Shown here in pieces: positions 1-64,000 of a stretch of DNA of 64,000 nt. The notes under the pieces are model-generated. The model was not told where the DNA came from and did not search any database. It worked only from the letters and a program-made list of their open reading frames with translations. Position 1 is the stretch's first letter. Every line of letters starts with the position of its first letter. The DNA comes from a phage: sequence record PX418922.1; one strand, 5' to 3'. The translations under genes were made by a program, and so were the position numbers.

Positions 1-285
1 ATGTATTATTCACAAAATGAAGCAGCAAACATTAAACTGGCAGTTGGCGATCTTATTGTGTCACCTAACTACCATTGGGATAACACAGATTTGGTTGAAG
101 TAGTAACTCATGTTGGGTTTGAGGGTGTTGTGCTCTACACATTAGGTGGAGGTGTTGTTGGGGAAATGGAACGTTATACAACAACGAAGAAACTGGTAAG
201 CTCTTATCGCATGTTTTTACACCAAGGTTCGGAAGAGTATACAGCTTTCTTGTTGAAATTAGATGCAGATCGGGAGAAGGCATGA
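1..285 (+). CDS. hypothetical protein (94 aa)
   Basis: ATG at window position 1, 94-aa ORF; next gene overlaps by ATGA; upstream context not visible. Confidence 0.45.
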   Translation: MYYSQNEAANIKLAVGDLIVSPNYHWDNTDLVEVVTHVGFEGVVLYTLGGGVVGEMERYTTTKKLVSSYRMFLHQGSEEYTAFLLKLDADREKA

Positions 286-641
286 TGAAAATTGTACACG
301 ATGAAATTCAAATAGAAGAAAGTGACCTGATGGATTTGGATGCAGCTTTGGGGAAGGTAATCTATGCAGGAATTAAAGCCTTCCGTGAGAAGGCAAACAA
401 TAGCACGTTTGTCATGATCCCCACTAAACTGATGCGTGTTTTGTATCCAAATAGAAGTGCGCCGTATACAGATGAAGAAGAGGAGACAGGTAGAAGAGAG
501 TGGTTAAATATTTTAGAAAAGATGGAGAATGCTTTTATTGATAGTGGTAATCCAGAAATCGTGTATGCTGAAGATCAAAGGAAGGCACGGTTAGAGGGCC
601 GTCTTTTATTCGCTAGTTATTTTGATAATCTTTGGAGCTAA
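282..641 (+). CDS. hypothetical protein (119 aa)
   Basis: RBS GGGAGAAGG upstream; ATGA overlap with previous ORF. Confidence 0.55.
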   Translation: MMKIVHDEIQIEESDLMDLDAALGKVIYAGIKAFREKANNSTFVMIPTKLMRVLYPNRSAPYTDEEEETGRREWLNILEKMENAFIDSGNPEIVYAEDQRKARLEGRLLFASYFDNLWS

Positions 642-643
642 AT

Positions 644-820
644 ATGTCTGAATTCTTCACAATGGCTTTCTTAGGGATCTATCTGATTATTAGTGCTGTT
701 GGCTTAATCATGTCTCTAATAGAGGAAATGGGAATTAAGTGGAATTGTGCATTCGGTATAGCTCTTATGCTCACTCCGGTTTGGATCTACATCTGCAAAG
801 CAGTTGAACTAATTGGTTAA
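644..820 (+). CDS. small membrane protein (58 aa)
   Basis: RBS GGAG before ATG 644; hydrophobic segments FLGIYLIISAVGLI / FGIALMLTPVWIYI. Confidence 0.5.
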   Translation: MSEFFTMAFLGIYLIISAVGLIMSLIEEMGIKWNCAFGIALMLTPVWIYICKAVELIG

Positions 821-831
821 TAGGGGGTAAT

Positions 832-1083
832 ATGATTCAGTTTCAAAAAGGTCAAAAGATGACGGTATACGACGCAAAAGATATGGAATTTGCACTTGAA
901 CTTCTCGAAGATGCAGGTTTTGTGTGGATCAACGGCGGAGAGAAGCCTACGGCTTGGCTTCCACATGAAAAAGTAGTCAACCACACCTTTCCTGACAGTA
1001 TCAACTGGCATTCTGATGGTAAGATTTGCCGTGGAAGTTACCCAACAGGTGTCGAGTGGACCATTAAATTAGGAGGGCTTTAA
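832..1083 (+). CDS. hypothetical protein (83 aa)
   Basis: RBS AGGGGG 6 nt before ATG. Confidence 0.55.
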   Translation: MIQFQKGQKMTVYDAKDMEFALELLEDAGFVWINGGEKPTAWLPHEKVVNHTFPDSINWHSDGKICRGSYPTGVEWTIKLGGL

Positions 1084-1084
1084 T

Positions 1085-1423
1085 ATGTTTAGTAAAGAGA
1101 TGAGAGACGTAATTGCCACTCTGGTAGTTGATCATGGTGTTGAAGTTGAGCGTCACGTTTGGAAAGATGAGCCTCCTTTCTTTGATTTGGCATCACGGGC
1201 TAAAAGTCACATGTATCTCCTTGAAGATGATAAGGATTTTATTCTGCGTATGCGTTATGATCGAGAGTTTAGAATTCCTCTTGACACAGATCCTGATGAT
1301 GTAGTATTGTGGTTGGCAGAGCATTTCGCATTTAACGCTCTACATGGAAGAAGTTTTGGTAATGAACGTTGGGATACCATTTGTCGTAAACATAATATTG
1401 AACCAGAATACGGGAGTATGTAA
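1085..1423 (+). CDS. hypothetical protein (112 aa)
   Basis: RBS GGAGGG before ATG; tight spacing with neighbours. Confidence 0.55.
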   Translation: MFSKEMRDVIATLVVDHGVEVERHVWKDEPPFFDLASRAKSHMYLLEDDKDFILRMRYDREFRIPLDTDPDDVVLWLAEHFAFNALHGRSFGNERWDTICRKHNIEPEYGSM

Positions 1424-1674
1424 TGTTAAGCATCAAACCTAAAATGATTACTGAAGATCAAAAAGATTACATTTATAAATGTGGTCGGGTGTGGAAAGAA
1501 TACACTAAAGGTAATGAAGTTATTGTAGTTACGGAACATGCTATTTCTTTATCAGATCTTTTTGGTGATTATTTGCAAGTCATTAAAATTGGTATTGACA
1601 GAGGTTTGGTGCAGGTGTTAACATTATCCCAAGTTGAAGCAGAACACTTAGACAAAATCATTGTCGAGTTCTAA
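1423..1674 (+). CDS. hypothetical protein (83 aa)
   Basis: ATG overlaps upstream stop (ATGTAATG); RBS GGGAG. Confidence 0.5.
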   Translation: MLSIKPKMITEDQKDYIYKCGRVWKEYTKGNEVIVVTEHAISLSDLFGDYLQVIKIGIDRGLVQVLTLSQVEAEHLDKIIVEF

Positions 1675-1686
1675 GAGGAGAAAGAA

Positions 1687-1852
1687 TATGATCTCTTTAG
1701 AATCAATAGCTTTTAAGAAAGGGTATACCGCAGGGTTCAAGTTTGGTATGTTTAATAAAGTAAATCCATACTGTCCAATGACACACAAAAAGGAATTTGA
1801 AGAATGGGAAGATGGATTTTCTAAAGGCTACCAGGCAAAGGGTTGGTTGTAA
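1687..1852 (+). CDS. hypothetical protein (54 aa)
   Basis: RBS GAGGAG before ATG 1687; preferred over the overlapping start at 1661. Confidence 0.5.
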
Positions 1853-1861
1853 GGAGAGAAT

Positions 1862-2026
1862 ATGATTTTAAACTTCATCATCAACTTGTGTTTGACATTG
1901 GGACTACTCTGTGCAATAGTATCCCCTCTGATTGGTGAATATTTTTCTGAACTGGCGATGTTTATAGTTCTTGGTGCGGCTGTTGCTAACATGTTTGTCG
2001 CTGCGATTTGTATGTTGTGGGAATAG
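1862..2026 (+). CDS. small hydrophobic protein (54 aa)
   Basis: RBS AAGGAGAG before ATG 1862; predicted TM-rich; below ORF-track length cutoff. Confidence 0.4.
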   Translation: MILNFIINLCLTLGLLCAIVSPLIGEYFSELAMFIVLGAAVANMFVAAICMLWE

Positions 2027-2037
2027 GAGGGAAGTTT

Positions 2038-2394
2038 ATGAAAAAATTAATCTTAGCCACATTGCTGGCTACCGTAAGCTTCACCACTTACGCTCAAAAA
2101 TTTGTAGCAGTTAAAACAGATATTGGTAAAGATGTTGTGATCACAGGCAACAAGTTTTACTATACACCTGGAAATGGTGTTCTAGAAGAGTGTAAAGATG
2201 TTGAGGCATATACAGGAAAAGAAGATAACACGGAACGTCCTTTTTATTCGATTATAGCCACTTGCAAAAATGAAATAGTAGCTATTAAACAATATAAAGA
2301 TGCCCCTGGAGGAGAATACTTATTAGTCAAGAATATTAAGAGTGAAAAAACTGCAAAGTTTACAGTAATTATTTTAAAAGGAGAAACGTTCTAA
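2038..2394 (+). CDS. secreted or lipoprotein-like protein (118 aa)
   Basis: RBS GGAGGG; N-terminal signal peptide MKKLILATLLATVSFTTYA. Confidence 0.55.
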   Translation: MKKLILATLLATVSFTTYAQKFVAVKTDIGKDVVITGNKFYYTPGNGVLEECKDVEAYTGKEDNTERPFYSIIATCKNEIVAIKQYKDAPGGEYLLVKNIKSEKTAKFTVIILKGETF

Positions 2395-3533
2395 TGAAAT
2401 ACACTATTTTTGGAGATGTGGCTGTTGTAAATAAGGAATATGGTGTTGAAGCTAATAAACTTCCTGCTGGAGTTTGGGTTGTCAACTGCGATCCGCACGG
2501 TAACTACTCTTTAGTGCGTGGCGAAAGTTTCTCTCTTCCGAACACTCTTTATGGGGAAACTAAAGACCGCGCCGCACATGTTATTAAAACATTTGCTCGT
2601 CGTAGTAAAGAAGGTAAAAATACTGGGGTGTTACTGACAGGCACAAAAGGCAGTGGTAAGACGATGTTAGCTAAACTAATTAGCATGTCCCTAATGTCCA
2701 CAGAAGGTTTAGGTATTCCAACCATTTTGGTTACACAGCCTTACACAGATGCTGGCTTCTTAGAATTTATGAGTAAAATTACAGATCGTGCTGTTGTTTT
2801 ATTTGACGAATTTGATAAAGTGTACGCTAAGAAAGAAGATCAGGAAGCACTGTTGACCTTGTTGGATGGAACAGGAAGTGGGAATAAACTTTACATCCTA
2901 ACTAAAAATAGTGGTTATATCTCGGAATATTTTGTAAACCGTCCTAGTCGTATCTATTACAGTTTCAATTACGATAAACTGTCTAGTGAAACTATGTTAG
3001 ATTACTTGGATAAGAACTTGGTAAATAAAAAACACGTAGATAACTTCCAACGTTTATGGGATGTTAGCACAGAGTTGTCTTTCGATGTTATTCAAGGTAT
3101 TGTAGAAGAATTGAATTTCTATCCAAAAATGACTTTTAAAGAATGTCTTGAAATGATGGGTATTTCTTTAGGCAACGATGCTAAATGGAATGTGGCTTCT
3201 ATCGTAGCTAATGGCAAAACTCTGAAGGTGAATTGGATCAATAACTGGCACGACTTCACCCCTACTAAGTTTTTGTCGGGTGCTTGTTCCCTGAACATCT
3301 ATCTGCAAAGCTTGAAAGATGATGAAGTGGAAGCAATGGAAACCAACAGTTATGTTATCCTGGATGAAGATGGTGATCCACATATTGATCTATGTGCAAC
3401 TGCTGATGGTCTAACTTGTGATCTGATTGAAGGTGGTAAGATCCTGGTGATGAGCACTACACCAGGAAACACTCTGCGAGTGGTGCTGGAGCCTGTAACA
3501 CAACGTTCCACCACATTAGGTAGCGTGTTCTAA
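2394..3533 (+). CDS. P-loop NTPase (AAA-like ATPase)
   Basis: Walker A GTKGSGKT and Walker B VVLFDEFD motifs; RBS AAGGAG; 379 aa. Confidence 0.6.
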   Translation: MKYTIFGDVAVVNKEYGVEANKLPAGVWVVNCDPHGNYSLVRGESFSLPNTLYGETKDRAAHVIKTFARRSKEGKNTGVLLTGTKGSGKTMLAKLISMSLMSTEGLGIPTILVTQPYTDAGFLEFMSKITDRAVVLFDEFDKVYAKKEDQEALLTLLDGTGSGNKLYILTKNSGYISEYFVNRPSRIYYSFNYDKLSSETMLDYLDKNLVNKKHVDNFQRLWDVSTELSFDVIQGIVEELNFYPKMTFKECLEMMGISLGNDAKWNVASIVANGKTLKVNWINNWHDFTPTKFLSGACSLNIYLQSLKDDEVEAMETNSYVILDEDGDPHIDLCATADGLTCDLIEGGKILVMSTTPGNTLRVVLEPVTQRSTTLGSVF

Positions 3534-3549
3534 TAAGTTGAGATTTATT

Positions 3550-3573
3550 AAACCCGCTTCGGCGGGTTTTCTC
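3550..3573 (+). terminator. rho-independent terminator (CUUCGG tetraloop hairpin)
   Basis: AAACCCGC-TTCG-GCGGGTTT stem-loop followed by T-rich run. Confidence 0.6.
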
Positions 3574-3608
3574 TTGTATGGATATCAGATTAATAAGAGG
3601 AGCAACAG

Positions 3609-4595
3609 ATGGCAGCACCAAAATCATGGGAACAATATAAAGAAGAGTGTCAACCAATAGCAGAGAGTAAGCAAATCCAAATCTTAGGATGGACGGGAGA
3701 ATGGAAAGGGGTTAATACAAAACTTGATTTGTTGTGTCATTGTGGTTATAAATGGGATACTACAAGTATTAACAATTTTAAACGTGGTAGTGGTTGTCCT
3801 TTATGTGGATATGAGAATACAAGGAAGGCACAAACAATATCCGACGATCAACATATTGCAGATTTCTTTTCTACAGGGAAGTTTAAGGAAGGCACTATTT
3901 TCACCAATACGGGGGAACGTAAAGGGTGTGATCCAGTATGGATGATTCAGTGTCCTGTTTGTTCTCATGATGAATATGTTAAAGCTGGACTATGTGATGG
4001 TAAGTTTTATATGACGCGTGGCAATCTTAAATATGGATACTTACCCTGCCGTTGCTCTGCATCTTATAGGTATACAGCGGAACAGATTACGTATAAAGTA
4101 AGAAAGAAAATAGAAAAGAAAGGGTATGTTTGGATAGGATGGATTACCAAACCATCTTCTATAGGTAAGTTTAAATATATATGTAAGAGTCATGGGGAAC
4201 AAAAAGGAACTGCAAACAACCTTTTAAACATAGGACAAGGTTGTCCGCAGTGTGCTAACAAAAATCAACAACAAGCCTACATTAATTATATTTACGATGA
4301 GCAAGATATTATCTGTGCACTGAAGTTTGGTATTGCTAATAATAGTAATCGCCGTATGAAAGAACAAAATAGTCATAATGTGTTCACTATGAAACAACAC
4401 CAAGTGTGGCACTTCCCTACTGTTAAGCAATGCCAAAACGCAGAGAAATATTGCAAGAAGGTGTTAAACACGGAAGCAGTGAGCAAATATTCTATGCAAG
4501 ATGGCTACACAGAAACAGTGGAGCTATCTTGCATGGCATCCGTACAGAATATTTATAAACTTTATGGTGGAACATTACAGGAGGAAACATGTTAG
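3609..4595 (+). CDS. Cys-rich protein, paralogue of 20297-21277
   Basis: RBS GAGGAG; shares ILGWTGEWKG, QQAYIN..ALKFGIA and DGYTET blocks with 20297-21277; several CxxC pairs. Confidence 0.55.
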   Translation: MAAPKSWEQYKEECQPIAESKQIQILGWTGEWKGVNTKLDLLCHCGYKWDTTSINNFKRGSGCPLCGYENTRKAQTISDDQHIADFFSTGKFKEGTIFTNTGERKGCDPVWMIQCPVCSHDEYVKAGLCDGKFYMTRGNLKYGYLPCRCSASYRYTAEQITYKVRKKIEKKGYVWIGWITKPSSIGKFKYICKSHGEQKGTANNLLNIGQGCPQCANKNQQQAYINYIYDEQDIICALKFGIANNSNRRMKEQNSHNVFTMKQHQVWHFPTVKQCQNAEKYCKKVLNTEAVSKYSMQDGYTETVELSCMASVQNIYKLYGGTLQEETC

Positions 4596-4954
4596 TTGAC
4601 GTTCAAATTATGCGCAACGAAAGAATGGACTTCTTTGAAGCAGTAGAGAAACATCTGATCAGATGGGACTATGAATTTGTTCCTGCTGGATGTGGACCAG
4701 TAGAGCATTTAGCGGAAGACGACGATGTATACATGATCATTCGTCAAGTGTACCAGACAGACCAGTGTGAAGAAACGCCCGAACTGATTTTGTTTGAGTG
4801 TAAAGATCTTGCAAAATATTTTGACTATGGCGGAAAAGAGGGTCATAATCTCTCCAGATACAATAAACGTCTACTTATCTTAGACTACATGCGGAACAAC
4901 AAACACAAACTCATCGACGCAGACGCAGTTTATGGCTACTGGTGGATGGATTAA
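4589..4954 (+). CDS. hypothetical protein (121 aa)
   Basis: RBS AGGAGG before ATG. Confidence 0.5.
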   Translation: MLVDVQIMRNERMDFFEAVEKHLIRWDYEFVPAGCGPVEHLAEDDDVYMIIRQVYQTDQCEETPELILFECKDLAKYFDYGGKEGHNLSRYNKRLLILDYMRNNKHKLIDADAVYGYWWMD

Positions 4955-4967
4955 CAAAGGAGAAACT

Positions 4968-5156
4968 ATGGCACGTTTAGCAGATAACCCTGTATTCTAC
5001 CCCGTTCTTGATCTTTATGATGAATTGACATATGTTGTGGAGCGGTATAATTACAATGAAGACCTCTTGGAGACAAACCTTAAAGTAGTTCTGATGAAAG
5101 CCTATCAGCAAGGGCAACGTGAAATTTTGGAGAGTATGAAAAATGCGAATAACTGA
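4968..5156 (+). CDS. hypothetical protein (62 aa)
   Basis: RBS AAGGAG before ATG 4968. Confidence 0.45.
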   Translation: MARLADNPVFYPVLDLYDELTYVVERYNYNEDLLETNLKVVLMKAYQQGQREILESMKNANN

Positions 5157-5685
5157 TGATTATGTATTCTTCTTTTCACATAAAGATGTTTTTAGTAATT
5201 GGTATATTGCACCCTTTACAGAAACCGAACCAGGTTACAATCAGACATTTAATTGTGTCGAACAATACATGATGTGGCGTAAAGCTTTGCTTTTTAATGA
5301 CCACAACACTGCACAGGCTATTCTGACTCATAGTTTGATACGGAAAGATGAGAAGATCCAAGCTTATTACAAACGTATGGGTAAGGCAGTGTCGGATTTT
5401 GATAACAACGTATGGGAAGAGAACCGTGAGCGTATTGTTATGCGAGGTTTATGCTTGAAATATGTACAGAATCCAGATTTGTATGCAGACTTACACCTTT
5501 ACCAATACAAAACGTTTGTTGAAGCAAGCCCCTACGATAAGGTTTACGGAATTGGAATGGGGATGTATGAACCAGGGGTGCTAAACCCTGCCACCTGGAA
5601 AGGGCAGAATCTTTTAGGTAAATATCATAATAAACTGATCGAAATACTTTTCCCAGACAAAATACCGCAAAGACGATATTTGTGA
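5143..5685 (+). CDS. NADAR (YbiA-like) domain protein
   Basis: Motifs FFFS..FSNW, E.YMMWRKALLF, EASPYDKVYGIGMG..GQNLLGK resemble the YbiA/DUF1768 N-glycosidase family. Confidence 0.5.
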   Translation: MRITDDYVFFFSHKDVFSNWYIAPFTETEPGYNQTFNCVEQYMMWRKALLFNDHNTAQAILTHSLIRKDEKIQAYYKRMGKAVSDFDNNVWEENRERIVMRGLCLKYVQNPDLYADLHLYQYKTFVEASPYDKVYGIGMGMYEPGVLNPATWKGQNLLGKYHNKLIEILFPDKIPQRRYL

Positions 5686-5911
5686 TATTTTAACTTTTTT
5701 CATTTTTAGAACAAAGGTGTCACTTTGTAGCACAGAAATAAGGCTCCTACAGCACCGTAGAGAGCCTGTTATTTTGTCCTATACAAACCCTTGTCTTTTT
5801 CAGTTTGCATCACTAGGATTCGATCTAAGTAGGTTCCTGAAGGTCTACCAATAAGATTAAAGGTTATCTCAAATTACCACTACCTGTTATCTCAAAAATT
5901 CCTCAAATTAT

Positions 5912-6112
5912 TTAAACTTTTTAAGAATTTACAAAAGTGAAAGTTGAAAACCAAAATTTAAAGTTTAGGAAAATTATCTTAAAATGTCAGATACAAAACA
6001 AAACTCAAAAGTCAAGGAAAATTTTAAAAATTTTGCGCGCCCACAGTATTTAAAGTTTTTTTGCTTTTACAAAAATGAAAGTACAAAAGCAAAATTTAAA
6101 GTTTACAAAAAT
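5912..6112. repeat. tandem imperfect direct repeats (~46-bp core, ~136-bp period) in AT-rich non-coding tract
   Basis: TACAAAAGTGAAAGTTGAAAACCAAAATTTAAAGTTTAGGAAAATT (5930-5975) vs TACAAAAATGAAAGTACAAAAGCAAAATTTAAAGTTTACAAAAATT (6066-6111); TTTAAAGTTT recurs. Confidence 0.6.
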
Positions 6113-6119
6113 TTATGCA

Positions 6120-6240
6120 GATGGGAATGAGAAGAGTTCTCATGTGGAAATGCAAATGATAATGATTCGCATTTAGGTTTATAAATGAGATTGATTCTTA
6201 TTTAATAAAGTAAATGATAATCATTCTCATTTAGAGAATG
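6120..6240. promoter_or_regulatory. cluster of palindromic operator-like sites (half-site TTCTCAT/ATGAGAA), Fur-box-like
   Basis: ATGAGAAGAGTTCTCAT (6127-6143); AATGATAATGATTCGCAT (6155-6172); TAAATGATAATCATTCTCAT (6211-6230) followed by GAGAATG. Confidence 0.45.
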
Positions 6241-6459
6241 ACGCGCAGGGGCGGTGTTTGTCTCGCGCTCCCGTGTCCCCTCGCCATGTACTAAGAATAA
6301 CAGATCCAGCCAGGAAAGCAAGCGATTATTTTATCTTTACATTTCTTTACAAATATATAGCGCCCAGCCTACCGGCGATCAACCTTCCAACCAGTGCCCC
6401 TGGTATGTTAGCCCCGCCTTTACGCCGTGGGGTGGCGCTTCCTCTTCTGTATGTAAAAC

Positions 6460-6488
6460 AGTATAAGCCCTATCCCTGGGCTTGTCAA
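6460..6488 (-). promoter_or_regulatory. sigma70-like promoter on minus strand (TTGACA-N17-TATACT)
   Basis: On minus strand TTGACA (plus 6483-6488), 17-nt spacer, TATACT (plus 6460-6465); drives GC-rich transcript toward ~6250. Confidence 0.35.
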
Positions 6489-6490
6489 GA

Positions 6491-6757
6491 TTATTTTTTG
6501 TTTTCTTGCCAGGTCAGGACACCTAGCCAAAAATGAATATCACCTTTTCCCCAATGTGGTATATTGCTTTCTTTCCCACCTTCACGCGCCCAGGTAAAAC
6601 CGCCCGTGTAACTTTGTAATTGATAACTATCCTCGACCTTATAATCTGATAGGTTGAGAACGGTTTCAACCTTTAAGCCCGTTGCGCTTGCTACCTGGTG
6701 CACCGTGCCGCCTTGCCAGCCCAATGAGTGCATAAGATGTAATGTAGTATTTGTCAT
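6491..6757 (-). CDS. hypothetical protein (88 aa)
   Basis: Minus-strand ORF in the GC-rich block; RBS AAGGG and GC hairpin upstream; divergent from the plus-strand array. Confidence 0.4.
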   Translation of the reverse strand: MTNTTLHLMHSLGWQGGTVHQVASATGLKVETVLNLSDYKVEDSYQLQSYTGGFTWAREGGKESNIPHWGKGDIHFWLGVLTWQENKK

Positions 6758-6866
6758 GGTGTCGCCCTTTCTTTGTTGTGCGCCCTGGTTGGCGCGGTAG
6801 AAAGATGATAGCCCTTTCCTTTATATATAGCAAGCAAAAAGAAAATAAAAAAGATTGAAAAAGTGG

Positions 6867-6923
6867 TTGACGTTCGCCAGGTGGCGGCATAATATTTACC
6901 ACGTAGCGCGGCAATGGTGCCGC
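6867..6923 (+). promoter_or_regulatory. early promoter unit 1 with 5' hairpin
   Basis: TTGACG-N17-TAATAT; TTACCACGTAG start region; hairpin GCGGCA-ATGG-TGCCGC 6908-6923. Confidence 0.6.
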
Positions 6924-6944
6924 TCACTATTTGGAGTTAAGATC

Positions 6945-7142
6945 ATGGCAACATTGCACATTGTGGCGAAAGCTGGACAAATCAACGTAATAGTAAACGG
7001 TTTTACTGAGTTCAGTCATCCCCAGGATGATCATGAAACGGTTTTATCTTTCATTGATTCCCTGTTAGAAATGGGAGTCATTACAGAAGACCAGCACGCT
7101 ACAAAATGCAAGCGCGTTAATCAAATTGCAGGGATAGAATAA
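6945..7142 (+). CDS. hypothetical early protein (65 aa)
   Basis: ATG 6945 after RBS GGAG downstream of unit 1. Confidence 0.5.
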   Translation: MATLHIVAKAGQINVIVNGFTEFSHPQDDHETVLSFIDSLLEMGVITEDQHATKCKRVNQIAGIE

Positions 7143-7148
7143 AAAGTA

Positions 7149-7203
7149 TTGACAACAAACAACAACCTGATAAGATGTATCACATAGGGGCGACAAGCGC
7201 CCC
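7149..7203 (+). promoter_or_regulatory. early promoter unit 2 with 5' hairpin
   Basis: TTGACA-N16-TAAGAT; GTATCACATAGGG; hairpin GGGGCG-ACAAG-CGCCCC 7187-7203. Confidence 0.6.
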
Positions 7204-7227
7204 GCCTAACAGAAGAGAGAAATCATC

Positions 7228-7500
7228 ATGGCATCATATAGCGCAACAATGATCGTAACTGGCACCACTGGTAAACCTATGAGCGGTGGCGGATCTTTCG
7301 CTAATATTAATATTGACGGGCGCTTATCCCTGGACGCAGCGATCACCGTGGCGCGGGAAACATTTAAGAAAGAATGTAAATTCAATAAACAAGATTATCT
7401 CGGTTTCGCTATTGAAAAAACCGCGCGCTTTGTTGATTATAAAAGCCCGAAAATGGTTGATACTACACTGAAAGCGCAAGATGTAGCCTTTTTGCTTTAA
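7228..7500 (+). CDS. hypothetical early protein (90 aa)
   Basis: RBS AGAGAGAAATCATC-ATG; follows unit 2. Confidence 0.55.
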   Translation: MASYSATMIVTGTTGKPMSGGGSFANINIDGRLSLDAAITVARETFKKECKFNKQDYLGFAIEKTARFVDYKSPKMVDTTLKAQDVAFLL

Positions 7501-7503
7501 GGC

Positions 7504-7559
7504 TTGACATTAACGAATAATTTGTTAATATGTTACATAAAGCGGGAATAGTTCCCGCT
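7504..7559 (+). promoter_or_regulatory. early promoter unit 3 with 5' hairpin
   Basis: TTGACA-N16-TAATAT; hairpin AGCGGGAA-TAG-TTCCCGCT 7541-7559. Confidence 0.55.
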
Positions 7560-7576
7560 ATTTGTAAGGTGGTAGA

Positions 7577-7834
7577 ATGTTTTACATCAAATTAAAAGGT
7601 CACGTGATCGCGTTCAAAGATAACGCTTTTTACAGATTAGCAAAATATGCGTTAATACATCCCCACTATGTTTATATAAGGGGGCGTGATGAAATAAATA
7701 TTTTTGATCAAACAACATGCGAAAACATCGAGATCCGCAAGGTTGGCGTACGTGATTATCGTACATCTTTCTACCCTTGCAAGGATTCAGCAAGTCTTTT
7801 TAAAGTATGCCAATTGTTGAAAAAAGGTGGTTAA
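7577..7834 (+). CDS. hypothetical early protein (85 aa)
   Basis: RBS AAGGTGG before ATG. Confidence 0.55.
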   Translation: MFYIKLKGHVIAFKDNAFYRLAKYALIHPHYVYIRGRDEINIFDQTTCENIEIRKVGVRDYRTSFYPCKDSASLFKVCQLLKKGG

Positions 7835-7835
7835 T

Positions 7836-8393
7836 ATGGGCCGCGAATATGTGATCCAGTCTTGGGTAAAACATGAAGCAGATGATCCGCGCATCATTCC
7901 CGATCATCTTATCGATGAATCCACGGGATATAGCGGTGAGCAAATAGGTAACAGATTAGCACGTAGTAACGGCAACGTAAAAGCGCGTTATGTGCGCCCT
8001 GGCTGGCTGGCAAATGGTAACGCTGATTTATCCAGTGCGGAAGATGCGAGCGACGGCGCGAAAGATAATCCTTTGTACAAAATTGATCCGGCTTTTCGTG
8101 TCCTGGATGAATACCCCAGCAAGATAGCGGCGCTCGATCAGGCCCTGGAAAGTAAGCGCATCACCTGGACCGCTTACAACATGGCAAAAAACGTACTTGA
8201 TGGTAAATTGATTCAAGCTGAAAGAAAATTAGCCAAAATTGCAGCCATAACCCAGGAGGAAGACGAGGAGACAACGGAAGAGGAAGAGTACGAAGAGATC
8301 CCGCCGTTGTTGTGTGTTGATGCTTTCCCTGATTATCAGCCGACAGAGGAAGAAAAAAGGATCGCACTAGAAAACTTTGAAAATAGTCTTTGA
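7836..8393 (+). CDS. hypothetical protein with acidic C-terminal region (185 aa)
   Basis: RBS AAAGGTGG before ATG 7836; acidic tract EEDEETTEEEEYEE. Confidence 0.55.
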   Translation: MGREYVIQSWVKHEADDPRIIPDHLIDESTGYSGEQIGNRLARSNGNVKARYVRPGWLANGNADLSSAEDASDGAKDNPLYKIDPAFRVLDEYPSKIAALDQALESKRITWTAYNMAKNVLDGKLIQAERKLAKIAAITQEEDEETTEEEEYEEIPPLLCVDAFPDYQPTEEEKRIALENFENSL

Positions 8394-8446
8394 CATATCG
8401 CCGCCACTGGCATAATATTTACCACGTAGGGCGGCAATGGTGCCGC
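8390..8446 (+). promoter_or_regulatory. early promoter unit 4 with 5' hairpin
   Basis: TTGACA-N17-TAATAT; TTACCACGTAGGG; hairpin GCGGCA-ATGG-TGCCGC 8431-8446. Confidence 0.6.
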
Positions 8447-8475
8447 TCATAGTGAAATTATGCAAGAGGTTTGCA

Positions 8476-8571
8476 ATGATTAATAAAGAAAATAGCTTGA
8501 CGGTTGGAACGATTAACGCTATCATTCTTGCCGTTCCATTTTGGATTGTATTAGCGGCTATTATTTTCTAA
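8476..8571 (+). CDS. small membrane peptide (31 aa)
   Basis: RBS AAGAGG; hydrophobic INAIILAVPFWIVLAAIIF; sits between unit 4 and unit 5. Confidence 0.4.
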   Translation: MINKENSLTVGTINAIILAVPFWIVLAAIIF

Positions 8572-8580
8572 AAAATATTC

Positions 8581-8641
8581 TTGACAACGTTTTTTAATCT
8601 GATAAGATGTATCACATAGGGCGGCGGAATACTTCCCCGCC
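8581..8641 (+). promoter_or_regulatory. early promoter unit 5 with 5' hairpin
   Basis: TTGACA-N16-TAAGAT; GTATCACATAGGG; hairpin GGCGGCGGAA-TACT-TCCCCGCC 8619-8641. Confidence 0.6.
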
Positions 8642-8662
8642 AAAACAAAAAAGGGTAACACA

Positions 8663-9025
8663 ATGAGCAAGCAAATCAATACTATCATGTTTAATCTGGT
8701 ATCTTTCCGCGATGATATGAAAAATTTACCACGTGAAACGGTTGATATTCATGTTTCAGCTTATCGCGCCCTTATTGATATGTTACCGCTAAAACGTGAT
8801 CAACATGCCGCTAATATGATGCTTAATGCTATGCTTAAAAAGATGATTCAAACGGATCTCACCCTGGCGTATGAGTATCAAGGGCGCTTATATGCAACTT
8901 ACAACAAGGCGGTACCTGGTCTGGGAAGTACCGAAGAGTTGCACGGCTTAAACCTGGATCAAAACACTTGGGATAGTATGCGCCGCGTTATGGTATGGGC
9001 CGAAAGCGGTAAAATTTACGAATAA
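8663..9025 (+). CDS. hypothetical early protein (120 aa)
   Basis: RBS AAAAGGG before ATG. Confidence 0.55.
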   Translation: MSKQINTIMFNLVSFRDDMKNLPRETVDIHVSAYRALIDMLPLKRDQHAANMMLNAMLKKMIQTDLTLAYEYQGRLYATYNKAVPGLGSTEELHGLNLDQNTWDSMRRVMVWAESGKIYE

Positions 9026-9031
9026 AAACGG

Positions 9032-9091
9032 TTGACATTGTTTAAAATTCTAGTATAGTTTACCACATAGGGCGGGAAGTGGTTTCCCGCC
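9032..9091 (+). promoter_or_regulatory. early promoter unit 6 with 5' hairpin
   Basis: TTGACA-N16-TATAGT; TTACCACATAGGG; hairpin GGCGGGAA-GTGGT-TTCCCGCC 9071-9091. Confidence 0.6.
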
Positions 9092-9113
9092 AACAATGAA
9101 AAAGGTTATCATC

Positions 9114-9479
9114 ATGGCTATTAATATTAATGTTTCCGCTTATGCTACCCTGGCTAACACGGCTAAAATTGAATTATCCAGCATTGAGGCGGTGCATATT
9201 AGCGCCCGTCGCTGGTTTCAACGGTCCTACGGTAACACATATTTTTCTTTAATGGTTGACGTTGAGATCGGCGGTAAACTGATCGAGGTGGTTAACGTTC
9301 CGTTTCAATATGGCTATGGTGATCATTTTGATACCGTCGCCCTAGAAGAGTTTAGCAAGGTTATCAACCTGGAAGGTAAAGAGTTTTCAAATTATGCCTA
9401 CCTTTCCCGTTTTTGCCGTGACAATGGGATCACTGTATACAGTCATGCGAGCGATGTAAAACGTAAAAAAGATTTATAA
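9114..9479 (+). CDS. hypothetical early protein (121 aa)
   Basis: ATG 9114 preceded by conserved AAAAAGGT..ATC context; alternative in-frame ATG at 9096. Confidence 0.5.
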   Translation: MAININVSAYATLANTAKIELSSIEAVHISARRWFQRSYGNTYFSLMVDVEIGGKLIEVVNVPFQYGYGDHFDTVALEEFSKVINLEGKEFSNYAYLSRFCRDNGITVYSHASDVKRKKDL

Positions 9480-9485
9480 AAAGCA

Positions 9486-9545
9486 TTGACAGCACGAATA
9501 AAAAGAGTAAACTGTATTACATAGAGAGCGGGAACACTTCCCGCC
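9486..9545 (+). promoter_or_regulatory. early promoter unit 7 with 5' hairpin
   Basis: TTGACA-N16-TAAACT; GTATTACATAGAG; hairpin GCGGGAA-CAC-TTCCCGC 9528-9544. Confidence 0.6.
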
Positions 9546-9568
9546 TCACTGAAAAAGAGAGAAAAATC

Positions 9569-9808
9569 ATGGCTAAATCTAAAATGTACAACGGTCACAA
9601 AAACAAAACTCATTGGAATGTAAGCCTTTGGATTAATAACGATGAATCGTTATACCGGTTGGCCCAAGATTTTATTAACGCTAATGCTAATCGTAATGAT
9701 GCGGCGCGGGATATGATGCTTTTTCTGGAACAAACTGGACAAGATAAAACGCCAGACGGTTTCAAATATAGCACTACTGCGATCCGTGCCGCGATGGTTG
9801 GAATGTAA
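9569..9808 (+). CDS. hypothetical early protein (79 aa)
   Basis: RBS AAGAGAGAAAAATC-ATG. Confidence 0.55.
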   Translation: MAKSKMYNGHKNKTHWNVSLWINNDESLYRLAQDFINANANRNDAARDMMLFLEQTGQDKTPDGFKYSTTAIRAAMVGM

Positions 9809-9817
9809 TAAAAACAG

Positions 9818-9877
9818 TTGACAACGTTTAAAATTAGTGTAAGATGTATCACATAGGGCGGGAAGTGGTTTCCCGCC
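9818..9877 (+). promoter_or_regulatory. early promoter unit 8 with 5' hairpin
   Basis: TTGACA-N16-TAAGAT; GTATCACATAGGG; hairpin GGCGGGAA-GTGGT-TTCCCGCC 9857-9877 (identical to unit 6). Confidence 0.6.
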
Positions 9878-9898
9878 AAAACAAAGAGATTAAAGATT

Positions 9899-10126
9899 AT
9901 GGCTATCAATATTGTTCGCGTATCCGGCACCGTTGGCACTTCCCAGGTTATTGCAGTTGTAACAAACAAAAAGATTAATGATGTATGTGAGATCTTGAAT
10001 AAGTGGGCTATTGCTAATTTTGGGGAATATGCAAGCGTCGAGTACATCGAATCCTACCAGGTGCCAACCATCAGCCTAACCGATCTCAACGTTGATCGCC
10101 TGTTATGCCTGGATGAATTGATCTGA
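9899..10126 (+). CDS. hypothetical early protein (75 aa)
   Basis: RBS AAAGAGA..ATT-ATG after unit 8. Confidence 0.55.
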   Translation: MAINIVRVSGTVGTSQVIAVVTNKKINDVCEILNKWAIANFGEYASVEYIESYQVPTISLTDLNVDRLLCLDELI

Positions 10127-10135
10127 AAAAGATTG

Positions 10136-10191
10136 TTGACACCGGAAAGAAAAAGAGTAAACTGTATTACGTAGGGCGGCAATGGTGCCGC
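10136..10191 (+). promoter_or_regulatory. early promoter unit 9 with 5' hairpin
   Basis: TTGACA-N16-TAAACT; GTATTACGTAGGG; hairpin GCGGCA-ATGG-TGCCGC 10176-10191. Confidence 0.6.
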
Positions 10192-10216
10192 TCACAACAA
10201 AAGAGAGATTATTACG

Positions 10217-10429
10217 ATGGCTAATATCCGCACACTGTTAAAAAATGCAAGTCAAGTTTTATTTTCAGATGACGAGTATTTCAATAAAGACATTACAGGC
10301 GTGAAGAATATCAAAGATGTAAAAAGTGTTATGGGTATATATTGCAATGTTAAACGTGTTGGAACGTTCGGTGATAAAGTATTGTACCAATCAGGTGATT
10401 ACAATTTTACTTTGACGATTATTTCATAA
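10217..10429 (+). CDS. hypothetical early protein (70 aa)
   Basis: RBS AAGAGAGA before ATG. Confidence 0.55.
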   Translation: MANIRTLLKNASQVLFSDDEYFNKDITGVKNIKDVKSVMGIYCNVKRVGTFGDKVLYQSGDYNFTLTIIS

Positions 10430-10434
10430 AACGC

Positions 10435-10496
10435 TTGCAATACTGCAAAAATAAAGTAAACTGTATTACATCAAGGCGGCGGAATGGTCCACCGCC
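10435..10496 (+). promoter_or_regulatory. early promoter unit 10 with 5' hairpin
   Basis: TTGCAA-N16-TAAACT; GTATTACATCAAGG; hairpin GGCGGCGGA-ATGG-TCCACCGCC 10475-10496. Confidence 0.55.
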
Positions 10497-10520
10497 TAAC
10501 AAAGAGAAGAGGAAAATATC

Positions 10521-10688
10521 ATGATCACTTTCGCTACCCGTGAAGCCGCTCGCAACGTTGCACGTAAAGTTAACGCCGCCAACCTGGGCGCTACTTTTAA
10601 AGCGCCTGTAAAAGATGAATCAGGAAAATGGATCTTCCCTGGTCTGCGTCACGCTGATAAGCTAGGCACTTTAAGCCTTAAAAAATAA
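10521..10688 (+). CDS. small basic protein (55 aa)
   Basis: RBS AGAGGAAAATATC-ATG; first 16 nt of coding sequence identical to the next ORF (ATGATCACTTTCGCTA). Confidence 0.45.
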   Translation: MITFATREAARNVARKVNAANLGATFKAPVKDESGKWIFPGLRHADKLGTLSLKK

Positions 10689-10691
10689 TCG

Positions 10692-10729
10692 TTGACTTTT
10701 CGTTATAGCGCCCATTATAAGGCGCTATA
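10692..10729 (+). promoter_or_regulatory. early promoter unit 11 (variant hairpin)
   Basis: TTGACT-N17-TTATAA; 9-bp inverted repeat TATAGCGCC..GGCGCTATA 10705-10729 overlaps the -10 region. Confidence 0.45.
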
Positions 10730-10762
10730 GAGAAGAGAAACCACTACTAACAAGGAAACATC

Positions 10763-10984
10763 ATGATCACTTTCGCTATTGTCGCCGTTGTCGCTGGTCA
10801 GGTTTACGTAAACGATACATTCACCACAGAAGACAAGGCCGCAGGAGACATAACCGCCGTTTACAATGAGTGCAAGGCAGTAGAAAGGATGTTAGCGCCT
10901 TGTATGTTAATGAGTGAACGCCAGGACGGGATAACAGTGTTTACTAACATTGAAACAGGGTACCAAATGGTAGTAACAAAATAA
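10763..10984 (+). CDS. hypothetical early protein (73 aa)
   Basis: RBS-like AAGGAAA; N-terminus MITFA shared with previous small ORF. Confidence 0.5.
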   Translation: MITFAIVAVVAGQVYVNDTFTTEDKAAGDITAVYNECKAVERMLAPCMLMSERQDGITVFTNIETGYQMVVTK

Positions 10985-10987
10985 AGC

Positions 10988-11044
10988 TTGACACGGATTT
11001 AATTTTCAGTAAACTGTTACACGTAGGGCGGGAATAGTTCCCGC
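10988..11044 (+). promoter_or_regulatory. early promoter unit 12 with 5' hairpin
   Basis: TTGACA-N16-TAAACT; GTTACACGTAGGG; hairpin GGCGGGAA-TAG-TTCCCGC 11027-11044. Confidence 0.6.
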
Positions 11045-11062
11045 TAAAAAGAGAGAAAGACC

Positions 11063-11416
11063 ATGAAAGCACAAAATGCAATTAAAGAGTACATCCTTGC
11101 CGCTATCGATTTTAATGATTACGGTATTACAACCGAAAAAGAGAAGATCGCGGAATTGATGCGCCGTTTTAATTCCGAGTACTGGTACCCTGATAATCAA
11201 TCACGTTTTAATTATAGTATTGTTAAAGCACTTGCATCATGGTTACAAGGCTTGCCATCAGATATTAATATAGCTTTCGAATATTGGGAAATTGATCGTT
11301 TGTTAACATCCTGGGGATACATTAAAGAGAATAGCAGCGATGATAAAATCCAACGAGAAAGGGAAAATTATTGGCTTTATATTGCAGGCGTGATCCTTGC
11401 TTGCTCTTATGAATGA
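11063..11416 (+). CDS. hypothetical early protein (117 aa)
   Basis: RBS AAGAGAGAAAGACC-ATG. Confidence 0.55.
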   Translation: MKAQNAIKEYILAAIDFNDYGITTEKEKIAELMRRFNSEYWYPDNQSRFNYSIVKALASWLQGLPSDINIAFEYWEIDRLLTSWGYIKENSSDDKIQRERENYWLYIAGVILACSYE

Positions 11417-11422
11417 TAAACC

Positions 11423-11476
11423 TTGACAATTTTACAAAACAGTTTAAATTAATAATATAGCGGCAATGGTGCCGCT
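11423..11476 (+). promoter_or_regulatory. early promoter unit 13 with 5' hairpin (spacing atypical)
   Basis: TTGACA then TAAATT or TAATAT; hairpin GCGGCA-ATGG-TGCCGC 11460-11475 lies closer to -10 than in other units. Confidence 0.4.
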
Positions 11477-11495
11477 CATATAAAGAGGAAACAAA

Positions 11496-11642
11496 ATGAA
11501 TACATCTAATCGCGCAGAAAAAATTCAATCTTCCAAGATCCGCAAGGCCTGGAATGAGGAAGTGATCCGCAAAGGCGACAAGCGCAATAAAACAAAGCGC
11601 GGGAAGAGTGACAAATATAATTGGATGGATTTAGAGGATTAA
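11496..11642 (+). CDS. small basic protein (48 aa)
   Basis: RBS AAGAGGAAACAAA-ATG; Lys/Arg-rich; followed by terminator. Confidence 0.45.
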   Translation: MNTSNRAEKIQSSKIRKAWNEEVIRKGDKRNKTKRGKSDKYNWMDLED

Positions 11643-11650
11643 CATAACAA

Positions 11651-11676
11651 GGGCGCACCAAGCGCCCTTTCTTTTT
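11651..11676 (+). terminator. rho-independent terminator
   Basis: GGGCGCACCAAGCGCCC hairpin followed by TTTCTTTTT. Confidence 0.65.
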
Positions 11677-11697
11677 ACATGTAGAGGATAAACAAAA

Positions 11698-11883
11698 ATG
11701 ACTTTAAACGAGCTTAAAACAGCCTATAACGCAACATTAAAAATAGCCGTGCGTTACCGTGACGAATACGGTTTTATTGCGCAGGGCGTGATCCTGGGCT
11801 TTTCTGACGATGGTTTGATCTATGTTGATGCACATCACAACAAGGTTAAACCGGAAAACGTTATCAGTATAAAATATCTTTAA
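11698..11883 (+). CDS. hypothetical protein (61 aa)
   Basis: RBS GAGGATAAACAAAA-ATG. Confidence 0.5.
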   Translation: MTLNELKTAYNATLKIAVRYRDEYGFIAQGVILGFSDDGLIYVDAHHNKVKPENVISIKYL

Positions 11884-11889
11884 AAGTGG

Positions 11890-11946
11890 TTGACACCATA
11901 ACCGGACCTGTTAAACTGTATTACATCAGGCGGGGAATAGTTCCCC
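11890..11946 (+). promoter_or_regulatory. early promoter unit 14 with 5' hairpin
   Basis: TTGACA-N16-TAAACT; GTATTACATCAGG; hairpin GGGGAA-TAG-TTCCCC 11929-11946. Confidence 0.55.
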
Positions 11947-11969
11947 AACCATACAAAAAGGTAAATATT

Positions 11970-12176
11970 ATGATCACCGCAAAACAAGAAAAAATCATTA
12001 TCGACGTTGCAGCCGTTGCCGCTATTGCTATTATTGGATCTTATTATGATACCCGTTTCCCGTCGGCTATGCATGAGATCGCCGCCGTTGCATCAGTTGG
12101 CGTGCTGTTTTACGTTGGTAAACGCTATTTATCACCAATGATTAACAAGCTGACACCGTGGAAAAATAAAGGTTGA
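11970..12176 (+). CDS. small membrane protein (68 aa)
   Basis: ATG 11970 preceded by AAAAAGGTAAATATT; hydrophobic IIIDVAAVAAIAIIGSYY. Confidence 0.5.
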   Translation: MITAKQEKIIIDVAAVAAIAIIGSYYDTRFPSAMHEIAAVASVGVLFYVGKRYLSPMINKLTPWKNKG

Positions 12177-12230
12177 TCCTGTTTTATATTGTGTTATAGT
12201 TATCGTGTAGGGCGGCAATGGTGCCGCGCC
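12173..12230 (+). promoter_or_regulatory. early promoter unit 15 with 5' hairpin
   Basis: TTGATC-N16-TATAGT; TATCGTGTAGGG; hairpin GCGGCA-ATGG-TGCCGC 12212-12227. Confidence 0.5.
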
Positions 12231-12247
12231 CCTTTGAGGATGCAATC

Positions 12248-12532
12248 ATGAGTAAAGCTAACACCGTGCTAATGTTTTCCCTGATTAATGATCCCGCTTA
12301 CTTGTCCAACATGACGCAGGAGGGTAACACATTAACGGCAACATTCACCAATAAGCTTGACCGAGTGATCATCATCTCACTGAAAACAGTTAGTAAAGGC
12401 TTTTACTCGTTAGCTTATCATTGGATCACTGATACCGATGAGACAAGCCAGGACTATAGCGCCCCTTTCCCTGAATCAATGGCACGGGAGATCATCGCCG
12501 CCGTTGTAAATGATGGTTTGTTTACTGCATAA
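12248..12532 (+). CDS. hypothetical early protein (94 aa)
   Basis: RBS GAGGATGCAATC-ATG. Confidence 0.5.
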   Translation: MSKANTVLMFSLINDPAYLSNMTQEGNTLTATFTNKLDRVIIISLKTVSKGFYSLAYHWITDTDETSQDYSAPFPESMAREIIAAVVNDGLFTA

Positions 12533-12549
12533 ATAATTTAGAAAAAGGC

Positions 12550-12606
12550 TTGCAATCATTTTGAGATAGTGTATATTTAATTCATAGGGCGGCGGGAATA
12601 GTTCCC
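12550..12606 (+). promoter_or_regulatory. early promoter unit 16 with 5' hairpin
   Basis: TTGCAA-N16-TATATT; TTCATAGGG; hairpin GGGAA-TAG-TTCCC 12587-12606. Confidence 0.5.
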
Positions 12607-12629
12607 AAAGCAAACGAGAGGATTACACG

Positions 12630-12749
12630 ATGAGCAAGTACACAGTAGAATACACGGTAGAGAATCCGGCAGTATCCGAAGGTAAAAAGATGACATTTGC
12701 CATCAGTATAATCGCTTTCGTTGTCACTATCTTATCAATCATCTTATAA
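12630..12749 (+). CDS. small membrane peptide (39 aa)
   Basis: RBS GAGAGGATTACACG-ATG; hydrophobic C-terminus AISIIAFVVTILSIIL. Confidence 0.4.
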   Translation: MSKYTVEYTVENPAVSEGKKMTFAISIIAFVVTILSIIL

Positions 12750-12759
12750 GGTACACACC

Positions 12760-12921
12760 ATGAAAATAACAGACATTATCAAAGAGATCGCCCTTGCCGC
12801 TGGCGTTGAAGTCGAGGAAGTGATCGCGCTCAATCTTACAGAAAACGATCTGCGCAACTATGAAGCGGAAAGCGTGAAAGCAAGCGGCGCGGTCCTGGTA
12901 TATGATCCGGCTAACAAGTAA
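12760..12921 (+). CDS. hypothetical small protein (53 aa)
   Basis: ATG 12760 with weak AAGG RBS. Confidence 0.4.
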   Translation: MKITDIIKEIALAAGVEVEEVIALNLTENDLRNYEAESVKASGAVLVYDPANK

Positions 12922-12930
12922 GGGGGTAAC

Positions 12931-13041
12931 ATGAATCCGAAAGATATGCAAGCATGGAAAGGGTACGACGATCTAAGCGCCTTGCGCAATAAGTCAAGCC
13001 GTAACTTTAGACGGTTGGAAGCAAAGAAAAAGAAAAAATAG
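12931..13041 (+). CDS. small basic peptide (36 aa)
   Basis: RBS AAGGGGG before ATG 12931; Lys-rich C-terminus. Confidence 0.35.
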   Translation: MNPKDMQAWKGYDDLSALRNKSSRNFRRLEAKKKKK

Positions 13042-13042
13042 T

Positions 13043-13098
13043 TTGACAAGTCCGCCTAGTCTGATAATATGTATCTTGTAGGGCGGCAATGGTGCCGC
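13043..13098 (+). promoter_or_regulatory. early promoter unit 17 with 5' hairpin
   Basis: TTGACA-N16-TAATAT; GTATCTTGTAGGG; hairpin GCGGCA-ATGG-TGCCGC 13083-13098. Confidence 0.6.
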
Positions 13099-13119
13099 TC
13101 ACAAGAAGAGAGAAAAATC

Positions 13120-13404
13120 ATGAAAATTACAAAAAGCCTAACTAATTATGCAGCACGTCGCGGATTATGTTTAACCGTTGAAAACTTAGGGAAAGAAGAC
13201 TTTTTGTGTTTTTGGGAGCTTGAGAATGATTGCGAGTGGATGTTTTCTTATTCTATCTGCGAAGATCAAAACGGTTGTTTGTTAACCTGGCGCGGTAATA
13301 TCTATTTACCGGAAGAAATTAAAGAAGAGTTACCAGGTACGATCATGACAGAGAGACAGCTTAAGGAAGTGATCAATTTTGTAGGGCAAAACATTAAAAA
13401 ATAA
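13120..13404 (+). CDS. hypothetical early protein (94 aa)
   Basis: RBS AGAAGAGAGAAAAATC-ATG. Confidence 0.55.
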   Translation: MKITKSLTNYAARRGLCLTVENLGKEDFLCFWELENDCEWMFSYSICEDQNGCLLTWRGNIYLPEEIKEELPGTIMTERQLKEVINFVGQNIKK

Positions 13405-13405
13405 T

Positions 13406-13466
13406 TTGACAGCAGGCAAACAACGTAGTAAAGTTTACCACATAGGGCGGCGGAATGGTCCACCGC
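13406..13466 (+). promoter_or_regulatory. early promoter unit 18 with 5' hairpin
   Basis: TTGACA-N17-TAAAGT; TTACCACATAGGG; hairpin GGCGGCGGA-ATGG-TCCACCGC 13446-13466. Confidence 0.55.
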
Positions 13467-13489
13467 TCACAACAGAAGAGAAACAAATC

Positions 13490-13660
13490 ATGATCCCGAC
13501 TATGTTTTATGTATCGCGCAAAGGTCACAATATTTTTTGGTCTGAAGATTTAAATGAAGCTATGACGTTTGCCCGTGATCGTGTTGCTATCGGTGGCGTT
13601 AACATCACCGTAACCGATGAAAATGGCATTGAATACTATAACGGCGACGATGAAGAATAA
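13490..13660 (+). CDS. hypothetical early protein (56 aa)
   Basis: RBS AGAAGAGAAACAAATC-ATG. Confidence 0.5.
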   Translation: MIPTMFYVSRKGHNIFWSEDLNEAMTFARDRVAIGGVNITVTDENGIEYYNGDDEE

Positions 13661-13667
13661 TTAATGA

Positions 13668-13688
13668 GGCGGGGGAGTATTCCCCGCC
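13668..13688 (+). promoter_or_regulatory. 5' UTR hairpin without a clear -35/-10
   Basis: GGCGGGGGA-GTAT-TCCCCGCC stem-loop 20 nt before RBS of 13708 gene; promoter hexamers not convincing. Confidence 0.35.
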
Positions 13689-13707
13689 GTCAATAAAGAG
13701 GTAAATC

Positions 13708-13977
13708 ATGAAAATATCATTAGACGTTGCAATCAAGGCCATCGAATCCGGTTACACCCTGGTAAAAGATGATAAGGCTAAAACCGTGCACCACGTTAAC
13801 AAAGAAACAGGCGAAAGCATGATCACATATAAAGCCGCCTACTTTCTCCAATCAGTAGCAGATCCGCGCGTACAACGCCAGGTTACAGCGGCTATTGCTA
13901 AAAAATTATGTGCTTTACAGGGCACAAGTTTTAACGAGATCGCCCCGTGTTTTGACTGGTCGAGCTTGAAAAAATAG
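13708..13977 (+). CDS. hypothetical early protein (89 aa)
   Basis: RBS AAAGAGGTAAATC-ATG. Confidence 0.55.
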   Translation: MKISLDVAIKAIESGYTLVKDDKAKTVHHVNKETGESMITYKAAYFLQSVADPRVQRQVTAAIAKKLCALQGTSFNEIAPCFDWSSLKK

Positions 13978-13978
13978 T

Positions 13979-14040
13979 TTGACAACAATTATAAATCGGG
14001 TAGAATGTATTTCGTAGGGCGGGGCAATGGTGCAACGCCT
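13979..14040 (+). promoter_or_regulatory. early promoter unit 20 (degenerate hairpin)
   Basis: TTGACA-N16-TAGAAT; GTATTTCGTAGGG; weaker stem GGCG...CGCC 14018-14040. Confidence 0.5.
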
Positions 14041-14058
14041 ACTAATGAGGGTAAAATC

Positions 14059-14163
14059 ATGTTAGAGAAAATTTTCACGGTTGTAGTAGTGGGCCTGGTG
14101 TTATCGGTTGGAGTGGTTGCAACTATGGCTAACATGATCCTATCTTCCCACGGTATTGGATAA
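14059..14163 (+). CDS. small membrane peptide (34 aa)
   Basis: RBS GAGGGTAAAATC-ATG; hydrophobic FTVVVVGLVLSVGVVATMANMIL. Confidence 0.4.
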   Translation: MLEKIFTVVVVGLVLSVGVVATMANMILSSHGIG

Positions 14164-14173
14164 GGTGAATCAA

Positions 14174-14389
14174 ATGATCACGAATAAGACAGGTAAAACA
14201 GAATTTTTACGCGCCTTGCAGATCGGCAAGCCTGAGATCTGGCATTGCACTAAATCCGCGCATAATGAAATGAAAGATTTTACCGCTACTTTACAACGTG
14301 TTAAAATATCTATCACACAGAAAAAAGCCTTGTTAGTAGTAGAAAACGAGATCCCGCAAACTATTATTATTGTCGAGCGTACAGCATGA
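14174..14389 (+). CDS. hypothetical protein (71 aa)
   Basis: RBS AAGGTG before ATG 14174; alternative TTG start at 14156. Confidence 0.5.
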   Translation: MITNKTGKTEFLRALQIGKPEIWHCTKSAHNEMKDFTATLQRVKISITQKKALLVVENEIPQTIIIVERTA

Positions 14390-14772
14390 AAACAGAAATC
14401 ATTATTGAAATCATCAACGGTTATAAAGAAGCCTTTATTTTTGCTGAATCAGCAAGGGATCATGAAGGTAATTTTATTGATAACTTAGACGATTATGATT
14501 TTTCTCCTAGCGTGGATCAACGGATCGCCCAGGATGTAACAGCCTTTATTAATGCTAATCTTGCCGCTATCTCTGAGGCAATGAGCGACGGCGCAACAGC
14601 CAACCAGATCGGGAATGATTTACATTTTACCCGTAACGGTCACGGCGTAGGCTTTTGGGATCGCCCTGAAATATACACCACTAACACGGCGAACCGCCTA
14701 ACCAATGCAGCTAAGTTTATGCCGAACGTGTCGGCTTACATTGGTGAAGATAATTTGATTTATATTGAATAA
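14386..14772 (+). CDS. hypothetical protein (128 aa)
   Basis: ATGA overlap with upstream ORF. Confidence 0.55.
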   Translation: MKTEIIIEIINGYKEAFIFAESARDHEGNFIDNLDDYDFSPSVDQRIAQDVTAFINANLAAISEAMSDGATANQIGNDLHFTRNGHGVGFWDRPEIYTTNTANRLTNAAKFMPNVSAYIGEDNLIYIE

Positions 14773-14778
14773 AAAGTA

Positions 14779-14837
14779 TTGACACCGATCCCCAATATGG
14801 TACTATTTACCACGTAGGCGGGAAATGGTTTCCCGCC
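14779..14837 (+). promoter_or_regulatory. early promoter unit 21 with 5' hairpin
   Basis: TTGACA-N16-TACTAT; TTACCACGTAGG; hairpin GGCGGGAAA-TGG-TTTCCCGCC 14817-14837. Confidence 0.6.
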
Positions 14838-14860
14838 AGGTAATCAAAAAGGTAAATACT

Positions 14861-15250
14861 ATGCGCAACCTGGTTTCTGTTTCTAACGTTGAAAAATTTC
14901 AATCTTTACAGGGTATCGTTAACAACGTAGCGCCTTTTTTAGTCAACGGCTTGATTGCAAAGATGAAAAATAAACATCATGCGGCATGGTCTGCTTACTG
15001 CTTTGATAATGATGAAAAAGCGGCTGAAATGATGTTAAATATGCTGTTAGACAGTGTAGAATCATCTTTACCGGAAAACATCGCAGAAGAGATCACCTAT
15101 CGTTATAATATGGCGATCACTTACCAGGAGGTTGCGCAATTTAATATGATGGACGATGACGAACAACAGGATCAGGAAATGTTTTGGGAGTATGCTGATC
15201 GTCAATCGGCTTTTGATGAAAAATTAGCGATGTATTATAACGAATATTAA
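14861..15250 (+). CDS. hypothetical early protein (129 aa)
   Basis: ATG 14861 preceded by AAAAAGGTAAATACT. Confidence 0.55.
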   Translation: MRNLVSVSNVEKFQSLQGIVNNVAPFLVNGLIAKMKNKHHAAWSAYCFDNDEKAAEMMLNMLLDSVESSLPENIAEEITYRYNMAITYQEVAQFNMMDDDEQQDQEMFWEYADRQSAFDEKLAMYYNEY

Positions 15251-15266
15251 TACACGGTAAAAGAAA

Positions 15267-15290
15267 GGGGCGCACTAAGCGCCCTTTTTT
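15267..15290 (+). terminator. rho-independent terminator
   Basis: GGGGCGCACTAAGCGCCC hairpin followed by TTTTTT. Confidence 0.7.
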
Positions 15291-15635
15291 GTATTCTTTT
15301 TTCACGATGGAAACAACACGTAAAGAATAGGCGTAAAGGTGGCGTAAAACCATCTAAAACCGACTGTAACCGCTTAAACAAGGTAGGAATGATTAATCAC
15401 CTTGCCAGGATGAAAAAGCCGTTATAAAGCTATCTAGAGCGTTTAAAGCACATAGGAAATAATTTGCTTTTTATCTTGCCTTTTACCCTGCTTTTGATTA
15501 TTATTATGGAACGGGCGGCACCTGGAGACAGGGGAAGATAATCACCGGAAGATCCCGCTATATATTGATAGCTAATACCTATTAAACAACAAAACATCAA
15601 AGGAATAAACTATCAAATCTTTACAATTCTACCTA

Positions 15636-15670
15636 TTGACACCGGATCGCCCTTATACTAAGATGTATCA
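15636..15670 (+). promoter_or_regulatory. early promoter unit 22 (no GC hairpin)
   Basis: TTGACA-N17-TAAGAT; GTATCACGTAGGG conserved start region but downstream hairpin absent. Confidence 0.5.
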
Positions 15671-15710
15671 CGTAGGGCAAATGATTTTAAACGGTAAACG
15701 AGGAATCACC

Positions 15711-16094
15711 ATGAGCAATATCATCAACCTGGCAGCGACTGTAAACGGTAAAGACTTTAACGGCGCTGTAGACCGTGATCCTATGTGGTACTTGTCAGTG
15801 TTTAAAGGCGATCTGGTTGAAGTTAGAACAACCGAAGGGTATAGCGATGATTATAAATGCGAGATTCATTTACATAATTGGTACACGGGTAAAACTTATG
15901 CGCTGAATCACGCGTTTATCGGAAAAATCGAATATCGTGAGATGATCGACGAAGAAACGGGGCAAGATTTTAGCGAAAACGTTTATATTCGTTCCGAGAC
16001 ATTAGCCGAACGTTTGATCGAGAAAATGAAAGCAAAAAATAAAATTAATTTATCTCATTGGATTGATATAACAAACGATCCAGCTTATCAGTAA
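15711..16094 (+). CDS. hypothetical early protein (127 aa)
   Basis: RBS CGAGGAATCACC-ATG. Confidence 0.55.
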   Translation: MSNIINLAATVNGKDFNGAVDRDPMWYLSVFKGDLVEVRTTEGYSDDYKCEIHLHNWYTGKTYALNHAFIGKIEYREMIDEETGQDFSENVYIRSETLAERLIEKMKAKNKINLSHWIDITNDPAYQ

Positions 16095-16110
16095 ATAACA
16101 TTTCATACCA

Positions 16111-16136
16111 GGGCGCACAAAGCGCCCTTTCTTTTT
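16111..16136 (+). terminator. rho-independent terminator
   Basis: GGGCGCACAAAGCGCCC hairpin followed by TTTCTTTTT. Confidence 0.7.
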
Positions 16137-16139
16137 GCC

Positions 16140-17150
16140 CGAACAATGTTGATAGATTCCGCCTATGGAAAACCGACACAGAACAAAACTGAATAAATAG
16201 CGGTATCAAGCTAATCAACCATTAAATGAATAACCATACCTCCCAGGGTAACAGGCTGTTAGAGAGCCATTTAAAGCGGTTAAAATCGATCAACAACCAA
16301 CAACAAACCATCAAAAACACCCTTTTACCTCCTTTCTAGTGCAATGATAACCATTATCATCTATCCATGTTTATCTATACAATATAAGTGCATAATTATA
16401 ATGTTGATAATAGTTCGCAACAACTAACCAACAAACAACATAAAACAATAAGCAAACTAATCATAATCAAAGGAATAATAGCAAGATGATTGATAACAAC
16501 AAACAATCAAACCATGATGAATACTAAGCAAGATAACGATAACACGACAAAACAACCAACTAACGAACAATAACAAACGAAACCATTAAAATAATAACTA
16601 TTGCCATAATAGTGACTAAATGAAATCATTACAAAACGAATCATTCACAGAGTCATCATTAGCACGCTATGCCGGACACATAGCGAGCTAATAATAAGCC
16701 AACTACACCCCAACAATCATAACCATCGGTGATGGTTATTTCTTGTTACTGCGTAGCTTGCAATAATTGCAAGCGTAATGACGCTTACACTTATTGCGCT
16801 GGCTTATTATTAGCATTATATGTAATTACCAAGATCATAACATTAGCGCAATAACAATAATCATTGTGGTAATTACGTAAGGAAACAATTAGCATGGCAA
16901 TAATTATGGGGCAATGGGAGGATGATTATCATCATTCCGATACATTGCACACTATGCACATAATAGAATAAAAAGCAATAATTTTGGGGGCGAAATGTTA
17001 CCGCCACAGGCGGGAATGTTGAGCACTAAGAAAAGAGATAAACCTTAATCATGGGGGCGTAAATATCCGCAGGATTGCCAACGGCGATCCGGTAGGATGT
17101 TGAGCATCTTCTCTTAAACGTAAATAAAATCAGAAAATTCTTGATTTATT
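16140..17150. other. A+C-rich, G-poor non-coding tract with palindromes (candidate origin, regulatory region or ncRNA)
   Basis: About 1 kb without credible ORF; runs of CAACAA/AACAAA; palindromes CTTGCAATAATTGCAAG (~16757), GATGATTATCATC (~16920), AGCGT-AATG-ACGCT (~16774). Confidence 0.45.
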
Positions 17151-17174
17151 TTAGTTTTTATGTTAATAAACGTT

Positions 17175-17379
17175 TAAATAATAATCATTCTCATATAAAT
17201 AATAGTCTGCTTGTCATGAGCGGGATTAGTTGACAATGTTCCGTCATATGATGAAGTTGCCAACCTATTGATAAATAAGTGTTTGTGTGATTTATAATCA
17301 AGTGGCCCACCTTGTCGCTACGTTGGCATAAGCCTTGCATAAGTCATTGAATACGAATGATAATTATTCTCATTCGCAT
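17175..17379. promoter_or_regulatory. second cluster of Fur-box-like / TTCTCAT palindromic sites
   Basis: TAAATAATAATCATTCTCAT (17175-17194) is 19/20 identical to 6211-6230; AATGATAATTATTCTCATTCGCAT (17356-17379) matches 6155-6172. Confidence 0.45.
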
Positions 17380-17493
17380 GATATTTGGGAATTGTCGCTG
17401 CGTGGACCTGACGGCCCGAAAATTCGCGTTAAGCACTTCTTACGTATGCGCCATGATTTTTGCCATATGATATTGATTCTATTAGATATTCTT

Positions 17494-17678
17494 GCCATGA
17501 TTGCCATGAAACAGGGTGTCCCGAAATAATCTTTCCCCGTAGATATTTTGGGTTACTTTTTATACAAGAGTGGGGTGTCAAAAATAATCGGTATATATGG
17601 GATAATTGATAGGAATCCCCTATGATAATTCGATTGTAATTCCCTGAGATTGATCGTATGATGTTGGTGATTGATGAT
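17494..17678. repeat. direct repeats ATGATTGCCATGAAA (two copies ~170 bp apart) and GGTGTC..AAATAATC
   Basis: Copies at ~17494-17508 and ~17664-17678; GGTGTCCCGAAATAATC (~17515) vs GGTGTCAAAAATAATC (~17573). Confidence 0.35.
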
Positions 17679-17715
17679 TGCCATGAAAGATGGCTAACGA
17701 TGAGAGGAGATTATC

Positions 17716-18090
17716 ATGCAAGAGAGTAAAAATATTCCGTTGAGCAGTGCAGCATTGCTTCGCTTCTATAAAGCATGGATTGCCAACTATCCTGCAATGA
17801 ATCGCACAACGAGTGGCTTATGTGGTTGTCTGGTGGATTATGTAGATGATTTTGTTGGTGAGACAACTAGAGAAGAAGATAGAAGATGGCGGGATAGTTT
17901 GTTGGACCGTTTGAAATATGAAATGAGGAGACAATTTACATGTGCAGGGCTGGACTATAATCTTCCGTTCAATGCAGATTGCATGGATTACCTTTCAGAG
18001 TGTATAAACTTGGCGTGTCATACCAACACGTTACGTCTTCAGTGGGTGAAAGACAGAATTGAAGATGCAAATAATGTTTGCATTGAATAA
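17716..18090 (+). CDS. GLCxCL-family small protein (124 aa), paralogue set member 1
   Basis: RBS GAGGAG; motifs FYKAW..YP, GLCGCL, C-terminal LRLQWVKDR shared with 22323, 28117, 29422 ORFs. Confidence 0.6.
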   Translation: MQESKNIPLSSAALLRFYKAWIANYPAMNRTTSGLCGCLVDYVDDFVGETTREEDRRWRDSLLDRLKYEMRRQFTCAGLDYNLPFNADCMDYLSECINLACHTNTLRLQWVKDRIEDANNVCIE

Positions 18091-18149
18091 AAATGTCTGT
18101 ATAGTGGTTTGCATACCGCGCATAACAGATAGCCAATGAGGAGATTGAA

Positions 18150-18359
18150 ATGTCAAATATGAAAACTGTATCCTTGTATTTAGCTAACACTGATCGTGTG
18201 CACACCCTTGCTAACGCAAGTCGTGTACTCGTGCAGTTCCGAAACTTTAAGCCGTCCGTTGTGACAGGCAGTGAAACGTGTGTTATCGATTTCATTAACG
18301 AATACTTCCGAGGGAATCCGGTTGGTCGTTACTTTATTAAGGGTTTGAAGGATGCATAG
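18150..18359 (+). CDS. hypothetical protein (69 aa)
   Basis: RBS GAGGAG before ATG. Confidence 0.55.
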   Translation: MSNMKTVSLYLANTDRVHTLANASRVLVQFRNFKPSVVTGSETCVIDFINEYFRGNPVGRYFIKGLKDA

Positions 18360-18360
18360 T

Positions 18361-18582
18361 ATGAAACGCATGAAAATTCGTATTGAGAATGATGGTGGTT
18401 ATAAAGGATTGGCACATGCAAAATTTCCACTTGTGTTGGAAGCTACGGTGGAATACAGTGGGCTTGCTCATGTGCGATTCTCGAAGATGATGGAAGTGCA
18501 GGAATGGTTTTGGGACGAGATAGATGCACGAGAAGGAGAAGATTATGTTTTCTTTCCTCACGAATATAACATTGTTTATTAA
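18361..18582 (+). CDS. hypothetical protein (73 aa), paralogue of 23033-23254
   Basis: Shared block EWFWDE..EGEDYVFF with 23033 ORF; alternative ATG at 18352. Confidence 0.5.
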   Translation: MKRMKIRIENDGGYKGLAHAKFPLVLEATVEYSGLAHVRFSKMMEVQEWFWDEIDAREGEDYVFFPHEYNIVY

Positions 18583-18594
18583 AGGTTGTGTGCA

Positions 18595-18834
18595 ATGATC
18601 ACACCACAACAGAATGAAGCAGCAATGGATCTTCTTGATAGTTTGTATTTCGATAATTGGTACTCTGAATGTGAATGGATGAATATGCAAACTCTGAAAG
18701 AGAAGACAAAAGCGTTGATTACAGTAGATCAATTTCTTGCAGAGACGGAAAGAATGAATTATGATATGGCATCTCGCGCACGACGCGTTTCCATTTTCAA
18801 TAAAATGTTAGCATTATGGGGAGGTAGAAAATGA
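18595..18834 (+). CDS. hypothetical protein (79 aa)
   Basis: ATG 18595 after AAAGG; in-frame GTG at 18586 possible. Confidence 0.5.
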   Translation: MITPQQNEAAMDLLDSLYFDNWYSECEWMNMQTLKEKTKALITVDQFLAETERMNYDMASRARRVSIFNKMLALWGGRK

Positions 18835-19292
18835 GACAACCATCTATACTGGAAGCGCATGTGCAATGTGTTGTAGATTATGTCAAAGAACACTCAAGTT
18901 TGTTGAATGTAACCTGTGCAGTGCAAAATGATGTAGGTATTGTCTGTGTGCAACATATCTTATCTGAAACTCGTTATGAAGTATTTCGTGCCACGTTGTT
19001 TGGATGTGATCGAGTGCATGTAAACTTCCTGGACTCCAATTATCGTTATGCTTTAGAAAATATTGATGATTATCTTCCTTGCTCTCCGACAGGATATGTA
19101 ATGGTAACAGCAAACGAAGTAACACCGAGCAACAGTGAACAGGAAGCTTTGTTACGGAAGAAAATACGCCAACTGCAAGTGTTGAATGAACTGAAAGAAG
19201 AGATTGAAAAAGAACTGAAAGAAGATTTTGGTATGCTTCCAAAAGACGCTTTGAAATGGTATGATGAGTTAGGAGGAGAGAACAATGTTTAA
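18831..19292 (+). CDS. hypothetical protein (153 aa)
   Basis: RBS GGAGG; ATGA overlap with upstream ORF. Confidence 0.55.
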   Translation: MRQPSILEAHVQCVVDYVKEHSSLLNVTCAVQNDVGIVCVQHILSETRYEVFRATLFGCDRVHVNFLDSNYRYALENIDDYLPCSPTGYVMVTANEVTPSNSEQEALLRKKIRQLQVLNELKEEIEKELKEDFGMLPKDALKWYDELGGENNV

Positions 19293-19743
19293 AGAAGGTC
19301 ATGTCTACCGTTTCCAGGATGAGGATTATATGCGATTATATTCTACCTTTGATAACAGTATTGCTGCTATCATTGGAGAGAATTTTTTCGAGGTGTTGAG
19401 CACTGATGCAAATGGTAATATCTTGTCAATGGTTGTAATAGGTATGAGAGACGGTATTATCACTGCTGGTGATGGGGATCGTTACATAATCAATTCTGCT
19501 CATATAGATTATTTTGTTGACGGTGGTGTTCGTGGTGGTCGTGGAAAACCCCAAGAAGAACCTGTTGATACAACAAAAGAAGAGTGGTATGTTGTAATGA
19601 CTGATGACACCTGTATTTCTGGATTTGAAAGTTATGAAGAAGCTTTGAAAGAAGCAGCAGAGCATAAAATGGCTAATCCTACAGAAGAGGTTGAAGTTTA
19701 TAAACGTTTGGTTGTTGCTACCATCGGCGTATCTTTTGTTTAA
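19285..19743 (+). CDS. hypothetical protein (152 aa)
   Basis: RBS AGGAGGAG; overlaps upstream stop. Confidence 0.55.
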   Translation: MFKEGHVYRFQDEDYMRLYSTFDNSIAAIIGENFFEVLSTDANGNILSMVVIGMRDGIITAGDGDRYIINSAHIDYFVDGGVRGGRGKPQEEPVDTTKEEWYVVMTDDTCISGFESYEEALKEAAEHKMANPTEEVEVYKRLVVATIGVSFV

Positions 19744-19755
19744 AAGGGGAATGTT

Positions 19756-20193
19756 ATGTTTAAAGTTAATGCTGTTTACTGTTTCAAAAGTAAAGCTGCC
19801 TGTGAAGCTTTCTCTATGATCTCTGATGAAAATTTCAAAATGGCAGCTTTGATTGAAGGGTCTTGTTTCCGCGTCGAGGATGTTAGTGAATCAGGGTCTG
19901 TTTGCTCATTGACTTTATTGGACAGCGGGGATATTATTGAAGCTGGACAGTATCCGTTCAGGAGTTGGGAGATATTGTTAGCTCGCGGAGAGCGTAACTT
20001 TTTTATGTGCGTGTCTGCGGGGGAAGTTGTGAAAGAAACTAAGGATGTTTCTGTTTACAATTCTGAATTTATAAGTTATAGTGAGTATCAACATCTGGAA
20101 GGCATTGTTGGTCACTTGTTATCTCTGATTGACATTGAATGTGACCTGCCTGAATCATTGAAAGAAGAGTTGAAAGCATTAGATCTGCTGTAA
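19756..20193 (+). CDS. hypothetical protein (145 aa)
   Basis: RBS AAAGGGG before ATG. Confidence 0.55.
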   Translation: MFKVNAVYCFKSKAACEAFSMISDENFKMAALIEGSCFRVEDVSESGSVCSLTLLDSGDIIEAGQYPFRSWEILLARGERNFFMCVSAGEVVKETKDVSVYNSEFISYSEYQHLEGIVGHLLSLIDIECDLPESLKEELKALDLL

Positions 20194-20296
20194 TGTTTCG
20201 CACAACGGAGACTAAGCATGTCGATTGTTTACCTGGCTGTTTGGTTCCGCTGTGATTTGTTTGTCCTGTCGGGGCATTTTTAGGAGTCTGGAAGTA

Positions 20297-21277
20297 ATGG
20301 CTAAAACTAAAAGTTGGGAAGAACATTTAAAAGATTGTTTAGAGGTTGTAAAACCAGGTGTTAAGATACTAGGATGGTCAGGAGAATGGAAAGGAGCACA
20401 TACCCGTTTGCGGTGCGTGTGTTCTGTTCACGGGGAATGGACTTCCACCACAATACATAAGTTTAAAATGGGGAGAAGTTGTCCAGGTTGTAGGACAGAT
20501 GCTTCAGCCCATGCTAGACACAACGGAGATAAGTTTTGGTTGGATTTGTTGTATAATTTTTGTCAAGAACGAGATTTCTTTTTTGAAGTGCCTCAACCTC
20601 CTATCTACGGTAGGTCTGAAATCAAGATCTGCTGCCCGAAACACGGTACATTTAGAAGTACACTAAGTAATATACAAAAACAAAGATCATGTCCCATGTG
20701 TAAAGTAGATGCAGCCAGAGAGAATAATCTTTTACCTGACCAATATCACGTGGAGAAGTACATGGCGACAGGTTCTTTTCCACAGGGCAGTTTATTTCGT
20801 AGAATAGGTAAAACAAGAAGTTCGAAAGGTTCAGCACAAACATGGGAGTGCTACTGTCCCACATGCAATGAAACACATCTTGCACGTGATAGCAATCTGG
20901 CTCAAGGTAAGCGACCATGTTCTTGTTCAGGGAATAATCAGAAGCAAGCGTACATTAATGTGGTATTTGACAACAACACTCCTATAGCTTTAAAGTTTGG
21001 AATAGCAAGAAACAGTGCACAAAGATTAGCCGCACAAAATAAAAAGAATTTTTTGAAGATGGATTGCTTGGCGGTATATTCTTTCAGAACAGTCAGAGAA
21101 TGTAAAGCTGCGGAACGCGCTTGTAAGAGGATGCTGGTCTGTAGTACAGTAGGTAAGAAAGAAATGGTTGACGGGTATACTGAAACAACATATATTTCTA
21201 ATTACGATACAATTGTGGATATCTATAAGAAGTTTGGAGGTGTGAAGTTGCAAATGATAAAGAAGAGTACCGAGTGA
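20297..21277 (+). CDS. Cys-rich protein, paralogue of 3609-4595
   Basis: RBS AGGAG before ATG 20297; N-terminus MAKTKSWEEHLKDC parallels MAAPKSWEQYKEEC; shared ILGWSGEWKG, KQAYIN..ALKFGIA, DGYTET. Confidence 0.55.
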   Translation: MAKTKSWEEHLKDCLEVVKPGVKILGWSGEWKGAHTRLRCVCSVHGEWTSTTIHKFKMGRSCPGCRTDASAHARHNGDKFWLDLLYNFCQERDFFFEVPQPPIYGRSEIKICCPKHGTFRSTLSNIQKQRSCPMCKVDAARENNLLPDQYHVEKYMATGSFPQGSLFRRIGKTRSSKGSAQTWECYCPTCNETHLARDSNLAQGKRPCSCSGNNQKQAYINVVFDNNTPIALKFGIARNSAQRLAAQNKKNFLKMDCLAVYSFRTVRECKAAERACKRMLVCSTVGKKEMVDGYTETTYISNYDTIVDIYKKFGGVKLQMIKKSTE

Positions 21278-21374
21278 GGCGTACACATATCTATTAAATT
21301 TGGATTGTTTATAAAGAAATGGATCTAAACGGAGCATATGAGTGGATCACTATTGATTGGTCGGAGGTGAAATA

Positions 21375-21584
21375 ATGGTTACTATCACGTTGACAGTTAC
21401 ACAAGAGCAAGCAGAAGAATTACGTGATGCACTGGCATATATGGGACGCGCTTATTATATGCCTCACAAATCTCAAGATGTTTTTGCTACAGCCGTTGAG
21501 AAAGCTTTAAACAAATACCGAGAAACTCATGCCGTTCCTAAAGTATCAGCAGAAGAGTTTGGCACTTGGCACGAAGTTCACTGA
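21375..21584 (+). CDS. hypothetical protein (69 aa)
   Basis: RBS GGAGGTG before ATG 21375. Confidence 0.5.
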   Translation: MVTITLTVTQEQAEELRDALAYMGRAYYMPHKSQDVFATAVEKALNKYRETHAVPKVSAEEFGTWHEVH

Positions 21585-21595
21585 GGAGGTTTCGA

Positions 21596-21849
21596 TGAAA
21601 GGTAACAAGATGAAAGTTAATCAAGTGCCGAGCGCATACACTTTGTGGCTTGCGCGAGCGTTACACCAGACGATCAAAGACCCTAAGAAGCCAATGAAGA
21701 GTGGGAAGAAGTTTATGTCTAAGGGCAAAACAACCTTTGGCTTCACTCGTATGTCTGTTAAGATGAAAAGGCTGGGGGGTACAAGCCAAACTACGCTCGT
21801 TACCCTTCTGAATACAACTGGTTTGATTAAAGAGGAGAACAAAACATGA
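21596..21849 (+). CDS. small basic protein (84 aa)
   Basis: RBS GAGGAGG before ATG 21596; Lys-rich, possible nucleic-acid binding. Confidence 0.5.
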
Positions 21850-22130
21850 AAACATCTATTCGCGTAAAACATGATCCAAACAGCAGTTACCCATATGTGT
21901 ATGTTGAACGTCATGAAGGGGACTATTACACCATAAAACGTAAAGTCCCAACTGATACAGGGTTTAACTTTGATGTTATTGCACTGGATGATCAAGGTGT
22001 TGATAATCTGGTAAATGCATTACTCGCATTGAAGGAAGTACGACATGAAAATCAGACTAAAGGTAAAGTGGCTTTCGATTCTTGTGATCGTTTAGCCGAA
22101 GAGATTGCCGAATGGCGTGATACTCACTAA
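21846..22130 (+). CDS. hypothetical protein (94 aa)
   Basis: RBS AGAGGAG; ATGA overlap. Confidence 0.55.
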   Translation: MKTSIRVKHDPNSSYPYVYVERHEGDYYTIKRKVPTDTGFNFDVIALDDQGVDNLVNALLALKEVRHENQTKGKVAFDSCDRLAEEIAEWRDTH

Positions 22131-22145
22131 AACAGGAGAAAGATT

Positions 22146-22322
22146 ATGGCTACTTTTCAACAACTGAAAGATGTTTCACGTTTAGTAAGAAAAATCCGAG
22201 AAGCAGACGCTGCTGTGCGGAATGCATTAACGCCAGCAGAGCGTGAAGATCTTGAAGAGGAGGTGAAAACAGCCGAGAATGCTTTTGCTGCGTATCTTTC
22301 AACACTGTATACAGGAGGTTAA
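22146..22322 (+). CDS. hypothetical small protein (58 aa)
   Basis: RBS ACAGGAG before ATG 22146; fills gap between neighbours. Confidence 0.45.
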   Translation: MATFQQLKDVSRLVRKIREADAAVRNALTPAEREDLEEEVKTAENAFAAYLSTLYTGG

Positions 22323-22637
22323 ATGTCAGAAGAACTTAAAGAATTTTATCAAGCATATCATAACTGGCTGTTAGCTGGTGCTCCAGATAATAATCCTTTC
22401 TGGCATGATAAAGGATTATGTAGTTGCCTCTACCTTTGGACTGGAGGTTATGATGATCTAAATTATGAAATGCAAATGCAATTCCGTGAGGCAGGATTGT
22501 CTGAAGAATACCCGTTTGATGACGGAGACTGGTTTAAATATGATTTTGCACAAAGAAACGGGCTATTGCATTTGAATGCTGCCCGTATAAAATGGGTAAA
22601 AGACCATGCTACACAGGAGGATGTGCAATGCCAATAG
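22323..22637 (+). CDS. GLCxCL-family small protein (104 aa), member 2
   Basis: RBS AGGAGG; FYQAYHNWLLAGAP, GLCSCL, ARIKWVKDH motifs. Confidence 0.6.
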   Translation: MSEELKEFYQAYHNWLLAGAPDNNPFWHDKGLCSCLYLWTGGYDDLNYEMQMQFREAGLSEEYPFDDGDWFKYDFAQRNGLLHLNAARIKWVKDHATQEDVQCQ

Positions 22638-22828
22638 TGTTTAGTTTCTTAGTAATTGTTATGGTTGTTCTTTTCGCGGCATGGCTTTGGGATTTTGACC
22701 CAGGAGCAGCGCAGCAAAGAGCTACAGACTGGAAAGAACAATGTATTGTGCTCAAACATGAACGAAATGCGGAGAAATTTCTTGACCTAGAGTGTGATCG
22801 CCTTGTAAGATACAAGCAAGATAAATAA
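22628..22828 (+). CDS. small membrane protein (66 aa)
   Basis: RBS GGAGG before ATG 22628; hydrophobic PIVFSFLVIVMVVLFAAWLW. Confidence 0.45.
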   Translation: MPIVFSFLVIVMVVLFAAWLWDFDPGAAQQRATDWKEQCIVLKHERNAEKFLDLECDRLVRYKQDK

Positions 22829-22842
22829 CCTTGAGGTGCAAA

Positions 22843-23031
22843 ATGGTAATTGAGATTAAACTTGAATATGCTGGGGCTGTTGCTCTGATCGCACAAATGC
22901 TTGGAGCAAAGATTGAAGAAGTGTATATCAATGCCTGGAGCGTAGAGATTGATGTTCCTATGGACAACATTGCTAATCGCTTGCTGGTGGCAGAGTGTGA
23001 ACGCACCAACATAATCTACAAAGGAGCATAA
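22843..23031 (+). CDS. hypothetical protein (62 aa)
   Basis: RBS GAGGTG before ATG 22843. Confidence 0.5.
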   Translation: MVIEIKLEYAGAVALIAQMLGAKIEEVYINAWSVEIDVPMDNIANRLLVAECERTNIIYKGA

Positions 23032-23032
23032 T

Positions 23033-23254
23033 ATGAAAATTAGAGTTTGTGATGTATTGGGTTATGTTGGTTTTGAGAATGTTCAGATTCCTTTTGTTGT
23101 TGAAGCACATCTTGTTAGCGACGATATGACAACATTCTTTGTTACGATAGAAGAAATGTCCAAAGTTGAGGGATGGGAGTGGTTTGAAGAAGATGTTTGG
23201 GAAGGTTGTGATTACGTATTTTTCTCTGACGAAGTGAATGTTCTTGCGGAGTAG
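23033..23254 (+). CDS. hypothetical protein (73 aa), paralogue of 18361-18582
   Basis: RBS AAGGAG; shared WEWFEED.WEGCDYVFF block. Confidence 0.5.
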   Translation: MKIRVCDVLGYVGFENVQIPFVVEAHLVSDDMTTFFVTIEEMSKVEGWEWFEEDVWEGCDYVFFSDEVNVLAE

Positions 23255-23256
23255 GT

Positions 23257-23463
23257 ATGTCTTGTTTTACAAAAGCAGTGTCCATATGTAAGAAACAGTA
23301 TGAAAGTGATTACGGAATATTTAATATTCCAGCAGATCATACAAAGTATTGTTCATGTGGTGGCAGAATGAAGAAAACAGTGATTTATGCGGATAGTGGA
23401 GACGAACTTGTTCCGGTTATGGTTTGCAAAGCTTGTCATTCTGTTAAAACATTAAAAGCGTAA
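23257..23463 (+). CDS. Cys-containing small protein (68 aa)
   Basis: RBS GGAG; Cys pairs CSCGG and CKACH suggest a zinc-binding fold. Confidence 0.5.
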   Translation: MSCFTKAVSICKKQYESDYGIFNIPADHTKYCSCGGRMKKTVIYADSGDELVPVMVCKACHSVKTLKA

Positions 23464-23558
23464 GGAGTCGGGACACCCGACGATTGGAGCTAAAAATTTT
23501 GCGTACAACCCTTTCCGCCCAACAGGGGCGCGTCGGGTAAATAAAGAGGAGAGTTTAT

Positions 23559-23957
23559 ATGAAAAAGATCATCGTAGGTTTATTGTTACTCATTGCATCA
23601 CTCGGAACAGCAAATGCGTCTCAAGTTTATGAGTGTGTGTCAGATGTGGTTGTTAAAAATCTGAAAGGTGAAGTGATTTCTGGTCCTAAGAAAATGGCTT
23701 CTGTTGTCATTAATAAAGATAACTCCTTTATCCTTAAAAATTCAGGTGGTGCTTTGATGAGTGGCATTCTGCAATACACAGGAGAAAAAAGTAAAGATGG
23801 TAGTGCTATGTATGGTTCACAACAGTTTATTGGCACTACTGAAGTTGTGATGATGCGCACAGAGTATCGAGACACTTTAGCTTGGTTTGCATTTCTAAAA
23901 AATGATAAAACAATAACAAATGTTCTTACTCTAGAAGCCGATTGTACGCAACGATAA
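23559..23957 (+). CDS. secreted protein (132 aa)
   Basis: RBS GAGGAG; signal peptide MKKIIVGLLLLIASLGTANA. Confidence 0.55.
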   Translation: MKKIIVGLLLLIASLGTANASQVYECVSDVVVKNLKGEVISGPKKMASVVINKDNSFILKNSGGALMSGILQYTGEKSKDGSAMYGSQQFIGTTEVVMMRTEYRDTLAWFAFLKNDKTITNVLTLEADCTQR

Positions 23958-23967
23958 GGGGGTATTT

Positions 23968-24423
23968 ATGACTAAAGTGCGACATTACGCTGTAAACTGC
24001 AACGATGCTTGGCGTTTGTGTCCTGATGATCCGACAGAAGGCACATTTGTAAGATATGAGGATTATAAAGAATTATCGGATGCTGTAATCGCATTGTTAA
24101 CTGATATCCGTTCACGTTATCCAGGACAAGATTTCACTTGCCCTCACATCAAACTTCTTGCTTGCCTGGTAGAAGGTGAGAAAGAAGTGGAAGATGGCTT
24201 CAAGCGTGTAGAGTATCAAGGTGAAACTTTAGATGTTCCTGAATTTGTTAATTATATTGCAACAGATTCGAGTGGCGAGCGTTATGGTTACACTCATAAA
24301 CCGGAGATTCCAGATTTCGCTTATGCGTGGCGTATTCCTTATGAAGTTTTTAATGTTGCAGATTGCTGGTATTTAGGAGAAGGAAACAACCTTAATTGGC
24401 GTGATTCCTTGGTTCAGGTTTAA
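23968..24423 (+). CDS. hypothetical protein (151 aa)
   Basis: RBS AAGGGGG before ATG. Confidence 0.55.
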   Translation: MTKVRHYAVNCNDAWRLCPDDPTEGTFVRYEDYKELSDAVIALLTDIRSRYPGQDFTCPHIKLLACLVEGEKEVEDGFKRVEYQGETLDVPEFVNYIATDSSGERYGYTHKPEIPDFAYAWRIPYEVFNVADCWYLGEGNNLNWRDSLVQV

Positions 24424-24427
24424 CAAT

Positions 24428-24691
24428 ATGAAAGAGACATTGCCAGCAGCATACCGTTTGAATGATGAACGTATTTGGGAGTGGACCGACGTTTCTTGTT
24501 TTTACCCTGAAATAGTTCAATATTGGCGAGCAAAAGGGTGTGTTGTAGTTATCAACCCATGTGGACCAGTGGATGAAGATTGCTTGTATCTCGATGGAAA
24601 GTGGCACAGTTATTGTCGCTGGCCTTTTGAGTGGATGTGTAAAGAAGATCTCCCAGAGGGTTGGGAGTATCCAAAAGCAAATAGGAGATAA
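24428..24691 (+). CDS. hypothetical Cys/Trp-rich protein (87 aa)
   Basis: ATG 24428 just after upstream stop; alternative GTG at 24401. Confidence 0.45.
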   Translation: MKETLPAAYRLNDERIWEWTDVSCFYPEIVQYWRAKGCVVVINPCGPVDEDCLYLDGKWHSYCRWPFEWMCKEDLPEGWEYPKANRR

Positions 24692-24692
24692 T

Positions 24693-25055
24693 ATGTCTAA
24701 AGATTTTGTTGAAATGTTTGTCAAAGATGAAGAAACTGGTTTAGGCACAGGTTTCATTTGTGAAGAAACCTTTAAACGTGAACAAGAAAAAGCTATTCTT
24801 ATGCGAAACTATGATCACGCATTAGAACAATGGAAAAATGCAGAACAAAAATGCAAAAACCTTTATGCAGAAAATAGAAAACTACAAGATCAAATGGAGT
24901 TGTTAGCTATCAGTTTACGATCTCTCATTTTGGCTGTAGAAGATGGTTTTAAAAATCCAGATGGTTTTCCTGTGAGCGATATTGAACATGATTTGTATCT
25001 TGCTCGTGGTGCTTACTTCTATGTTAAACAGAAGTCTGTAGAAGGAGAGAAGTGA
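24693..25055 (+). CDS. hypothetical protein (120 aa)
   Basis: RBS AGGAG before ATG 24693. Confidence 0.5.
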   Translation: MSKDFVEMFVKDEETGLGTGFICEETFKREQEKAILMRNYDHALEQWKNAEQKCKNLYAENRKLQDQMELLAISLRSLILAVEDGFKNPDGFPVSDIEHDLYLARGAYFYVKQKSVEGEK

Positions 25056-25252
25056 TGGAAGAAAAACTGGAACGTATTATCGAGTTAGCCATGTCTATTG
25101 GCTACGACGATTGTTTTCTCCAAACTATTGGAGAAATAGAGAACGATTACGACTCTTGGGTGAAAGAGTTGGAAGAACTTAAAACTTCCTTGATTGCTGA
25201 CTTTGCTGAAGCAGAGGATAAAGCAGATCGTTACAACTATCTGTGTCGATAA
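25052..25252 (+). CDS. hypothetical protein (66 aa)
   Basis: RBS AAGGAGAG; ATGA overlap. Confidence 0.5.
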   Translation: MMEEKLERIIELAMSIGYDDCFLQTIGEIENDYDSWVKELEELKTSLIADFAEAEDKADRYNYLCR

Positions 25253-25255
25253 AGC

Positions 25256-25283
25256 TTGACACACGCTTCCTGTATGGTATGCT
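25256..25283 (+). promoter_or_regulatory. sigma70-like promoter
   Basis: TTGACA 25256-25261, 16-nt spacer, TATGCT; TTACCACATCAAG start region resembles array units but no GC hairpin. Confidence 0.45.
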
Positions 25284-25312
25284 TACCACATCAAGACAAT
25301 AAGGAGAGAAAA

Positions 25313-25657
25313 ATGACTAAACTTTTGTGCGTATCATCTTCCGTTCCATATTTCACTGTTGGTAAGCAATACCCTGTGACAAATACGGACGAGGATGTAG
25401 ATTACTACTGGATCAATAGTGATGACGGAACAGATTGTGTTATTGAGTTGAGAATGCGCTGCGCCACTTTTGAGGTGGTAACTGAAAACGTGATGCGTCT
25501 TTTCGAGATCCGATATACAAAAGATAACGGCAGTATTAAAACTTATCAGATCCCAGCCCTTTCTATCTACGACGCATGTGTACGTTTGGGTCAGATTTAC
25601 GGGGACGATAAATACTACCGTGACGATGTGTCCATTCATGTGGTAGAGGTGGTGTAA
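25313..25657 (+). CDS. hypothetical protein (114 aa)
   Basis: RBS AAGGAGAG before ATG 25313. Confidence 0.55.
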   Translation: MTKLLCVSSSVPYFTVGKQYPVTNTDEDVDYYWINSDDGTDCVIELRMRCATFEVVTENVMRLFEIRYTKDNGSIKTYQIPALSIYDACVRLGQIYGDDKYYRDDVSIHVVEVV

Positions 25658-25658
25658 T

Positions 25659-25931
25659 ATGAATAAAGATCGGTTTCTTTCTTTAGTCGCGGAAGCTCCT
25701 TTTGATGTTCTTGGGGTGAGATTATGGAAAGACAGAAACTATGGGTTAGATGTTCAAACATACTCTCTTTGGTTGGTTGGGGAGCACAGCTTAGATGAAA
25801 GCTTGTGCATGGGTAGGGATTCTCGTTCCCTCTGTTTAAAGTTCAGAAGCTTAGAACGCGCAAACAAAGAGCAAGAAAAACTAACGAGGTGGCTAAATGA
25901 AAACAAGCGCAAGGTTGATGGAGTTTTATAA
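25659..25931 (+). CDS. hypothetical protein (90 aa)
   Basis: RBS GAGGTGG before ATG. Confidence 0.55.
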   Translation: MNKDRFLSLVAEAPFDVLGVRLWKDRNYGLDVQTYSLWLVGEHSLDESLCMGRDSRSLCLKFRSLERANKEQEKLTRWLNENKRKVDGVL

Positions 25932-26101
25932 AATTTATCTAGCATGGATTGATGTTGGTGCTCCTGATGGTAAACCTTTTCGGCGGGATTGACTTTGGGT
26001 CATTGTTTGGCAAACATTGAAGATGTTGTGATCCAAAGGGTTGTTTTAGAGAAAGAGGCTATTTGAGAGAAGACGGCACAATACTTAAATATAAAGATTA
26101 A
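25918..26101 (+). pseudogene. decayed GLCxCL-family gene remnant
   Basis: MEFYKIYLAWIDVGAPDGKPFRRD* matches family N-terminus; downstream frame-shifted ILKYKD* matches C-terminal (I/L)KWVKD; ~184 nt vs ~320-375 nt for intact members. Confidence 0.45.
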
Positions 26102-26118
26102 CCACAAAGGAGATAGAT

Positions 26119-26418
26119 ATGCAAGTTGAAGACCTGATTAAAATTTTGAATGAAGCTAAAGAGAAAGGTGCTATCAAGGACTGGAAACGTGAAACAAGTG
26201 AAGACCTATCTCATTGTTGCCGAGAGTTTTACATCGAAGGTATTGCTGACGATCATTATACTATCGAATGGTATATCAACTTAATGACCCTTAAGCACGG
26301 TTCATTTGAGATTTGGTTTGATGACATTGATGTAAATGGTTTTCATCCTGGCTATAAAATCGCTATGCAGTTATCTTATCGTAGAGAAGTTGTAGCACAT
26401 TTGGGTTTACATAACTAA
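26119..26418 (+). CDS. hypothetical protein (99 aa)
   Basis: RBS AAGGAG before ATG. Confidence 0.55.
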   Translation: MQVEDLIKILNEAKEKGAIKDWKRETSEDLSHCCREFYIEGIADDHYTIEWYINLMTLKHGSFEIWFDDIDVNGFHPGYKIAMQLSYRREVVAHLGLHN

Positions 26419-26428
26419 GGAGAAAAGA

Positions 26429-26752
26429 ATGCAAGCAGTTGTTAACGAAGCTATTATGAACTTATCCTTCTTGTTAGCTGGTTTAGGAGGTGTTCTCATA
26501 GGTTTGGCTCTTATCTGGTGTATTCGTCGATTAATCGGGTACCGACAAAAAGGTGTTTCATGTTTTGTATCTTACAATTTTACAACTGCTTACAGCAATG
26601 AAGTTGGATCTGGTAATGCTCAAGCATTTTTACCAACATATCCTCCTACGGTGGAAGATATTCGAAACTTGGAAGTACAACTTATGGGACTAGGTGATAA
26701 CTATACATCTCTAGTTATTCAAAATATTTTTCGACTAAAACAGGGGGCGTGA
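26429..26752 (+). CDS. membrane protein (107 aa)
   Basis: RBS AAGGAG; N-terminal TM segment LSFLLAGLGGVLIGLALIWCI. Confidence 0.55.
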   Translation: MQAVVNEAIMNLSFLLAGLGGVLIGLALIWCIRRLIGYRQKGVSCFVSYNFTTAYSNEVGSGNAQAFLPTYPPTVEDIRNLEVQLMGLGDNYTSLVIQNIFRLKQGA

Positions 26753-26965
26753 ATGAAGGTACATTACCCTCATCCATTTGATCCTAAAAACAAAGCCGTA
26801 ATTCTTCGTCAGTGGCAACGGGTTTGTCGTACTAAATGTCCAATCAATAGCCCACACAATGTAGACAAGGACTATCTTGGGACATTTGTTGAATACACTT
26901 ACATAGACAAAAACAAGCGTAAACAGCATGTCGAGGAATACTGCTTAAGAGTAGAATGGCTGTAA
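26753..26965 (+). CDS. hypothetical protein (70 aa)
   Basis: RBS GGGGG; ATG overlaps upstream stop. Confidence 0.5.
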   Translation: MKVHYPHPFDPKNKAVILRQWQRVCRTKCPINSPHNVDKDYLGTFVEYTYIDKNKRKQHVEEYCLRVEWL

Positions 26966-26977
26966 ATAATAAATACC

Positions 26978-27006
26978 TTGACAAGTGTTTATTCGTTTTG
27001 TAAAGT
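26978..27006 (+). promoter_or_regulatory. sigma70-like promoter for recombinase gene
   Basis: TTGACA 26978-26983, 17-nt spacer, TAAAGT 27001-27006. Confidence 0.5.
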
Positions 27007-27035
27007 GAGAATACAGCAATGGTTTAGGAGTGGTT

Positions 27036-27707
27036 ATGAAAAAGTTTGTTGTTTACAGTCGTCTTTCTAAACAGAAAAAAGGTGAGGCACAATATGGTAT
27101 GGAGAGCCAAGAGAATGATATCCGTTACTTCTTAGACTCTGTGCCTGATGCGGAAGTTATTGGTCAATTTTCTGAATACTATTCGGGTAAGGGCGATTGG
27201 AAGCAACGTAAGGAACTGGTTAAAGCGGTTGAAATGTGTAAAGCTACCGGAGCAACTTTATTGGTAGCTAAAGTTGACCGCTTGGGTCGTAACAACGCCT
27301 CCGTAGCAACTCTTCTAGAAATGATCGATGTTAAGATAGCCATTATGCCAGACGCAGATAAAATGGTTATACAGCTTCTGTCTGTTCTGGCTGAACAAGA
27401 AGTTAGAGGTATTGCTGATCGTATTAAAAAGGGTCTTGCTGTAGCAAAAAGCAAAGGTGTTTTATTAGGCAGTGCTAATCCTAAAACTGCCGCTGCACGT
27501 AGAAAAGGAAAAATGGAATACAACTCTGTTAAAGCAGACGCTTTTGCAGAGACATTCCGTGAACGCTTGGAGATCCTTAGAGATTTAAATACACCTTACA
27601 AAACTATTGCTGAAAAATTCAATAGTAAGAAAATAGCAACAGCACGTGGTGGTAAATGGGATGCTAAAACTGTTTCTCGTTTGTGTGCCAGACTGAACAT
27701 TAAATAG
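27036..27707 (+). CDS. serine recombinase (resolvase/invertase family)
   Basis: N-terminal VYSRLSKQ (catalytic Ser context), LLVAKVDRLGRN motif, C-terminal basic HTH-like region; RBS AGGAG. Confidence 0.65.
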   Translation: MKKFVVYSRLSKQKKGEAQYGMESQENDIRYFLDSVPDAEVIGQFSEYYSGKGDWKQRKELVKAVEMCKATGATLLVAKVDRLGRNNASVATLLEMIDVKIAIMPDADKMVIQLLSVLAEQEVRGIADRIKKGLAVAKSKGVLLGSANPKTAAARRKGKMEYNSVKADAFAETFRERLEILRDLNTPYKTIAEKFNSKKIATARGGKWDAKTVSRLCARLNIK

Positions 27708-27715
27708 GAGAGGAT

Positions 27716-28138
27716 ATGAAACAAGAAAATGAATCTGTAGATCACTTAATCATGCTGTCAGCCCTTTTTGCCGGATGGGACGTATTTTTTGAAAATTTGT
27801 TCAATTCTGCTACAGATGGTTCCGATTTTATGCGCCAGTTTAAACGACGAACTGTTGAGGACTATGCTTTCTATTCAGGTCGGATTGAAAAAGGTTACGA
27901 AGATACAAATACAACACTCACCATTAAAGTTTTAGATGTGATGTTTAGTGTTATAGATGCTATCGACGAAAGTCTTCCGATCCTAGACAATTGTAATACG
28001 AAAGCCTATGTTTACAAAATAGCTCGTGCTTATGTGTCTGCAAACAGTTGTCTTCTTTCCACCCAGATTGCCGTGAACAATCTTGCCAACTTGTTTGATG
28101 AAGGAGAAACTTTTTATGACAATCGATTTGAAGTGTAA
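27716..28138 (+). CDS. hypothetical protein (140 aa)
   Basis: RBS AGGAGAGG before ATG. Confidence 0.55.
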   Translation: MKQENESVDHLIMLSALFAGWDVFFENLFNSATDGSDFMRQFKRRTVEDYAFYSGRIEKGYEDTNTTLTIKVLDVMFSVIDAIDESLPILDNCNTKAYVYKIARAYVSANSCLLSTQIAVNNLANLFDEGETFYDNRFEV

Positions 28139-28481
28139 GAGGATTCTTTTAGATTTCTATAATAATTGGTTAGAACACCTCCGGCTCTTTCCAAGAGAAA
28201 GTGGTTACGCTGATGTTGGCTTATGCCGAGGTCTACGTATGTATATAAGTGGTGAATTTCGGGCCGAGCATTCTTTAGCATATTCTGTTTATGGTATGCA
28301 ATTAGCCAGTTTTGAAAACGCTGGCTTAGATACAACTTTCCCATTTAACACAGCAAAATCTTTTGAGCAAGAGTGTAAGGAAAAACGTTGCATGTTTAAT
28401 GAAAAACGTGTACAGTGGGTTAAGGATCGAGTTAAACAACTGGAACAAGAGTTGGATTTCTTCTATGATGAGGCAGAATAA
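28117..28481 (+). CDS. GLCxCL-family small protein (121 aa), member 3
   Basis: RBS GGAGAAA; FYNNWLEHL, GLCRGL, KRVQWVKDR motifs. Confidence 0.55.
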
Positions 28482-28753
28482 TGGATAGACAAACCTTAAA
28501 AACAATGGCAGATGCCACTAATTCCCCGTACTTTGAAAAAGTAAGTAAATTGGTAGCTAAAGCCGCAGAGGAAGGATATTATAACATAAACATCCATAAC
28601 CCAAGTCTTATACTAGAAATGCCAAGTGATAAGAAGATACAAGAGAGTATCTGTGAAGGTATTGTTAGTTACTGGCGCGAGCGTGGGTGTGGTGCAAACA
28701 TGGCTTTAGACAGTGCAAACATTGTAAGATATATAAATATTTCTTGGGGGTGA
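28481..28753 (+). CDS. hypothetical protein (90 aa)
   Basis: Start overlaps upstream stop (TAATG). Confidence 0.5.
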   Translation: MDRQTLKTMADATNSPYFEKVSKLVAKAAEEGYYNINIHNPSLILEMPSDKKIQESICEGIVSYWRERGCGANMALDSANIVRYINISWG

Positions 28754-28794
28754 TTTTATGATTCAATGCACTCATATCCAAATTACTTGGAGAG

Positions 28795-29370
28795 ATGAAC
28801 TTTACCATTTTGGGACAATTTACTGTAGGGGAAACATACCCTGTCATTAAACATAATCCTAACATCGCAAACTTTGATAGGATGGTTCTTGTTGAGGACG
28901 ATCTGGGTCAAACTTATTCTTTAGATCTAAAATATCCGTTTTCTTACGGCTACGATTGGATCGTTACTTTTGAAGACGTGGAGGAAAATAAAACAATGAA
29001 CGAAAAAAATTCTTGGTATTATCGTTGTGAACTGCCGCCAGTAGGTGAAAAGGTTATCTTTGTTCCTGATTTGGAAAGATATTCTTGGGACAGTTCTTAT
29101 TCTATTCCTAAAGAAGGCACCGAAGTTGAAGTTATTGCACATCGCACAACTTCGCATGGTAACGATGTAGCAGTTGTTTTCTGGGATGATGAAGGTGCTG
29201 CTTGTGCAGGTGGCTTTGTTGCAGGTAATTTTGAACCCCTGCCAGATCCTTTGAAGGAGGCAATTTTAGGCGTAGCTTCTTTTGGACTCTCTTACACATC
29301 TGCACAAGAGATCGTAGAAGGTATTTTAAACGGTACCGTTCCAAACGAAATTTTTAAACAGATTAAATAA
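28795..29370 (+). CDS. hypothetical protein (191 aa)
   Basis: RBS GGAGAG before ATG. Confidence 0.55.
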   Translation: MNFTILGQFTVGETYPVIKHNPNIANFDRMVLVEDDLGQTYSLDLKYPFSYGYDWIVTFEDVEENKTMNEKNSWYYRCELPPVGEKVIFVPDLERYSWDSSYSIPKEGTEVEVIAHRTTSHGNDVAVVFWDDEGAACAGGFVAGNFEPLPDPLKEAILGVASFGLSYTSAQEIVEGILNGTVPNEIFKQIK

Positions 29371-29375
29371 TAGTT

Positions 29376-29400
29376 GCACCCCGTTCTGCGGGGTGTTATT
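29376..29400 (+). terminator. rho-independent terminator
   Basis: GCACCCCG-TTCT-GCGGGGTG hairpin then TTATT. Confidence 0.6.
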
Positions 29401-29421
29401 GTATATGTAAAGGAGGCGCTA

Positions 29422-29760
29422 ATGTATTACACTGAAGACTACATATTGTATAACTTTTTTAAAGGTTGGTTGAAATGGGCGGAACAAGCTCCTGTCGGAG
29501 ATTGTGTTTTTCCTTGGGATTCTCGTCAAGGCTTGTGTCGTTGTTTGGAAGATTGGCTTATAACCACAAACTACAATTCAGAAACTAAGAAATCTACATC
29601 AAACAGATTAAAAATGTTGTTTGAAGAAGATGGTTTAGATCCAATTTATCCTTTCGGTGAGGAAAGTTTCCACAATGGTCTTTTCCTTGGCACTCAACAT
29701 TATGATAAAGATCGTGTAGATTGGGTAAAAGAAAAGGTAGCACAGTATGAATGGGGTTAA
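29422..29760 (+). CDS. GLCxCL-family small protein (112 aa), member 4
   Basis: RBS AAGGAGG before ATG 29422; FFKGWLKWAEQAP, GLCRCL, DRVDWVKEK motifs. Confidence 0.6.
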   Translation: MYYTEDYILYNFFKGWLKWAEQAPVGDCVFPWDSRQGLCRCLEDWLITTNYNSETKKSTSNRLKMLFEEDGLDPIYPFGEESFHNGLFLGTQHYDKDRVDWVKEKVAQYEWG

Positions 29761-29950
29761 GAATTATCACCGCTGGTTAGAAAGCTATCTTAAGAAATGT
29801 GAACTTGGTGTTCCAGGTTATACTTACGACACGGACGAGATCCTTGATGAAATGGAAGTTTGGTTTAAAGAGCCTCGTGAACTATTGGAAAACATTCTAA
29901 TGGCTTGGGATGGTACGGCACAAAGCATTGAAGGAGGTAGAAATGAGTAA
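29747..29950 (+). CDS. hypothetical protein (67 aa)
   Basis: Overlaps upstream gene end; weak RBS. Confidence 0.45.
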   Translation: MNGVKNYHRWLESYLKKCELGVPGYTYDTDEILDEMEVWFKEPRELLENILMAWDGTAQSIEGGRNE

Positions 29951-30077
29951 GAAATTGTTTAATATTCGTGAGAATCGTGATGGATCGTTCTCTGTAGTCA
30001 ATGAGTTTAATGTTTCGGTTGGGACTTTTATTACTAAACGTCAAGCAGAACAAGTAAGAGATACTTTAAACAAGTAA
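29943..30077 (+). CDS. hypothetical small protein (44 aa)
   Basis: RBS AAGGAGG before ATG 29943; below ORF-track cutoff. Confidence 0.4.
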   Translation: MSKKLFNIRENRDGSFSVVNEFNVSVGTFITKRQAEQVRDTLNK

Positions 30078-30094
30078 ATTTTTAAGGGGGACTT

Positions 30095-30514
30095 ATGTTA
30101 GGTAAGATCAAAGCTTTTTTCAAACGTATTGTTGAAGGAAGTCCAACAGAAGGTGCATTAGGAAGATCTCTAACAGGAGAACCGCTTGCCATAATTTCTA
30201 TCAGTCGGTATGGTGGATATTCAATTAAACAAACACCTTTAGGTATAGAAGGTAGTATGCTTTCTTGGACAATATCTCAAGTTGGTGATAACAGGCTTGC
30301 AGCTATAGCATTGCTTCGTGGGGAGTATGACTATTGTTTATCAGCGCCTTGTAAAAAGCATCTCATAGAGCACATTAGAGATAGAGTAGAAAGAGAAGGC
30401 GGATACTTCTTCGAAACTAAGAGAAACGAACAAGGAACTCTTGACTTCACTAAGGTTTACTGGGACAATCATACTCGTCAAACTGTTGAACAACTTCTGG
30501 AGGAAAGATGTTAA
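30095..30514 (+). CDS. hypothetical protein (139 aa)
   Basis: RBS AAGGGGG before ATG. Confidence 0.55.
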   Translation: MLGKIKAFFKRIVEGSPTEGALGRSLTGEPLAIISISRYGGYSIKQTPLGIEGSMLSWTISQVGDNRLAAIALLRGEYDYCLSAPCKKHLIEHIRDRVEREGGYFFETKRNEQGTLDFTKVYWDNHTRQTVEQLLEERC

Positions 30515-30717
30515 AAGCTTTTGCTGTATACTCTACTGTAGGATTCTTTTATTGGATTATAGTTGTTGTTGGATGTTGGTTGGGTTCTTCTGTTGTGATG
30601 GGAGAATGGTTAACATACAATGTATTTGAATGGAATGTAGTTTGTAGATCATTACTTGTTATATGGACTGCTATTGTTTGTTGGATAACTGTTAGTCTAA
30701 CATTAGATCTATATTGA
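30508..30717 (+). CDS. membrane protein (69 aa)
   Basis: RBS GGAGG; two hydrophobic segments. Confidence 0.5.
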   Translation: MLKAFAVYSTVGFFYWIIVVVGCWLGSSVVMGEWLTYNVFEWNVVCRSLLVIWTAIVCWITVSLTLDLY

Positions 30718-31010
30718 TTAATAGATGGTAGATAGATGATCATAGTTTATCTACCTTCACTTACGTTTCATACCTCACTATCGTGAGTAACATGAAACAT
30801 TATTATATAGAAATCTACTACTCGCTATCGCTCGTAAACATATGTTTAGGGTACCATATTTTTTTGAAAAAGTCAATGCTGATTCACCTATCAATTATCT
30901 GTTTAAGATAAATCTTACCTATCAATCTAACTCTTAACTAGTATTGCACCTATAGTAAGACTATTCCTATAGTTATTAACCCTCTTCTTCTGTAGAATGT
31001 AATTAGATCC

Positions 31011-31040
31011 TTGACAAACTCACAAAGCTTGTGTTACATT
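31011..31040 (+). promoter_or_regulatory. sigma70-like promoter
   Basis: TTGACA 31011-31016, 17-nt spacer, TTACAT/TACATT; follows 300-bp non-coding gap. Confidence 0.4.
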
Positions 31041-31077
31041 GTGTCTCACAAGTGAATAATACCGAACAGGAGGAAGA

Positions 31078-31293
31078 ATGAGTTCCAATTTTCTATACAA
31101 AGCAAAAGATTCACGAGATGGAGAGAACCATTGGTGGTTGATCACAGAAGATGGTGTTATCATCCTACCGTGGGACGGAGAGACGAAAGTTCAAATACTA
31201 GAGAAAGTAAAAGGTGTTAGTTTTAATGTTAATCATGATATAACAACTTTCAAAGCTTTTGCTATGAATCCTAGTCTTGTTGCTGAATGGTAA
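31078..31293 (+). CDS. hypothetical protein (71 aa)
   Basis: RBS AGGAGG before ATG; C-terminus ..LVAEW. Confidence 0.55.
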   Translation: MSSNFLYKAKDSRDGENHWWLITEDGVIILPWDGETKVQILEKVKGVSFNVNHDITTFKAFAMNPSLVAEW

Positions 31294-31305
31294 TCCAGGA
31301 GAAGA

Positions 31306-31525
31306 TATGACTAAAATGTATGCAGCCGTTGATAAGCTGGATGGGTCTGATTCTGTTTTTATTTTGAATAAAATGGGTGTCTTAGTTTATGCCCGAACTT
31401 CTCAAAACATAGAGCACCAAGTGGAAGCAGCACAAATTTTAGAGCAAATAACCCCTCCATACCTATACTCAAATGTTGAGCGTTTTAACGATGCACTTGG
31501 TTTGACGTTAATAGCGGAATGGTAA
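31306..31525 (+). CDS. hypothetical protein (72 aa)
   Basis: RBS AGGAGAAG before ATG 31306; C-terminus ..LIAEW similar to previous ORF. Confidence 0.5.
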
Positions 31526-31725
31526 TAATGGCGAAAATGTTGAAAATTGATAATGTCGTAACAATCACTACGTCCATACCTTGTCCTCCTATGCCTTGCC
31601 CCTATTGTGGTGGTGCAGGATATGTTATGGCGGATGTAGGTCAAATTTACGAGTGTAACCCGTGCAAAACCACAGGTTATATCCAAATAGAATCAGAGGA
31701 GAAACACTATGAGCCAAAACGCTAA
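31519..31725 (+). CDS. zinc-ribbon small protein (68 aa)
   Basis: CPYCGG..CNPCK Cys pairs; start ATG 31519 or 31528. Confidence 0.5.
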   Translation: MVIMAKMLKIDNVVTITTSIPCPPMPCPYCGGAGYVMADVGQIYECNPCKTTGYIQIESEEKHYEPKR

Positions 31726-32158
31726 AGAAAAAGAAGTAATCACGGTAATCCGTCAGATGGAAGGTGCCGAAAACAATGCTTTTGTTACTAAGATTCTTCT
31801 TAATATCTTTGAAGATGTTATTTTAAACAATCCTGGTCATAAAGATTATCAGTATGATGTTATGATGGGTGCTTTGCTTGAGATTAACAAAAACACTTTT
31901 GCTGAATATGAGCAACACATGCTTTTACCAGAGGAAGATCAGGATTATTTGTTATCTGGTGCTTTAAGTGCACAAGAAAATTTCTACCACGTTCTTAATA
32001 TGGCTTATGCAGATGAACTTGCTGTCTCCCTTGAAGAGCGGATTCAAATGGTTCGTGACGTAATGAATGAACAAATCCAAGAAGTTGAGGATCTGGTGGC
32101 AGAGCCTTTAGCAGAAATTCGTGCAGCTATTGAAAAACAAAAAGGAACTCAATCATGA
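31709..32158 (+). CDS. hypothetical protein (149 aa)
   Basis: RBS GAGGAG before ATG. Confidence 0.55.
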   Translation: MSQNAKEKEVITVIRQMEGAENNAFVTKILLNIFEDVILNNPGHKDYQYDVMMGALLEINKNTFAEYEQHMLLPEEDQDYLLSGALSAQENFYHVLNMAYADELAVSLEERIQMVRDVMNEQIQEVEDLVAEPLAEIRAAIEKQKGTQS

Positions 32159-32322
32159 TGCAAGTAGGTGATGTGGTTTGCCTTAAAGGTGCAAACAAAC
32201 AAATGACAGTAATAGAAAGTTATGGTGAATCTTGTAAAGTAACTTGGTTCGATGAAAACGGGGAATTGCAACACGCCATATTCGATCAAAAAGCTTTGAG
32301 GAAGGTTGAAGAAAAAGAATGA
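32155..32322 (+). CDS. hypothetical small protein (55 aa)
   Basis: RBS AAAGGA; ATGA overlap with upstream gene; below ORF-track cutoff. Confidence 0.4.
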   Translation: MMQVGDVVCLKGANKQMTVIESYGESCKVTWFDENGELQHAIFDQKALRKVEEKE

Positions 32323-32582
32323 GCCATCCGTCAATATTTTTCTGTTTTGTAGATCTTGAAAACGAGTCTTTAATCGTTGATAGTGAGGGTTACTTCACTT
32401 ATTGGGAATCCGAGCACGAAACTATAAGTGTAGTGAAAGAAATTATGCAAACCAATCCAAACCTACCAGCACATAAGTACGGTATTGCAAAAGTGTTTGT
32501 TACTAAAACAGAGTACACAAAAGAGCGAAGCACTTTGTACCATAATATTGAAGTGATTCACTATTTCAAAGATGTTATTTAG
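32319..32582 (+). CDS. hypothetical protein (87 aa)
   Basis: ATGA overlap with upstream ORF. Confidence 0.5.
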   Translation: MSHPSIFFCFVDLENESLIVDSEGYFTYWESEHETISVVKEIMQTNPNLPAHKYGIAKVFVTKTEYTKERSTLYHNIEVIHYFKDVI

Positions 32583-32590
32583 GAGGTTAT

Positions 32591-33199
32591 ATGGAAGAGA
32601 AGATTTGGGATGGTAAAGATCCTTTAGAAGTTGGACACGTAGCACGTGTCAAAAAATCTACTACAGGTCCTGGTTTTTCTGGTTTGTATCATATACCAGA
32701 AGAAGGTCAGCACGTTACAATTTTGGCTCGTGACAAACAAAACGGAGCAACGCCTGTGTGGATTGTTCGCTGGTATGACAAAGATCTTAACATTTGCTTG
32801 TCACCTATTATGGCTCATTTGCTGGAAGCCCCTTGCTCTGAAGAAGCTCTAATTTTTGTTTCGGCTTTTCAGAAAGCCACAGGTTTAACATTAGATGCAA
32901 AAGATGTGCAAAAAGCATTTGACATTATTCAGGAAGACAACGATACTACATCTAACGACGAACTGGTTGAAGTTACAATCTTATCTTCAGCAGATATCCG
33001 AGAGATTGATAATTGTGATTTTCCAATCACATTTAAAATGTCGCAGAAAGACATGCAGTCATCTGGAAGTTGTTTTGGTATACCTCGTTGGTTTTTTGAT
33101 TCTATCAAAAATTCTACTACAGAGGGATCAGACTATGATCAAGATGACATGCTTTGGTTCTTAAAAAACCGAGAGATTGTTCTCTCACCACTTAAATAA
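32591..33199 (+). CDS. hypothetical protein (202 aa)
   Basis: RBS AGGAGG before ATG. Confidence 0.55.
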   Translation: MEEKIWDGKDPLEVGHVARVKKSTTGPGFSGLYHIPEEGQHVTILARDKQNGATPVWIVRWYDKDLNICLSPIMAHLLEAPCSEEALIFVSAFQKATGLTLDAKDVQKAFDIIQEDNDTTSNDELVEVTILSSADIREIDNCDFPITFKMSQKDMQSSGSCFGIPRWFFDSIKNSTTEGSDYDQDDMLWFLKNREIVLSPLK

Positions 33200-33362
33200 G
33201 GAGAAATAATGGTTTCATTTATCGTAGGTGTAGTTGTAGGCTATCTGATTAACAAATATCAAGACGTTATCACGGCAAAAGTAAAAGACATTTTAGACTC
33301 ATCTAAATAATCTATCAAAGCTGCATCTTCAATAGGTGCAGCCTTTTAAAAGGAGATATGGC

Positions 33363-33536
33363 ATGACTAAACGCACTGATTTTAAATGTATGCATTGTGG
33401 GAAATCTTTTGGGGATCATCAAGCTCGCACATTCAACTGTCCACGTAAAGGTCGCGGAAATTTTAAAGGTTTTAATCCCGCACATGTTTATTCTCCAGAT
33501 TACGATAAGCCAGAAGAAGAAAAATTTGTTATTTAA
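33363..33536 (+). CDS. zinc-finger small protein (57 aa)
   Basis: RBS AAGGAG before ATG 33363; CMHCG..CPRKG Cys pairs. Confidence 0.5.
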   Translation: MTKRTDFKCMHCGKSFGDHQARTFNCPRKGRGNFKGFNPAHVYSPDYDKPEEEKFVI

Positions 33537-33548
33537 TAAGGAGGTCAT

Positions 33549-33830
33549 ATGGAACTCGTTCAAGAATTGTATAATGCTTTAGGAGCAAAAGGAAAAGATT
33601 GGCCCGAACATGCGCTTATTGCTATAAGAGACTCCGATGGTGAGATTAAGTTTTCAAGCGTAAGTAAAGAGCACATCGTAGAAACAAAACTGGGTATTTA
33701 CATGCGTGGAACTTATTGCTTATTCAACACCAGAATGGTAGAAGCTCCTGTTATTGAAAATGGGACAAAAGATTGCCCCACAATCGTAACAAAAGCTGAA
33801 TATGAGAAGTTTTTCTACGCTAAGGCTTGA
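33549..33830 (+). CDS. hypothetical protein (93 aa)
   Basis: RBS AAGGAGG before ATG. Confidence 0.55.
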   Translation: MELVQELYNALGAKGKDWPEHALIAIRDSDGEIKFSSVSKEHIVETKLGIYMRGTYCLFNTRMVEAPVIENGTKDCPTIVTKAEYEKFFYAKA

Positions 33831-33874
33831 CACAGGAACAATACTATAGGATAGTAATCCTATCGTAGCAATAG

Positions 33875-33897
33875 AACCCGCTTCGGCGGGTTTTTTC
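33875..33897 (+). terminator. rho-independent terminator (CUUCGG hairpin)
   Basis: AACCCGC-TTCG-GCGGGTT followed by TTTTTT. Confidence 0.7.
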
Positions 33898-33921
33898 ATA
33901 TCTGTAGCAATAGGAGGTCGT

Positions 33922-34152
33922 GTGTTAAATAAAATCGAAGAAGGTTGTATGGCATTTTTGGTAGATAACCCGTTTCCCTTTATGGTTAAGGTCCATGTAG
34001 GAGAGTATTTAGGTTATGACGAATGGGATTGTATTATCAATAGTGAAATGCACCACTACCAACCAACAATACTTAAGACGGATCAAATGGCGCGTATTAC
34101 AGTAGAGGATGAATTGATCATTGAGTTATACGAGAGAGCACTACACAAGTAA
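33922..34152 (+). CDS. hypothetical protein (76 aa)
   Basis: GTG start 33922 with RBS AGGAGG 5 nt upstream. Confidence 0.45.
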   Translation: MLNKIEEGCMAFLVDNPFPFMVKVHVGEYLGYDEWDCIINSEMHHYQPTILKTDQMARITVEDELIIELYERALHK

Positions 34153-34193
34153 GCTAGAACCCACCTAAATCGAACAGAGACGCTCTAAAATAG

Positions 34194-34224
34194 AAAAGGC
34201 ACCCACTTGGGTGCCTTTGTTTTA
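34194..34224. terminator. bidirectional terminator at convergence of plus and minus gene blocks
   Basis: AAAAGGCACCC-ACTT-GGGTGCCTTT with A-run upstream and T-run downstream. Confidence 0.65.
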
Positions 34225-34494
34225 TTCTTCGTTAGATTGCGTTTCAGACGCGTTAAATTCGGTTTCAGTACAACTTGCTAGGTAACTTATATTTTGCATC
34301 ACTACAACTACAGGTGTTTGAAGTTTATCTTCTAGCCCAGCAGCCACTTGAGCCAAAGCATTATCAATATTCGATTTCCTAACACCTGTTCCATGTCCTG
34401 TTGCCAAGTAAAGATTACCTTCCCCTTTTTGTGTAGCATTGGCAAAGTAGTAAACGTAATGTGCAAGGTAGTAATCACGGATTTCTTCAGTCAT
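34222..34494 (-). CDS. hypothetical protein (90 aa)
   Basis: Minus-strand ORF; RBS AGGAG upstream. Confidence 0.5.
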   Translation of the reverse strand: MTEEIRDYYLAHYVYYFANATQKGEGNLYLATGHGTGVRKSNIDNALAQVAAGLEDKLQTPVVVVMQNISYLASCTETEFNASETQSNEE

Positions 34495-34514
34495 TTTATT
34501 CTCCTAATAAGAAA

Positions 34515-34528
34515 GGGGCCGAAGCCCC
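34515..34528 (-). terminator. GGGGCUUCGGCCCC tetraloop hairpin (terminator/attenuator)
   Basis: Minus-strand GGGGC-TTCG-GCCCC followed by TTTCTT, between Sir2 gene and next RBS. Confidence 0.5.
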
Positions 34529-34537
34529 TTGAGTGGT

Positions 34538-35338
34538 TTATTTGTTTAAGTGGTCTTCGACCATTTTAATAAAACCTTCATTGCTGAAGGCTGTTGCAGC
34601 TTTTTCTCGGTAAACAAAAACTCCACGATCTTCATAGAGAAGTGTTTCTTCGTAATTAACTTCAGGGTTAACTACAACCATTTTTGTCCCGATGTTAAGA
34701 GCAGGAAAAAGCTCCCAGTTAAAATTGATAACTTGATTAGAGCAACCCACTACAATCACCATATCTTGAGCCGTCAAGCCGTCTAAGATGTGGTACATAT
34801 CGTTATACAATGGGGCAGTCTCCCCAAAGAACACTACATTAGGCTTCACATACTTGTAATCATCTACATCGATAGCAGCATAGCCAACATCTTTGATGAT
34901 TCTATTGTCTACGATCACTTCAGGCAGGAAGCCGTGAACATGTAGAACATCTTCATGAACAACACCCGCTTGTTCCAGAAGATCATCTACGTTTGTCGTG
35001 ATGTTGATAACACGATCACAGCCGTACTCTTGAAACCATTCCGCGATCTGGTAATGCGCAGCGTTAGGAGTTACACTATCCATCTCTACGCGACGTTTAT
35101 TGTAGAAGTCATGAGTTTTACGGTAGAGGTTGTATCCCTCTGCATCTAATCCGCCAACAGCCCCAGGAACACACTGTTCTTGTTGGTATCCAGCACGGAA
35201 GTTGAAAATGTCACACACTTCAGAAAGGTCGTATTCATCCCACAAAGCTTTCCCACTATCTGTATCAGTGCGGAAAGTACGTACACCGCTATCGGCGCTT
35301 AAGCCAGCGCCGCTGATCACTATTAATCGTCTTGGCAT
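34538..35338 (-). CDS. Sir2-family NAD-dependent protein (sirtuin-like)
   Basis: GAGLSADSGVRTFR NAD-binding motif, TTNVDDL, catalytic-type HVHG, VVFFGE; no CxxC zinc ribbon seen. Confidence 0.6.
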   Translation of the reverse strand: MPRRLIVISGAGLSADSGVRTFRTDTDSGKALWDEYDLSEVCDIFNFRAGYQQEQCVPGAVGGLDAEGYNLYRKTHDFYNKRRVEMDSVTPNAAHYQIAEWFQEYGCDRVINITTNVDDLLEQAGVVHEDVLHVHGFLPEVIVDNRIIKDVGYAAIDVDDYKYVKPNVVFFGETAPLYNDMYHILDGLTAQDMVIVVGCSNQVINFNWELFPALNIGTKMVVVNPEVNYEETLLYEDRGVFVYREKAATAFSNEGFIKMVEDHLNK

Positions 35339-35835
35339 TCTTCCTCCTCATAATCATCATAATCTTCATCATCCAAATCGTACACTTCGTCTTGAGAATA
35401 ACTCACTTCAAAGTAAATATCAAACTCTGCAAACAAACGTAGAATGTTGGACATGCTGTAATAGTTATCATAAGCTTCCTCTGCTTCATAGTAGAGGCGT
35501 AGCAAACGTTCAGCTTCTTCGTCTTCTACCCATTTATGATCAACATAAACAGAAGCGGCATAAATATTGTAGGCTTGTTCTCGACTATCAGCAAGATTTC
35601 GGCTTAACAGTTCAGGGAAGTCTTTACCATTTACATTTAGTCTTCCGCATAACCACAAAGCAATATCATGCCAATCTGCATCCTCTCCGCTGAAGCAGCT
35701 TGCGACTTCGCCAAACTTGGCATCCCCTAAGTCTCCGCTAATAGTGATCATGGTTGAACTATTGTAACCACAAGTTTCGCAATTTGAACAACTGTTGTGC
35801 ACATGAATTTCTACTTGAAACATATTTCCTCCCAT
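35323..35835 (-). CDS. hypothetical protein with acidic C-terminus (170 aa)
   Basis: Minus-strand ORF overlapping Sir2 start; C-terminal DLDDEDYDDYEEEE. Confidence 0.5.
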   Translation of the reverse strand: MGGNMFQVEIHVHNSCSNCETCGYNSSTMITISGDLGDAKFGEVASCFSGEDADWHDIALWLCGRLNVNGKDFPELLSRNLADSREQAYNIYAASVYVDHKWVEDEEAERLLRLYYEAEEAYDNYYSMSNILRLFAEFDIYFEVSYSQDEVYDLDDEDYDDYEEEECQDD

Positions 35836-35881
35836 AAAAGAAAAGCCCCCTGAAACAGGAGGCTTTGTTCAGATTCTGACA

Positions 35882-36532
35882 CTATACCAGACTTTGTAGG
35901 TATTTGTCAAGGGCTTCTTGATCACCTTGACAAACATAGCAACGGAAGTCTTGAGCCGAAGGTTGTTTATTCTCATCCCAGTCCCACATTATATTACCTT
36001 TGTAACGTGAACCAGGGAAGTCGAAAAATGCTGTATGGGTGATGTGGTGTGGACCGCCCCAAACCTCTGTAAAGGTGAACTGCGGATACGCTACCTTCAC
36101 CGCCTCCATAAACCAAGCTTTACGAATCAAAGCATTGTTGATAAAATGCGCGTGACGTTCCATTTCTTCCCAGTTCTTCCACACGCTTTTCTCGTCAAGG
36201 GAAAATACAAGATCCTCTTCAATATACAAGCCATCTTCGCATTCGTCAAAATCTGCCTCAAGACCTCCTACAGGTTCGTCGAGTCTAACACCATCAAAAG
36301 CAGAATATACCCACCAACCATCTTCCAGTAAGGCTTTGATAGGGACGAAGCCTTTATCAGCATATTGATCGAATTGTTTCACACGGTGGCTTGTGCAGTC
36401 TTCAAACTCACATTCTAAACGATATGCACCTTTTCGACGAGCCTCAAGACCGTGTGTACTGAAAATAACAACACTTCCTTCACCATCATTACGATCTACT
36501 TGATAAGCAACTACTGGTTTTGAATTTGACAT
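35882..36532 (-). CDS. hypothetical protein (216 aa)
   Basis: Minus-strand ORF. Confidence 0.5.
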   Translation of the reverse strand: MSNSKPVVAYQVDRNDGEGSVVIFSTHGLEARRKGAYRLECEFEDCTSHRVKQFDQYADKGFVPIKALLEDGWWVYSAFDGVRLDEPVGGLEADFDECEDGLYIEEDLVFSLDEKSVWKNWEEMERHAHFINNALIRKAWFMEAVKVAYPQFTFTEVWGGPHHITHTAFFDFPGSRYKGNIMWDWDENKQPSAQDFRCYVCQGDQEALDKYLQSLV

Positions 36533-37215
36533 TATTTCTCCTTATCTAGAAGATTGTTAGACAAAAACACGGCACGAGCAAAACCACGTGCGGTTAGGGA
36601 TCTAAGTTGTTTTGTTTTTGCACTAGCTCCACCTAAGCTTTTCCAACCCCAGAAGCAGCCTATATGATCTACTGGTTTCTTCACTGGTTGAACAAAACCA
36701 TTGCCGTGCCAAATACAAGTTTTCTTTGTATACCCATCACGGGTAGGCATTTTAGGATGAAAGCTTCCTTCCTCTTCAAACAAATACCCACCATATTCAT
36801 AAGGATTAAAGTAAAAATCGGGTTTACGCCATAAGGTTGAAAGTTTACCTACTGGGTTCTCAATCATCCAAGGAACATTATATTTGTTACCCAAAGCTTC
36901 CACTACACGAATATTAGCTAAAGCTTCATCTAATTCCTCTGTGCTACGTTCGTGTTTGCTACCACTACCTGCTAACATAGTACAAGGTGGAAATCCAAAA
37001 ATAATATCGGGTTTAGGTATCCCATGATCTTCAGGGTTGAATGTAGAATCTATCCAGGCATTCACATAGGTTATGTTTGGGTGCTCCATCCTAACCTCGT
37101 ATTTACCGTGATCCCCTTCATCAGCGTTTACACAAAAACACTTGTGACCTGCTTCGGCATAACGTAACACCATGATCCCAGATCCGTCAAACATAGACAA
37201 AACTGTTTTACTCAT
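36532..37215 (-). CDS. DNA (cytosine-5)-methyltransferase-like protein
   Basis: Motif I LSMFDGSG, motif IV FGFPPC, motif VI-like ENPVG; start ATG 37215 with RBS GGAGGGG; short for the family (227 aa). Confidence 0.5.
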   Translation of the reverse strand: MSKTVLSMFDGSGIMVLRYAEAGHKCFCVNADEGDHGKYEVRMEHPNITYVNAWIDSTFNPEDHGIPKPDIIFGFPPCTMLAGSGSKHERSTEELDEALANIRVVEALGNKYNVPWMIENPVGKLSTLWRKPDFYFNPYEYGGYLFEEEGSFHPKMPTRDGYTKKTCIWHGNGFVQPVKKPVDHIGCFWGWKSLGGASAKTKQLRSLTARGFARAVFLSNNLLDKEK

Positions 37216-37621
37216 TACCCCTCCATTCAAGACAAGCCATAACTTTACGCCAATCACTTTCTGTAAGAAAAATCTCGTTTGCTTTCTTCCACAAATCTAA
37301 ATCGTGAAGGGTTGGAATACGATATGTTAGTTCACAGAATCTATGCTCTTCTTCTGTAATATAACCAAAATGCAGAGCCACATCGTGAAACCAACACCAA
37401 CCATGCATCTCTCGAACAACATGGTCATGCTGAGACATTGTTTTATGCCGTAAACCTAACCAACAAGGAACAGATACTTTAGTAGTCTTTAATCTGTGAT
37501 CAACAGTATTAGAGTATTCAATAATAGCTGTCAGTTTCAATCGTGCTTTTTCTAAATCCTCATGGGTCACTTTGAAATAACTTTCTGAAAGATATCCACA
37601 CATATTAATAACCTCCTTCAA
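37208..37621 (-). CDS. hypothetical protein (137 aa)
   Basis: Minus-strand ORF with several His/Cys/Trp. Confidence 0.5.
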   Translation of the reverse strand: MKEVINMCGYLSESYFKVTHEDLEKARLKLTAIIEYSNTVDHRLKTTKVSVPCWLGLRHKTMSQHDHVVREMHGWCWFHDVALHFGYITEEEHRFCELTYRIPTLHDLDLWKKANEIFLTESDWRKVMACLEWRGNE

Positions 37622-38546
37622 AAGGCTTTACTACATGTTGATTAGCTTTAAAACGTTCAACATAGTCGTTTTCACCCATGTTTTCATATAGTTTAGTAAC
37701 AACATAAAAGTTTTCCCAAGCATATTCCCTAAACCAACCACTAGTGATGGAGGTGCAGACTTTTGATAAAGCCATTATAAAACTTTGCTTAGGGGTTGGA
37801 CCTCCGATCTCTTCACCGAAAGGAATTTGTGAACGTTCCAAAGCCAAAACACACGCTTCTTCATAAACACCTAACAGGCGCACATGTTTTGGTTGAGCAA
37901 AAAACTTTTCTTTGCTGGTCATAACTTCACTTCCATCTTTCATATAAGATTTATATGCTGGAGCATCCATTAACGCGATTGCTTCATGGATAGAATCATG
38001 ATCATAAACATACGGAACCTCGTCACCTTTAAAGAACTCTTTACTTTTTACGTTTAAGTTCGGATGAGAGTAAGTGTATGTTTCTTTCTCACGCAACTCA
38101 TAAATACTCTTAAGATTTTCTGGGATCTTTGCGCCCAGTGACCGCATGAAATGAATATCTTTCATAGTTTTAAAGAAGTGAGGACTATCCTTTTTAAAAC
38201 GATGACTCATTTTAAGAAGGTAGAGCACATCTAAAGGAGCAACAACATGTCCAGCGTAAGTTCGACGAACATCATCAGAATCTTCACAATAACTAATCAA
38301 AGCTTCTGTGCTATCTCCTTGAGAAGCAATATCGTATTCCAAATGTGCACCAGCTATCATTTTGACATGGCCTTTGTTCCCTTTACGTTCTACAAGTTCA
38401 ACAAACTCGTCTTGAGAGAACATTTTTGATAATTCTTCCCACTCTTGTTCTGTACACAGGTAATCTAAATCTACACAAGGGCGATACAAGTCTTTTCCCA
38501 TGTCCATAGCATGAATTTGTAATGCACGGCTACCAATTAACACCAT
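37605..38546 (-). CDS. hypothetical protein, possible nucleotidyltransferase-fold (313 aa)
   Basis: N-terminal IGSRAL...VDLDYL resembles GS..DxD NTase signature with longer spacing; RBS GAGGAG. Confidence 0.4.
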   Translation of the reverse strand: MVLIGSRALQIHAMDMGKDLYRPCVDLDYLCTEQEWEELSKMFSQDEFVELVERKGNKGHVKMIAGAHLEYDIASQGDSTEALISYCEDSDDVRRTYAGHVVAPLDVLYLLKMSHRFKKDSPHFFKTMKDIHFMRSLGAKIPENLKSIYELREKETYTYSHPNLNVKSKEFFKGDEVPYVYDHDSIHEAIALMDAPAYKSYMKDGSEVMTSKEKFFAQPKHVRLLGVYEEACVLALERSQIPFGEEIGGPTPKQSFIMALSKVCTSITSGWFREYAWENFYVVTKLYENMGENDYVERFKANQHVVKPFEGGY

Positions 38547-38576
38547 AATATTTCTCCTCTATTGGTTGATAGGTTA

Positions 38577-38605
38577 AGTTTATCAAGCTTCCAGATTCCT
38601 GTCAA
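38577..38605 (-). promoter_or_regulatory. sigma70-like promoter on minus strand
   Basis: Minus-strand TTGACA-N17-TAAACT immediately after terminator hairpin. Confidence 0.5.
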
Positions 38606-38627
38606 TAAAAAACCCGCCGAAGCGGGT
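38606..38627 (-). terminator. rho-independent terminator (CUUCGG hairpin), minus strand
   Basis: Minus-strand AACCCGC-TTCG-GCGGGTT followed by TTTTTT. Confidence 0.65.
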
Positions 38628-38636
38628 TATTATTTA

Positions 38637-38909
38637 CTAACACATTGAGGAAGAAGAGATCCAAACACCTCTTGTGGTTAAACCATTTTCATCCAACTCT
38701 ACACCATAATCTTCACAAATGAAATCAATATAGTGATCTGCGGCTGGCGTTCCTGTAGGGTAATAAGTTTCTCCGTTACCGTAGTCACCTATCCAAGCTT
38801 GTTCCTGAAACTGTTCACAAAGTTCTTCAATTTCCTTACGAAACTTTCCTTGTGCTTGTTCCATCTCTTTAACTTTCTTTTTTATCAGCAGTTCGCCTTC
38901 AGACTCCAC
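38637..38909 (-). CDS. small acidic protein with C-terminal W-x-SSS-x-C motif (paralogue 1)
   Basis: GTG start with RBS AAGGAGAG; C-terminus GVWISSSSMC. Confidence 0.5.
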   Translation of the reverse strand: MESEGELLIKKKVKEMEQAQGKFRKEIEELCEQFQEQAWIGDYGNGETYYPTGTPAADHYIDFICEDYGVELDENGLTTRGVWISSSSMC

Positions 38910-38918
38910 AATCTCTCC

Positions 38919-39137
38919 TTAACAGCTACTACTGTGCCAAACGCCTTGAGAATTAACAACGAAACCATCATCACCTTCACCATAACAAGAAGAGGATTGC
39001 CAATCTTCAAAACAGATTGCGTCATCTTCTAAACTAAGACCAAAACCAGCATCTTCAGCTTCTTTTGTAAGTTCGTCCACCAAAGCCATAATAGCTTGGG
39101 CTTTTTCAGTTAATTCTTCAACATTACGATAACTCAT
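38919..39137 (-). CDS. small acidic protein with C-terminal W-x-SSS-C motif (paralogue 2)
   Basis: ATG 39137 with RBS GAGGAG; shared VEEL..A..L..E block; C-terminus GVWHSSSC. Confidence 0.5.
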   Translation of the reverse strand: MSYRNVEELTEKAQAIMALVDELTKEAEDAGFGLSLEDDAICFEDWQSSSCYGEGDDGFVVNSQGVWHSSSC

Positions 39138-39451
39138 TAGTATTTCTCCTCTGGTTGGAAAACGGAACGACAAGCCCACATACTAGCTTCTTTTAAATGT
39201 TTAATAGCACAACGGATTTGATCAATACGTTCGTATGCAAGATCTAATTCTTTTTCTGTGCCGTCAAAAGACCCATGATATGCTTCACAATACTCTTCCT
39301 CTAAAGCTTTGAAGATTAAACCTAAACGCTCTTCTGCATCTTTAATAGCGTTAACCTTGCCAATCTTATCGTCAGTATGCGCCTTATAACCTTTGATATC
39401 TTCGATTCCCACTTTACCTCCTATTAACAACTTAAAGAAGATGGATGCCAA
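39137..39451 (-). CDS. hypothetical protein (104 aa)
   Basis: Minus-strand ORF overlapping neighbours by 1 nt. Confidence 0.5.
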   Translation of the reverse strand: MASIFFKLLIGGKVGIEDIKGYKAHTDDKIGKVNAIKDAEERLGLIFKALEEEYCEAYHGSFDGTEKELDLAYERIDQIRCAIKHLKEASMWACRSVFQPEEKY

Positions 39452-39621
39452 TTTGTTCCAGTATTCTCATTTTCATCTTCTGGATCATAATAGCCACCCA
39501 TCCCATATTCAGGGGAGAAACGGAAACCTTTACCAGTCTCATCTGCTAACTGCTCTGCTTCCGCTAAAGCCTCATAAGCTGCTTTTACGGCTTCTTCTAC
39601 TGTTTTAAACTTGGTCGTCAT
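39424..39621 (-). CDS. small acidic protein with C-terminal W-x-SS-x-SC motif (paralogue 3)
   Basis: RBS AGGAGAGGAG; VEEAVKAAYEALAEAE block; C-terminus NWHPSSLSC. Confidence 0.5.
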   Translation of the reverse strand: MTTKFKTVEEAVKAAYEALAEAEQLADETGKGFRFSPEYGMGGYYDPEDENENTGTNWHPSSLSC

Positions 39622-39895
39622 AAAATTTCTCCTCTCCTAAAGACATGTTGACATGAAATGCACGATATGTAAATTCGTTGTCCGTTGTGTTTGAATAAAA
39701 CTCAAATTGAACAACACCGTCTTGAGAAGACAGATACATGCCAATTTGAACTGTTCCTTCTGGTACCAGGTAAGCATACTCTGGACGTAGTGTTACATTG
39801 TAAAAATAAAGTTCCCCAACACCCATTTCATCCCAAGCTTCCCAAGCGGTAACGAAGTTACTTTCAAAACTTGTTACTGATCTGAACTCTGCCAT
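39605..39895 (-). CDS. hypothetical protein (96 aa)
   Basis: Minus-strand ORF. Confidence 0.5.
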   Translation of the reverse strand: MAEFRSVTSFESNFVTAWEAWDEMGVGELYFYNVTLRPEYAYLVPEGTVQIGMYLSSQDGVVQFEFYSNTTDNEFTYRAFHVNMSLGEEKFYDDQV

Positions 39896-40386
39896 AAAAC
39901 CTCCTCAATCTTGTAGTTTGACTCCATCTCCAATACATTTCCACGAACGTCTCTCCGAAGAAAGGCATAAGCTTTATTAGGTATTGTAGACTCATATTTA
40001 ACCATATCTGGCACAGCAAAAGATACTACTACTCCTGCTGGGCTTCTGTCAAGAGCCTTATTAATATTTCTAAGGATATCGTTAGCCAAGATTTCTGCCA
40101 ATTCTCCAAGAACGGTTTCGGTTATATCTTTATATCCCATTAAGTATTTGTTGATATCTTTCATCTCTGTATTGTTCAGAGTATAATCCAAAGGATAGAA
40201 ATTCAAAGCGGAGTCACTTTTATGTGTCCACATGAAATGCACCCGATCCGAGCAGAATCGTAACCCTCTTTGAAGAATATCTTCTACAACAGGCAGAATT
40301 TCTTTTGTCACATCATTAACCATGTTGTAATCTAAGATTTCTGCCAAGTTTGTTCTTTGTTCACCACGTTTACGTTTAGGAATCAC
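39874..40386 (-). CDS. hypothetical protein (170 aa)
   Basis: Minus-strand ORF. Confidence 0.5.
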   Translation of the reverse strand: MIPKRKRGEQRTNLAEILDYNMVNDVTKEILPVVEDILQRGLRFCSDRVHFMWTHKSDSALNFYPLDYTLNNTEMKDINKYLMGYKDITETVLGELAEILANDILRNINKALDRSPAGVVVSFAVPDMVKYESTIPNKAYAFLRRDVRGNVLEMESNYKIEEVLWQSSDQ

Positions 40387-40957
40387 TTGTTATTGCCCTC
40401 ATTACCAAAGGTCGTAGAAAATCGTAAATCTCTTGTTTTGTTTTCCCACGAATGTTTAAACAAGGAACATTATTGGCTTTAGCTATCTTCCAAGCCGTAG
40501 CTGTTCCACCTTTTGCATCTCCATGTTTATCAGTATTAGCACAAGCCAACAAGAAACATGATGGAGCAGGATTCTCCAAATCTCTACCTAACACTTGATG
40601 CACATTACGTTGGTGCAATTTTCTAGCACCCTGCTTAAGCTTTTCATAGGCTGGGTGAACATCTTTGATCCATTGCACAGAGATAGCATAGTTCATTGTA
40701 TCTGGTTTTGCAAGAACAATAACATCCCCTGGAATCTGATTACCTTTGAAATTTTCCCAAGGAACATAAATCTCCTTGTTAGTAGGATTTTCAGACTCTT
40801 GGACACCTGTTTCAAAAGCAGAATCACTACCCTCTGCCTTCCCAGACCTTAATTTAAACCCAAGGTTTGAAAGCCATTTCCCTATGCCTACCATCAAAGC
40901 CCACTCTTCTTCGGATATGTCTCTACTTCCAACTCCCGTATAGAACAGTTCTGCCAT
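40376..40957 (-). CDS. DprA/Smf-like (SLOG-type Rossmann) protein
   Basis: TGVGSR...SGKAEGSDSAFETGV and ..RNVHQVLG.. resemble the DprA Rossmann core; ATG 40957 with RBS GAGGTGA. Confidence 0.4.
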   Translation of the reverse strand: MAELFYTGVGSRDISEEEWALMVGIGKWLSNLGFKLRSGKAEGSDSAFETGVQESENPTNKEIYVPWENFKGNQIPGDVIVLAKPDTMNYAISVQWIKDVHPAYEKLKQGARKLHQRNVHQVLGRDLENPAPSCFLLACANTDKHGDAKGGTATAWKIAKANNVPCLNIRGKTKQEIYDFLRPLVMRAITSDS

Positions 40958-40964
40958 AATCACC

Positions 40965-41273
40965 TCAACAAGTAATTTCAAAAGGTGTATACGGTTCCGT
41001 ATTTCTCATGATCCAAGGACTGCTAGGATTGCTCGGATCATAAGGACCAAAAGGTTTTATGGTCGGTTGTGTTTCTTTCTTCTGAATCTCTTCAAAAATA
41101 CGACGAAGTTCAGAATATTCTTGATCCACCATAAGATTCGGTGCATCTGATTCTACAGCTTGCAGGTTATCTTCCTTAAGAACAATCTCACGAACAAGAT
41201 TAACATCTTCTGTTTCTAAGATAACTTCTTTACGGATATTACCTACACTTTGAATAATTGTAATCTTATACAT
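40965..41273 (-). CDS. hypothetical protein (102 aa)
   Basis: Minus-strand ORF. Confidence 0.5.
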   Translation of the reverse strand: MYKITIIQSVGNIRKEVILETEDVNLVREIVLKEDNLQAVESDAPNLMVDQEYSELRRIFEEIQKKETQPTIKPFGPYDPSNPSSPWIMRNTEPYTPFEITC

Positions 41274-42016
41274 TAATCCTCCTCAAGAGTTGAATAAAAT
41301 TGAAGACCACCGTCCATATCGAAATAAGCAAATGTTAAGTTATTATTGAACACAGATCCAGTATCCATATAAACACGATTCGCATTGATAATAGGTGTTT
41401 TTACATAAGAGTGTCCATGAAACACATAATCCACACCCATCACAACAGGAAGTTTCATTCCCTCTTTAGCACAGTCTACCATATCTCTGTCCCACATAAG
41501 TGCTTCAGCAAAACGGTTTTCCTGTGTTTTTGTCATCTTCGAAATGTATTCTGGAATATCTGTTACAGGGAGATATTCCAAAGAAGATGGATACCCACCA
41601 TGAATAAACGCAAGTTTCATGCCTCTGTAGTTAACAATGAGAACAACAGGTAAATCTTCTGTCATCATTGTTAAGGCTGTAGCTCCTTCTTCACCACATT
41701 CTTCAAAGACCGTATATCCTCCATTTTGATACCAACACTCGTAGTAGCTACGATCTCCTTCCAGCATACCTTTAATCATCATGTCTTCATGATTGCCACG
41801 AATAGCGTAGCGATTGTGTTTACGAGTAAATTCTAAAACACAACGAAAGTTTTGCTTTCCACGGTCAGTAAGATCTCCTAGAGATACAACCACATCTGTA
41901 TCTCGGATACCTAACTTTGCCTTTCCTTTTTCATACAAATTATAACAACCGTGTAGATCTCCAATTATAAAAAGATCTTGATCGCTTTTAACAGTAATTT
42001 CTCTGTGTATGATCAC
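41273..42016 (-). CDS. Ser/Thr protein phosphatase (calcineurin-like metallophosphatase)
   Basis: GDLHG, GDLTDRG, GNHE metallophosphatase motifs. Confidence 0.8.
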   Translation of the reverse strand: MIIHREITVKSDQDLFIIGDLHGCYNLYEKGKAKLGIRDTDVVVSLGDLTDRGKQNFRCVLEFTRKHNRYAIRGNHEDMMIKGMLEGDRSYYECWYQNGGYTVFEECGEEGATALTMMTEDLPVVLIVNYRGMKLAFIHGGYPSSLEYLPVTDIPEYISKMTKTQENRFAEALMWDRDMVDCAKEGMKLPVVMGVDYVFHGHSYVKTPIINANRVYMDTGSVFNNNLTFAYFDMDGGLQFYSTLEED

Positions 42017-42342
42017 TTATCCTCCTCAAAATCTAAGAAAATAAAAATATTCACCTTTCCTTCAATCTCTTGTTCTAAAACAAGATCGGCAAATTCTGCA
42101 TAAGCTTTCTCTTCAACTTTTTCAATATGTTCTGCGGCATCTTTAAAAGGCGTATCCCCATCCACCTTTACTAATAAGAAAAGAGATCGCATTTCGACGT
42201 TTTTACTGTTACGAGGAAGGAAATCTACAGCTTCAACAATTCTCCAACCCAAATAGCCAGGGGTTTTATGAATCTCCCCTAAATACTTTTCTAAGATTTT
42301 ACGACCCTCGTCGATAAGGGCTTGTTCTGTAGTAATTTCCAT
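42013..42342 (-). CDS. hypothetical protein (109 aa)
   Basis: ATGA overlap with downstream phosphatase gene. Confidence 0.5.
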   Translation of the reverse strand: MEITTEQALIDEGRKILEKYLGEIHKTPGYLGWRIVEAVDFLPRNSKNVEMRSLFLLVKVDGDTPFKDAAEHIEKVEEKAYAEFADLVLEQEIEGKVNIFIFLDFEEDK

Positions 42343-42352
42343 TCCTTCCTCC

Positions 42353-42925
42353 TCAAATTATTAACGAAACCGCATGACTAAATCTTGGTTCAGATATAAC
42401 CTCTGCTACAGTCACATATGTATCGTGCAGCCAAAAAGATTCTACTCTACAAACACAAATACCGTTGATAATGAAATCTACACAGGCTTTATTATTTTCG
42501 CACACTTGTTGACTATAAACAACCCCTAAAGAGTCATAAAGTGATCTCACTGTTGCTACCATTTCATCTGTTTCGTCTTCCTGTGAAACAAAGAAAACGA
42601 ATACAGACAAGTTATTAGCGAAAGTATTGCTATTCTCTACTTCAACCGACTTACAAGGTAAAAAGGAGTAATATTTACCGTTAGGTATCAATTTCGCCTC
42701 AACCTGGTTAAGTATGCTTTGAGATGGTTTTGTTACATAAAAAAGATTTTCTGTTGGGTTTTCAACATTGCTCCTTACTATGCAACGAGTGGGGTTCGAA
42801 GGATCAAAAACATGATCGAAATCGACACACACAGGTAAGTTAACAACTTTAAACTTTTTGCTAAGAATGCTTACTGCTGTAAAAATCAAACCAGCATTTA
42901 TTTTGCCAGTGAAAGTTGAACGCAT
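42353..42925 (-). CDS. hypothetical protein (190 aa)
   Basis: ATG 42925 with RBS GAGGAG; in-frame upstream ATG at 42943 also possible. Confidence 0.5.
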   Translation of the reverse strand: MRSTFTGKINAGLIFTAVSILSKKFKVVNLPVCVDFDHVFDPSNPTRCIVRSNVENPTENLFYVTKPSQSILNQVEAKLIPNGKYYSFLPCKSVEVENSNTFANNLSVFVFFVSQEDETDEMVATVRSLYDSLGVVYSQQVCENNKACVDFIINGICVCRVESFWLHDTYVTVAEVISEPRFSHAVSLII

Positions 42926-42939
42926 AACTACTCCTCGGA

Positions 42940-43134
42940 TCATTCTACCAAAGAGAATTCCGCCTCTTCCAGGTAGATTACAGACCTTGTTGCATGATAT
43001 TTAACGCTCCAGAAATTACCTTCGCGCCGTAAAAGTATCTCATTCACATCAAGATTGCTTAGAAAAACCATATAACTTAAAGCTTGTTGACGCGTTGAGA
43101 ATTGTTTCTCTAAAAGTTCTTCTCCGCTCTGCAT
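42940..43134 (-). CDS. hypothetical protein (64 aa)
   Basis: Minus-strand ORF. Confidence 0.45.
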   Translation of the reverse strand: MQSGEELLEKQFSTRQQALSYMVFLSNLDVNEILLRREGNFWSVKYHATRSVIYLEEAEFSLVE

Positions 43135-43180
43135 AATCCCTCCTTAAAGATACTCCCTCCGAAAAGGGAGTATAAGTATA

Positions 43181-43384
43181 TCACGTAGTTGTTATGTTGT
43201 CTTCTTGGATACTAGAATCCACTTCTGCAAACATATCTTCTGCACTGTAATTATTTCCAGTCCAGCGTGATAAAAGGATAGCACCAATCTCTTTTGCATG
43301 AGATTCGGACTCCGCATAAACGTTAGTCCCAGTGTCACCTTTTTTCTTTTCATGTGCATAAATGCAGTAATAATTGTAAGCCAT
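43181..43384 (-). CDS. hypothetical protein (67 aa)
   Basis: Minus-strand ORF. Confidence 0.45.
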   Translation of the reverse strand: MAYNYYCIYAHEKKKGDTGTNVYAESESHAKEIGAILLSRWTGNNYSAEDMFAEVDSSIQEDNITTT

Positions 43385-43620
43385 TAATCTTCCCAGTCAT
43401 TGCCCTCGGTAGAGTGAACTAAAGCTCGCACGATACCACCGTAATCTACTGCCTGATTTGCAGCATGTTCGGCATAAACTTCAATGGCTTTTTTGAAGAA
43501 AAGAGCAGTAGCTGCTTCAATATTATCCATTTCGCCATCTACGTCAGTAGAAAGTGAAAGGTTGAGGCTTTCATCTACTTCATCAAAATCAATAGCCACT
43601 GTCATAATTAGTTTACCCAT
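43384..43620 (-). CDS. hypothetical acidic protein (78 aa)
   Basis: Minus-strand ORF; overlaps downstream start by 1 nt. Confidence 0.5.
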   Translation of the reverse strand: MGKLIMTVAIDFDEVDESLNLSLSTDVDGEMDNIEAATALFFKKAIEVYAEHAANQAVDYGGIVRALVHSTEGNDWED

Positions 43621-43632
43621 AGTTCACACTCC

Positions 43633-44142
43633 TTAAACAAAATAAAATGGTTGAGAGAGGCCCAAACGATTCTTTGGGTCGTATACATACCAAGCGTATG
43701 CTGTCTTATCTGTTCCACCTGCAACAAACGAAGGCCGTTCTGAAAGGACTATAAGGTTTGTTGGTGGATTCTTTTGATGGAACTCTCGTCGTTTCTTTGA
43801 CTCCAAGAAGCCCAACCGAAGAAGATAAATACAAACATCCGCCTCTTTTAAGCTCTTTTCCAAGAACTCCATTGCCAACTTAAATGGAGGATTTGTGATT
43901 ATAATGTCGGGACGATTTTCCCATTCATGACTAAAATAATCTTTACCTTCTTCAAGTTCGCAATATTCTGAACCTTCAGGAAAATGGCGATAAATCGCTT
44001 CAGCTTCACCTCTGCAAGGTTCTGCAAAAACCCAACCTTCTTCCTTTAGATTTTTGAAATCTATAACACTAAACAAACTATTGATTGCTTTTTGCGGTGT
44101 CGGATAATAATCGCTCGTTGGGCGATCATAATCTAATGCCAT
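43633..44142 (-). CDS. DNA N6-adenine methyltransferase (small phage Dam-like)
   Basis: Catalytic DIIITNPPF (NPPF) motif and N-terminal YYPTPQKAINSL. Confidence 0.7.
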   Translation of the reverse strand: MALDYDRPTSDYYPTPQKAINSLFSVIDFKNLKEEGWVFAEPCRGEAEAIYRHFPEGSEYCELEEGKDYFSHEWENRPDIIITNPPFKLAMEFLEKSLKEADVCIYLLRLGFLESKKRREFHQKNPPTNLIVLSERPSFVAGGTDKTAYAWYVYDPKNRLGLSQPFYFV

Positions 44143-44560
44143 CTAAAATCTCCTCTTTTGTAATATTATCCAACTCTTTAAAGGATGAAATCTCGTTTAA
44201 TAATCCTATTTGATCAGCCTCTAGAGGATAAGTGTTTTTATCTGTTTTTCTAGACAGAATATCTTCAACAAACTTATCAATAGCCAAAGAAGAATCATAA
44301 AATTTTAAAAGTTGGTAATCCATAGGAGATATTTTGTCATCTCTTAGAAATATTTCTAACATGTTTTCAGGAGTATCGTGGTTTAGTTTATGTTCACCAA
44401 AAATATTAACTTCGTAAACATCTTTGCCAAACCAACGTTTTTTCTTTTCAACAGTATAGGTTTTTGCCACCAGACCATCTAAACAGTTTCTTGCCCTCTT
44501 ACATGTTTGACGGTAAGAGTGGATAGCGCCTTCAACAAACTTAGCAGGAACTTGTAACAT
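44126..44560 (-). CDS. hypothetical protein (144 aa)
   Basis: RBS AGGAG before ATG 44560. Confidence 0.5.
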   Translation of the reverse strand: MLQVPAKFVEGAIHSYRQTCKRARNCLDGLVAKTYTVEKKKRWFGKDVYEVNIFGEHKLNHDTPENMLEIFLRDDKISPMDYQLLKFYDSSLAIDKFVEDILSRKTDKNTYPLEADQIGLLNEISSFKELDNITKEEILDGIRL

Positions 44561-44584
44561 TATTAATCTCCTATGTTTAAGAAA

Positions 44585-44600
44585 TGCCCCCGAAGGGGCA
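44585..44600 (-). terminator. CUUCGG-type hairpin terminator, minus strand
   Basis: Minus-strand TGCCCC-TTCG-GGGGCA followed by TTTCTT. Confidence 0.55.
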
Positions 44601-44605
44601 GTTTG

Positions 44606-45298
44606 TTAAATAGCGGTTCCTTCGAAATCCGCCACATTTACGAGATTAATATTTTCAGATTTAGAAGTCAAGTTGTTTTCTGCAACAGATTTTTCTTCAG
44701 TATCCGCCTCGTTACCTGCCACGTTACGAGGTTCTTCTTCACCGTAGGGATTACCGAATTTCAAAAGATTGATCAATTCTTCTTTGGAGAAGTTTTCTAA
44801 ATCATCGTCTGTTAATTCAATAATCTCGTCTTGTTCTTCAATAAATGTTTCACCACCAGAAAAAGCATCTCGCTTTTTAGCTACTTCCATAGCCTGTTCT
44901 GGTGTTGCCCCTGCATCAAGAGCAGCTAAAGCAAAGTCTGACCCACTTCCTACCGCATAATATTCTTCATCAATCGGATATGCACGTGTTGGGTTGTTAC
45001 CTTCGTGCAGGAAAATACGTCCGTCTGGATGAACAACAAGTGCAATAAACTCTTCATCTTCTTTATCTGGATCAGAGTGAATCATCAAACCAGGGACAGC
45101 ATCACGTGCTGCTTCGCACTGTAGATTTTGTTCAAACCATTGAAAGAAAGAAAGCACGGAGGTCAGACGACCAGCACCACCTACAAGGTAATCTCCAATT
45201 TTTCGGACCTTTTTGAAATTAATAGAATCTACACGTCCACCAAAAGTTACCTTACCATCACTCAAAATCTTATTTTTGGTTGCAATAATTGTCGTCAC
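44606..45298 (-). CDS. HslV-like Ntn-hydrolase peptidase with acidic C-terminal extension
   Basis: N-terminal MTTIIATKN (Thr nucleophile after Met), GG..D motif, YAVGSGSDFALAALDAG resemble HslV/ClpQ; ~50-aa acidic tail. Confidence 0.7.
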   Translation of the reverse strand: MTTIIATKNKILSDGKVTFGGRVDSINFKKVRKIGDYLVGGAGRLTSVLSFFQWFEQNLQCEAARDAVPGLMIHSDPDKEDEEFIALVVHPDGRIFLHEGNNPTRAYPIDEEYYAVGSGSDFALAALDAGATPEQAMEVAKKRDAFSGGETFIEEQDEIIELTDDDLENFSKEELINLLKFGNPYGEEEPRNVAGNEADTEEKSVAENNLTSKSENINLVNVADFEGTAI

Positions 45299-45801
45299 TA
45301 TTCTTCCTCCTCTGTTAATGTTTTAAGAACCGCTTTCCCACCATTCACATATTTGCAGATGTATTCTATCGCACGTAGTGTCTCTTTGTCAACAAAAATT
45401 TGATCAGACGTTGCGAGCGGGTTATTAAGAAGATCACTGCAATCACGAACAAGCAGTGCTTTCTTATTAAACAAATTACTTAAGAACAGTAACTTCGCCT
45501 CTTCTTCTGTTATGTGCAGAAGGCTAGGATCGGAGCCAGCTATTCCTATTATACAATCAAACAAGCTTTCTTTACTATCAGAAAGTTCTTGAAAATGGTT
45601 TAAAAGCCAATCTTCTCCTAGACACCAACATTTAAACATTTCCAGTTTATCTCGGAGGGTCATATTCTCTAAAGTAAGAGCAATCTCTTTTTCAATATGG
45701 TTTACACAAATTTGACGAAATTCGTTAGGTTTTACGAGTCCCGTTTGATAGCACTCATCTATACCGCTTCTTCCGATAGCTATTGTTGCTACACCCATCA
45801 A
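45298..45801 (-). CDS. hypothetical protein (167 aa)
   Basis: Minus-strand ORF immediately upstream of HslV-like gene. Confidence 0.5.
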   Translation of the reverse strand: MMGVATIAIGRSGIDECYQTGLVKPNEFRQICVNHIEKEIALTLENMTLRDKLEMFKCWCLGEDWLLNHFQELSDSKESLFDCIIGIAGSDPSLLHITEEEAKLLFLSNLFNKKALLVRDCSDLLNNPLATSDQIFVDKETLRAIEYICKYVNGGKAVLKTLTEEEE

Positions 45802-45833
45802 TCCTCCTTATAAATGGCTTCCCTGCCATGTTA

Positions 45834-46592
45834 TTAAATAAACACTTCAGTAATCAGTTTAGACAAACGTCCACGTTTATTATCGTCCGTTGTCAGTTCA
45901 ACGTATCCAATAAAATCTACAATTGGCTCACGAACACCTTCTTCATTTTCTGGATATAAAAGTTCCAAAATTTGATGCAGACCATTGCTACGTTTTTTAA
46001 TTGCATATGTCTGGCGAACATCGCCTAATACAATAACATGCGTATTAATACCTGCACGTTCAATAAGAAGTTTAAGTGTTTCTGTTGACATAAGTTGTGC
46101 TTCGTCAATAATGACGATTGTATTATCCAGGGTGGCCCCCAACAAATAGTTAGGAATATTCAATTCGATCTTACCTGATCCAATATCGTTTTCCAATTTG
46201 TTGGCTGTCATGAATTGCTGGAAAATACGTTTTGTAGATTCATAGTGTGCTGCTAGTTTATCTGTTTTATCCCCAGACAAGAAACCAATCTGGTCATCTC
46301 CGACTTCAGTAGGGTTCTTGATAAAAAGTAGTTTACGGAAGTCTCCTGAACGAAGCATCTGCAAAGCTTTCCATAAAGCAACAGAGGTTTTACCAGTCCC
46401 TGCCGGAGCATTTACAACAGTCAGATCATTCCAGATCATGCTTTGAACAATCTTATTTTGGTCCCCTTCAGGCATAAATTCATCTAAACGGTAATCGTCA
46501 TTACCTACCGCTTTTGCTGCATAACGGCTTTCAATCTTTGCTGAATTAGCCAATTTCTGCCGTTGTGTTTTAGCTGCGGTTTTATTTCCCAT
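45834..46592 (-). CDS. phoH: PhoH-like ATPase
   Basis: Walker A GTGKTSVA, Walker B IVIIDEAQ; start ATG 46592 with RBS AAGGAG (ORF-track start 46643 lies in terminator). Confidence 0.8.
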   Translation of the reverse strand: MGNKTAAKTQRQKLANSAKIESRYAAKAVGNDDYRLDEFMPEGDQNKIVQSMIWNDLTVVNAPAGTGKTSVALWKALQMLRSGDFRKLLFIKNPTEVGDDQIGFLSGDKTDKLAAHYESTKRIFQQFMTANKLENDIGSGKIELNIPNYLLGATLDNTIVIIDEAQLMSTETLKLLIERAGINTHVIVLGDVRQTYAIKKRSNGLHQILELLYPENEEGVREPIVDFIGYVELTTDDNKRGRLSKLITEVFI

Positions 46593-46609
46593 AGTAGCAC
46601 TCCTTTTAG

Positions 46610-46627
46610 AAGGGGCCGAAGCCCCTT
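46610..46627 (-). terminator. GGGGCUUCGGCCCC hairpin terminator, minus strand
   Basis: Minus-strand AAGGGGC-TTCG-GCCCCTT right after lysozyme stop. Confidence 0.55.
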
Positions 46628-46629
46628 TA

Positions 46630-47130
46630 TTAGTTGTAAGCATCTAAAGTTCCAGAAGTCAGAACTTTAATTACTCGTTCAGCACGGTTTGGCGTCTGGC
46701 TATACCATCGGCTTTTACGCATGTTTTTACCTGCTTGAGTATAATATGCATTGCTGATTAAAGTCAAGCTATTTTGAAACCCTTCAGCACCTTTTAACCC
46801 CAACTGGAAAACCATGTTGATTATTCCCAATTTACGAGTATCACTAACCTTATCATAGATTGGTGATAAGATAGCACTGTTTTTTATGTCTCTCTTCACT
46901 TTTGCAACATCGTCAGCAAAGATTTGACGGGCTTCTTTTTCTGTGATAACTCCATTAGTCTTACGACCAAGAAGATTATCTAAGATTTGAATAGCCTTTG
47001 CTTTATCTTTTATTTTAGTCAGAAGGTGTCCTATGCCGACTGTCCAATAACCAAGATGGTCTTGATAAACAGTAAGCTTCAGTCCTTCATCGACTCGTAG
47101 CATATCAAACTCATCTACTACTTTAGCCAT
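46630..47130 (-). CDS. e: T4-type lysozyme (endolysin, muramidase)
   Basis: Strong similarity to T4 lysozyme: MLRVDEGLKL..Y.D..GYWTVGIGHLLTK, catalytic Glu/Asp context, INMVFQLG, KSRWYSQTPNRAERVI. Confidence 0.85.
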   Translation of the reverse strand: MAKVVDEFDMLRVDEGLKLTVYQDHLGYWTVGIGHLLTKIKDKAKAIQILDNLLGRKTNGVITEKEARQIFADDVAKVKRDIKNSAILSPIYDKVSDTRKLGIINMVFQLGLKGAEGFQNSLTLISNAYYTQAGKNMRKSRWYSQTPNRAERVIKVLTSGTLDAYN

Positions 47131-47137
47131 TTACTTC

Positions 47138-47287
47138 CTATTCGTCGTCTCCTACTCCGTGATCCAACTCGTTAAACAACAGATGTTCTGGAGAAGTTTC
47201 ACGTTTTGGTTTCGTTTTCTTTATGTTGGACTTCAGCTCATTTGCCAAAGCACGAGAAAAGATCTTACGTTTCTGTTTACTTTTCAT
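47138..47287 (-). CDS. small basic protein (49 aa)
   Basis: ATG 47287 with RBS GGAG; Lys/Arg-rich; below ORF-track cutoff. Confidence 0.4.
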   Translation of the reverse strand: MKSKQKRKIFSRALANELKSNIKKTKPKRETSPEHLLFNELDHGVGDDE

Positions 47288-47292
47288 AATTG

Positions 47293-47553
47293 TTACTCCG
47301 CAATTTGAGCCATGAGATCACGCAGTTCGGTAAAACCGCCTACGTATGTTACCTCCCCGTTCACTTCAGACAGAATTTGTGGAAATGTGCGTGGAGGAAC
47401 TCCGGTAAGATCAACAACTGTTTTAGTCATTGATTCTAAATCATAGTCTTGATCAAGACTTAAATATTCAAACTGTTTATTGCGCATGGTTAATAGTTGT
47501 TTTGACATTTCACAAAATTGACAGTTAGGTTTACCAAAAATTACAAATTCCAT
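47293..47553 (-). CDS. glutaredoxin/NrdH-like redoxin
   Basis: CQFC active-site motif in GKPNCQFCE context, thioredoxin-fold size (86 aa); RBS AAGGAG. Confidence 0.75.
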   Translation of the reverse strand: MEFVIFGKPNCQFCEMSKQLLTMRNKQFEYLSLDQDYDLESMTKTVVDLTGVPPRTFPQILSEVNGEVTYVGGFTELRDLMAQIAE

Positions 47554-48395
47554 TACCTCTCCTTATTAAGTAATACTGCTAAAGACTGTTCAATACCTTT
47601 ATTTAAATCTGATTTTGTAAGATAGTGACTGGTTACTAGTTGTGACTTCACCGGACGTGCTGCTGGAGCATTATAGGTTGAAGCTGATACCGCCGATATC
47701 TTAACAGGTTCTGGCATCTGTGTCAAGATCTTTTCCGCAAACTCCGCCCAAGAAATAAGATGGCTTCCTGCAAAATGGTAAGTCTTAACAGACCTTGACC
47801 AACCTGTTTTTAATACTTCAAAAATAGCTTCTGCTAAATCTGGAGCATATGTTGGACAAGAGAACTGATCAGCAACAATAATAAAATCACGTTGTCCATC
47901 ATTATAGCGAGACAACATGGTTTTTAGAAAGTTATTTCCAAATTCGCTATATACCGAGGCTGTTCGAATAATATATGCATTTGGGTTAACTCCTCGCACC
48001 ATTTTTTCACCAAGTTCTTTCGTATACCCATAATTGTTTATTGGGTTAGGTGTAGTATCTTCAAAAATAGGATGAGAATAATTAAAAATATAGTCTGTAG
48101 AAATATGCACAAAATCAATTTTAAGTTTGCTGCACACTGCCGCAATATTTGCAGGTCCATACGCATTAACAGCCAAAGCAGTAGCAAAATCATGTTCTGC
48201 TTTATCTACAGCCGTATAAGCGGCGCAATTAATAACACCATCTACATAATCTTCAATAATAGCGTTTCGCACAGCTTCAAAATTTGTAATATCTACACGT
48301 TCTTTAGGATAAATTAAAGATACATTTGAAGGAGCCACTTTACGTAAAGCTTGTCCCAGTTGTCCATTACCGCCCAATACCAGATATGTTAGCAT
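47553..48395 (-). CDS. rmlD: dTDP-4-dehydrorhamnose reductase
   Basis: N-terminal LVLGGNGQLGQAL Rossmann motif and overall RmlD-like sequence; last gene of rmlBACD block. Confidence 0.8.
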   Translation of the reverse strand: MLTYLVLGGNGQLGQALRKVAPSNVSLIYPKERVDITNFEAVRNAIIEDYVDGVINCAAYTAVDKAEHDFATALAVNAYGPANIAAVCSKLKIDFVHISTDYIFNYSHPIFEDTTPNPINNYGYTKELGEKMVRGVNPNAYIIRTASVYSEFGNNFLKTMLSRYNDGQRDFIIVADQFSCPTYAPDLAEAIFEVLKTGWSRSVKTYHFAGSHLISWAEFAEKILTQMPEPVKISAVSASTYNAPAARPVKSQLVTSHYLTKSDLNKGIEQSLAVLLNKER

Positions 48396-48955
48396 ACACC
48401 CTCGCTACGTAACTGTTGAAAAGATTTAGCCATTGCATCTTTTGTTGATAGGATAGGTTTAAAACCTTCGTCAAAAATCATATCGAAGCCCCAATCGATC
48501 CCTATATCAGGATCATCCCAACGTAAACTTTGTTCACTAGAAGGGTCGTATGGAGTTGTGCATTTGTATTCAAAGATAGCATCCATACTCAAAACTATAA
48601 AACCATGAGCCAAACCAGGCGGAAGCCAAAACTGCGTATGGTGTCGTGCACGAAGAACAACACCGTCCCAAGCACCGTAAGTTGGACTATCTTTACGTAA
48701 ATCTACAGCGAAATCCAATACTTCCCCACTTACACAACGAACTAGCTTACCTTGCGGGTTATTTGTTTGAAAGTGCATTCCTCGCAAAACACCGAAGTTT
48801 GATTTAGACATGTTATCTTGAACGAAAGTTTGTCTACCAATAATATCTTCGTATTTTTGTTCATTATATGTTTCTAGAAAGAAACCACGATCATCTTTAT
48901 AAACGTCTGGTTTGATAATTACCGCACCTTCAATTTTTGTTTTTTCTACTTTCAT
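48389..48955 (-). CDS. rmlC: dTDP-4-dehydrorhamnose 3,5-epimerase
   Basis: RmlC-like DDRGFF..E and RGMHFQ motifs; ATG 48955 with RBS GGAGAG overlapping rmlA stop (ATGA). Confidence 0.8.
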
Positions 48956-49830
48956 TTTCTCTCCGCTAATTTGAGTAGGTATTGCCCGTACTCTGTTTTC
49001 TTCAGTGAGTTTCCATGATACACCAAAGTCTCTAAAGAAATCCACCCTTTTTTGAAAGCAATTTCTTCCAGGCACGCAATCTTCAATCCTTGACGGTTCT
49101 CAATAGTCTGCACGAATTGACCAGCTTCCATCAGACTGGCGTGTGTTCCTGTGTCAAGCCAAGTAAATCCTCGTCCGAGAACTTCCACTTGTAACTTCCT
49201 GTCTTCTAGGTAGCTGCGATTGATATCAGTGATCTCCAGTTCTCCACGCGCGGAAGGGGTTACTTCTAATGCACGTTGAATAACAGAGTTATCATAGAAA
49301 TACAAACCTGTGACAGCATAATCTGATTTAGGATTTTCAGGTTTCTCTTCAATAGAAATAGCTTGACGATTACTCCCAAATTCAACCACACCGAATCGTT
49401 CAGGATCTTTCACCAAATACCCGAAGATACAAGCTCCACCCCAAACATCTACCATCTCACTAGCGTTAATCAGTAGTTTACCAAAGCTTTGTCCGAAGAA
49501 TAGGTTGTCACCTAAAATAAGAGCAACAGAGTCTTCTCCGATAAAATCTTTACCGATGATGAAAGCGTCAGCAAGACCTCGTGGCTCGGATTGGATTGCG
49601 TAAGTGAGTTTTATCCCAAACATAGATCCATCTCCGAGAAGATACTCAAAGTCTTCCTGATCGCCTGGTGTGGTGATGATTAAGATATCCTTAATATCAG
49701 CCAACATCAATACCGATAAAGGGTAGTAGATCATGGGTTTGTCATACACAGGGAGCAATTGCTTGCTCACACTGCGTGTTACCGGATGAAGGCGGGTTCC
49801 ACTTCCTCCCGCCAAAATAATACCTTTCAT
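48952..49830 (-). CDS. rmlA: glucose-1-phosphate thymidylyltransferase
   Basis: N-terminal [18 protein letters not shown] nucleotidyltransferase motif; RmlA-like throughout. Confidence 0.85.
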
Positions 49831-49838
49831 AACCCTCC

Positions 49839-50831
49839 TTAAATCTTCTCACTCCACCATTGAGGGTTGTTTAAGTACCATTCAATCGTTGAGTAGAGAT
49901 CTTGTTCAAATGTAGAGTTTGCACTCCAACCCAGTTCAGACTCTATTTTAGAAGGATTGATTTCATAACGCAAGTCATGTCCTTTACGATCTTCAACAAA
50001 AGTTATCAAGTTGGAAGAAGGGTAGGTTCCTGCTTCTGGATGTACAGCATCCATGTAGTCACAAACCATATAGATGATCTCCATATTGGTTTTGGGATTA
50101 CGTGTTCCAACATTATACGTTTGACCTGGTTCTCCACCTGTTGCCACTTGAAGAATAGCTCGCGCATGATCCTCAACAAAAAGCCAGTCTCGCACCTGAT
50201 CGCCTTTACCATACACCGGAATCTCTTTATTCGTCAAGATATTTGTGATGATTTTTGGGATCAGCTTTTCTGGATGTTGATAAGGTCCAAAGTTATTGGA
50301 GCAGTTGGTTATCACAACAGGTAAATCGTAGGTACGGTACCAAGCTTTCACAAGATGGTCAGATGCCGCCTTAGACGCACTGTATGGGCTTGAAGGGGCA
50401 TAAGCTGTCTCTTCGGTAAAAGGAACGCCAGAGTCTGCCATATCGCCGTACACTTCGTCTGTGGAGACGTGTACGAACATCTTCAGTTTATTTTTTGGGA
50501 GGAGCCTTGCAGCTTCCAATAAATTGTATGTACCAATAATATTGGAGTCAATGAAAACTCGTGGATTCTTGATAGAATTATCCACATGACTCTCTGCCGC
50601 TAAGTGAATGATGAAATCGGGATTGCACTCTACTACTAAACTTTTGACCTGGGTTTCGTTTGCCAAATCTGTTATGCTTAGTTTAACGTGAGTGATATCG
50701 CCTACATTCTCAATATCTGCTGCATAGCCCATCTTATCAACGACAAAAACTTCGTTATTAGGATCTTGACAAAGAGAGCGCACCACGGCACTCCCAATAA
50801 AACCAAGACCACCTGTTACCAGATAGCGCAT
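49839..50831 (-). CDS. rmlB: dTDP-glucose 4,6-dehydratase
   Basis: N-terminal [16 protein letters not shown]-binding motif; SDR catalytic YSASK. Confidence 0.85.
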
Positions 50832-50840
50832 CAGTTCTCC

Positions 50841-51167
50841 TTACCAGACATGTTGAGAAATAATAGTTTCCGTTTTAATGTTATATTTTTCAAGTAGCTT
50901 TGCATAGGCTTCTTTTGCATTCTCATTCAATTGCTCAAGATCTACAGCTATGCTTCCCTCTCCGCCTTCTAAATCAAGGCCATATATGCAATAAGACTCA
51001 TCCGCATCGTAGAAAGGAGAGATGCGGCTTAAGTCCAGACCTTCTTGTAAGAACCAGTTAAAATCTCCATCAAATTCTTCTTCAATTCTAGGATCTTCTC
51101 CTACAGCCTCTTCCCATTTATTAAAAGGTGCACCCTGTAACATACGCCATGCAATATCAACTCCCAC
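50841..51167 (-). CDS. hypothetical acidic protein (108 aa)
   Basis: GTG start; minus-strand ORF. Confidence 0.45.
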   Translation of the reverse strand: MGVDIAWRMLQGAPFNKWEEAVGEDPRIEEEFDGDFNWFLQEGLDLSRISPFYDADESYCIYGLDLEGGEGSIAVDLEQLNENAKEAYAKLLEKYNIKTETIISQHVW

Positions 51168-51303
51168 TATCTTCCTCCTCTTCTTTTTCTTCTGTATGAA
51201 CGAAACCTAAGCCGTTACAATTCCAACAAGGAATAAATTGTTCCATACTAACAATAAAATTCCCAGTGCCGCCGCAGATAGGACAAATACTTACATCATC
51301 CAT
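51166..51303 (-). CDS. zinc-ribbon small protein (45 aa)
   Basis: ATG 51303 with RBS GGAG; CPICGGTG..CWNCNG; acidic tail; below ORF-track cutoff. Confidence 0.4.
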
Positions 51304-51305
51304 TA

Positions 51306-51512
51306 TTAAAGCTCCTTAATCTTTTCTAACATCTGTTCTAACTCATTCTCTGTTAACAGAATTTCTGTGATACCATCATAAGTTTCTACCATCAGAGTAA
51401 AACATTTTTCCCCATCTGAACACACAAAAGCGCCACCTTCATCTTCTGTTAAGTCAGAATTAATATCTACATCACCAAAATCAATCATCTTTTTCTCCTT
51501 TGATAATTTCAA
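51306..51512 (-). CDS. hypothetical acidic protein (68 aa)
   Basis: Minus-strand ORF. Confidence 0.45.
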   Translation of the reverse strand: MKLSKEKKMIDFGDVDINSDLTEDEGGAFVCSDGEKCFTLMVETYDGITEILLTENELEQMLEKIKEL

Positions 51513-51699
51513 ACTTGGCTACACCATTAACTATAATGTGACCACAAGACATAACTCCTAGCCAAGGATCGCCGTTTTTCTTCAGGCGTTTACCGAATAC
51601 ATCACAAAAACCATTCTTCATTTCGGAGGCTTCATAAGAAGCCCCTTTATCAAAAACGTCTTTGAATGTGTCGATTATACCAACACATCTCAAAATCAT
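51481..51699 (-). CDS. hypothetical protein (72 aa)
   Basis: Minus-strand ORF abutting nrdB stop. Confidence 0.45.
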   Translation of the reverse strand: MILRCVGIIDTFKDVFDKGASYEASEMKNGFCDVFGKRLKKNGDPWLGVMSCGHIIVNGVAKFEIIKGEKDD

Positions 51700-52784
51700 T
51701 AGAAGTCAAGCTCCTCATCATCAGAGAGATCTTTGTTAGCTGAATTCAATTTGTAATTAGTTAACTGAATCTCTTGGGCTGCTGACTGAATCAAATCAGG
51801 ATTCAACCATTTTTCCATCCAAGCTAAAGGACTATGTTTAGGTGCTTTAAACTTGGCTTTCATTTTCAATCGACGATAAATAGGAGCAGCATTGAAATAA
51901 ACCCACTGTTTAGACAATTCGGCGTTAAGACCTACAATAAAACGACCTTCACTAAACAGGTAGTCACACCACTGTTCCTCTTGTTCAACAACAGTGTCGA
52001 GGATCAAAGTCAACTCTTCAATATTATCTTCGTAAATTTTACGCCAAATTGGGTCATGCATCAATGCATCAATTACAGCATAATCCATCTTAACATGCAA
52101 GATTTCATCTAGCATAATTTTCTGGATCAGTTTACAAGCCCCAACAAACAGTTGTTGTTCTGCCATAGCAAAAGTAGCAGAGAAGGAAGATATAAACTGA
52201 ATACCTTCTAATCCAATCAGGGCTACCATCCCTTTAAGAATCAGCAATCGAAGTTCATCGTTAGCTTCAATCAATCCTAGAGCATACTTATGACCAGCTT
52301 CTTCCAACTGACCCATGATATCAGCAATGATACCCATACGATTGAAAATTTTATCATTAATCATAATCTGATTGATGACTTCAATTGGATCTGGAGTACA
52401 TTGACGGATTATTTCAGAATACGTTAACGCATGGAGAACTTCCATTTCACTCTGCTTCATCATCATAGCACAGGCTTCATTGTTACTCAAGAATGGAGAG
52501 AACAAAGTGATGATTGATTTTGCAAGAGAATCATTTTCCCATTGGAACGATAAGTTTTTAATCATAACATCATAGTTGTTTTTAGAACAAGCTACGAAAT
52601 CTTTACGTGTCTGATCCAGATTAACTTCGTTTTCATCCCAATCTTGTGCTTTTTGAAGTTTGTAGAGTTTGTGCATTTCTGGATAAGTTACGTTAACAGA
52701 ATCAAAGATCCCTAATTGCTCCCCCAAAAATACTGGATATTTTCCTGTTTTGTAAACTTCATTGTGTAAATTAATTGCTGCCAT
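51699..52784 (-). CDS. nrdB: ribonucleotide reductase class Ia small subunit
   Basis: Ferritin-like di-iron R2 fold; size and position next to nrdA. Confidence 0.8.
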   Translation of the reverse strand: MAAINLHNEVYKTGKYPVFLGEQLGIFDSVNVTYPEMHKLYKLQKAQDWDENEVNLDQTRKDFVACSKNNYDVMIKNLSFQWENDSLAKSIITLFSPFLSNNEACAMMMKQSEMEVLHALTYSEIIRQCTPDPIEVINQIMINDKIFNRMGIIADIMGQLEEAGHKYALGLIEANDELRLLILKGMVALIGLEGIQFISSFSATFAMAEQQLFVGACKLIQKIMLDEILHVKMDYAVIDALMHDPIWRKIYEDNIEELTLILDTVVEQEEQWCDYLFSEGRFIVGLNAELSKQWVYFNAAPIYRRLKMKAKFKAPKHSPLAWMEKWLNPDLIQSAAQEIQLTNYKLNSANKDLSDDEELDF

Positions 52785-52805
52785 TTAAAATTCTCCTCAA
52801 TAAAA

Positions 52806-52821
52806 GGGGGCCGAAGCCCCT
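52806..52821 (-). terminator. GGGGCUUCGGCCCC hairpin between HEG and nrdB
   Basis: Minus-strand GGGGC-TTCG-GCCCCC followed by TTTTATT, then RBS of nrdB. Confidence 0.5.
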
Positions 52822-52827
52822 TTATAT

Positions 52828-53484
52828 TTAGCCTCGAAATACTGTTTTTGTTTCCGCCAGGTGCCAATAGAAATCAGCTTTGTTTACAAGAGTGTTGTAC
52901 ACCTCTGGATAAAAATGTTCTTCCTCTTTGTAACGATCTGCTGTTTCCCTGATTGACTTAGCTTTATCCTTTAGCCAATCGAAGTGTGCCTCTTCCTCTG
53001 TAGAGAAGTAGCCTAAATGCTTTCCTTTACTCCCAGAAGCTTTGGCATAAATCTTACCATCTTTCCTAACATGTGCTCCTAGTAAGTATTTTCTTTCATA
53101 CCTCTTAGCATAACTTAAGAGTGTATTTATATAAGGAGGAACAAACCTACAATATTCAGGACAATAAACAGTATTTCCTTCAAGAACAAGATCTTTATCT
53201 AAAACAAAGCCTTCCACATTGTGTTCTTGATACCAGTTATCAAAGTTTGAAAAGGTGAACCAAGCATCACACACAGTAACATCTTTATAACCTGGTCTAA
53301 TGTTTTCCATACGATATGCACGATTAAACATGCCTTTCCAAGCTGCATAGGAAGGGTCTATGAATGTATTAACCCTTTTCCCATTGATAACACCACCTTC
53401 CCACAATCTACGTTCAACATCCACAATCAAGGGGATTTCTCCCCTCTCTGTGAGAACGGTAACTTTACGTTTACCCTTCTTCAT
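52828..53484 (-). mobile_element. HNH homing endonuclease with AP2-like DNA-binding domain, inserted between nrdA and nrdB
   Basis: N-terminal phage HNH-type block (YAAWKGMFNRAY..VTVCDAWF.FSNF) and C-terminal KHLGYFSTEEEAHFDWL AP2-like motif; location mirrors T4 mobE. Confidence 0.6.
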
Positions 53485-53495
53485 CTGTTCTCCTA

Positions 53496-55739
53496 CTACA
53501 TTTTACAGGCACTACACCCTTCGTCTTCAGAATCTTCTTGTGCTAAAGAATCTGCTGATTTTGTTCTACTGTTAAGGTAATACAATGACTTACCACCCAG
53601 TCTAGCAAAATTCAGAATAAACTGCATCTCAGCTTTCACTGATAAACGTCCACCTACCAATTTAGAATAATCTAGCCAAGAATCACAAGAAATTCCTTGG
53701 TCCGTAAACTTGGTAAAGATACCATACATTTCTGCAAGGTCTTTAGCCGGAGTATCCCAGGCGGATTGGTAGAACATTTTCAGTTTTTCGTAGTCTGGAA
53801 CAATAAATAATACGCTACCTTTCTGACTTTGTTTATACATAATGGTATCACGAACAGGGTACAGAGAGTTAGTAGTATTGCTTACCAAACTGCTGGACTC
53901 ATTAGGTGCAATAGCAGCCAAGACACTGTTACGGATACCACCTTGTTCAATGATTTCAGCACGTAAGCCTTCCCAGTCCATTTTAAGATCAAAATTACCG
54001 ATACTATCTACTGTTTTAGCATAAGTGTCAATTGGTAGCCAACCTTGAGGCCATTTGGTCTTATCGATCCATTCTGCATTACCTTTTTCCTTAGCCAGAC
54101 GCAGAGAGGCTTTTGCCAACCAAAAGTAATGACGTTCTGCAAGTTCATGCATTAATTTTTTAGCATAAGCATCTGAATAATTTACAAAATTACTTGCCAA
54201 ATAATGCGCTAAGTTTGTAATACCTACACCAATAGATCTACGTGCTTTAGCAGTTATTTCGTTATGTTTAAATGGATAATCCATTGTTTCAATAACGTTG
54301 TCAATTGTCAATACAGTGTAGTATGCAACATCCTCATATTCTTCAGGTAAGACACGACCAGCGACAATAGAAGATAAGAAGCATAAAGCCAATTCTTGAT
54401 CTTCTGTATTCTCACCAGTAAAGAGATCCGGCATACTGTGGAAAGCTTTAGTTGGTAAGAAGATCTCTTGACACAGGTTTGATTGATACACCGTATCCAG
54501 GAAAGGTGTATGGTTGTTAACGTTGTCAGCAAAGAACATGTAAATACGTCCTGTTTCTGCACGTTGAACAATAATCTCTGTCAGAAGATCACGAGCCTTA
54601 ACAAATTTTTTCTTAATGCGACGACGGCTTACTTTGTCATAAACTGCATCAAACTCTTCTTCACTTTTATACAAGGCTTCATAAAGTTCAGGAGCATCAT
54701 CACAACTAACTAACATCCAGTCTTCGTTTTTTGCTGCTCGACGCAAGAACGAACGGTTAACAACAATAGAATAATCTAGTTTGTCTACTCGTTTATCTAT
54801 AGGTGTTGTTGGATTCTTCAGTCGAATCAGATCGTCGAAGTCTGGTTCAAGTATGGTAAAGGTAACTGTAGCACTACCTCCACGGCTTGCTTGCTTCGAA
54901 GCTCCAACACTATCTTCCATCCATTTCAGATACGGAAGAAGACCACCATGAATAATACGATTATTCTTAACACCTTGACCTGTGGCACGAGTTTGAAGAT
55001 TAACACCAATACCTGCGTTATTCAACGTATACTCATGAGCTAAGTAATTAGCAATGGCTAAAGATTCTGCCGTATCGTCTGCACGGAATAAACAACAAGA
55101 CGCACTTCCTTTGATTGGAGTTCGTAGAGTTGTCAGATACGGCGATGGCAGATTAATCTTAAGATCGCTAACATAAGTATAAAGTTTTTTAATATCTTCT
55201 ATACGGCGTTCTTTTGGTTGGATCTCCATAACCTTCATTGCGATACCAATGAAAAGAAACTGTGGAGACTCATGCACCACATCGTTTACTGCATCTCGAA
55301 TAAGATATTTATCTACCATCTGACGTAAAACAGAATAACCATAAGTTAGATTTTTATTATGCTTTACAATCTTACCTATTTCTTTGATCTCTTCATCAGT
55401 ATAATCCATTTTAGCCCAATGTCCACGTTCTACCATATCATGATAAAAGGTATTCAGTGAAGGGATGCTGTGGTATCCCCCATGAGCCTGTTTGTAAATC
55501 ATACCCAGAAGAAGTCTTCCTGCCATATCACTGTAAGCTTGTGTTTTCTTGTCAATACACGCTGCAATCATTGCTTTATGCAGATCACGCGTAGACACAC
55601 CGTCATAACACCGCTTCACAGCTTCTAATTCAATTTCAGACCAGTTTAGTTTACCTGCTGCAAATTCAGACCACTTGCGAAGTTTTTCTGGATTAAACTC
55701 CTCTGTCTTACCGTTAGATTTAGTTACAAAACGAATCAA
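53496..55739 (-). CDS. nrdA: ribonucleotide reductase class Ia large subunit
   Basis: N-terminal ATP-cone; active-site NLCQEI and ESSS motifs; C-terminal CSACKM redox cysteines; 747 aa. Confidence 0.9.
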   Translation of the reverse strand: MIRFVTKSNGKTEEFNPEKLRKWSEFAAGKLNWSEIELEAVKRCYDGVSTRDLHKAMIAACIDKKTQAYSDMAGRLLLGMIYKQAHGGYHSIPSLNTFYHDMVERGHWAKMDYTDEEIKEIGKIVKHNKNLTYGYSVLRQMVDKYLIRDAVNDVVHESPQFLFIGIAMKVMEIQPKERRIEDIKKLYTYVSDLKINLPSPYLTTLRTPIKGSASCCLFRADDTAESLAIANYLAHEYTLNNAGIGVNLQTRATGQGVKNNRIIHGGLLPYLKWMEDSVGASKQASRGGSATVTFTILEPDFDDLIRLKNPTTPIDKRVDKLDYSIVVNRSFLRRAAKNEDWMLVSCDDAPELYEALYKSEEEFDAVYDKVSRRRIKKKFVKARDLLTEIIVQRAETGRIYMFFADNVNNHTPFLDTVYQSNLCQEIFLPTKAFHSMPDLFTGENTEDQELALCFLSSIVAGRVLPEEYEDVAYYTVLTIDNVIETMDYPFKHNEITAKARRSIGVGITNLAHYLASNFVNYSDAYAKKLMHELAERHYFWLAKASLRLAKEKGNAEWIDKTKWPQGWLPIDTYAKTVDSIGNFDLKMDWEGLRAEIIEQGGIRNSVLAAIAPNESSSLVSNTTNSLYPVRDTIMYKQSQKGSVLFIVPDYEKLKMFYQSAWDTPAKDLAEMYGIFTKFTDQGISCDSWLDYSKLVGGRLSVKAEMQFILNFARLGGKSLYYLNSRTKSADSLAQEDSEDEGCSACKM

Positions 55740-55755
55740 CTTCTCCTCCCTATTA

Positions 55756-55998
55756 TTAATGCATATTCAAAACATCTACATCATAACCGAACTTCATTTC
55801 ATTAAAAAGTCCATTAGCATATAGAAAACCTTCAAAATGAGTTATGTCATCAAACCCTTTTGCTTTTGCTCGACGGTCTGCTTCTTGTCTTTTAGGAGAT
55901 AAACGTTTTGAAGTGTCTAGAATTACAGTTACATTACAACCAACAGTTTCATCAAAATAGACTTCGATTTCACAGCCTTCATATTTATTATCAGTCAT
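55756..55998 (-). CDS. hypothetical protein (80 aa)
   Basis: ATG 55998 with RBS GAGAGGGA. Confidence 0.45.
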   Translation of the reverse strand: MTDNKYEGCEIEVYFDETVGCNVTVILDTSKRLSPKRQEADRRAKAKGFDDITHFEGFLYANGLFNEMKFGYDVDVLNMH

Positions 55999-56006
55999 TG
56001 TCCCTC

Positions 56007-56417
56007 TCATTGATTAGTATCATCTGCTTTCGCAGGATCATAAGAGTTACCGAAATCATCCATCTTAATATGTGACGCACCCCAACCTGTAAATTCTTCA
56101 TCACCAAAATGAAAAATATCATTTTCTTGATAGATTCGTTTAAAACCACAATTAGGTGAAACAGGGAAAGTGAAAAGCGTTGTATTTGCAAACACTACTC
56201 GCTTATCGTTATTGCTTCGGATATTCACATTACGCTCAACAGAATAGTGTGAATCTTCAGCCATACCCAGCATTACAAGCGACGCTCTAATAACAGCATT
56301 TTGTTTCTCGTGTGGGATATTGCCATTGTGTTTATTTGATTCTAGTTTCCAGATAGGGGTAGACATTACAGTAGACATGCTTACGGTAGCCCAAGTTGTA
56401 GTATTTACTAATGACAT
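56007..56417 (-). CDS. hypothetical protein (136 aa)
   Basis: ATG 56417 with RBS AAGGAG; preceded by promoter plus 5' hairpin. Confidence 0.5.
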   Translation of the reverse strand: MSLVNTTTWATVSMSTVMSTPIWKLESNKHNGNIPHEKQNAVIRASLVMLGMAEDSHYSVERNVNIRSNNDKRVVFANTTLFTFPVSPNCGFKRIYQENDIFHFGDEEFTGWGASHIKMDDFGNSYDPAKADDTNQ

Positions 56418-56438
56418 ATTTTCTCCTTCATTTTGAAT

Positions 56439-56499
56439 GGGAGGACTCACCTCCTCCCAGTATTGTGCTATATTATACTAAAACTAATACTAAAGTCAA
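56439..56499 (-). promoter_or_regulatory. sigma70 promoter with 5' GC hairpin, minus strand
   Basis: Minus-strand TTGACT-N16/17-TATAAT followed by hairpin GGGAGGA-GGTGA-GTCCTCCC and RBS AAGGAG. Confidence 0.55.
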
Positions 56500-56515
56500 T
56501 AACTATTTAAACAGA

Positions 56516-57514
56516 TCACCATTTAGTATGATTTGTTAAAAGTTGACGATGTTGAATCCAGCCTTTGAAATTGCCAGACCAAAACTTACCATTACGATCT
56601 ACATGGGTAATACCTGGTTCCCAAGAGTTAAAATCCCAAGGAGCATTGATAAACAAATCTTCAAAACAGTTCTCTCCATATTGTTCGCATGTTTCTTGAA
56701 TTGGAGTGGCTTGATGTTCAAACGGAGAAGCATGAACCTTGCGCCCAGTCAGCAAGCGACCATAGATATCTAAAGCTTTATCTTTAGTTGCATTTAAACG
56801 ACGATAGCTAACCTGTGCACAACATGAAGCTGAAATAGCTTTGGCTTCTTCCAAAGTAAGCACAACAACTTCTCCAGATTCATCTTGAACGTAGTATCCA
56901 CCAAAAACAAAATGATCGTCACCTTCTGTGCCAATATTATCGTAGAAATGGTCTACATAAGGTGTGTGCCATTGCCCTGGTTTCAGCACTTCTGGTGTAG
57001 ATCCTTCATACTCTTTGTGCATCTCTTTAGCCAAAGCTTCGATAGTAGGATCGGCTTCTTTGTCATCACGTAGCCACCAGAAATTTTCATATTCTGTTGC
57101 TGTCAGAACTGTTTTAATTCGTTGGAAAGGTTCCAGAAGACGGTTTGCAACTTGTTTGTGGTACCCTGCCAAAGAGAATTCTTCTGCAAAACGTGCTGCA
57201 CTAAGCGCGGCAAGATCCCACCACTCTTGAGCAGTATAACCTGCATCAATAAGAGCGTCATGATCAACACCTTTATCCTGCATACCAGGTTGGTTAGCCC
57301 CAAAACGATAAGGACGAGCAGGTTGATTTCGCACCATTTCAATCAGTGTTTTAACAGGTATAGCACGGCTAGAAGCAGCATTACGACTGAACAGGCGGTG
57401 AGTCATCAATTCTGAATGAATAATACGTGGATATTCTAGTTCAAAAGTTACAATCTCTTTTCCGTCTTCAGTGATGGAATGCGCAATAATACTAGCCGAA
57501 ATCTGTTTTGTCAT
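56516..57514 (-). CDS. thyX: ThyX-like protein with variant signature motif (putative flavin-dependent thymidylate synthase)
   Basis: ELMTHRLFSRNAASSRA aligns to ThyX signature LIRHRHFSYSQLSQRY with R to T and Y to A changes; 332 aa, longer than typical ThyX. Confidence 0.5.
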   Translation of the reverse strand: MTKQISASIIAHSITEDGKEIVTFELEYPRIIHSELMTHRLFSRNAASSRAIPVKTLIEMVRNQPARPYRFGANQPGMQDKGVDHDALIDAGYTAQEWWDLAALSAARFAEEFSLAGYHKQVANRLLEPFQRIKTVLTATEYENFWWLRDDKEADPTIEALAKEMHKEYEGSTPEVLKPGQWHTPYVDHFYDNIGTEGDDHFVFGGYYVQDESGEVVVLTLEEAKAISASCCAQVSYRRLNATKDKALDIYGRLLTGRKVHASPFEHQATPIQETCEQYGENCFEDLFINAPWDFNSWEPGITHVDRNGKFWSGNFKGWIQHRQLLTNHTKW

Positions 57515-57523
57515 TTTTTCTCC

Positions 57524-58132
57524 TTAGTTTTTAAAATTGTTCAAAGTGTTAAAAACATCCAAACATGTTAGCCACTGATCTTCTAAACCTGTGATCACAA
57601 CATTTGGTTTTTTCTTTAGTTCTTCTAGATGGTTATCTTTATAAGGCGTATTAAAATATATTTTAACCACTTCATCTGGAAAATATAGTAGGTTATCAGC
57701 CCTGTCATCTATTGCTATATCACAAGGCAATAAGTATTTTTCTTTCGTAGCAAAAAAGCCGTTACCAGATCCTTTGCTAAAATCAATCGTATCTAATGTT
57801 CTTAAAACATGCTTATGTTTAGAACTTAAGTGACCACCTTTTGTCACACTTGCGATCAAAAGATCGCTACCTTTCCTTGAAACATACTTTAAGAAATCTG
57901 GCATACCTGGAACAAAACCCATTGTATCATAGAGATGAGGATTATCCAGAAATCCGTAAGGATCTATATTGAACTCCTCCCTGAAACCAGGAAAGTAGTT
58001 GGTAAGATCATAGTCTGCATTTTTTGTGAATGTGTCTATCTTAACACCAAGTCCACTAATCTTATTCAACCATTCTAACCAAGCAACATCTAATGGAGCC
58101 ACAACTAAATCCCAATCACATACTATCTGCAT
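57524..58132 (-). CDS. HAD-family 5'(3')-deoxyribonucleotidase-like protein
   Basis: N-terminal IVCDWDLV DxD motif typical of 5'-nucleotidases; nucleotide-metabolism neighbourhood. Confidence 0.45.
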   Translation of the reverse strand: MQIVCDWDLVVAPLDVAWLEWLNKISGLGVKIDTFTKNADYDLTNYFPGFREEFNIDPYGFLDNPHLYDTMGFVPGMPDFLKYVSRKGSDLLIASVTKGGHLSSKHKHVLRTLDTIDFSKGSGNGFFATKEKYLLPCDIAIDDRADNLLYFPDEVVKIYFNTPYKDNHLEELKKKPNVVITGLEDQWLTCLDVFNTLNNFKN

Positions 58133-58168
58133 AAAACCTCCTCTCTCTTTTAGTATAGTTATCTTATA

Positions 58169-58744
58169 CTAACTTTCAATTTCCTGCAATAGGATTTTGA
58201 CTATTTGTTTACGGCGTTTTGCTACTGTGCTTTCAGGTTCTATTTTACGCTTCTTCAACCAAGCTTTATCTTTCTTAGCTCTACACAAAGCTATTGCTTC
58301 TTTTTCAGCTTTCGCTTCTTCAAAAGATATACCTTGTTTATCTGCATAAGCAAGAATAGAGTTGCACAATTTACAAACCATGCGCAAATCTTCTTCTTTC
58401 ACATAGATTAAACGGAAAACAAAAAGGGGAATATCCTCAAAACATTGAAGTTGTTTTGCTGCGTGAATATGATCCACTTGGAAGTCTTTCATTCCTCCTC
58501 TGTGTCCACATATTTCGCACTCACAATTCCAAACTTGTTTTGGTTTTCCAGTTTTCTTATCTATCATTACATTGCCGTCTTTATCTACACGATCAACTTT
58601 AAAACGCCTTGCATTGATAACCTTAATTTTATTAGGGTGTCTCATCCATGCTTTTCTAAAGCATCCCCTAAGATAAGTATAAAATTCAGCTTGTGTTTTC
58701 CAGGGTGTTCCTTCACCCCACATTATTTTTGGTTCACCTGCCAA
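58169..58744 (-). mobile_element. HNH endonuclease (probable homing endonuclease)
   Basis: CECEICGH...FQVDHIH...CKLCN HNH zinc-finger nuclease motif; basic C-terminus. Confidence 0.6.
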
Positions 58745-58802
58745 TATTGCTCACCTTTTTAGCTGTATATTCCCCTGGTGGGATATTATGTTTAAAAAAC
58801 AA

Positions 58803-58822
58803 AAGGCGGTCTAACCCCGCCT
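58803..58822 (-). terminator. hairpin terminator, minus strand
   Basis: Minus-strand GGCGG-GGTTAGA-CCGCC followed by TTTTGTTTTTT. Confidence 0.5.
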
Positions 58823-58911
58823 TGCACATTGTTTCTGGAATAGTCAAAGTTAGTAAAAGTTTATCACCTTTTCGGTTGAATATTTTATAAACTTCTCCTG
58901 CTCCATATTGT

Positions 58912-59313
58912 TTAGTATTGCTCGCCACTAATACGTTCCTTAAGTTGTTTAATAGCTTCGATTGCATCTACATAAGAAGAGTTATACATGTGTTTCAGTG
59001 CTACTCGTATTAAAGGATCTTTTGTGAAGAAATCAATAAGAAGCATAGCTTGATCATGTTTAGCTGCATTTGTCATAGATGGATAATTTTCACGAACCAT
59101 ATACGTGTTATTTTGCATAAGGGTTCTTTCTAGTTCAATACAATGAATAGCTTTATCTAGGTTAATCTGACGTTCACCTTTAATACGTGTTGCGTATTTT
59201 GCCAATTTGCAAAAACAAGGTGTGCCACCAACCAAATAAGCTAGTTCAATAGGTTGCATTGTCATTTTTGTGTAGTGATCACCGTCAACCTGATTATCAA
59301 AAGCATTAGACAT
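58912..59313 (-). CDS. hypothetical protein, possible DUF3310-like (133 aa)
   Basis: GDHYTK..QPIE..GG..C..A.KY..R block loosely resembles phage DUF3310; unverified. Confidence 0.4.
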   Translation of the reverse strand: MSNAFDNQVDGDHYTKMTMQPIELAYLVGGTPCFCKLAKYATRIKGERQINLDKAIHCIELERTLMQNNTYMVRENYPSMTNAAKHDQAMLLIDFFTKDPLIRVALKHMYNSSYVDAIEAIKQLKERISGEQY

Positions 59314-59533
59314 AATTTTCCTCCTGAATTCCTACTGCACCTTCTTCTGGGTAGTCTGCATAATAAGCTACCCTACCTTGATAGATAATATCACCATCGT
59401 CATTATAAATTGCTGTATCTTCTTGGATTGTTATTTCAACGTCAAGTAAATCTGGGTCTTTCTCGATGGTATAGTTCAAACCTAACATTTCAAACAGTTC
59501 GAAAATTTCGTTACCTGTTAATGTAATGCTCAT
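59306..59533 (-). CDS. hypothetical protein (75 aa)
   Basis: ATG 59533 with RBS AAGGAGG downstream of promoter. Confidence 0.5.
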   Translation of the reverse strand: MSITLTGNEIFELFEMLGLNYTIEKDPDLLDVEITIQEDTAIYNDDGDIIYQGRVAYYADYPEEGAVGIQEENYV

Positions 59534-59560
59534 ATTTCCTCCTTTTATTGTGGTTAGCAG

Positions 59561-59589
59561 AGTATACACTAATATCAAATTTTTGTCAA
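59561..59589 (-). promoter_or_regulatory. sigma70-like promoter on minus strand
   Basis: Minus-strand TTGACA-N17-TATACT just after terminator hairpin. Confidence 0.55.
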
Positions 59590-59595
59590 TAAAAA

Positions 59596-59612
59596 AGGGA
59601 GCAATAAGCTCC
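59596..59612 (-). terminator. rho-independent terminator, minus strand
   Basis: Minus-strand GGGAGC-TTATT-GCTCCC followed by TTTTTT. Confidence 0.6.
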
Positions 59613-59619
59613 CTGATTA

Positions 59620-60579
59620 TTAGATTCCAATGATAGTTGCTGCTCGTTTATCCTTGGATCTGGTGTTTGCTCTACTACGTGACAAACCTCCACAAGATTC
59701 ACAACGAATGATATCGAAAGAACTTACCGCAGTGTGGTATTGTTTACCAGTAACAACGTGAACGTGATCACTGCCACAACGAGAACAACGGACCTTCTCA
59801 TCTGGGTAATAAGCGGATAAGTTAGGATGCTGTGGAATCCACGGAAGGATTTTCATATACAAATCACGGAGTGAAACAACATCACCATCATTGTAAATCT
59901 GCATACGTTCAAAAGCATCACGATCACCTTCACAACATGCTTTCCATAAAGGGAACCCCTCGTTATCCAGTTTTTCACTTTCTGTTTCGAAATATGCTCC
60001 CATTTCTTTAAGGGAGTTGGAAGGAAGTGCAAATTGTTTCTTAGCTGCCTTCAATGTATCAACAACTACATAATTAGAAGGAGGAGCCATATCGTGATAT
60101 GCAAATCGTTGGTTAATGTATGCACGGTCAAACTTATACCCGTTGTGTGCCACAACTACATCTGCCTCATTCAGAAGGTTCCAAAGATCTTGGCAAAGCT
60201 CCCAATCATCTGTATAATCAATATCAAAAAGAGGATAAGAAGACAAGTTCTTACCTTCCACTTCACCAGTATACAGGTCAGCAGAAGAGTAAGATAACAA
60301 ATAACCCCTACGAATTACTTGATCTGGAGAAATGAAGGCTTTGAATCGACGGAAAGTATATGCAATCTCTGGTGCAGTTTCAACATCAATAATTTTAATA
60401 ACGGGTTGTTTCTTTTTAACTGGCTCTTGTTTACTTGCTCCAAATCGTGCAAGGAAATCGTTCACTGTGCTTTTTCTTGTTGGACTACCTAAAACAATTG
60501 CTGCAATATTACGAGAAGACATACCCTCTGCACTCATACTAAGGATATCTGCTTTCTGCTCTTCTGTTAATCTGCTCAC
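59620..60579 (-). CDS. DEDD-family 3'-5' exonuclease with N-terminal HTH and C-terminal zinc ribbon
   Basis: Exo I IDVETAP, Exo II VAHNGYKFD, Exo III YNDGDVVSLRDLY; N-terminal sigma-region-4-like HTH; C-terminal CSRCG..CESCG. Confidence 0.6.
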   Translation of the reverse strand: MSRLTEEQKADILSMSAEGMSSRNIAAIVLGSPTRKSTVNDFLARFGASKQEPVKKKQPVIKIIDVETAPEIAYTFRRFKAFISPDQVIRRGYLLSYSSADLYTGEVEGKNLSSYPLFDIDYTDDWELCQDLWNLLNEADVVVAHNGYKFDRAYINQRFAYHDMAPPSNYVVVDTLKAAKKQFALPSNSLKEMGAYFETESEKLDNEGFPLWKACCEGDRDAFERMQIYNDGDVVSLRDLYMKILPWIPQHPNLSAYYPDEKVRCSRCGSDHVHVVTGKQYHTAVSSFDIIRCESCGGLSRSRANTRSKDKRAATIIGI

Positions 60580-61682
60580 TCTGCCTCCTGTTGTGAGATG
60601 TATGACTGAAGCATACTCTCAAATGTTGTATCGTCATTATCCCAGCGTTTCATGTATACCAACTGGAAAATTGTTTCTATCCATTCATCTGTTGTCATAT
60701 GGACTTCTTCTCCATCCCAAGAAGTAAAATTAACACCATCTGGGAACCATGAGTAGTAAGTATCTTTAACTGTTTGGAAAAGTTCTGCTTGAGTTTTACA
60801 AGCTGAAAGAAGATTAAAACAAGTAATATCTCCGAACTTAATATCAAAATCTTGATAAGGTCGAATACTATCTGTTTTATCTCCCATTAGCATCTGATAT
60901 GCTAACCAGTAACTGCCCCAACCTTTAACTTCTTTCTTTTTACCTTTATCTACGATCCATATATCGCCAATAGACTCGTCAATAAGAATTATATCTGGAT
61001 TTTTAAATACTCCATCCTCTTTGTAGAAATTAAAAAGGATACTAGGAGTATGTAAACTATCTTTATCTATAGATACTACGATATAAGAAAATTTACCCGT
61101 CCTTTTATAATCTTTATAACCTTGGAAACCATACTTCTCTAACTCATCATCAGCTTCTATTACAGTAACAACATCACCATTGTGGAACTCCACAAGATAA
61201 TCTTTGGTTTCTGAAAGCTGAAGTGGTTTGATATCTAATCGTTCAGATTTATATTCTACAGGCATTTTGAAGGCGTGTCTGAAAGTTTTTCCTACGCCAA
61301 TAACTCCGCAATATTTTTCTAAACGTAGATGTTTTAGAATACCTAAGACTTTTGTTTTAGCTGCTTGGAAGGTGTGTCCGATATCTTCTGGCGGGTATTG
61401 CTTATCAATGATTTCGAACTCTTCCTTTGTGAAGGGACGTTTGTTTTTGGAGGCTCTTTCTGCATTTGTATCTCCTAGCCAACCTCCAATTTTAGTCTTG
61501 CTTTTACCCCAAAACTCTGTCTTATTTTTAAATTCCTTTTGAGCACCTGAAGGGATGTGCTTCGCAATGATTGTTCTTTTCTCTAATGCAGATGCTGCTT
61601 GGAAAGCGATCTGATCATAATCAATTGCAGCTATTGTTTCTTCGTTGACATATAAATGAAGATCTTCAGGTTTAATTAAAAT
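60576..61682 (-). CDS. rnh: T4 RNase H-like 5'-3' exonuclease / flap endonuclease; 5' end uncertain
   Basis: ETIAAIDYDQIAFQAAS, VIEADDEL and MLMGDKTDSIRP match T4 rnh/FEN motifs; only ATG is internal (61265) but frame stays open to 61706 with no ATG/GTG/TTG. Confidence 0.5.
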   Translation of the reverse strand: MLIKPEDLHLYVNEETIAAIDYDQIAFQAASALEKRTIIAKHIPSGAQKEFKNKTEFWGKSKTKIGGWLGDTNAERASKNKRPFTKEEFEIIDKQYPPEDIGHTFQAAKTKVLGILKHLRLEKYCGVIGVGKTFRHAFKMPVEYKSERLDIKPLQLSETKDYLVEFHNGDVVTVIEADDELEKYGFQGYKDYKRTGKFSYIVVSIDKDSLHTPSILFNFYKEDGVFKNPDIILIDESIGDIWIVDKGKKKEVKGWGSYWLAYQMLMGDKTDSIRPYQDFDIKFGDITCFNLLSACKTQAELFQTVKDTYYSWFPDGVNFTSWDGEEVHMTTDEWIETIFQLVYMKRWDNDDTTFESMLQSYISQQEAE

Positions 61683-61706
61683 ATAACCGCTAATATTTCC
61701 CCCTAA

Positions 61707-61916
61707 TTATTCATCGTCATCCTCTGTTGAGAATGTTTTAGTATACGGACATTGACGACTTTTCGGGATTGCTATAACTTCATCTTGGTTAGCGTTAGAA
61801 TAGTAGCAATATTTTGTATTGCCATTAACTTCAGAATCAGACAAGATTAAAGTAATTTGACCTGCTGCTACTGTGAAACTAAAAGCTAAAAGAACGACTG
61901 TCAGAATCTTTTTCAT
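61707..61916 (-). CDS. secreted small protein (69 aa)
   Basis: Signal peptide MKKILTVVLLAFSFTVAAG; acidic C-terminus. Confidence 0.5.
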   Translation of the reverse strand: MKKILTVVLLAFSFTVAAGQITLILSDSEVNGNTKYCYYSNANQDEVIAIPKSRQCPYTKTFSTEDDDE

Positions 61917-61988
61917 AACGCCTCCTAAAAAGCCTACCTCATTAAGTAGGTAGGCATAATATCATAACTAATCCCGCAAGTCAAGAAC

Positions 61989-62867
61989 TTATTTAAGGAT
62001 TGTTGCTTTGGTTAAATCTTCCATCAGACCTCGAATCTCATTGAAGCACAGAAGGACCGAAGCTTCAATACTACCTTCTTCGTCTGCAAAATATTTCGGA
62101 AAACGTAGTTTAGAAAGTTTAAACTCTTTATCCACTACAAAATCTACAACACCGTCATATTCAAGACCGATTGCAACAACATCTTTACCATCTTCTTTTA
62201 GTTCGACAGCTTTAGACTCGTATAGGGATTCTTTACTCCAAACAACAACGCCCTCGCTATCCTCCATTTTGATATAATTTCCGAGAGTAATACGATCTGC
62301 TTCGTGATTCTCCAGCAATTCACCAAAACCTTTTACAATAGCTTCTTCGTGCACACTAAAACCTACCGAAGGGAAAGTCCCAAGAACGGAACGGAGGAAA
62401 GAAGTAATCTCTTCTGCAACCTTTTTACTTCCATTAAGAACATAAAGAAGATTCGTAGTTTTATCCAAGACAATATAGTTAAAGAAATCTTCAGGTTCTG
62501 TTTCAGGCAATAGTGCAAATTCAATATCTTCCTTCATTGCTTTGACTACTTCTTTATCGACATAAAACTCTTTACCTTCGCTCTCCATGTCCTGACGCAT
62601 TTCTTCTAGACGTTCATTCAGAATACGTTTAACTTTCTTTTTATCTACCTTCTTCACAGATTGACCTACATTAAGTAGTTCAAGATCTGAAAACTCTTTT
62701 ACAAATTTAGAGTCATCTTCGAAACGAACAAGACCGATAGTGTGTGACTGGGAGCCTTCTGCTGTTACAAATTCCAGAGGAATATCTGTAATGCTGTTAA
62801 GGGATGCTACAGAAGCATTGTCACCAACAACCATAGGCAGAGCAGATTTAAAAGATTTTACAAACAT
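61989..62867 (-). CDS. hypothetical protein (292 aa)
   Basis: Minus-strand ORF, acidic. Confidence 0.5.
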   Translation of the reverse strand: MFVKSFKSALPMVVGDNASVASLNSITDIPLEFVTAEGSQSHTIGLVRFEDDSKFVKEFSDLELLNVGQSVKKVDKKKVKRILNERLEEMRQDMESEGKEFYVDKEVVKAMKEDIEFALLPETEPEDFFNYIVLDKTTNLLYVLNGSKKVAEEITSFLRSVLGTFPSVGFSVHEEAIVKGFGELLENHEADRITLGNYIKMEDSEGVVVWSKESLYESKAVELKEDGKDVVAIGLEYDGVVDFVVDKEFKLSKLRFPKYFADEEGSIEASVLLCFNEIRGLMEDLTKATILK

Positions 62868-62922
62868 GTTTCCTCCTATTTAATACATCTCACATTACCG
62901 CCCGTAAAGGCGGCTTACAACA

Positions 62923-63648
62923 TTACTTGTTAATAATACCTGCAATATTAGGTTTAATGAAACCTGACCACTTCATGATCTTACCTTTATCATCAAAGAA
63001 CACATACACTTTCTGTTTTTCATTATAAACAGCATGAACACCAGTGTATGCCCCTTCTGGACGATTGGCATTTCGTTCTTCAATTGCAGCGCATTCTTGT
63101 GCAATGGCTGAATCGATATCCGAAGTTTTCCAAGTTTTCAGCAACTGTTGTTTAGTTGGATACTTGGAATCATTACTTTTCAATACCTCTTTAATAACTT
63201 TCTTTTCTGGATATTTTGAACGGATTAGAGTGTCACGAGACATACGCATAATACCAGCAGCCATTAGTGCCATTTGAACTGGCTCTGTAAATGTTTGTTC
63301 CAAAGCATCGAAATCGGTATACACAGTTGGAGTAAAAACATCGCCTACAGCATAGTCCAAGAAATTCATCGTATGTTCTTCACCAAAGAACATGTAAGTC
63401 AGATAACTGGATACTACAAAAATATCCGCTGCTGCATCCAAGAGTTCTACATGATCGTTTACTTTCGCGGCTGTTTCATACTCTTTAAGCTCTTCACGAA
63501 CGAACCCGATTTGGGACATAAATAACTCTTGAGTGAATTCAGGTTGTTCACCACCTCGTGCTTTGGCATTCCAATCAATTACGTGCTTTGCTGCATTTTT
63601 GAAAAATTCAGTATCGAATTTAATATCTTTAAAAAAATTCTCGATCAT
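62923..63648 (-). CDS. hypothetical protein, possible MazG-like NTP pyrophosphohydrolase
   Basis: EELKEYETAAK..D.VELLDAAADIFVVSSYL resembles all-alpha MazG-type motif; unverified. Confidence 0.35.
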   Translation of the reverse strand: MIENFFKDIKFDTEFFKNAAKHVIDWNAKARGGEQPEFTQELFMSQIGFVREELKEYETAAKVNDHVELLDAAADIFVVSSYLTYMFFGEEHTMNFLDYAVGDVFTPTVYTDFDALEQTFTEPVQMALMAAGIMRMSRDTLIRSKYPEKKVIKEVLKSNDSKYPTKQQLLKTWKTSDIDSAIAQECAAIEERNANRPEGAYTGVHAVYNEKQKVYVFFDDKGKIMKWSGFIKPNIAGIINK

Positions 63649-63657
63649 TATAACTCC

Positions 63658-63840
63658 TTATTTAAAATAGCTTTCTAGAAAGTTGCTAATATTTACTACA
63701 GACTCACCCATGTAAATCCCTGCGAAACCGAAAACAAGCATACGTGGAATATTGAAATACCATTTATCTGCCGGAAAAGATGCCAGGATTACAATAGCAA
63801 TTGCTATCAACATCATAAGAATTGTTGCTAAAATTATCAT
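63658..63840 (-). CDS. small membrane protein (60 aa)
   Basis: RBS GGAGG; hydrophobic MIILATILMMLIAIAIVILA. Confidence 0.5.
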   Translation of the reverse strand: MIILATILMMLIAIAIVILASFPADKWYFNIPRMLVFGFAGIYMGESVVNISNFLESYFK

Positions 63841-63893
63841 AAAAATGCCTCCAGGTATTTTTCACAATGATAAGCTAAGAACATTTTTCCTCC

Positions 63894-64000
63894 TTATTCT
63901 GCTGGTTCCCAAGTGCCTGGGATCATTTCTCGAATACGAACACCAACAGGTTTTGTTGGAATACCTTCATCTGAAAATTCTTCATACTCTATTTCAACGA
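63894..64000 (-). CDS. hypothetical protein, 3' end only (N-terminus beyond window)
   Basis: Minus-strand frame open from window edge to TAA at 63894-63896. Confidence 0.4.
   Translation of the reverse strand, partial: VEIEYEEFSDEGIPTKPVGVRIREMIPGTWEPAE

What the first reader, a model, noticed from the sequence alone, without database searches (positions are those of the whole stretch)
6120..17379. GC-richer ~11-kb block bounded by near-identical 20-bp Fur-box-like elements in direct orientation
TAAATGATAATCATTCTCAT at 6211-6230 and TAAATAATAATCATTCTCAT at 17175-17194 differ at one position. Second related copies lie nearby on each side (6155-6172 and 17356-17379). All are built on the inverted half-site TTCTCAT/ATGAGAA and resemble the enterobacterial Fur box (GATAATGATAATCATTATC). 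They bracket the only region of the window that is visibly GC-richer and carries the promoter-hairpin array. This could be host Fur (iron) control of flanking transcription, operators for a phage regulator, or recombination sites delimiting an exchangeable cassette.
Basis: partly seen in the sequence, partly recalled or inferred. Interest (0 to 1): 0.65.

Follow-up and report, generated by a model that had tools for sequence, protein, structure and literature searches.

The report
Fur boxes bracketing phage early genes
The repeated 19-bp palindromes match binding sites for the host iron regulator Fur; they flank the early-gene block of this virulent E. coli phage, two of them inside its terminal repeat, and the same layout occurs in rV5-like phages and at the unexplained DNA-injection stop region of phage T5.

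Summary
The window comes from a Phapecoctavirus, a phAPEC8-like E. coli myovirus of about 150 kb. The reported elements are real and far beyond chance. There are seven, not four. Four form a tandem array with 29-bp spacing at 6126-6231. Singles lie at 16343, 17177 and 17356. All sit in two long non-coding regions. By sequence they are Fur operators. A matrix built only from phage copies recovers the ryhB, fecI, fhuA, entC, cirA, entS, fecA, fepA and feoA promoters in E. coli K-12. A matrix built from those host sites recovers exactly the phage copies. No Fur homologue is encoded by these phages. The two right-hand copies lie inside the 328-bp direct terminal repeat (17103-17430). The "block" is therefore the last 11 kb (about 7.5%) of the linear genome. 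It is a run of sigma-70 promoter-hairpin-small-ORF units, only 2 GC points richer than the rest. The same bracket of Fur boxes around the early segment occurs in Justusliebigvirus, in a Vequintavirinae phage and in T5, where the array coincides with the first-step-transfer boundary. The recombination-cassette idea is rejected. The function is inferred, not shown: Fur-dependent boundary elements.

The parts
5855..6490 (.). NC1: left non-coding region (35.5% GC). It holds the AT-rich repeats, the four-box array and the conserved GC-rich element.
   Evidence: No annotated CDS on the plus strand in the homologous tuntematon region. Sequence read. GC.
5904..6113 (+). Two AT-rich 72-bp direct repeats (5904-5975 and 6042-6113, 82% identical) to the left of the array. 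They are specific to this phage group.
   Evidence: family D17.
6126..6144 (.). Fur-type box A: AATGAGAAGAGTTCTCATG. Weakest member of the array.
   Evidence: family D12. Matrix score 19.0.
6155..6173 (.). Fur-type box B: AATGATAATGATTCGCATT.
   Evidence: Scores 28.5 with the phage matrix and 23.9 with the E. coli matrix.
6184..6202 (.). Fur-type box C: AATGAGATTGATTCTTATT.
   Evidence: Scores 24.9 and 21.9.
6213..6231 (.). Fur-type box D: AATGATAATCATTCTCATT. Best copy. It matches 16 of 19 positions of GATAATGATAATCATTATC and is nearly invariant across two phage subfamilies.
   Evidence: Scores 31.9 and 27.5.
6232..6460 (.). Conserved GC-rich non-coding element next to box D. The core GTTAGCCCCGCCTTTnCGCCGTGGGGTGGCG is invariant. 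Its nature is unresolved.
   Evidence: No Rfam match.
6460..6488 (-). Conserved sigma-70 promoter-like site, TTGACA-17-TATACT. It reads towards the array.
   Evidence: 11 of 12 matches. Both hexamers are conserved in the alignments.
6491..6757 (-). 88-aa ORF of unknown function, the only minus-strand gene here. It is transcribed towards the array.
   Evidence: Annotated in tuntematon and EmilieFrey. phrog_19316, unknown function.
6860..16130 (+). Early-type block of about 25 small ORFs. Each has a TTGACA-N16-TAnnnT promoter, a GGGCGG...CCGCC 5' hairpin and often a terminator. All are transcribed towards the terminal repeat.
   Evidence: All unknown function, except one T4 gp30.8-like protein.
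16131..17715 (.). NC2: right non-coding region of 1.6 kb. It holds an A/C-rich tract, conserved hairpins and the terminal repeat.
16343..16361 (.). Fur-type box E: AATGATAACCATTATCATC. Conserved in phiWec190 and BME3.
   Evidence: Scores 24.9 and 22.9.
16403..16421 (.). Degenerate box GTTGATAATAGTTCGCAAC. The homologous position in BME3 is a strong box.
17103..17430 (.). Direct terminal repeat (physical genome ends), placed by homology.
   Evidence: The first and last 328 bp of WPEC6 are identical and map here. A 328-bp repeat is reported for phage Schickermooser (PMC6563267).
17141..17169 (+). Candidate promoter TTGATT-17-TAATAA just upstream of box F. The -35 hexamer is conserved in three genomes. 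The -10 hexamer is atypical because it ends in A.
17177..17195 (.). Fur-type box F: AATAATAATCATTCTCATA. It lies 74 bp inside the left edge of the repeat and matches the E. coli ryhB operator at 18 of 19 positions.
17356..17374 (.). Fur-type box G: AATGATAATTATTCTCATT. It lies 56 bp inside the right edge of the repeat.
   Evidence: Scores 30.0 and 26.9. Conserved in WPEC6, phiWec190 and BME3.

Best explanation
The elements are high-affinity operator sites for the host ferric uptake regulator Fur. They are not recombination sites.

Seven copies cluster in the two non-coding regions that flank the phage's early-gene block. Four form a tandem array at the inner edge (6126-6231). Three lie at the outer edge (16343, 17177, 17356), and two of those are inside the 328-bp direct terminal repeat. 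In the virion the block is therefore the terminal 7.5% or so of the genome. In replicating concatemers it is bracketed by Fur boxes on both sides.

Proposed mechanism (inferred): iron-loaded Fur dimers coat these clusters and form boundary complexes. These would stop host RNA polymerase, and possibly DNA entry, from crossing between the early segment and the rest of the genome. They may also keep the very AT-rich flanks free of silencing proteins.

Shown here: the sites exist, are non-random, are equivalent in sequence to native Fur operators, and keep their positions in four phage genera of three lineages, including the injection-stop region of T5.

Inferred, not shown: Fur actually binds, and what that binding does.
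For: 1. Not chance. Six sites match within 3 mismatches against 0.16 expected.

2. Fur consensus. Five of the seven hits to the 7-1-7 consensus TGATAATnATTATCA (up to 2 mismatches) in 64 kb are these sites. The best copy matches the classical 19-mer at 16 of 19 positions.

3. Phage matrix on host DNA. A 19-bp matrix built only from 25 phage copies was scanned over 250 kb of E. coli K-12. Twelve of its top 15 hits fall in known Fur-regulated promoters: ryhB, fecI, fhuA, entC/fepB (four hits), cirA, entS/fepD, fecA, fepA/fes and feoA. The ryhB operator AATAATAATCATTCTCATT matches box 17177 at 18 of 19 positions.

4. Host matrix on phage DNA. A matrix built from ten of those host sites puts the six phage boxes as its top six hits in the window (21.9-27.5). 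In 100 shuffles the best score averaged 16.5.

5. Site strength. The 64-kb window has 6 sites scoring at least 20. The 250 kb of Fur-regulon-rich host DNA has 2.

6. No phage Fur. No Fur homologue is found in these phage groups.

7. Conserved positions.
- The array plus its neighbouring element is conserved in Stephanstirmvirinae and Vequintavirinae.
- BME3 has boxes at 53 and 248 inside its 342-bp terminal repeat, at 1159 and 1217, and a five-box array at 11.9 kb.
- KPP-1 has boxes in and next to its terminal repeat and an array 8.9 kb away.
- T5 has boxes only at 231 and 9473-9636 within its first 100 kb.

8. In all four genomes a transcription unit points at the array from the early side.
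Against: - There is no binding or expression data of any kind.
- The four-box array has no convincing promoter, so classical Fur repression is not evident there.
- The candidate promoter upstream of box 17177 has an atypical -10 hexamer ending in A.
- Box spacings of 17, 23, 29 and 35 bp equal 6n-1. They do not fit a simple hexamer register or a single helical face.
- Fur is inactive in iron-starved cells. That is the state in which T5's receptor FhuA is most abundant, so an essential role for bound Fur would be odd.
- KPP-1 has only one strong box inside its terminal repeat.
- A phage protein with the same specificity cannot be excluded from sequence alone.
Confidence: 0.55

Rival explanations
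1. Fur decoy. The boxes have no positional role. Seven to nine strong sites per genome, multiplied by replication, would titrate the host Fur pool and derepress iron uptake and RyhB to suit phage iron-dependent enzymes.
For: The sites are stronger than most native operators: 6 score at least 20 in 64 kb against 2 in 250 kb of host DNA. The principle is that of the Fur titration assay (own knowledge). Arrays occur in many unrelated virulent phages.
Against: Positions are tightly conserved relative to the termini and to a neighbouring conserved element in four genera. A pure sponge does not require that. T5 degrades host DNA early, so derepressing host genes would gain it nothing. Titration would come only late, after replication.
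Confidence: 0.15
2. The palindromes are operators for a phage-encoded dimeric DNA-binding protein whose specificity happens to resemble that of Fur.
For: The phage consensus slightly prefers ATGAGAAT/ATTCTCAT over the textbook ATGATAAT/ATTATCAT. Arrays of palindromes next to early genes are typical phage operators. Many ORFs nearby have unknown function.
Against: The same G/C variant occurs in the host's own ryhB, fhuA and fecI operators. The motif is shared by T5-like siphoviruses and by rV5-like and phAPEC8-like myoviruses. These groups share no Fur homologue and no A1 or A2 homologue. Each group has different additional repeats beside the array. The host factor is the common denominator.
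Confidence: 0.12
3. The sites are terminus or packaging signals. They would help terminase or a host cofactor to recognise or process the repeat boundaries, or protect the DNA ends after entry.
For: Boxes F and G lie 74 and 56 bp inside the two edges of the terminal repeat. BME3 shows 52 and 76 bp. T5 has a lone box 231 bp from its left end, and its array is about 500 bp from the inner edge of its repeat.
Against: The largest cluster, the four-box array, is 11 kb from the terminus here and 9-12 kb away in KPP-1 and BME3. The terminases of these groups are unrelated (own knowledge, not tested here).
Confidence: 0.1
4. The elements are recombination sites, for example for the serine recombinase at 27036-27707, and delimit an exchangeable cassette.
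For: The copies on both sides of an 11-kb block are near-identical. A Resolvase-family protein is encoded in the window. The block content is mosaic between relatives, with 50-90% coverage.
Against: None of 276 related records lacks the block, and none has breakpoints at the repeats. The sites are near-palindromes whose orientation flips between strains. There are seven copies, not two. The right-hand pair lies inside the terminal repeat. The same sites occur in T5.
Confidence: 0.03

Closest known systems
E. coli Fur operators (Fur boxes), for example at ryhB, fhuA, fecI and entC
   Same: They share the 19-bp inverted repeat. Box 17177 matches the ryhB operator at 18 of 19 positions. The phage and host matrices recognise each other's sites.
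   Different: The sites sit in a virulent phage. They form a four-copy tandem array with 29-bp spacing and also lie inside a terminal repeat. Most are not visibly placed over a promoter. No E. coli genome out of 5,426 carries the array.
Phage T5 Repeat Region 3, the injection stop signal region (palindromes E-J and direct repeat C)
   Same: The same palindromes occur, for example AATGAGAATCATTATCATT at 9577. They lie in a non-coding repeat region about 8% from a genome end. They follow early genes driven by host-type promoters, with transcription pointing at the array (Davison, bioRxiv 10.1101/866236).
   Different: T5 has a 10-kb terminal repeat, DnaA boxes and the A1 and A2 transfer genes. 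This phage has a 328-bp repeat, no DnaA boxes in these regions and no A1 or A2 homologue. Two-step injection is not known for this phage group.
Fur boxes on temperate phages that control cargo genes (sitABCD on lambdoid phages; stx1)
   Same: Host Fur sites are carried on phage DNA (sit operon: PMC6969025; stx1: own knowledge).
   Different: Those are single operators over the promoter of one iron-related cargo operon. Here there are clusters at genome landmarks of virulent phages, with no iron-related gene nearby.
Lambda-type replication origin (iterons with dyad symmetry beside an AT-rich tract)
   Same: Four evenly spaced palindromic repeats lie next to an AT-rich repeat region.
   Different: No initiator gene overlaps or adjoins the array. 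Further copies lie in the terminal repeat. The motif belongs to a host regulator rather than being phage-specific.

Membership tests
Fur box (operator of enterobacterial Fur) | 19-bp inverted repeat matching GATAATGATAATCATTATC, or the 7-1-7 core TGATAATnATTATCA | tested here: met
   Box D matches 16 of 19 positions. Five boxes are within 2 mismatches of the 7-1-7 core, with only 2 other hits in 64 kb.
Fur box (operator of enterobacterial Fur) | Sequence equivalence with operators of genes known to be Fur-regulated in the host | tested here: met
   The phage-built matrix places 12 of its top 15 hits in known Fur-regulated promoters within 250 kb of K-12. The host-built matrix places the six phage boxes as its top six hits.
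Fur box (operator of enterobacterial Fur) | Placement over the -35/-10/+1 of a promoter, so that binding represses it | tested here: inconclusive
   Box F starts about 8 bp after a conserved TTGATT-17-TAATAA site, but the -10 hexamer is atypical. No convincing promoter lies in the four-box array.
Fur box (operator of enterobacterial Fur) | Metal-dependent binding by Fur, and iron-dependent expression | not testable with these tools
   This needs a gel shift or footprint, a Fur titration assay, ChIP, or RNA-seq in a fur-deleted host.
T5-type first-step-transfer segment with injection stop signal | Repeat-rich non-coding region about 8% from a physical genome end, following early genes with host-type promoters | tested here: met
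   The array is 11.3 kb from the repeat edge in a genome of about 150 kb, or 7.5%. T5 is at 7.9%, BME3 at 8.1% and KPP-1 at about 6%.
T5-type first-step-transfer segment with injection stop signal | Shares the palindromes of T5 Repeat Region 3 | tested here: met
   BLAST hits to T5-like phages fall over 6148-6225. T5 boxes at 9473, 9577 and 9612 score 25-32.
T5-type first-step-transfer segment with injection stop signal | Paired DnaA boxes in large inverted repeats | tested here: not met
   No TTWTNCACA match anywhere in 5000-18500.
T5-type first-step-transfer segment with injection stop signal | Long (about 10 kb) terminal repeat covering the segment | tested here: not met
   The terminal repeat is 328 bp (PMC6563267).
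T5-type first-step-transfer segment with injection stop signal | A1 and A2 second-step-transfer genes | tested here: not met
   In tblastn against 50,697 phage records, the listed hits are T5-like and other siphoviruses. None belongs to Stephanstirmvirinae or Vequintavirinae.
T5-type first-step-transfer segment with injection stop signal | DNA entry pauses at this site | not testable with these tools
   This needs a blender-shear or time-resolved qPCR assay.
Site-specific recombination cassette | Presence/absence or inversion polymorphism with breakpoints at the repeats | tested here: not met
   The block is present in all 276 related records, and its content is mosaic internally.
Site-specific recombination cassette | Asymmetric sites in a fixed relative orientation | tested here: not met
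   The sites are near-palindromic, and boxes C and D are inverted in tuntematon.
Lambda-type origin iterons | Iteron array inside or beside the initiator gene, with the motif specific to the phage | tested here: not met
   The neighbours are a NADAR protein and ORFs of unknown function. The motif is shared with the host regulon and with unrelated phages.

The most novel reading that the evidence does not exclude
The Fur-box array is the shared core of an injection-stop boundary. rV5-like and phAPEC8-like myoviruses, like T5, would deliver a terminal 6-8% early segment first. Host Fur bound to the array, and to the boxes at the DNA tips, would be the long-sought pre-existing host factor that arrests or gates further DNA entry or read-out. 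This would make the first minutes of infection sensitive to the iron status of the cell.
Probability: 0.12. Interest if true: 0.9.

Novelty: new variant of a known kind. Interest (0 to 1): 0.66.

Why it matters
Fur boxes are textbook elements. Clusters of them as conserved landmarks of virulent phage genomes do not appear in the papers I could search. Here they sit at the DNA tips and at the inner edge of the early segment.

The function of the palindromes in T5's injection-stop region has been called impossible to guess (Davison, bioRxiv 10.1101/866236). Identifying them as Fur operators gives a concrete hypothesis that is cheap to test. It applies to a 60-year-old puzzle and to the two large groups of broad-host-range coliphages used in therapy, the rV5-like and phAPEC8-like phages.

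It would also link phage early development to iron availability, which varies strongly in the gut and in infected tissue.

Tried and rejected
- **tRNA and Rfam scans.** They found nothing in the window.
- **Structured RNA in the GC-rich element (6232-6460).** The consensus folds of the two strands are similar (-57 and -59 kcal/mol). The single-sequence z-scores are not significant, at +0.6 and -0.6. Only one hairpin co-varies. The question is left open.
- **More homologues from IMG/VR.** A scan with a 15-mer of the conserved core returned mostly unrelated contigs. The 30-mer found only 12 contigs.
- **Long terminal repeat.** I considered that the 11-kb block might be a long terminal repeat like that of T5. 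This is rejected. The repeat is 328 bp.
- **DnaA boxes.** None in either non-coding region.
- **Phage-encoded Fur.** None found.
- **Shared T5 A1 or A2 proteins.** None found.
- **BLAST of the array against 5,426 E. coli genomes.** No array was found. Single sites are too short for the E-value limits.
- **A promoter inside the four-box array.** None convincing on either strand.
- **Recombination cassette and chance AT-rich similarity.** Both rejected.

Full report
**What the window is.** Stretch 5500-18000 is 95-97% identical to Escherichia phages ECML-183-2, tuntematon and KKP 3954, among others. These belong to the genus Phapecoctavirus, subfamily Stephanstirmvirinae. They are phAPEC8-like virulent myoviruses of 145-152 kb. 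No tRNA gene and no Rfam family was found in the window.

**Observation check.** The two further copies are also present.
- The pattern AATGATAATCATTCTCAT with up to 3 mismatches finds 9 strand-matches, which is six sites. All lie in 6155-6231 or 16343-17374. The chance expectation is 0.16.
- The repeat finder shows that the left group is a four-copy tandem array with 29-bp spacing, starting at 6126, 6155, 6184 and 6213. Each unit is a palindrome of the form TAAATGAnAATnATTCTCATTTA (families D11 and D12).
- The total is therefore seven clear copies. There is also a degenerate one at 16403.
- The GC claim is true but small. The block is 40.4% GC against 38.3% elsewhere.

**Anatomy.**
- All copies lie in two long non-coding regions: NC1 (5855-6490) and NC2 (16131-17715).
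- Between them lies one minus-strand ORF (6491-6757). It is followed by about 25 small plus-strand ORFs.
- Each small ORF has a near-consensus sigma-70 promoter (TTGACA-N16-TAnnnT), a GGGCGG...CCGCC hairpin in the leader, and often a terminator.
- All ten tested products have unknown function, except one T4 gp30.8-like protein.
- The left neighbours are a CapR/T5orf172-like protein and a NADAR protein.

**Physical ends of the genome.** Many GenBank records of relatives start or stop inside NC2. In phage WPEC6 the first 328 bp equal the last 328 bp. This repeat maps to window 17103-17430. A 328-bp terminal repeat is reported for the Phapecoctavirus Schickermooser, and a 342-bp one for the Justusliebigvirus BME3 (PMC6563267; PMC12210895).
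- Boxes 17177 and 17356 therefore lie inside the direct terminal repeat. They are 74 and 56 bp from its two edges.
- The "block" is the last 11.3 kb, or about 7.5%, of the linear genome, and it is transcribed towards the end.
- In concatemeric DNA the block is bracketed by box clusters on both sides.

**Are they Fur boxes?**
- Box D matches the classical 19-mer consensus at 16 of 19 positions.
- Five boxes lie within 2 mismatches of the 7-1-7 core TGATAATnATTATCA. Only two other hits occur in 64 kb.
- I built a 19-bp matrix from 25 phage copies only and scanned 250 kb of E. coli K-12 fetched around known iron genes. Twelve of the top 15 hits fall in promoters that are textbook Fur targets.
  - These are ryhB, fecI, fhuA, entC/fepB (four hits), cirA, entS/fepD, fecA, fepA/fes and feoA.
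  - The ryhB hit lies directly upstream of the RNA's 5' end and matches box 17177 at 18 of 19 positions.
- The converse test agrees. A matrix built from ten of those host sites has the consensus AATGATAATCATTATCATT. It ranks the six strong phage boxes as its top six hits in the window, with scores of 21.9-27.5. In shuffled sequence the best score averaged 16.5.
- The phage boxes are stronger than most native operators. Six score at least 20 in 64 kb, against two in 250 kb of host DNA.
- No Fur homologue is encoded by any Stephanstirmvirinae, Vequintavirinae or T5-like record.

**Conservation.**
- The array and an adjoining GC-rich element of about 230 nt are conserved in Justusliebigvirus and across Vequintavirinae. 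The phages aligned are phiTE, FFH2, PVP-SE1, Mydo, ChuuTotoro and NDO71. Box D is almost invariant.
- A short query covering the array hits 817 phage records. These include hundreds of T5-like phages.
- BME3 has boxes at 53 and 248 inside its 342-bp terminal repeat, at 1159 and 1217, and a five-box array at 11877-11988, which is 8.1% of the genome.
- The Vequintavirinae phage KPP-1 has its terminal repeat mapped at 116316-116829 (PMC9862379).
  - It has one box inside the repeat and four within the next 630 bp.
  - Its array and the conserved core lie 8.9 kb away.
  - With one exception, the genes in between are transcribed towards the terminus.
- In T5, strong boxes occur only at 231-249 and at 9473-9636 within the first 100 kb.
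  - The second group corresponds to the annotated palindromes E, G and I and direct repeat C.
  - It spans the estimated first-step-transfer shear point at 9618 and lies next to the 7.9% nick.
- In all four genomes a transcription unit on the early side points at the array.
- What the groups share is the Fur-type array only. Each has different extra repeats beside it. The window has no DnaA boxes there. The myoviruses lack A1 and A2 homologues.

**What it is not.**
- It is not a recombination cassette. The block is present in every one of 276 related records, with internal mosaicism only. Box orientation is not fixed, because boxes C and D are inverted in tuntematon. The right-hand sites sit inside the terminal repeat.
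- It is not a host-derived promoter fragment. No E. coli genome out of 5,426 carries the array.
- It is not a long T5-type terminal repeat.

**Mechanism.**
- Shown: the sites are sequence-equivalent to strong Fur operators, and they are positionally conserved brackets of the early segment.
- Inferred: Fur with Fe2+ occupies them and forms boundary complexes.
- I favour a barrier role. This could be a roadblock for RNA polymerase leaving the early block, a pause in DNA entry, or a barrier to silencing proteins spreading from the AT-rich flanks. The reason is that the clusters sit at ends of transcription units rather than over promoters.
- The exception is box F, which directly follows a conserved TTGATT-17-TAATAA site.
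- My confidence that Fur binds is about 0.8. My confidence that the role is a boundary or barrier is about 0.4.
- The rivals are a Fur decoy, a phage protein with the same specificity, and a packaging or end function. None is excluded.

**Comparison and novelty.** Single Fur boxes controlling cargo operons on temperate phages are known. I found no paper that links the palindromes of T5, rV5-like or phAPEC8-like phages to Fur. That search covers open-access text only. I therefore rate the finding as a new variant of a known kind.

**Limits.** Everything here is sequence inference. The termini are placed by homology, not from reads of this isolate. It is unknown which end of the genome enters the cell first. 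The neighbouring conserved element remains unexplained.

Noticed in passing
window 6232-6490: A GC-rich non-coding element is conserved at 70-98% across two phage subfamilies. Its 30-nt core is invariant and one hairpin co-varies. There is no Rfam match and no significant folding energy on either strand. A conserved minus-strand promoter (6488..6460) could give an RNA of about 235 nt that ends in a hairpin whose 3' arm is Fur box D.
   Followed up: partly
L001 (tuntematon) 3688-3733, compared with window 6184-6231: The segment holding boxes C and D is inverted in tuntematon relative to the window. The two boxes form an 87%-complementary inverted repeat (6182-6204 and 6211-6233) that could mediate the flip.
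   Followed up: partly
window 5904-5975 and 6042-6113: Two AT-rich 72-bp direct repeats (82% identical) lie just left of the array. They contain weak promoter-like sites, and relatives from other genera have different repeats at this position.
   Followed up: no
window 16131-17102: A stretch of about 1 kb has no ORF and shows strong strand asymmetry, with an A/C-rich tract at 16250-16650 (AT skew 0.24, GC skew -0.15). Several hairpins at 16660-16770 are conserved as far as Justusliebigvirus.
   Followed up: partly
window 17460-17690: The word TTGCCAT(GA) recurs at 17460, 17492, 17501 and 17678. This is just beyond the terminal repeat and upstream of the first gene at the left end.
   Followed up: no
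window 27036-27707: A Resolvase-family serine recombinase (Pfam PF00239, E = 5e-18) is encoded in what is otherwise a strictly virulent myovirus.
   Followed up: partly
L031 (T5) 231-249: T5 has a lone strong Fur-type box (ACTGATAATCATTATCATC, score 21) 231 bp from its left terminus, inside the dmp gene. No site scores above 10 between 50 and 100 kb.
   Followed up: yes
records listed (K64-1, phiKp_21, Citrobacter phage Tr1, Vibrio and Aeromonas phages): Similar box arrays appear in phages outside the three groups studied. These include a 346-kb jumbo Klebsiella phage and a 52-kb Klebsiella phage.
   Followed up: no
records listed: Records near-identical to this Phapecoctavirus are labelled as Campylobacter, Acinetobacter or Pseudomonas phages. 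These are probably host mislabels.
   Followed up: no
window 3609-4595 and 5143-5685: The genes just left of NC1 encode a CapR-domain protein with a weak T5orf172 match and a NADAR-domain protein.
   Followed up: partly

What the first reader, a model, noticed from the sequence alone, without database searches (positions are those of the whole stretch)
6867..15670. Array of ~21 early transcription units, each a sigma70-type promoter with a structurally conserved 5' hairpin
Between 6.8 and 15.7 kb nearly every small ORF has its own TTGACA / 16-17 nt / TAAGAT-TAAACT-TAATAT promoter, a conserved start region ((T)ACCAC(A/G)TAGGG or GTAT(C/T)ACATAGGG), and immediately after it a GC-rich stem-loop. 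The stems differ in sequence (GCGGCA/TGCCGC, GCGGGAA/TTCCCGC, GGGGCG/CGCCCC, GGGGA/TCCCC, TATAGCGCC/GGCGCTATA) while pairing is kept, which argues for selection on structure. A conserved RBS context (AGAGAGAAAAATC-ATG) follows. If transcription starts about 7 nt after the -10, each early mRNA begins with a stable 5'-terminal hairpin, a known way to block 5'-end-dependent decay. Alternatives are a recognition element for a phage factor or an attenuator. I cannot match this promoter-hairpin consensus to any phage promoter class I can name.
Basis: partly seen in the sequence, partly recalled or inferred. Interest (0 to 1): 0.8.

Follow-up and report, generated by a model that had tools for sequence, protein, structure and literature searches.

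The report
Phage early promoter–hairpin cassette array
About twenty near-consensus host-type promoters in a 9-kb stretch of an E. coli phage genome are each followed at a fixed distance by a small GC-rich hairpin that would sit at the front of every early message; this is a real, conserved variant of the promoter/stem-loop cassettes known from T4-like phages, and its function is untested.

Summary
The window comes from a phAPEC8-like E. coli myovirus (Phapecoctavirus). On the + strand, 6867-15664 holds 21 sigma70-type promoters. Nineteen are followed by a conserved start region, CAC(A/G)TAGGG, and a GC-rich hairpin whose base lies mostly 10-12 nt after the -10. One has its hairpin over the -10 and one has none.

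The hairpins have no U-tract, whereas three real terminators in the same array do. The promoter spacers are unconserved while the start region and hairpin are conserved. The stems share an invariant GCGG/CCGC core, and their inner and outer pairs change in a compensatory way.

The same layout is found in phi92, WPEC1, Citrobacter Tr1 and Klebsiella FBKp34, and more weakly in rV5-like phages. Cassette gains, losses and swaps between relatives end at these elements.

The closest known kind is the PeSL (promoter-early stem-loop) of T4-like phages. There the stem-loop lies upstream of or inside the promoter and acts as a terminator. Here it is transcribed into every 5' UTR.

The most likely role is protection of early mRNA ends, but 3-4 unpaired 5' nucleotides make a pure 5'-block marginal. 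A conserved loop motif, U(G/A)G, leaves room for recognition by a factor. No transcript data exist. I rate this a new variant of a known kind, of moderate interest.

The parts
6867..6947 (+). Unit 1: -35 TTGACG 6867-6872, 17-nt spacer (itself a small GC hairpin, 6874-6887), -10 TAATAT 6890-6895, TTACCACGTAGC, hairpin 6908-6923 (GCGGCA/ATGG/TGCCGC), ATG 6945
7149..7230 (+). Unit 2: TTGACA-16-TAAGAT, GTATCACATAG, hairpin 7187-7203 (GGGGCG/ACAAG/CGCCCC; no GCGG core), ATG 7228
7504..7579 (+). Unit 3: TTGACA-16-TAATAT, hairpin 7541-7559 (AGCGGGAA/TAG/TTCCCGCT), ATG 7577
8390..8478 (+). Unit 4: TTGACA-17-TAATAT, TTACCACGTA, hairpin 8429-8448 (GGGCGGCA/ATGG/TGCCGCTC), ATG 8476
8581..8665 (+). Unit 5: TTGACA-16-TAAGAT, GTATCACATAG, bulged hairpin 8620-8641 (GGCGG[C]GGAA/TAC/TTCCCCGCC), ATG 8663
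9032..9116 (+). Unit 6: TTGACA-16-TATAGT, TTACCACATAG, hairpin 9071-9091 (GGCGGGAA/GTGGT/TTCCCGCC), ATG 9114; cassette-indel breakpoint against tuntematon at 9114-9121
9486..9571 (+). Unit 7: TTGACA-16-TAAACT, hairpin 9528-9544 (GCGGGAA/CAC/TTCCCGC, extendable to 9524-9547), ATG 9569
9818..9901 (+). Unit 8: TTGACA-16-TAAGAT, hairpin 9857-9877, ATG 9899
10136..10219 (+). Unit 9: TTGACA-16-TAAACT, hairpin 10174-10193; the GU..AC extension pairs the predicted first nucleotide; ATG 10217
10435..10523 (+). Unit 10: TTGCAA-16-TAAACT, hairpin 10474-10497 (AGGCGG[C]GGA/ATGG/TCC[A]CCGCCT), ATG 10521
10692..10765 (+). Unit 11 (atypical): TTGACT, hairpin 10703-10730 (TTATAGCGCC/GGCGCTATAG) enclosing the -10-like TATAAG; this is the RB49-PeSL-like layout; ATG 10763
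   Evidence: PMC2839356 for the layout
10988..11065 (+). Unit 12: TTGACA-16-TAAACT, hairpin 11027-11045, ATG 11063
11423..11498 (+). Unit 13: TTGACA-16-TAAATT, hairpin 11459-11476, ATG 11496
11649..11677 (+). True intrinsic terminator inside the array: AAGGGCGCACCAAGCGCCCTT followed by TCTTTTT
11890..11972 (+). Unit 14: TTGACA-16-TAAACT, hairpin 11932-11946 (GGGGAA/TAG/TTCCCC), ATG 11970
12173..12250 (+). Unit 15: TTGATC-16-TATAGT, hairpin 12212-12227, ATG 12248
12550..12632 (+). Unit 16: TTGCAA-16-TATATT, degenerate 5-bp hairpin 12594-12606 (the 3' arm of the outer stem is lost), ATG 12630
13043..13122 (+). Unit 17: TTGACA-16-TAATAT, hairpin 13081-13100, extendable to the predicted first nucleotide, ATG 13120
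13406..13483 (+). Unit 18: TTGACA-17-TAAAGT, hairpin 13445-13468 with a C.A mismatch, ATG 13481
13668..13710 (+). Promoter-less hairpin of the same family (GGCGGGGGA/GTA/TTCCCCGCC, 13668-13688), 7 nt after the upstream stop codon, ATG 13708; conserved in L008 and L013
13979..14062 (+). Unit 19: TTGACA-16-TAGAAT, hairpin 14014-14042 (GTAGG..CCTAC outer stem, internal loop, GCA/ATGG/TGC), ATG 14060
14779..14863 (+). Unit 20: TTGACA-16-TACTAT, hairpin 14817-14837 (GGCGGGAAA/TGG/TTTCCCGCC), ATG 14861
15262..15300 (+). True intrinsic terminator closing the array (GGGGCGCACTAAGCGCCCTTTTTT)
15636..15713 (+). Unit 21: TTGACA-17-TAAGAT, GTATCACGTAGGGC, no hairpin; also hairpin-less in phi92 and WPEC1; ATG 15711 (Gp30.8-like gene by synteny with phi92 gp248)
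16110..16136 (+). True intrinsic terminator after unit 21 (AGGGCGCACAAAGCGCCCT followed by TTCTTTTT)

Best explanation
The region is the early-gene ('hyperplastic') array of a phAPEC8-like E. coli myovirus. Each small gene of unknown function carries a self-contained expression cassette. Its parts, in order, are an A-rich upstream tract, a near-consensus sigma70 promoter, a conserved start region, a GC-rich hairpin, an A-rich unstructured leader, a weak Shine-Dalgarno sequence and the ATG.

Host RNA polymerase most likely starts at the purine of CAC-R-UAGGG. The hairpin is then the first structured element of every early mRNA, beginning 0-4 nt from the 5' end.

I think the hairpin most likely works at the RNA level as an end-protecting stabiliser. 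[quoted passage not shown] In read-through or processed transcripts it would be a barrier that defines and protects cistron ends.

Because the roughly 80-nt cassette is repeated about 20 times, it also provides the homology at which gene cassettes are gained, lost and swapped between related phages.

Shown: the anatomy, its statistics, its conservation, the compensatory changes, the absence of a U-tract and the cassette-boundary mosaicism. Inferred: the start site, early timing and the stabilising role.
For: Identity of the window: 95-97% identical to Phapecoctavirus genomes.

Promoters: far above chance and confined to one strand of the array.

Conservation profile over 78 distinct elements: the -35, the -10 (TA...T), positions 5-13 after the -10 and the GCGG are conserved, while the 16-nt spacer carries about 0 bits. 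Unconstrained sites are therefore saturated, and the start region and hairpin are under selection.

Position: the hairpin base sits 10-12 nt after the -10 in the window, phi92, WPEC1, Citrobacter Tr1 and rV5-like I29, even where the intervening sequence differs.

Pairing: in a core-anchored alignment of 38 distinct variants, 5 of 11 populated pairs have changes on both sides (GC/CG/UA, AU/GC). The covariation score is 0.201 against 0.092 in shuffles (0 of 500 reach it) and 0.05 or less in slid registers.

Strand: all 19 wobble cells are G on the 5' arm and T on the 3' arm, so they pair only in the + strand transcript. Orthologous changes include C.A to U-A and A-U to G.U.

Fold: the predicted 5' UTRs form one 5'-proximal hairpin followed by an open leader; z is -2.3 or lower in 15 of 19.

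Not terminators: the 10 nt after the stem are 58% A, with a mean of 1.1 T in 8 nt. The three real terminators of the array have 5-7 T.

Independent example: a - strand promoter at 56499 has the same layout with an unrelated stem.

Cassette boundaries: alignment breakpoints against 11 related loci fall in the elements 18 of 43 times against 9.8 expected (p = 0.004), and most of the rest fall at gene junctions.

Background from the literature: 5' stem-loops stabilise ompA and papA mRNAs, and a 5' leader stabilises T4 gene 32 mRNA (references listed in PMC3997798 and PMC8948821). RNase E is a major agent of T4 early mRNA decay (PMC3014915).
Against: No transcript 5' or 3' ends are available for this phage group (searches found none).

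With the inferred start site most hairpins leave 3-4 unpaired nucleotides. That is enough for RppH (BsRppH needs at least 2 and prefers 3 or more, PMC3997798). RNase E also steps past orthogonal stem-loops (PMC9943677).

The invariant GCGG/CCGC core and the loop motif U(G/A)G (26 of 38 variants against about 2 expected) are more sequence conservation than simple stability needs.

The promoter of unit 21 is stably hairpin-less in three lineages, and many rV5-like early promoters have no hairpin. The hairpin is therefore not obligatory.

Part of the uniformity could be concerted evolution by recombination between copies rather than selection on each copy.
Confidence: 0.5

Rival explanations
1. 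PeSL-type terminator or attenuator. The hairpin stops or damps transcription arriving from the upstream unit, or prematurely ends transcripts from its own promoter. Each small gene would then be insulated and dosed separately, as proposed for the stem-loops of RB49/phi1 PeSLs.
For: In RB49 a PeSL stem-loop reduced lacZ read-through as much as rrnB T1 (PMC2839356). The GenBank record MZ726793 annotates these very hairpins as 'rho-independent terminator predicted by WebGeSTer', each directly after a 'promoter'. Terminators inside 5' UTRs are common in Pseudomonas phages (PMC10914365). Unit 11, and the spacers of units 1 and 4, have RB49-like hairpin positions.
Against: There is no U-tract: a mean of 1.1 T in the 8 nt after the stem, and the tails are 58% A. 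The same array uses three canonical terminators of a different hairpin family with 5-7 T. The hairpin lies after the start site, so it would also abort its own transcript about 25 nt in. In T4-like PeSLs the stem-loop is upstream of or within the promoter. The strict phasing to the -10 has no rationale for a terminator.
Confidence: 0.12
2. Recognition element. The hairpin (GCGG/CCGC core, U(G/A)G loop), perhaps together with the conserved start region, is bound by a phage or host factor. That factor would treat all early transcripts as one regulon. It could, for example, shut them off at the early-to-middle switch, exempt them from phage-induced mRNA decay, or modify RNA polymerase as nut or put RNAs do.
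For: Sequence conservation exceeds what structure needs. The four core pairs are invariant in 38 variants. The loop motif T[GA]G occurs in 26 of 38 variants against about 1.9 expected, while the promoter spacers are randomised. The loops are not the extra-stable UUCG or GNRA types used by this genome's terminators. The position just after the start site resembles nut and put sites of lambdoid phages (own knowledge; the HK022 put paper PMC9378689 was listed).
Against: No candidate binding protein was identified. All array ORFs fall in PHROG families of unknown function and nothing relevant was found in the flanks. Several units use quite different stems and loops (7187-7203; Tr1 GGCGCA/CAA/TGCGCC and GGGGA/ATAA/TCCCC). 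Stem length, bulges and loop size vary. The conserved core may reflect common descent and gene conversion. The boxA-like CGCTCACAAC occurs in a minority of units and is partly inside the stem.
Confidence: 0.2
3. The repeat matters mainly at the DNA level. The cassettes are portable homology (and possibly cruciform) sites for recombination that shuffles early genes. The hairpin is carried along or serves as the crossover point, with little RNA-level function.
For: Cassette insertions, deletions and replacements against tuntematon, ECO340P1, SKA64, phi92 and WPEC1 end in or beside the elements. WPEC1 carries the same cassettes in two arms of opposite orientation. Homology runs into the first codons (ATGGCT; ATGATCACTTTCGCTA). 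In RB49 a crossover was mapped to the stem-loop's loop (PMC2839356).
Against: Homology-driven exchange does not require a palindrome, nor compensatory maintenance of pairing. G.T pairs are tolerated on one strand only, which points to RNA. The hairpin position is kept relative to the -10 in lineages where the flanking sequence has diverged. Breakpoint positions from BLAST only show where similarity ends, not where crossovers occurred.
Confidence: 0.1

Closest known systems
PeSLs (promoter-early stem-loops) of T4-like myoviruses RB49/phi1, T4/PST and KVP40/nt-1 (Arbiol et al. 2010, PMC2839356; Comeau et al. 2014, PMC4122927)
   Same: These are repeated composite intergenic cassettes of roughly 80-100 nt in hyperplastic early regions. 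Each has an AT-rich upstream tract, a strong sigma70-like promoter, a GC-rich stem-loop, a Shine-Dalgarno sequence and a start codon. They flank small ORFans and coincide with insertions, deletions and replacements between close relatives.
   Different: In PeSLs the stem-loop lies just upstream of the promoter (PST, nt-1) or between or over the -35 and -10 (RB49/phi1), and it is described as a terminator. Here it lies at a fixed position after the -10 and the start site in 19 of 21 units, has no U-tract, and is part of every 5' UTR. The phage lineage is unrelated (Stephanstirmvirinae). The stem consensus differs (GCGG..CCGC rather than Gn-loop-Cn). Mini-circles were not tested.
5'-terminal stabiliser hairpins of E. 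coli and phage mRNAs: ompA hp1, papA, the T4 gene 32 leader and the T7 gene 10 leader (own knowledge, plus references listed in PMC3997798 and PMC8948821)
   Same: A stable stem-loop at or within a few nucleotides of the 5' end, followed by an open leader and ribosome-binding site, and expected to hinder 5'-end-dependent decay.
   Different: Those are single, individually studied leaders. Here one design is reused on about 20 promoters and across a phage subfamily. Most copies would leave 3-4 unpaired nucleotides, so protection is uncertain, and nothing has been measured.
Intrinsic (rho-independent) terminators
   Same: A GC-rich stem of 6-9 bp with a short loop. One public record annotates these hairpins as terminators.
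   Different: No 3' U-tract. They lie downstream of a start site. The genuine terminators of the same array are a separate sequence family with T-runs.
Promoter-proximal RNA elements that modify RNA polymerase (lambda/P22 nut boxB, HK022 put)
   Same: A small hairpin transcribed soon after an early promoter.
   Different: Those occur twice per genome rather than about 20 times. boxB has a 5-bp stem and a GNRA-like pentaloop with boxA upstream, and put is a roughly 70-nt two-stem RNA. No N-like protein or boxA consensus was found here.

Membership tests
PeSL (promoter-early stem-loop cassette) | Strong sigma70-like early promoter with an AT-rich tract upstream of the -35 | tested here: met
   TTGACA-16/17-TAnnnT with an A-rich tract (consensus AAAAAAA) ending 3-4 nt upstream of the -35
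PeSL (promoter-early stem-loop cassette) | Stable GC-rich stem-loop as part of the same compact intergenic element, ending in a Shine-Dalgarno sequence and a start codon | tested here: met
   Hairpins of -8 to -16 kcal/mol, then the leader, ribosome-binding site and ATG within about 45-50 nt
PeSL (promoter-early stem-loop cassette) | Stem-loop placed upstream of, between, or over the promoter boxes, so that it ends upstream transcription before the new start | tested here: not met
   In 19 of 21 units the stem starts 9-15 nt after the -10. Only unit 11 (10703-10730) overlaps the -10.
PeSL (promoter-early stem-loop cassette) | Stem-loop acts as a transcription terminator or attenuator | not testable with these tools
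   The sequence argues against it (no U-tract). Reporter assays or Term-seq are needed.
PeSL (promoter-early stem-loop cassette) | Clustered in hyperplastic regions next to ORFans and associated with indels between close relatives | tested here: met
   All ORFs tested fall in PHROG families of unknown function. Cassette indels and replacements end at the elements.
PeSL (promoter-early stem-loop cassette) | Recombination between flanking copies yields excised mini-circles | not testable with these tools
   Requires inverse PCR on phage DNA
5'-terminal mRNA stabiliser hairpin | The hairpin lies inside the transcript, downstream of the start site | tested here: inconclusive
   It follows from the -10 position: the start is expected 6-9 nt after it and the hairpin begins at 10-12. 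No start site has been mapped.
5'-terminal mRNA stabiliser hairpin | [quoted passage not shown] | tested here: inconclusive
   With the start at position 8, 0-2 nucleotides are unpaired in units 1, 3, 9, 13, 15, 17 and 19, and 3-4 in most of the others. The result depends on the unmapped start site.
5'-terminal mRNA stabiliser hairpin | Stem disruption shortens mRNA half-life and compensatory restoration rescues it | not testable with these tools
   Experimental
Intrinsic terminator | GC-rich hairpin immediately followed by a U-rich tract | tested here: not met
   Mean 1.1 T (maximum 4) in the 8 nt after the stem, across 38 variants. The terminators at 11649, 15262 and 16110 have 5-7 T.
Curated RNA families (Rfam 15) | Match at gathering score to any family | tested here: not met
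   0 matches in the whole window
nut-type antitermination site | boxA consensus upstream of a 5-bp boxB hairpin with a GNRA-like pentaloop | tested here: not met
   Read directly from the sequence. Stems are 6-9 bp and loops are AUGG, UGG or UAG. Only a partial boxA-like CGCUCACAAC is present, it lies downstream, and it occurs in a minority of units.

The most novel reading that the evidence does not exclude
The hairpin, with its invariant GCGG/CCGC core and U(G/A)G-containing loop, is a cis-acting RNA tag. Placed at the front of about 20 early transcripts and conserved across Stephanstirmvirinae, it would let a dedicated phage or host factor recognise early messages as a class. Such a factor could spare them from infection-induced mRNA decay, silence them together at the early-to-middle switch, or alter the transcribing polymerase.
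Probability: 0.2. Interest if true: 0.7.

Novelty: new variant of a known kind. Interest (0 to 1): 0.45.

Why it matters
Large virulent coliphages of the phAPEC8/phi92/rV5 group are widely isolated for therapy, but their early gene expression has not been studied.

A single reusable promoter-plus-5'-hairpin design on about 20 early genes, kept across several genera by compensatory change, gives a clean and easily mutated system. It could be used to ask how phages protect or time their first messages while host RNases remain active.

The finding also extends the PeSL idea (regulatory cassettes that double as recombination modules) to an unrelated phage lineage, with the stem-loop moved into the transcript.

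On the practical side, it shows that annotation pipelines mislabel these hairpins as terminators. It also offers compact, strong, insulated expression cassettes for E. coli.

Tried and rejected
1. Covariance model. MAFFT alignments of the real sequences (A1, A3) put the two arms in inconsistent registers, either loop-anchored or 5'-anchored, so no honest consensus structure could be given to cmbuild. I built a core-anchored, N-padded structural alignment instead (A2) and counted pairs on it. Because that alignment selects pairs by construction, its 100% paired figure is meaningless. Only the pair types, the shuffles and the slid registers are informative.

2. Base-anchored alignment of stem types. 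Rejected, because a one-nucleotide register shift of the shared GGCGG creates false compensatory changes.

3. Rfam. No family matched.

4. Literature on hairpins or promoters in phAPEC8, phi92 or rV5 phages, and on transcriptomes of this group. Nothing was found. The rV5 paper lists promoters only. The phi92 and PVP-SE1 papers are not held.

5. A link to an Srd-like RNase E activator (rV5 gp11 is called an Srd homologue). No such family appeared among the 30 window ORFs scanned, so this was dropped.

6. boxA/boxB (Nus) reading of CCGCUCACAACA. Rejected: it is a minority subfamily, is one nucleotide short of the consensus, and lies partly inside the stem.

7. An apparent promoter plus GGCGG hairpin on the - strand at 44671. 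It lies in the end of an ORF and is followed by a normal terminator, so it is a chance match.

8. Palindromic operator for a dimeric DNA-binding repressor. Unlikely, because arm length, bulges and arm spacing vary.

Full report
**What the window is.** The 8.9 kb of the finding is 95-97% identical to many Phapecoctavirus (phAPEC8-like, Stephanstirmvirinae) genomes of about 150 kb. Examples are KKP 3954, anhysbys, ukendt and tuntematon. All ten larger ORFs tested in the array belong to PHROG families of unknown function. The array lies between two non-coding, repeat-rich stretches at 5.7-6.5 kb and 16.2-17.7 kb. In phi92 the syntenic array (gp225-gp248) runs up to about 1.1 kb before the right terminal repeat. 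I therefore read the array as the early, host-polymerase-dependent region next to a genome end. That timing is inferred, not shown.

**Checking the observation.**
- The exact pattern TTGACA-N16/17-TANNNT occurs 24 times in the window against 2.6 expected (0 of 100 shuffles reach 24). Sixteen of these are on the + strand at 7149-15664.
- With five sites carrying one or two -35 mismatches (6867, 10435, 10692, 12173, 12550) there are 21 units.
- ACRTAGGGCGG occurs 10 times against 0.49 expected, only in the array and only on the + strand.
- Nineteen units have a hairpin after the -10. Unit 11 has its hairpin over the -10, and unit 21 has none.
- Among exact-consensus promoters, 15 of 16 in the array have the hairpin against 0 of 8 elsewhere (p = 1.2e-5).
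- The finding's coordinates and motifs are therefore right.
- Four corrections apply. Most stems share a GCGG/CCGC core. The TATAGCGCC hairpin sits differently from the others. The 'AGAGAGAAAAATC' leader describes only about a third of the units. A promoter-less copy of the hairpin exists at 13668-13688.

**Anatomy.** Each unit is anchored on the -10 and reads as follows:
- an A-rich tract just upstream of the -35;
- the -35 TTGACA;
- an unconserved 16-nt spacer (17 nt in four units, 18 nt in unit 11);
- the -10 TAnnnT;
- GTATCAC or TTACCAC, then R-T-A-G-G;
- a hairpin;
- a tail that is 58% A;
- a weak Shine-Dalgarno sequence;
- the ATG about 40-50 nt from the inferred start.

The information profile over 78 distinct elements from the window and its relatives shows about 0 bits in the spacer. 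Conservation is strong at positions 5-13 after the -10 and in the GCGG. The copies have therefore diverged to saturation where they are free to do so, and the start region and hairpin are constrained. The alternative is that they are homogenised by gene conversion.

**Inferred start site.** Established rules for E. coli start-site choice are 6-9 nt after the -10, with a purine preceded by a pyrimidine (own knowledge). On these rules the start is most likely the R of CAC-R. That gives 5'-(A/G)UAGGG..., the 'AU' start typical of strong phage promoters.

**Is the pairing selected?** Hairpin variants fall into these types:
- GGGCGGCA/ATGG/TGCCGCTC;
- GGCGGGAA(A)/TGG, GTGGT or TAG/(T)TTCCCGCC;
- GGCGG[C]GGAA/TAC/TTCCCCGCC;
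- GGCGG[C]GGA/ATGG/TCC[A]CCGCC;
- GGGGCG/ACAAG/CGCCCC;
- a form whose outer stem, GTAGG..CCTAC, reaches the start site.

On a core-anchored alignment of 38 distinct variants, the four core pairs never vary. Five of the 11 populated pairs change on both sides, for example G-C 25, C-G 10 and U-A 2, or A-U 23 and G-C 12. The covariation score is 0.201, against 0.092 +/- 0.010 in shuffles (0 of 500 reach it) and 0.05 or less in slid registers.

The alignment was built by choosing pairs, so only these comparative measures count. The sequences are also related, which inflates shuffle tests.

Independent support comes from more distant relatives, which keep the layout with other stems. Citrobacter Tr1 has GGCGCA/CAA/TGCGCC, GGGGA/ATAA/TCCCC and GACGGGGGAA/ACGG/TTCCCCCGC. 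Klebsiella FBKp34 has GCGGTAA/TAG/TTATCGC. A - strand promoter in the window (56499) is followed by the unrelated stem GGGAGGA/TCCTCCC.

All 19 wobble cells are G(5' arm).T(3' arm), so they pair only in the + strand transcript. The C.A mismatch of one type is a partial counter-example. It is U-A in the phi92-like orthologues.

**Not terminators.** The 8 nt after the stems contain on average 1.1 T (maximum 4). The array's three genuine terminators (11649, 15262, 16110) belong to a different hairpin family, GGGCGCAC-N-AAGCGCCC, and are followed by 5-7 T. Elsewhere in the window, strong hairpins are ordinary terminators with GAAG or UUCG-type loops and T tails. The GenBank record of phage ASO2A nevertheless labels these hairpins 'rho-independent terminator predicted by WebGeSTer', each directly after a 'promoter'. 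The accompanying paper does not comment on this.

**Distribution.** The promoter-hairpin unit is present as follows:
- 12 times in the phi92 early region;
- in both arms of WPEC1, in opposite orientations;
- in IMG/VR contigs of 97-153 kb;
- in Tr1 and FBKp34;
- in rV5-like I29 only at some early promoters, and with shorter stems.

The first paired nucleotide is at position 11-12 after the -10 in every lineage. The promoter-less hairpin at 13668 is conserved in two other lineages. Unit 21's promoter is hairpin-less in phi92 and WPEC1 as well. The two components therefore usually travel together, but they are separable.

**Cassette mosaicism.** Against tuntematon, the window differs by whole-gene insertions or replacements. 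Their edges lie at 9114-9121 (the ATG of unit 6), 10743-10756, 12917-12919, 13714, 13969, 14829 and 15492. Over 11 related loci, 18 of 43 distinct alignment breakpoints fall inside the elements, which cover 22.8% of the region. The expectation is 9.8 (p = 0.004). Most other breakpoints lie at gene junctions within a few nucleotides of an element. This is the behaviour described for PeSLs. BLAST end-points show where similarity stops, not where exchange happened.

**Comparison with what is known.** PeSLs of RB49/phi1, T4/PST and KVP40/nt-1 are composite intergenic cassettes with the following parts:
- an AT-rich tract;
- a sigma70-like early promoter;
- a stem-loop;
- a Shine-Dalgarno sequence;
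- a start codon.

They are clustered in hyperplastic regions and implicated in modular shuffling. Their stem-loop lies just upstream of the promoter, or between or over its boxes, and it behaves as a terminator. The present elements share everything except the position and the likely role of the stem-loop, and they occur in an unrelated phage subfamily.

As for mechanism, 5'-proximal hairpins that stabilise mRNA are well known: ompA, papA, the T4 gene 32 leader and the T7 gene 10 leader (own knowledge, plus reference lists). However, RppH tolerates ends with two or three unpaired nucleotides (the requirement measured for BsRppH). RNase E readily passes an orthogonal stem-loop while scanning. 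The 3-4 unpaired nucleotides predicted for most units therefore make complete 5' protection doubtful. The hairpin could equally serve as a 3' barrier for the upstream cistron after cleavage in the A-rich leader. That reading fits the conserved promoter-less copy.

**What remains unexplained.** The invariant GCGG/CCGC core and the loop motif go beyond what stability requires. The motif T[GA]G occurs in 26 of 38 variants against about 2 expected, mostly as AAUGG or AGUGG. They keep open the possibility that a factor recognises the hairpin. No candidate factor was found.

**Verdict.** The element is a promoter-plus-5'-UTR-hairpin cassette, a new variant of the PeSL kind. It is conserved across Stephanstirmvirinae and partly in Vequintavirus. 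Transcript-end mapping and compensatory stem mutagenesis would settle it.

Noticed in passing
window 5700-6500: An AT-rich non-coding stretch with ordered repeats lies just upstream of the array. It has three units 29 nt apart (6126-6234, AATGAGA...CATTTAG, partly palindromic) and a 72-nt direct repeat (5904-5975 and 6042-6113). A consensus - strand promoter (6488-6460, TTGACA-17-TATACT) points into it. This could be an origin or operator region.
   Followed up: partly
window 16200-17700: About 1.5 kb has no ORF of 60 aa or more and many short direct and inverted repeats. By synteny with phi92, whose terminal repeat lies about 1.1 kb after the Gp30.8-like gene, this is probably the physical genome end or terminal-repeat region.
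   Followed up: partly
window 11649-11677, 15262-15300, 16110-16136: The three genuine terminators of the array form their own repeat family (GGGCGCAC-N-AAGCGCCC plus a T-run). Unit 2's hairpin (GGGGCGACAAGCGCCCC) resembles them more than it resembles the other promoter hairpins.
   Followed up: partly
window 56499-56416 (- strand): A consensus promoter (TTGACT-16-TATAAT) is followed 12 nt later by an unrelated hairpin, GGGAGGA/GGTGAG/TCCTCCC, then AAGGAG and an ATG. The layout matches the array units, but the stem is made of Shine-Dalgarno-like and anti-Shine-Dalgarno-like sequence.
   Followed up: partly
hairpin loops, e.g. window 8436-8441, 9079-9083, 13088-13093: Most loops display AUG or GUG (AAUGG, AGUGG). 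At 8437 the loop AUG is in frame with the downstream ORF. No explanation was found.
   Followed up: no
window 10521-10536 and 10763-10778: Two neighbouring ORFs begin with the identical ATGATCACTTTCGCTA, and several others begin with ATGGCT. Cassette homology evidently extends into the first codons, where an indel breakpoint (9114-9121) also lies.
   Followed up: partly
window 6001-16000 compared with its flanks: GC skew is 0.03-0.09 in the array against 0.19-0.25 in the + strand genes on either side, and AT skew is higher in the array. The array therefore has its own compositional signature.
   Followed up: no
window 27030-27707 (+); 3609-4595 and 20225-21277 (+): There is a serine-recombinase/DNA-invertase-like ORF (phrog_125) in an apparently virulent myovirus. 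There are also two paralogous endonuclease ORFs (phrog_681), one of them with an HNH match.
   Followed up: no
public records MG065650, MG065656 (labelled 'Campylobacter phage') and OP562383 (labelled 'Acinetobacter phage'): Records labelled as Campylobacter or Acinetobacter phages match this E. coli phage region closely (MG065650 at 96.4% and OP562383 at 97.6% over most of it; MG065656 at 86% on one 88-nt element). The host labels look doubtful.
   Followed up: no
L001 (MZ726793, phage ASO2A) 1248-5401: The public annotation places a 'rho-independent terminator' 10 nt after each 'promoter' at these cassettes. This is an artefact of terminator predictors that do not require a U-tract.
   Followed up: yes
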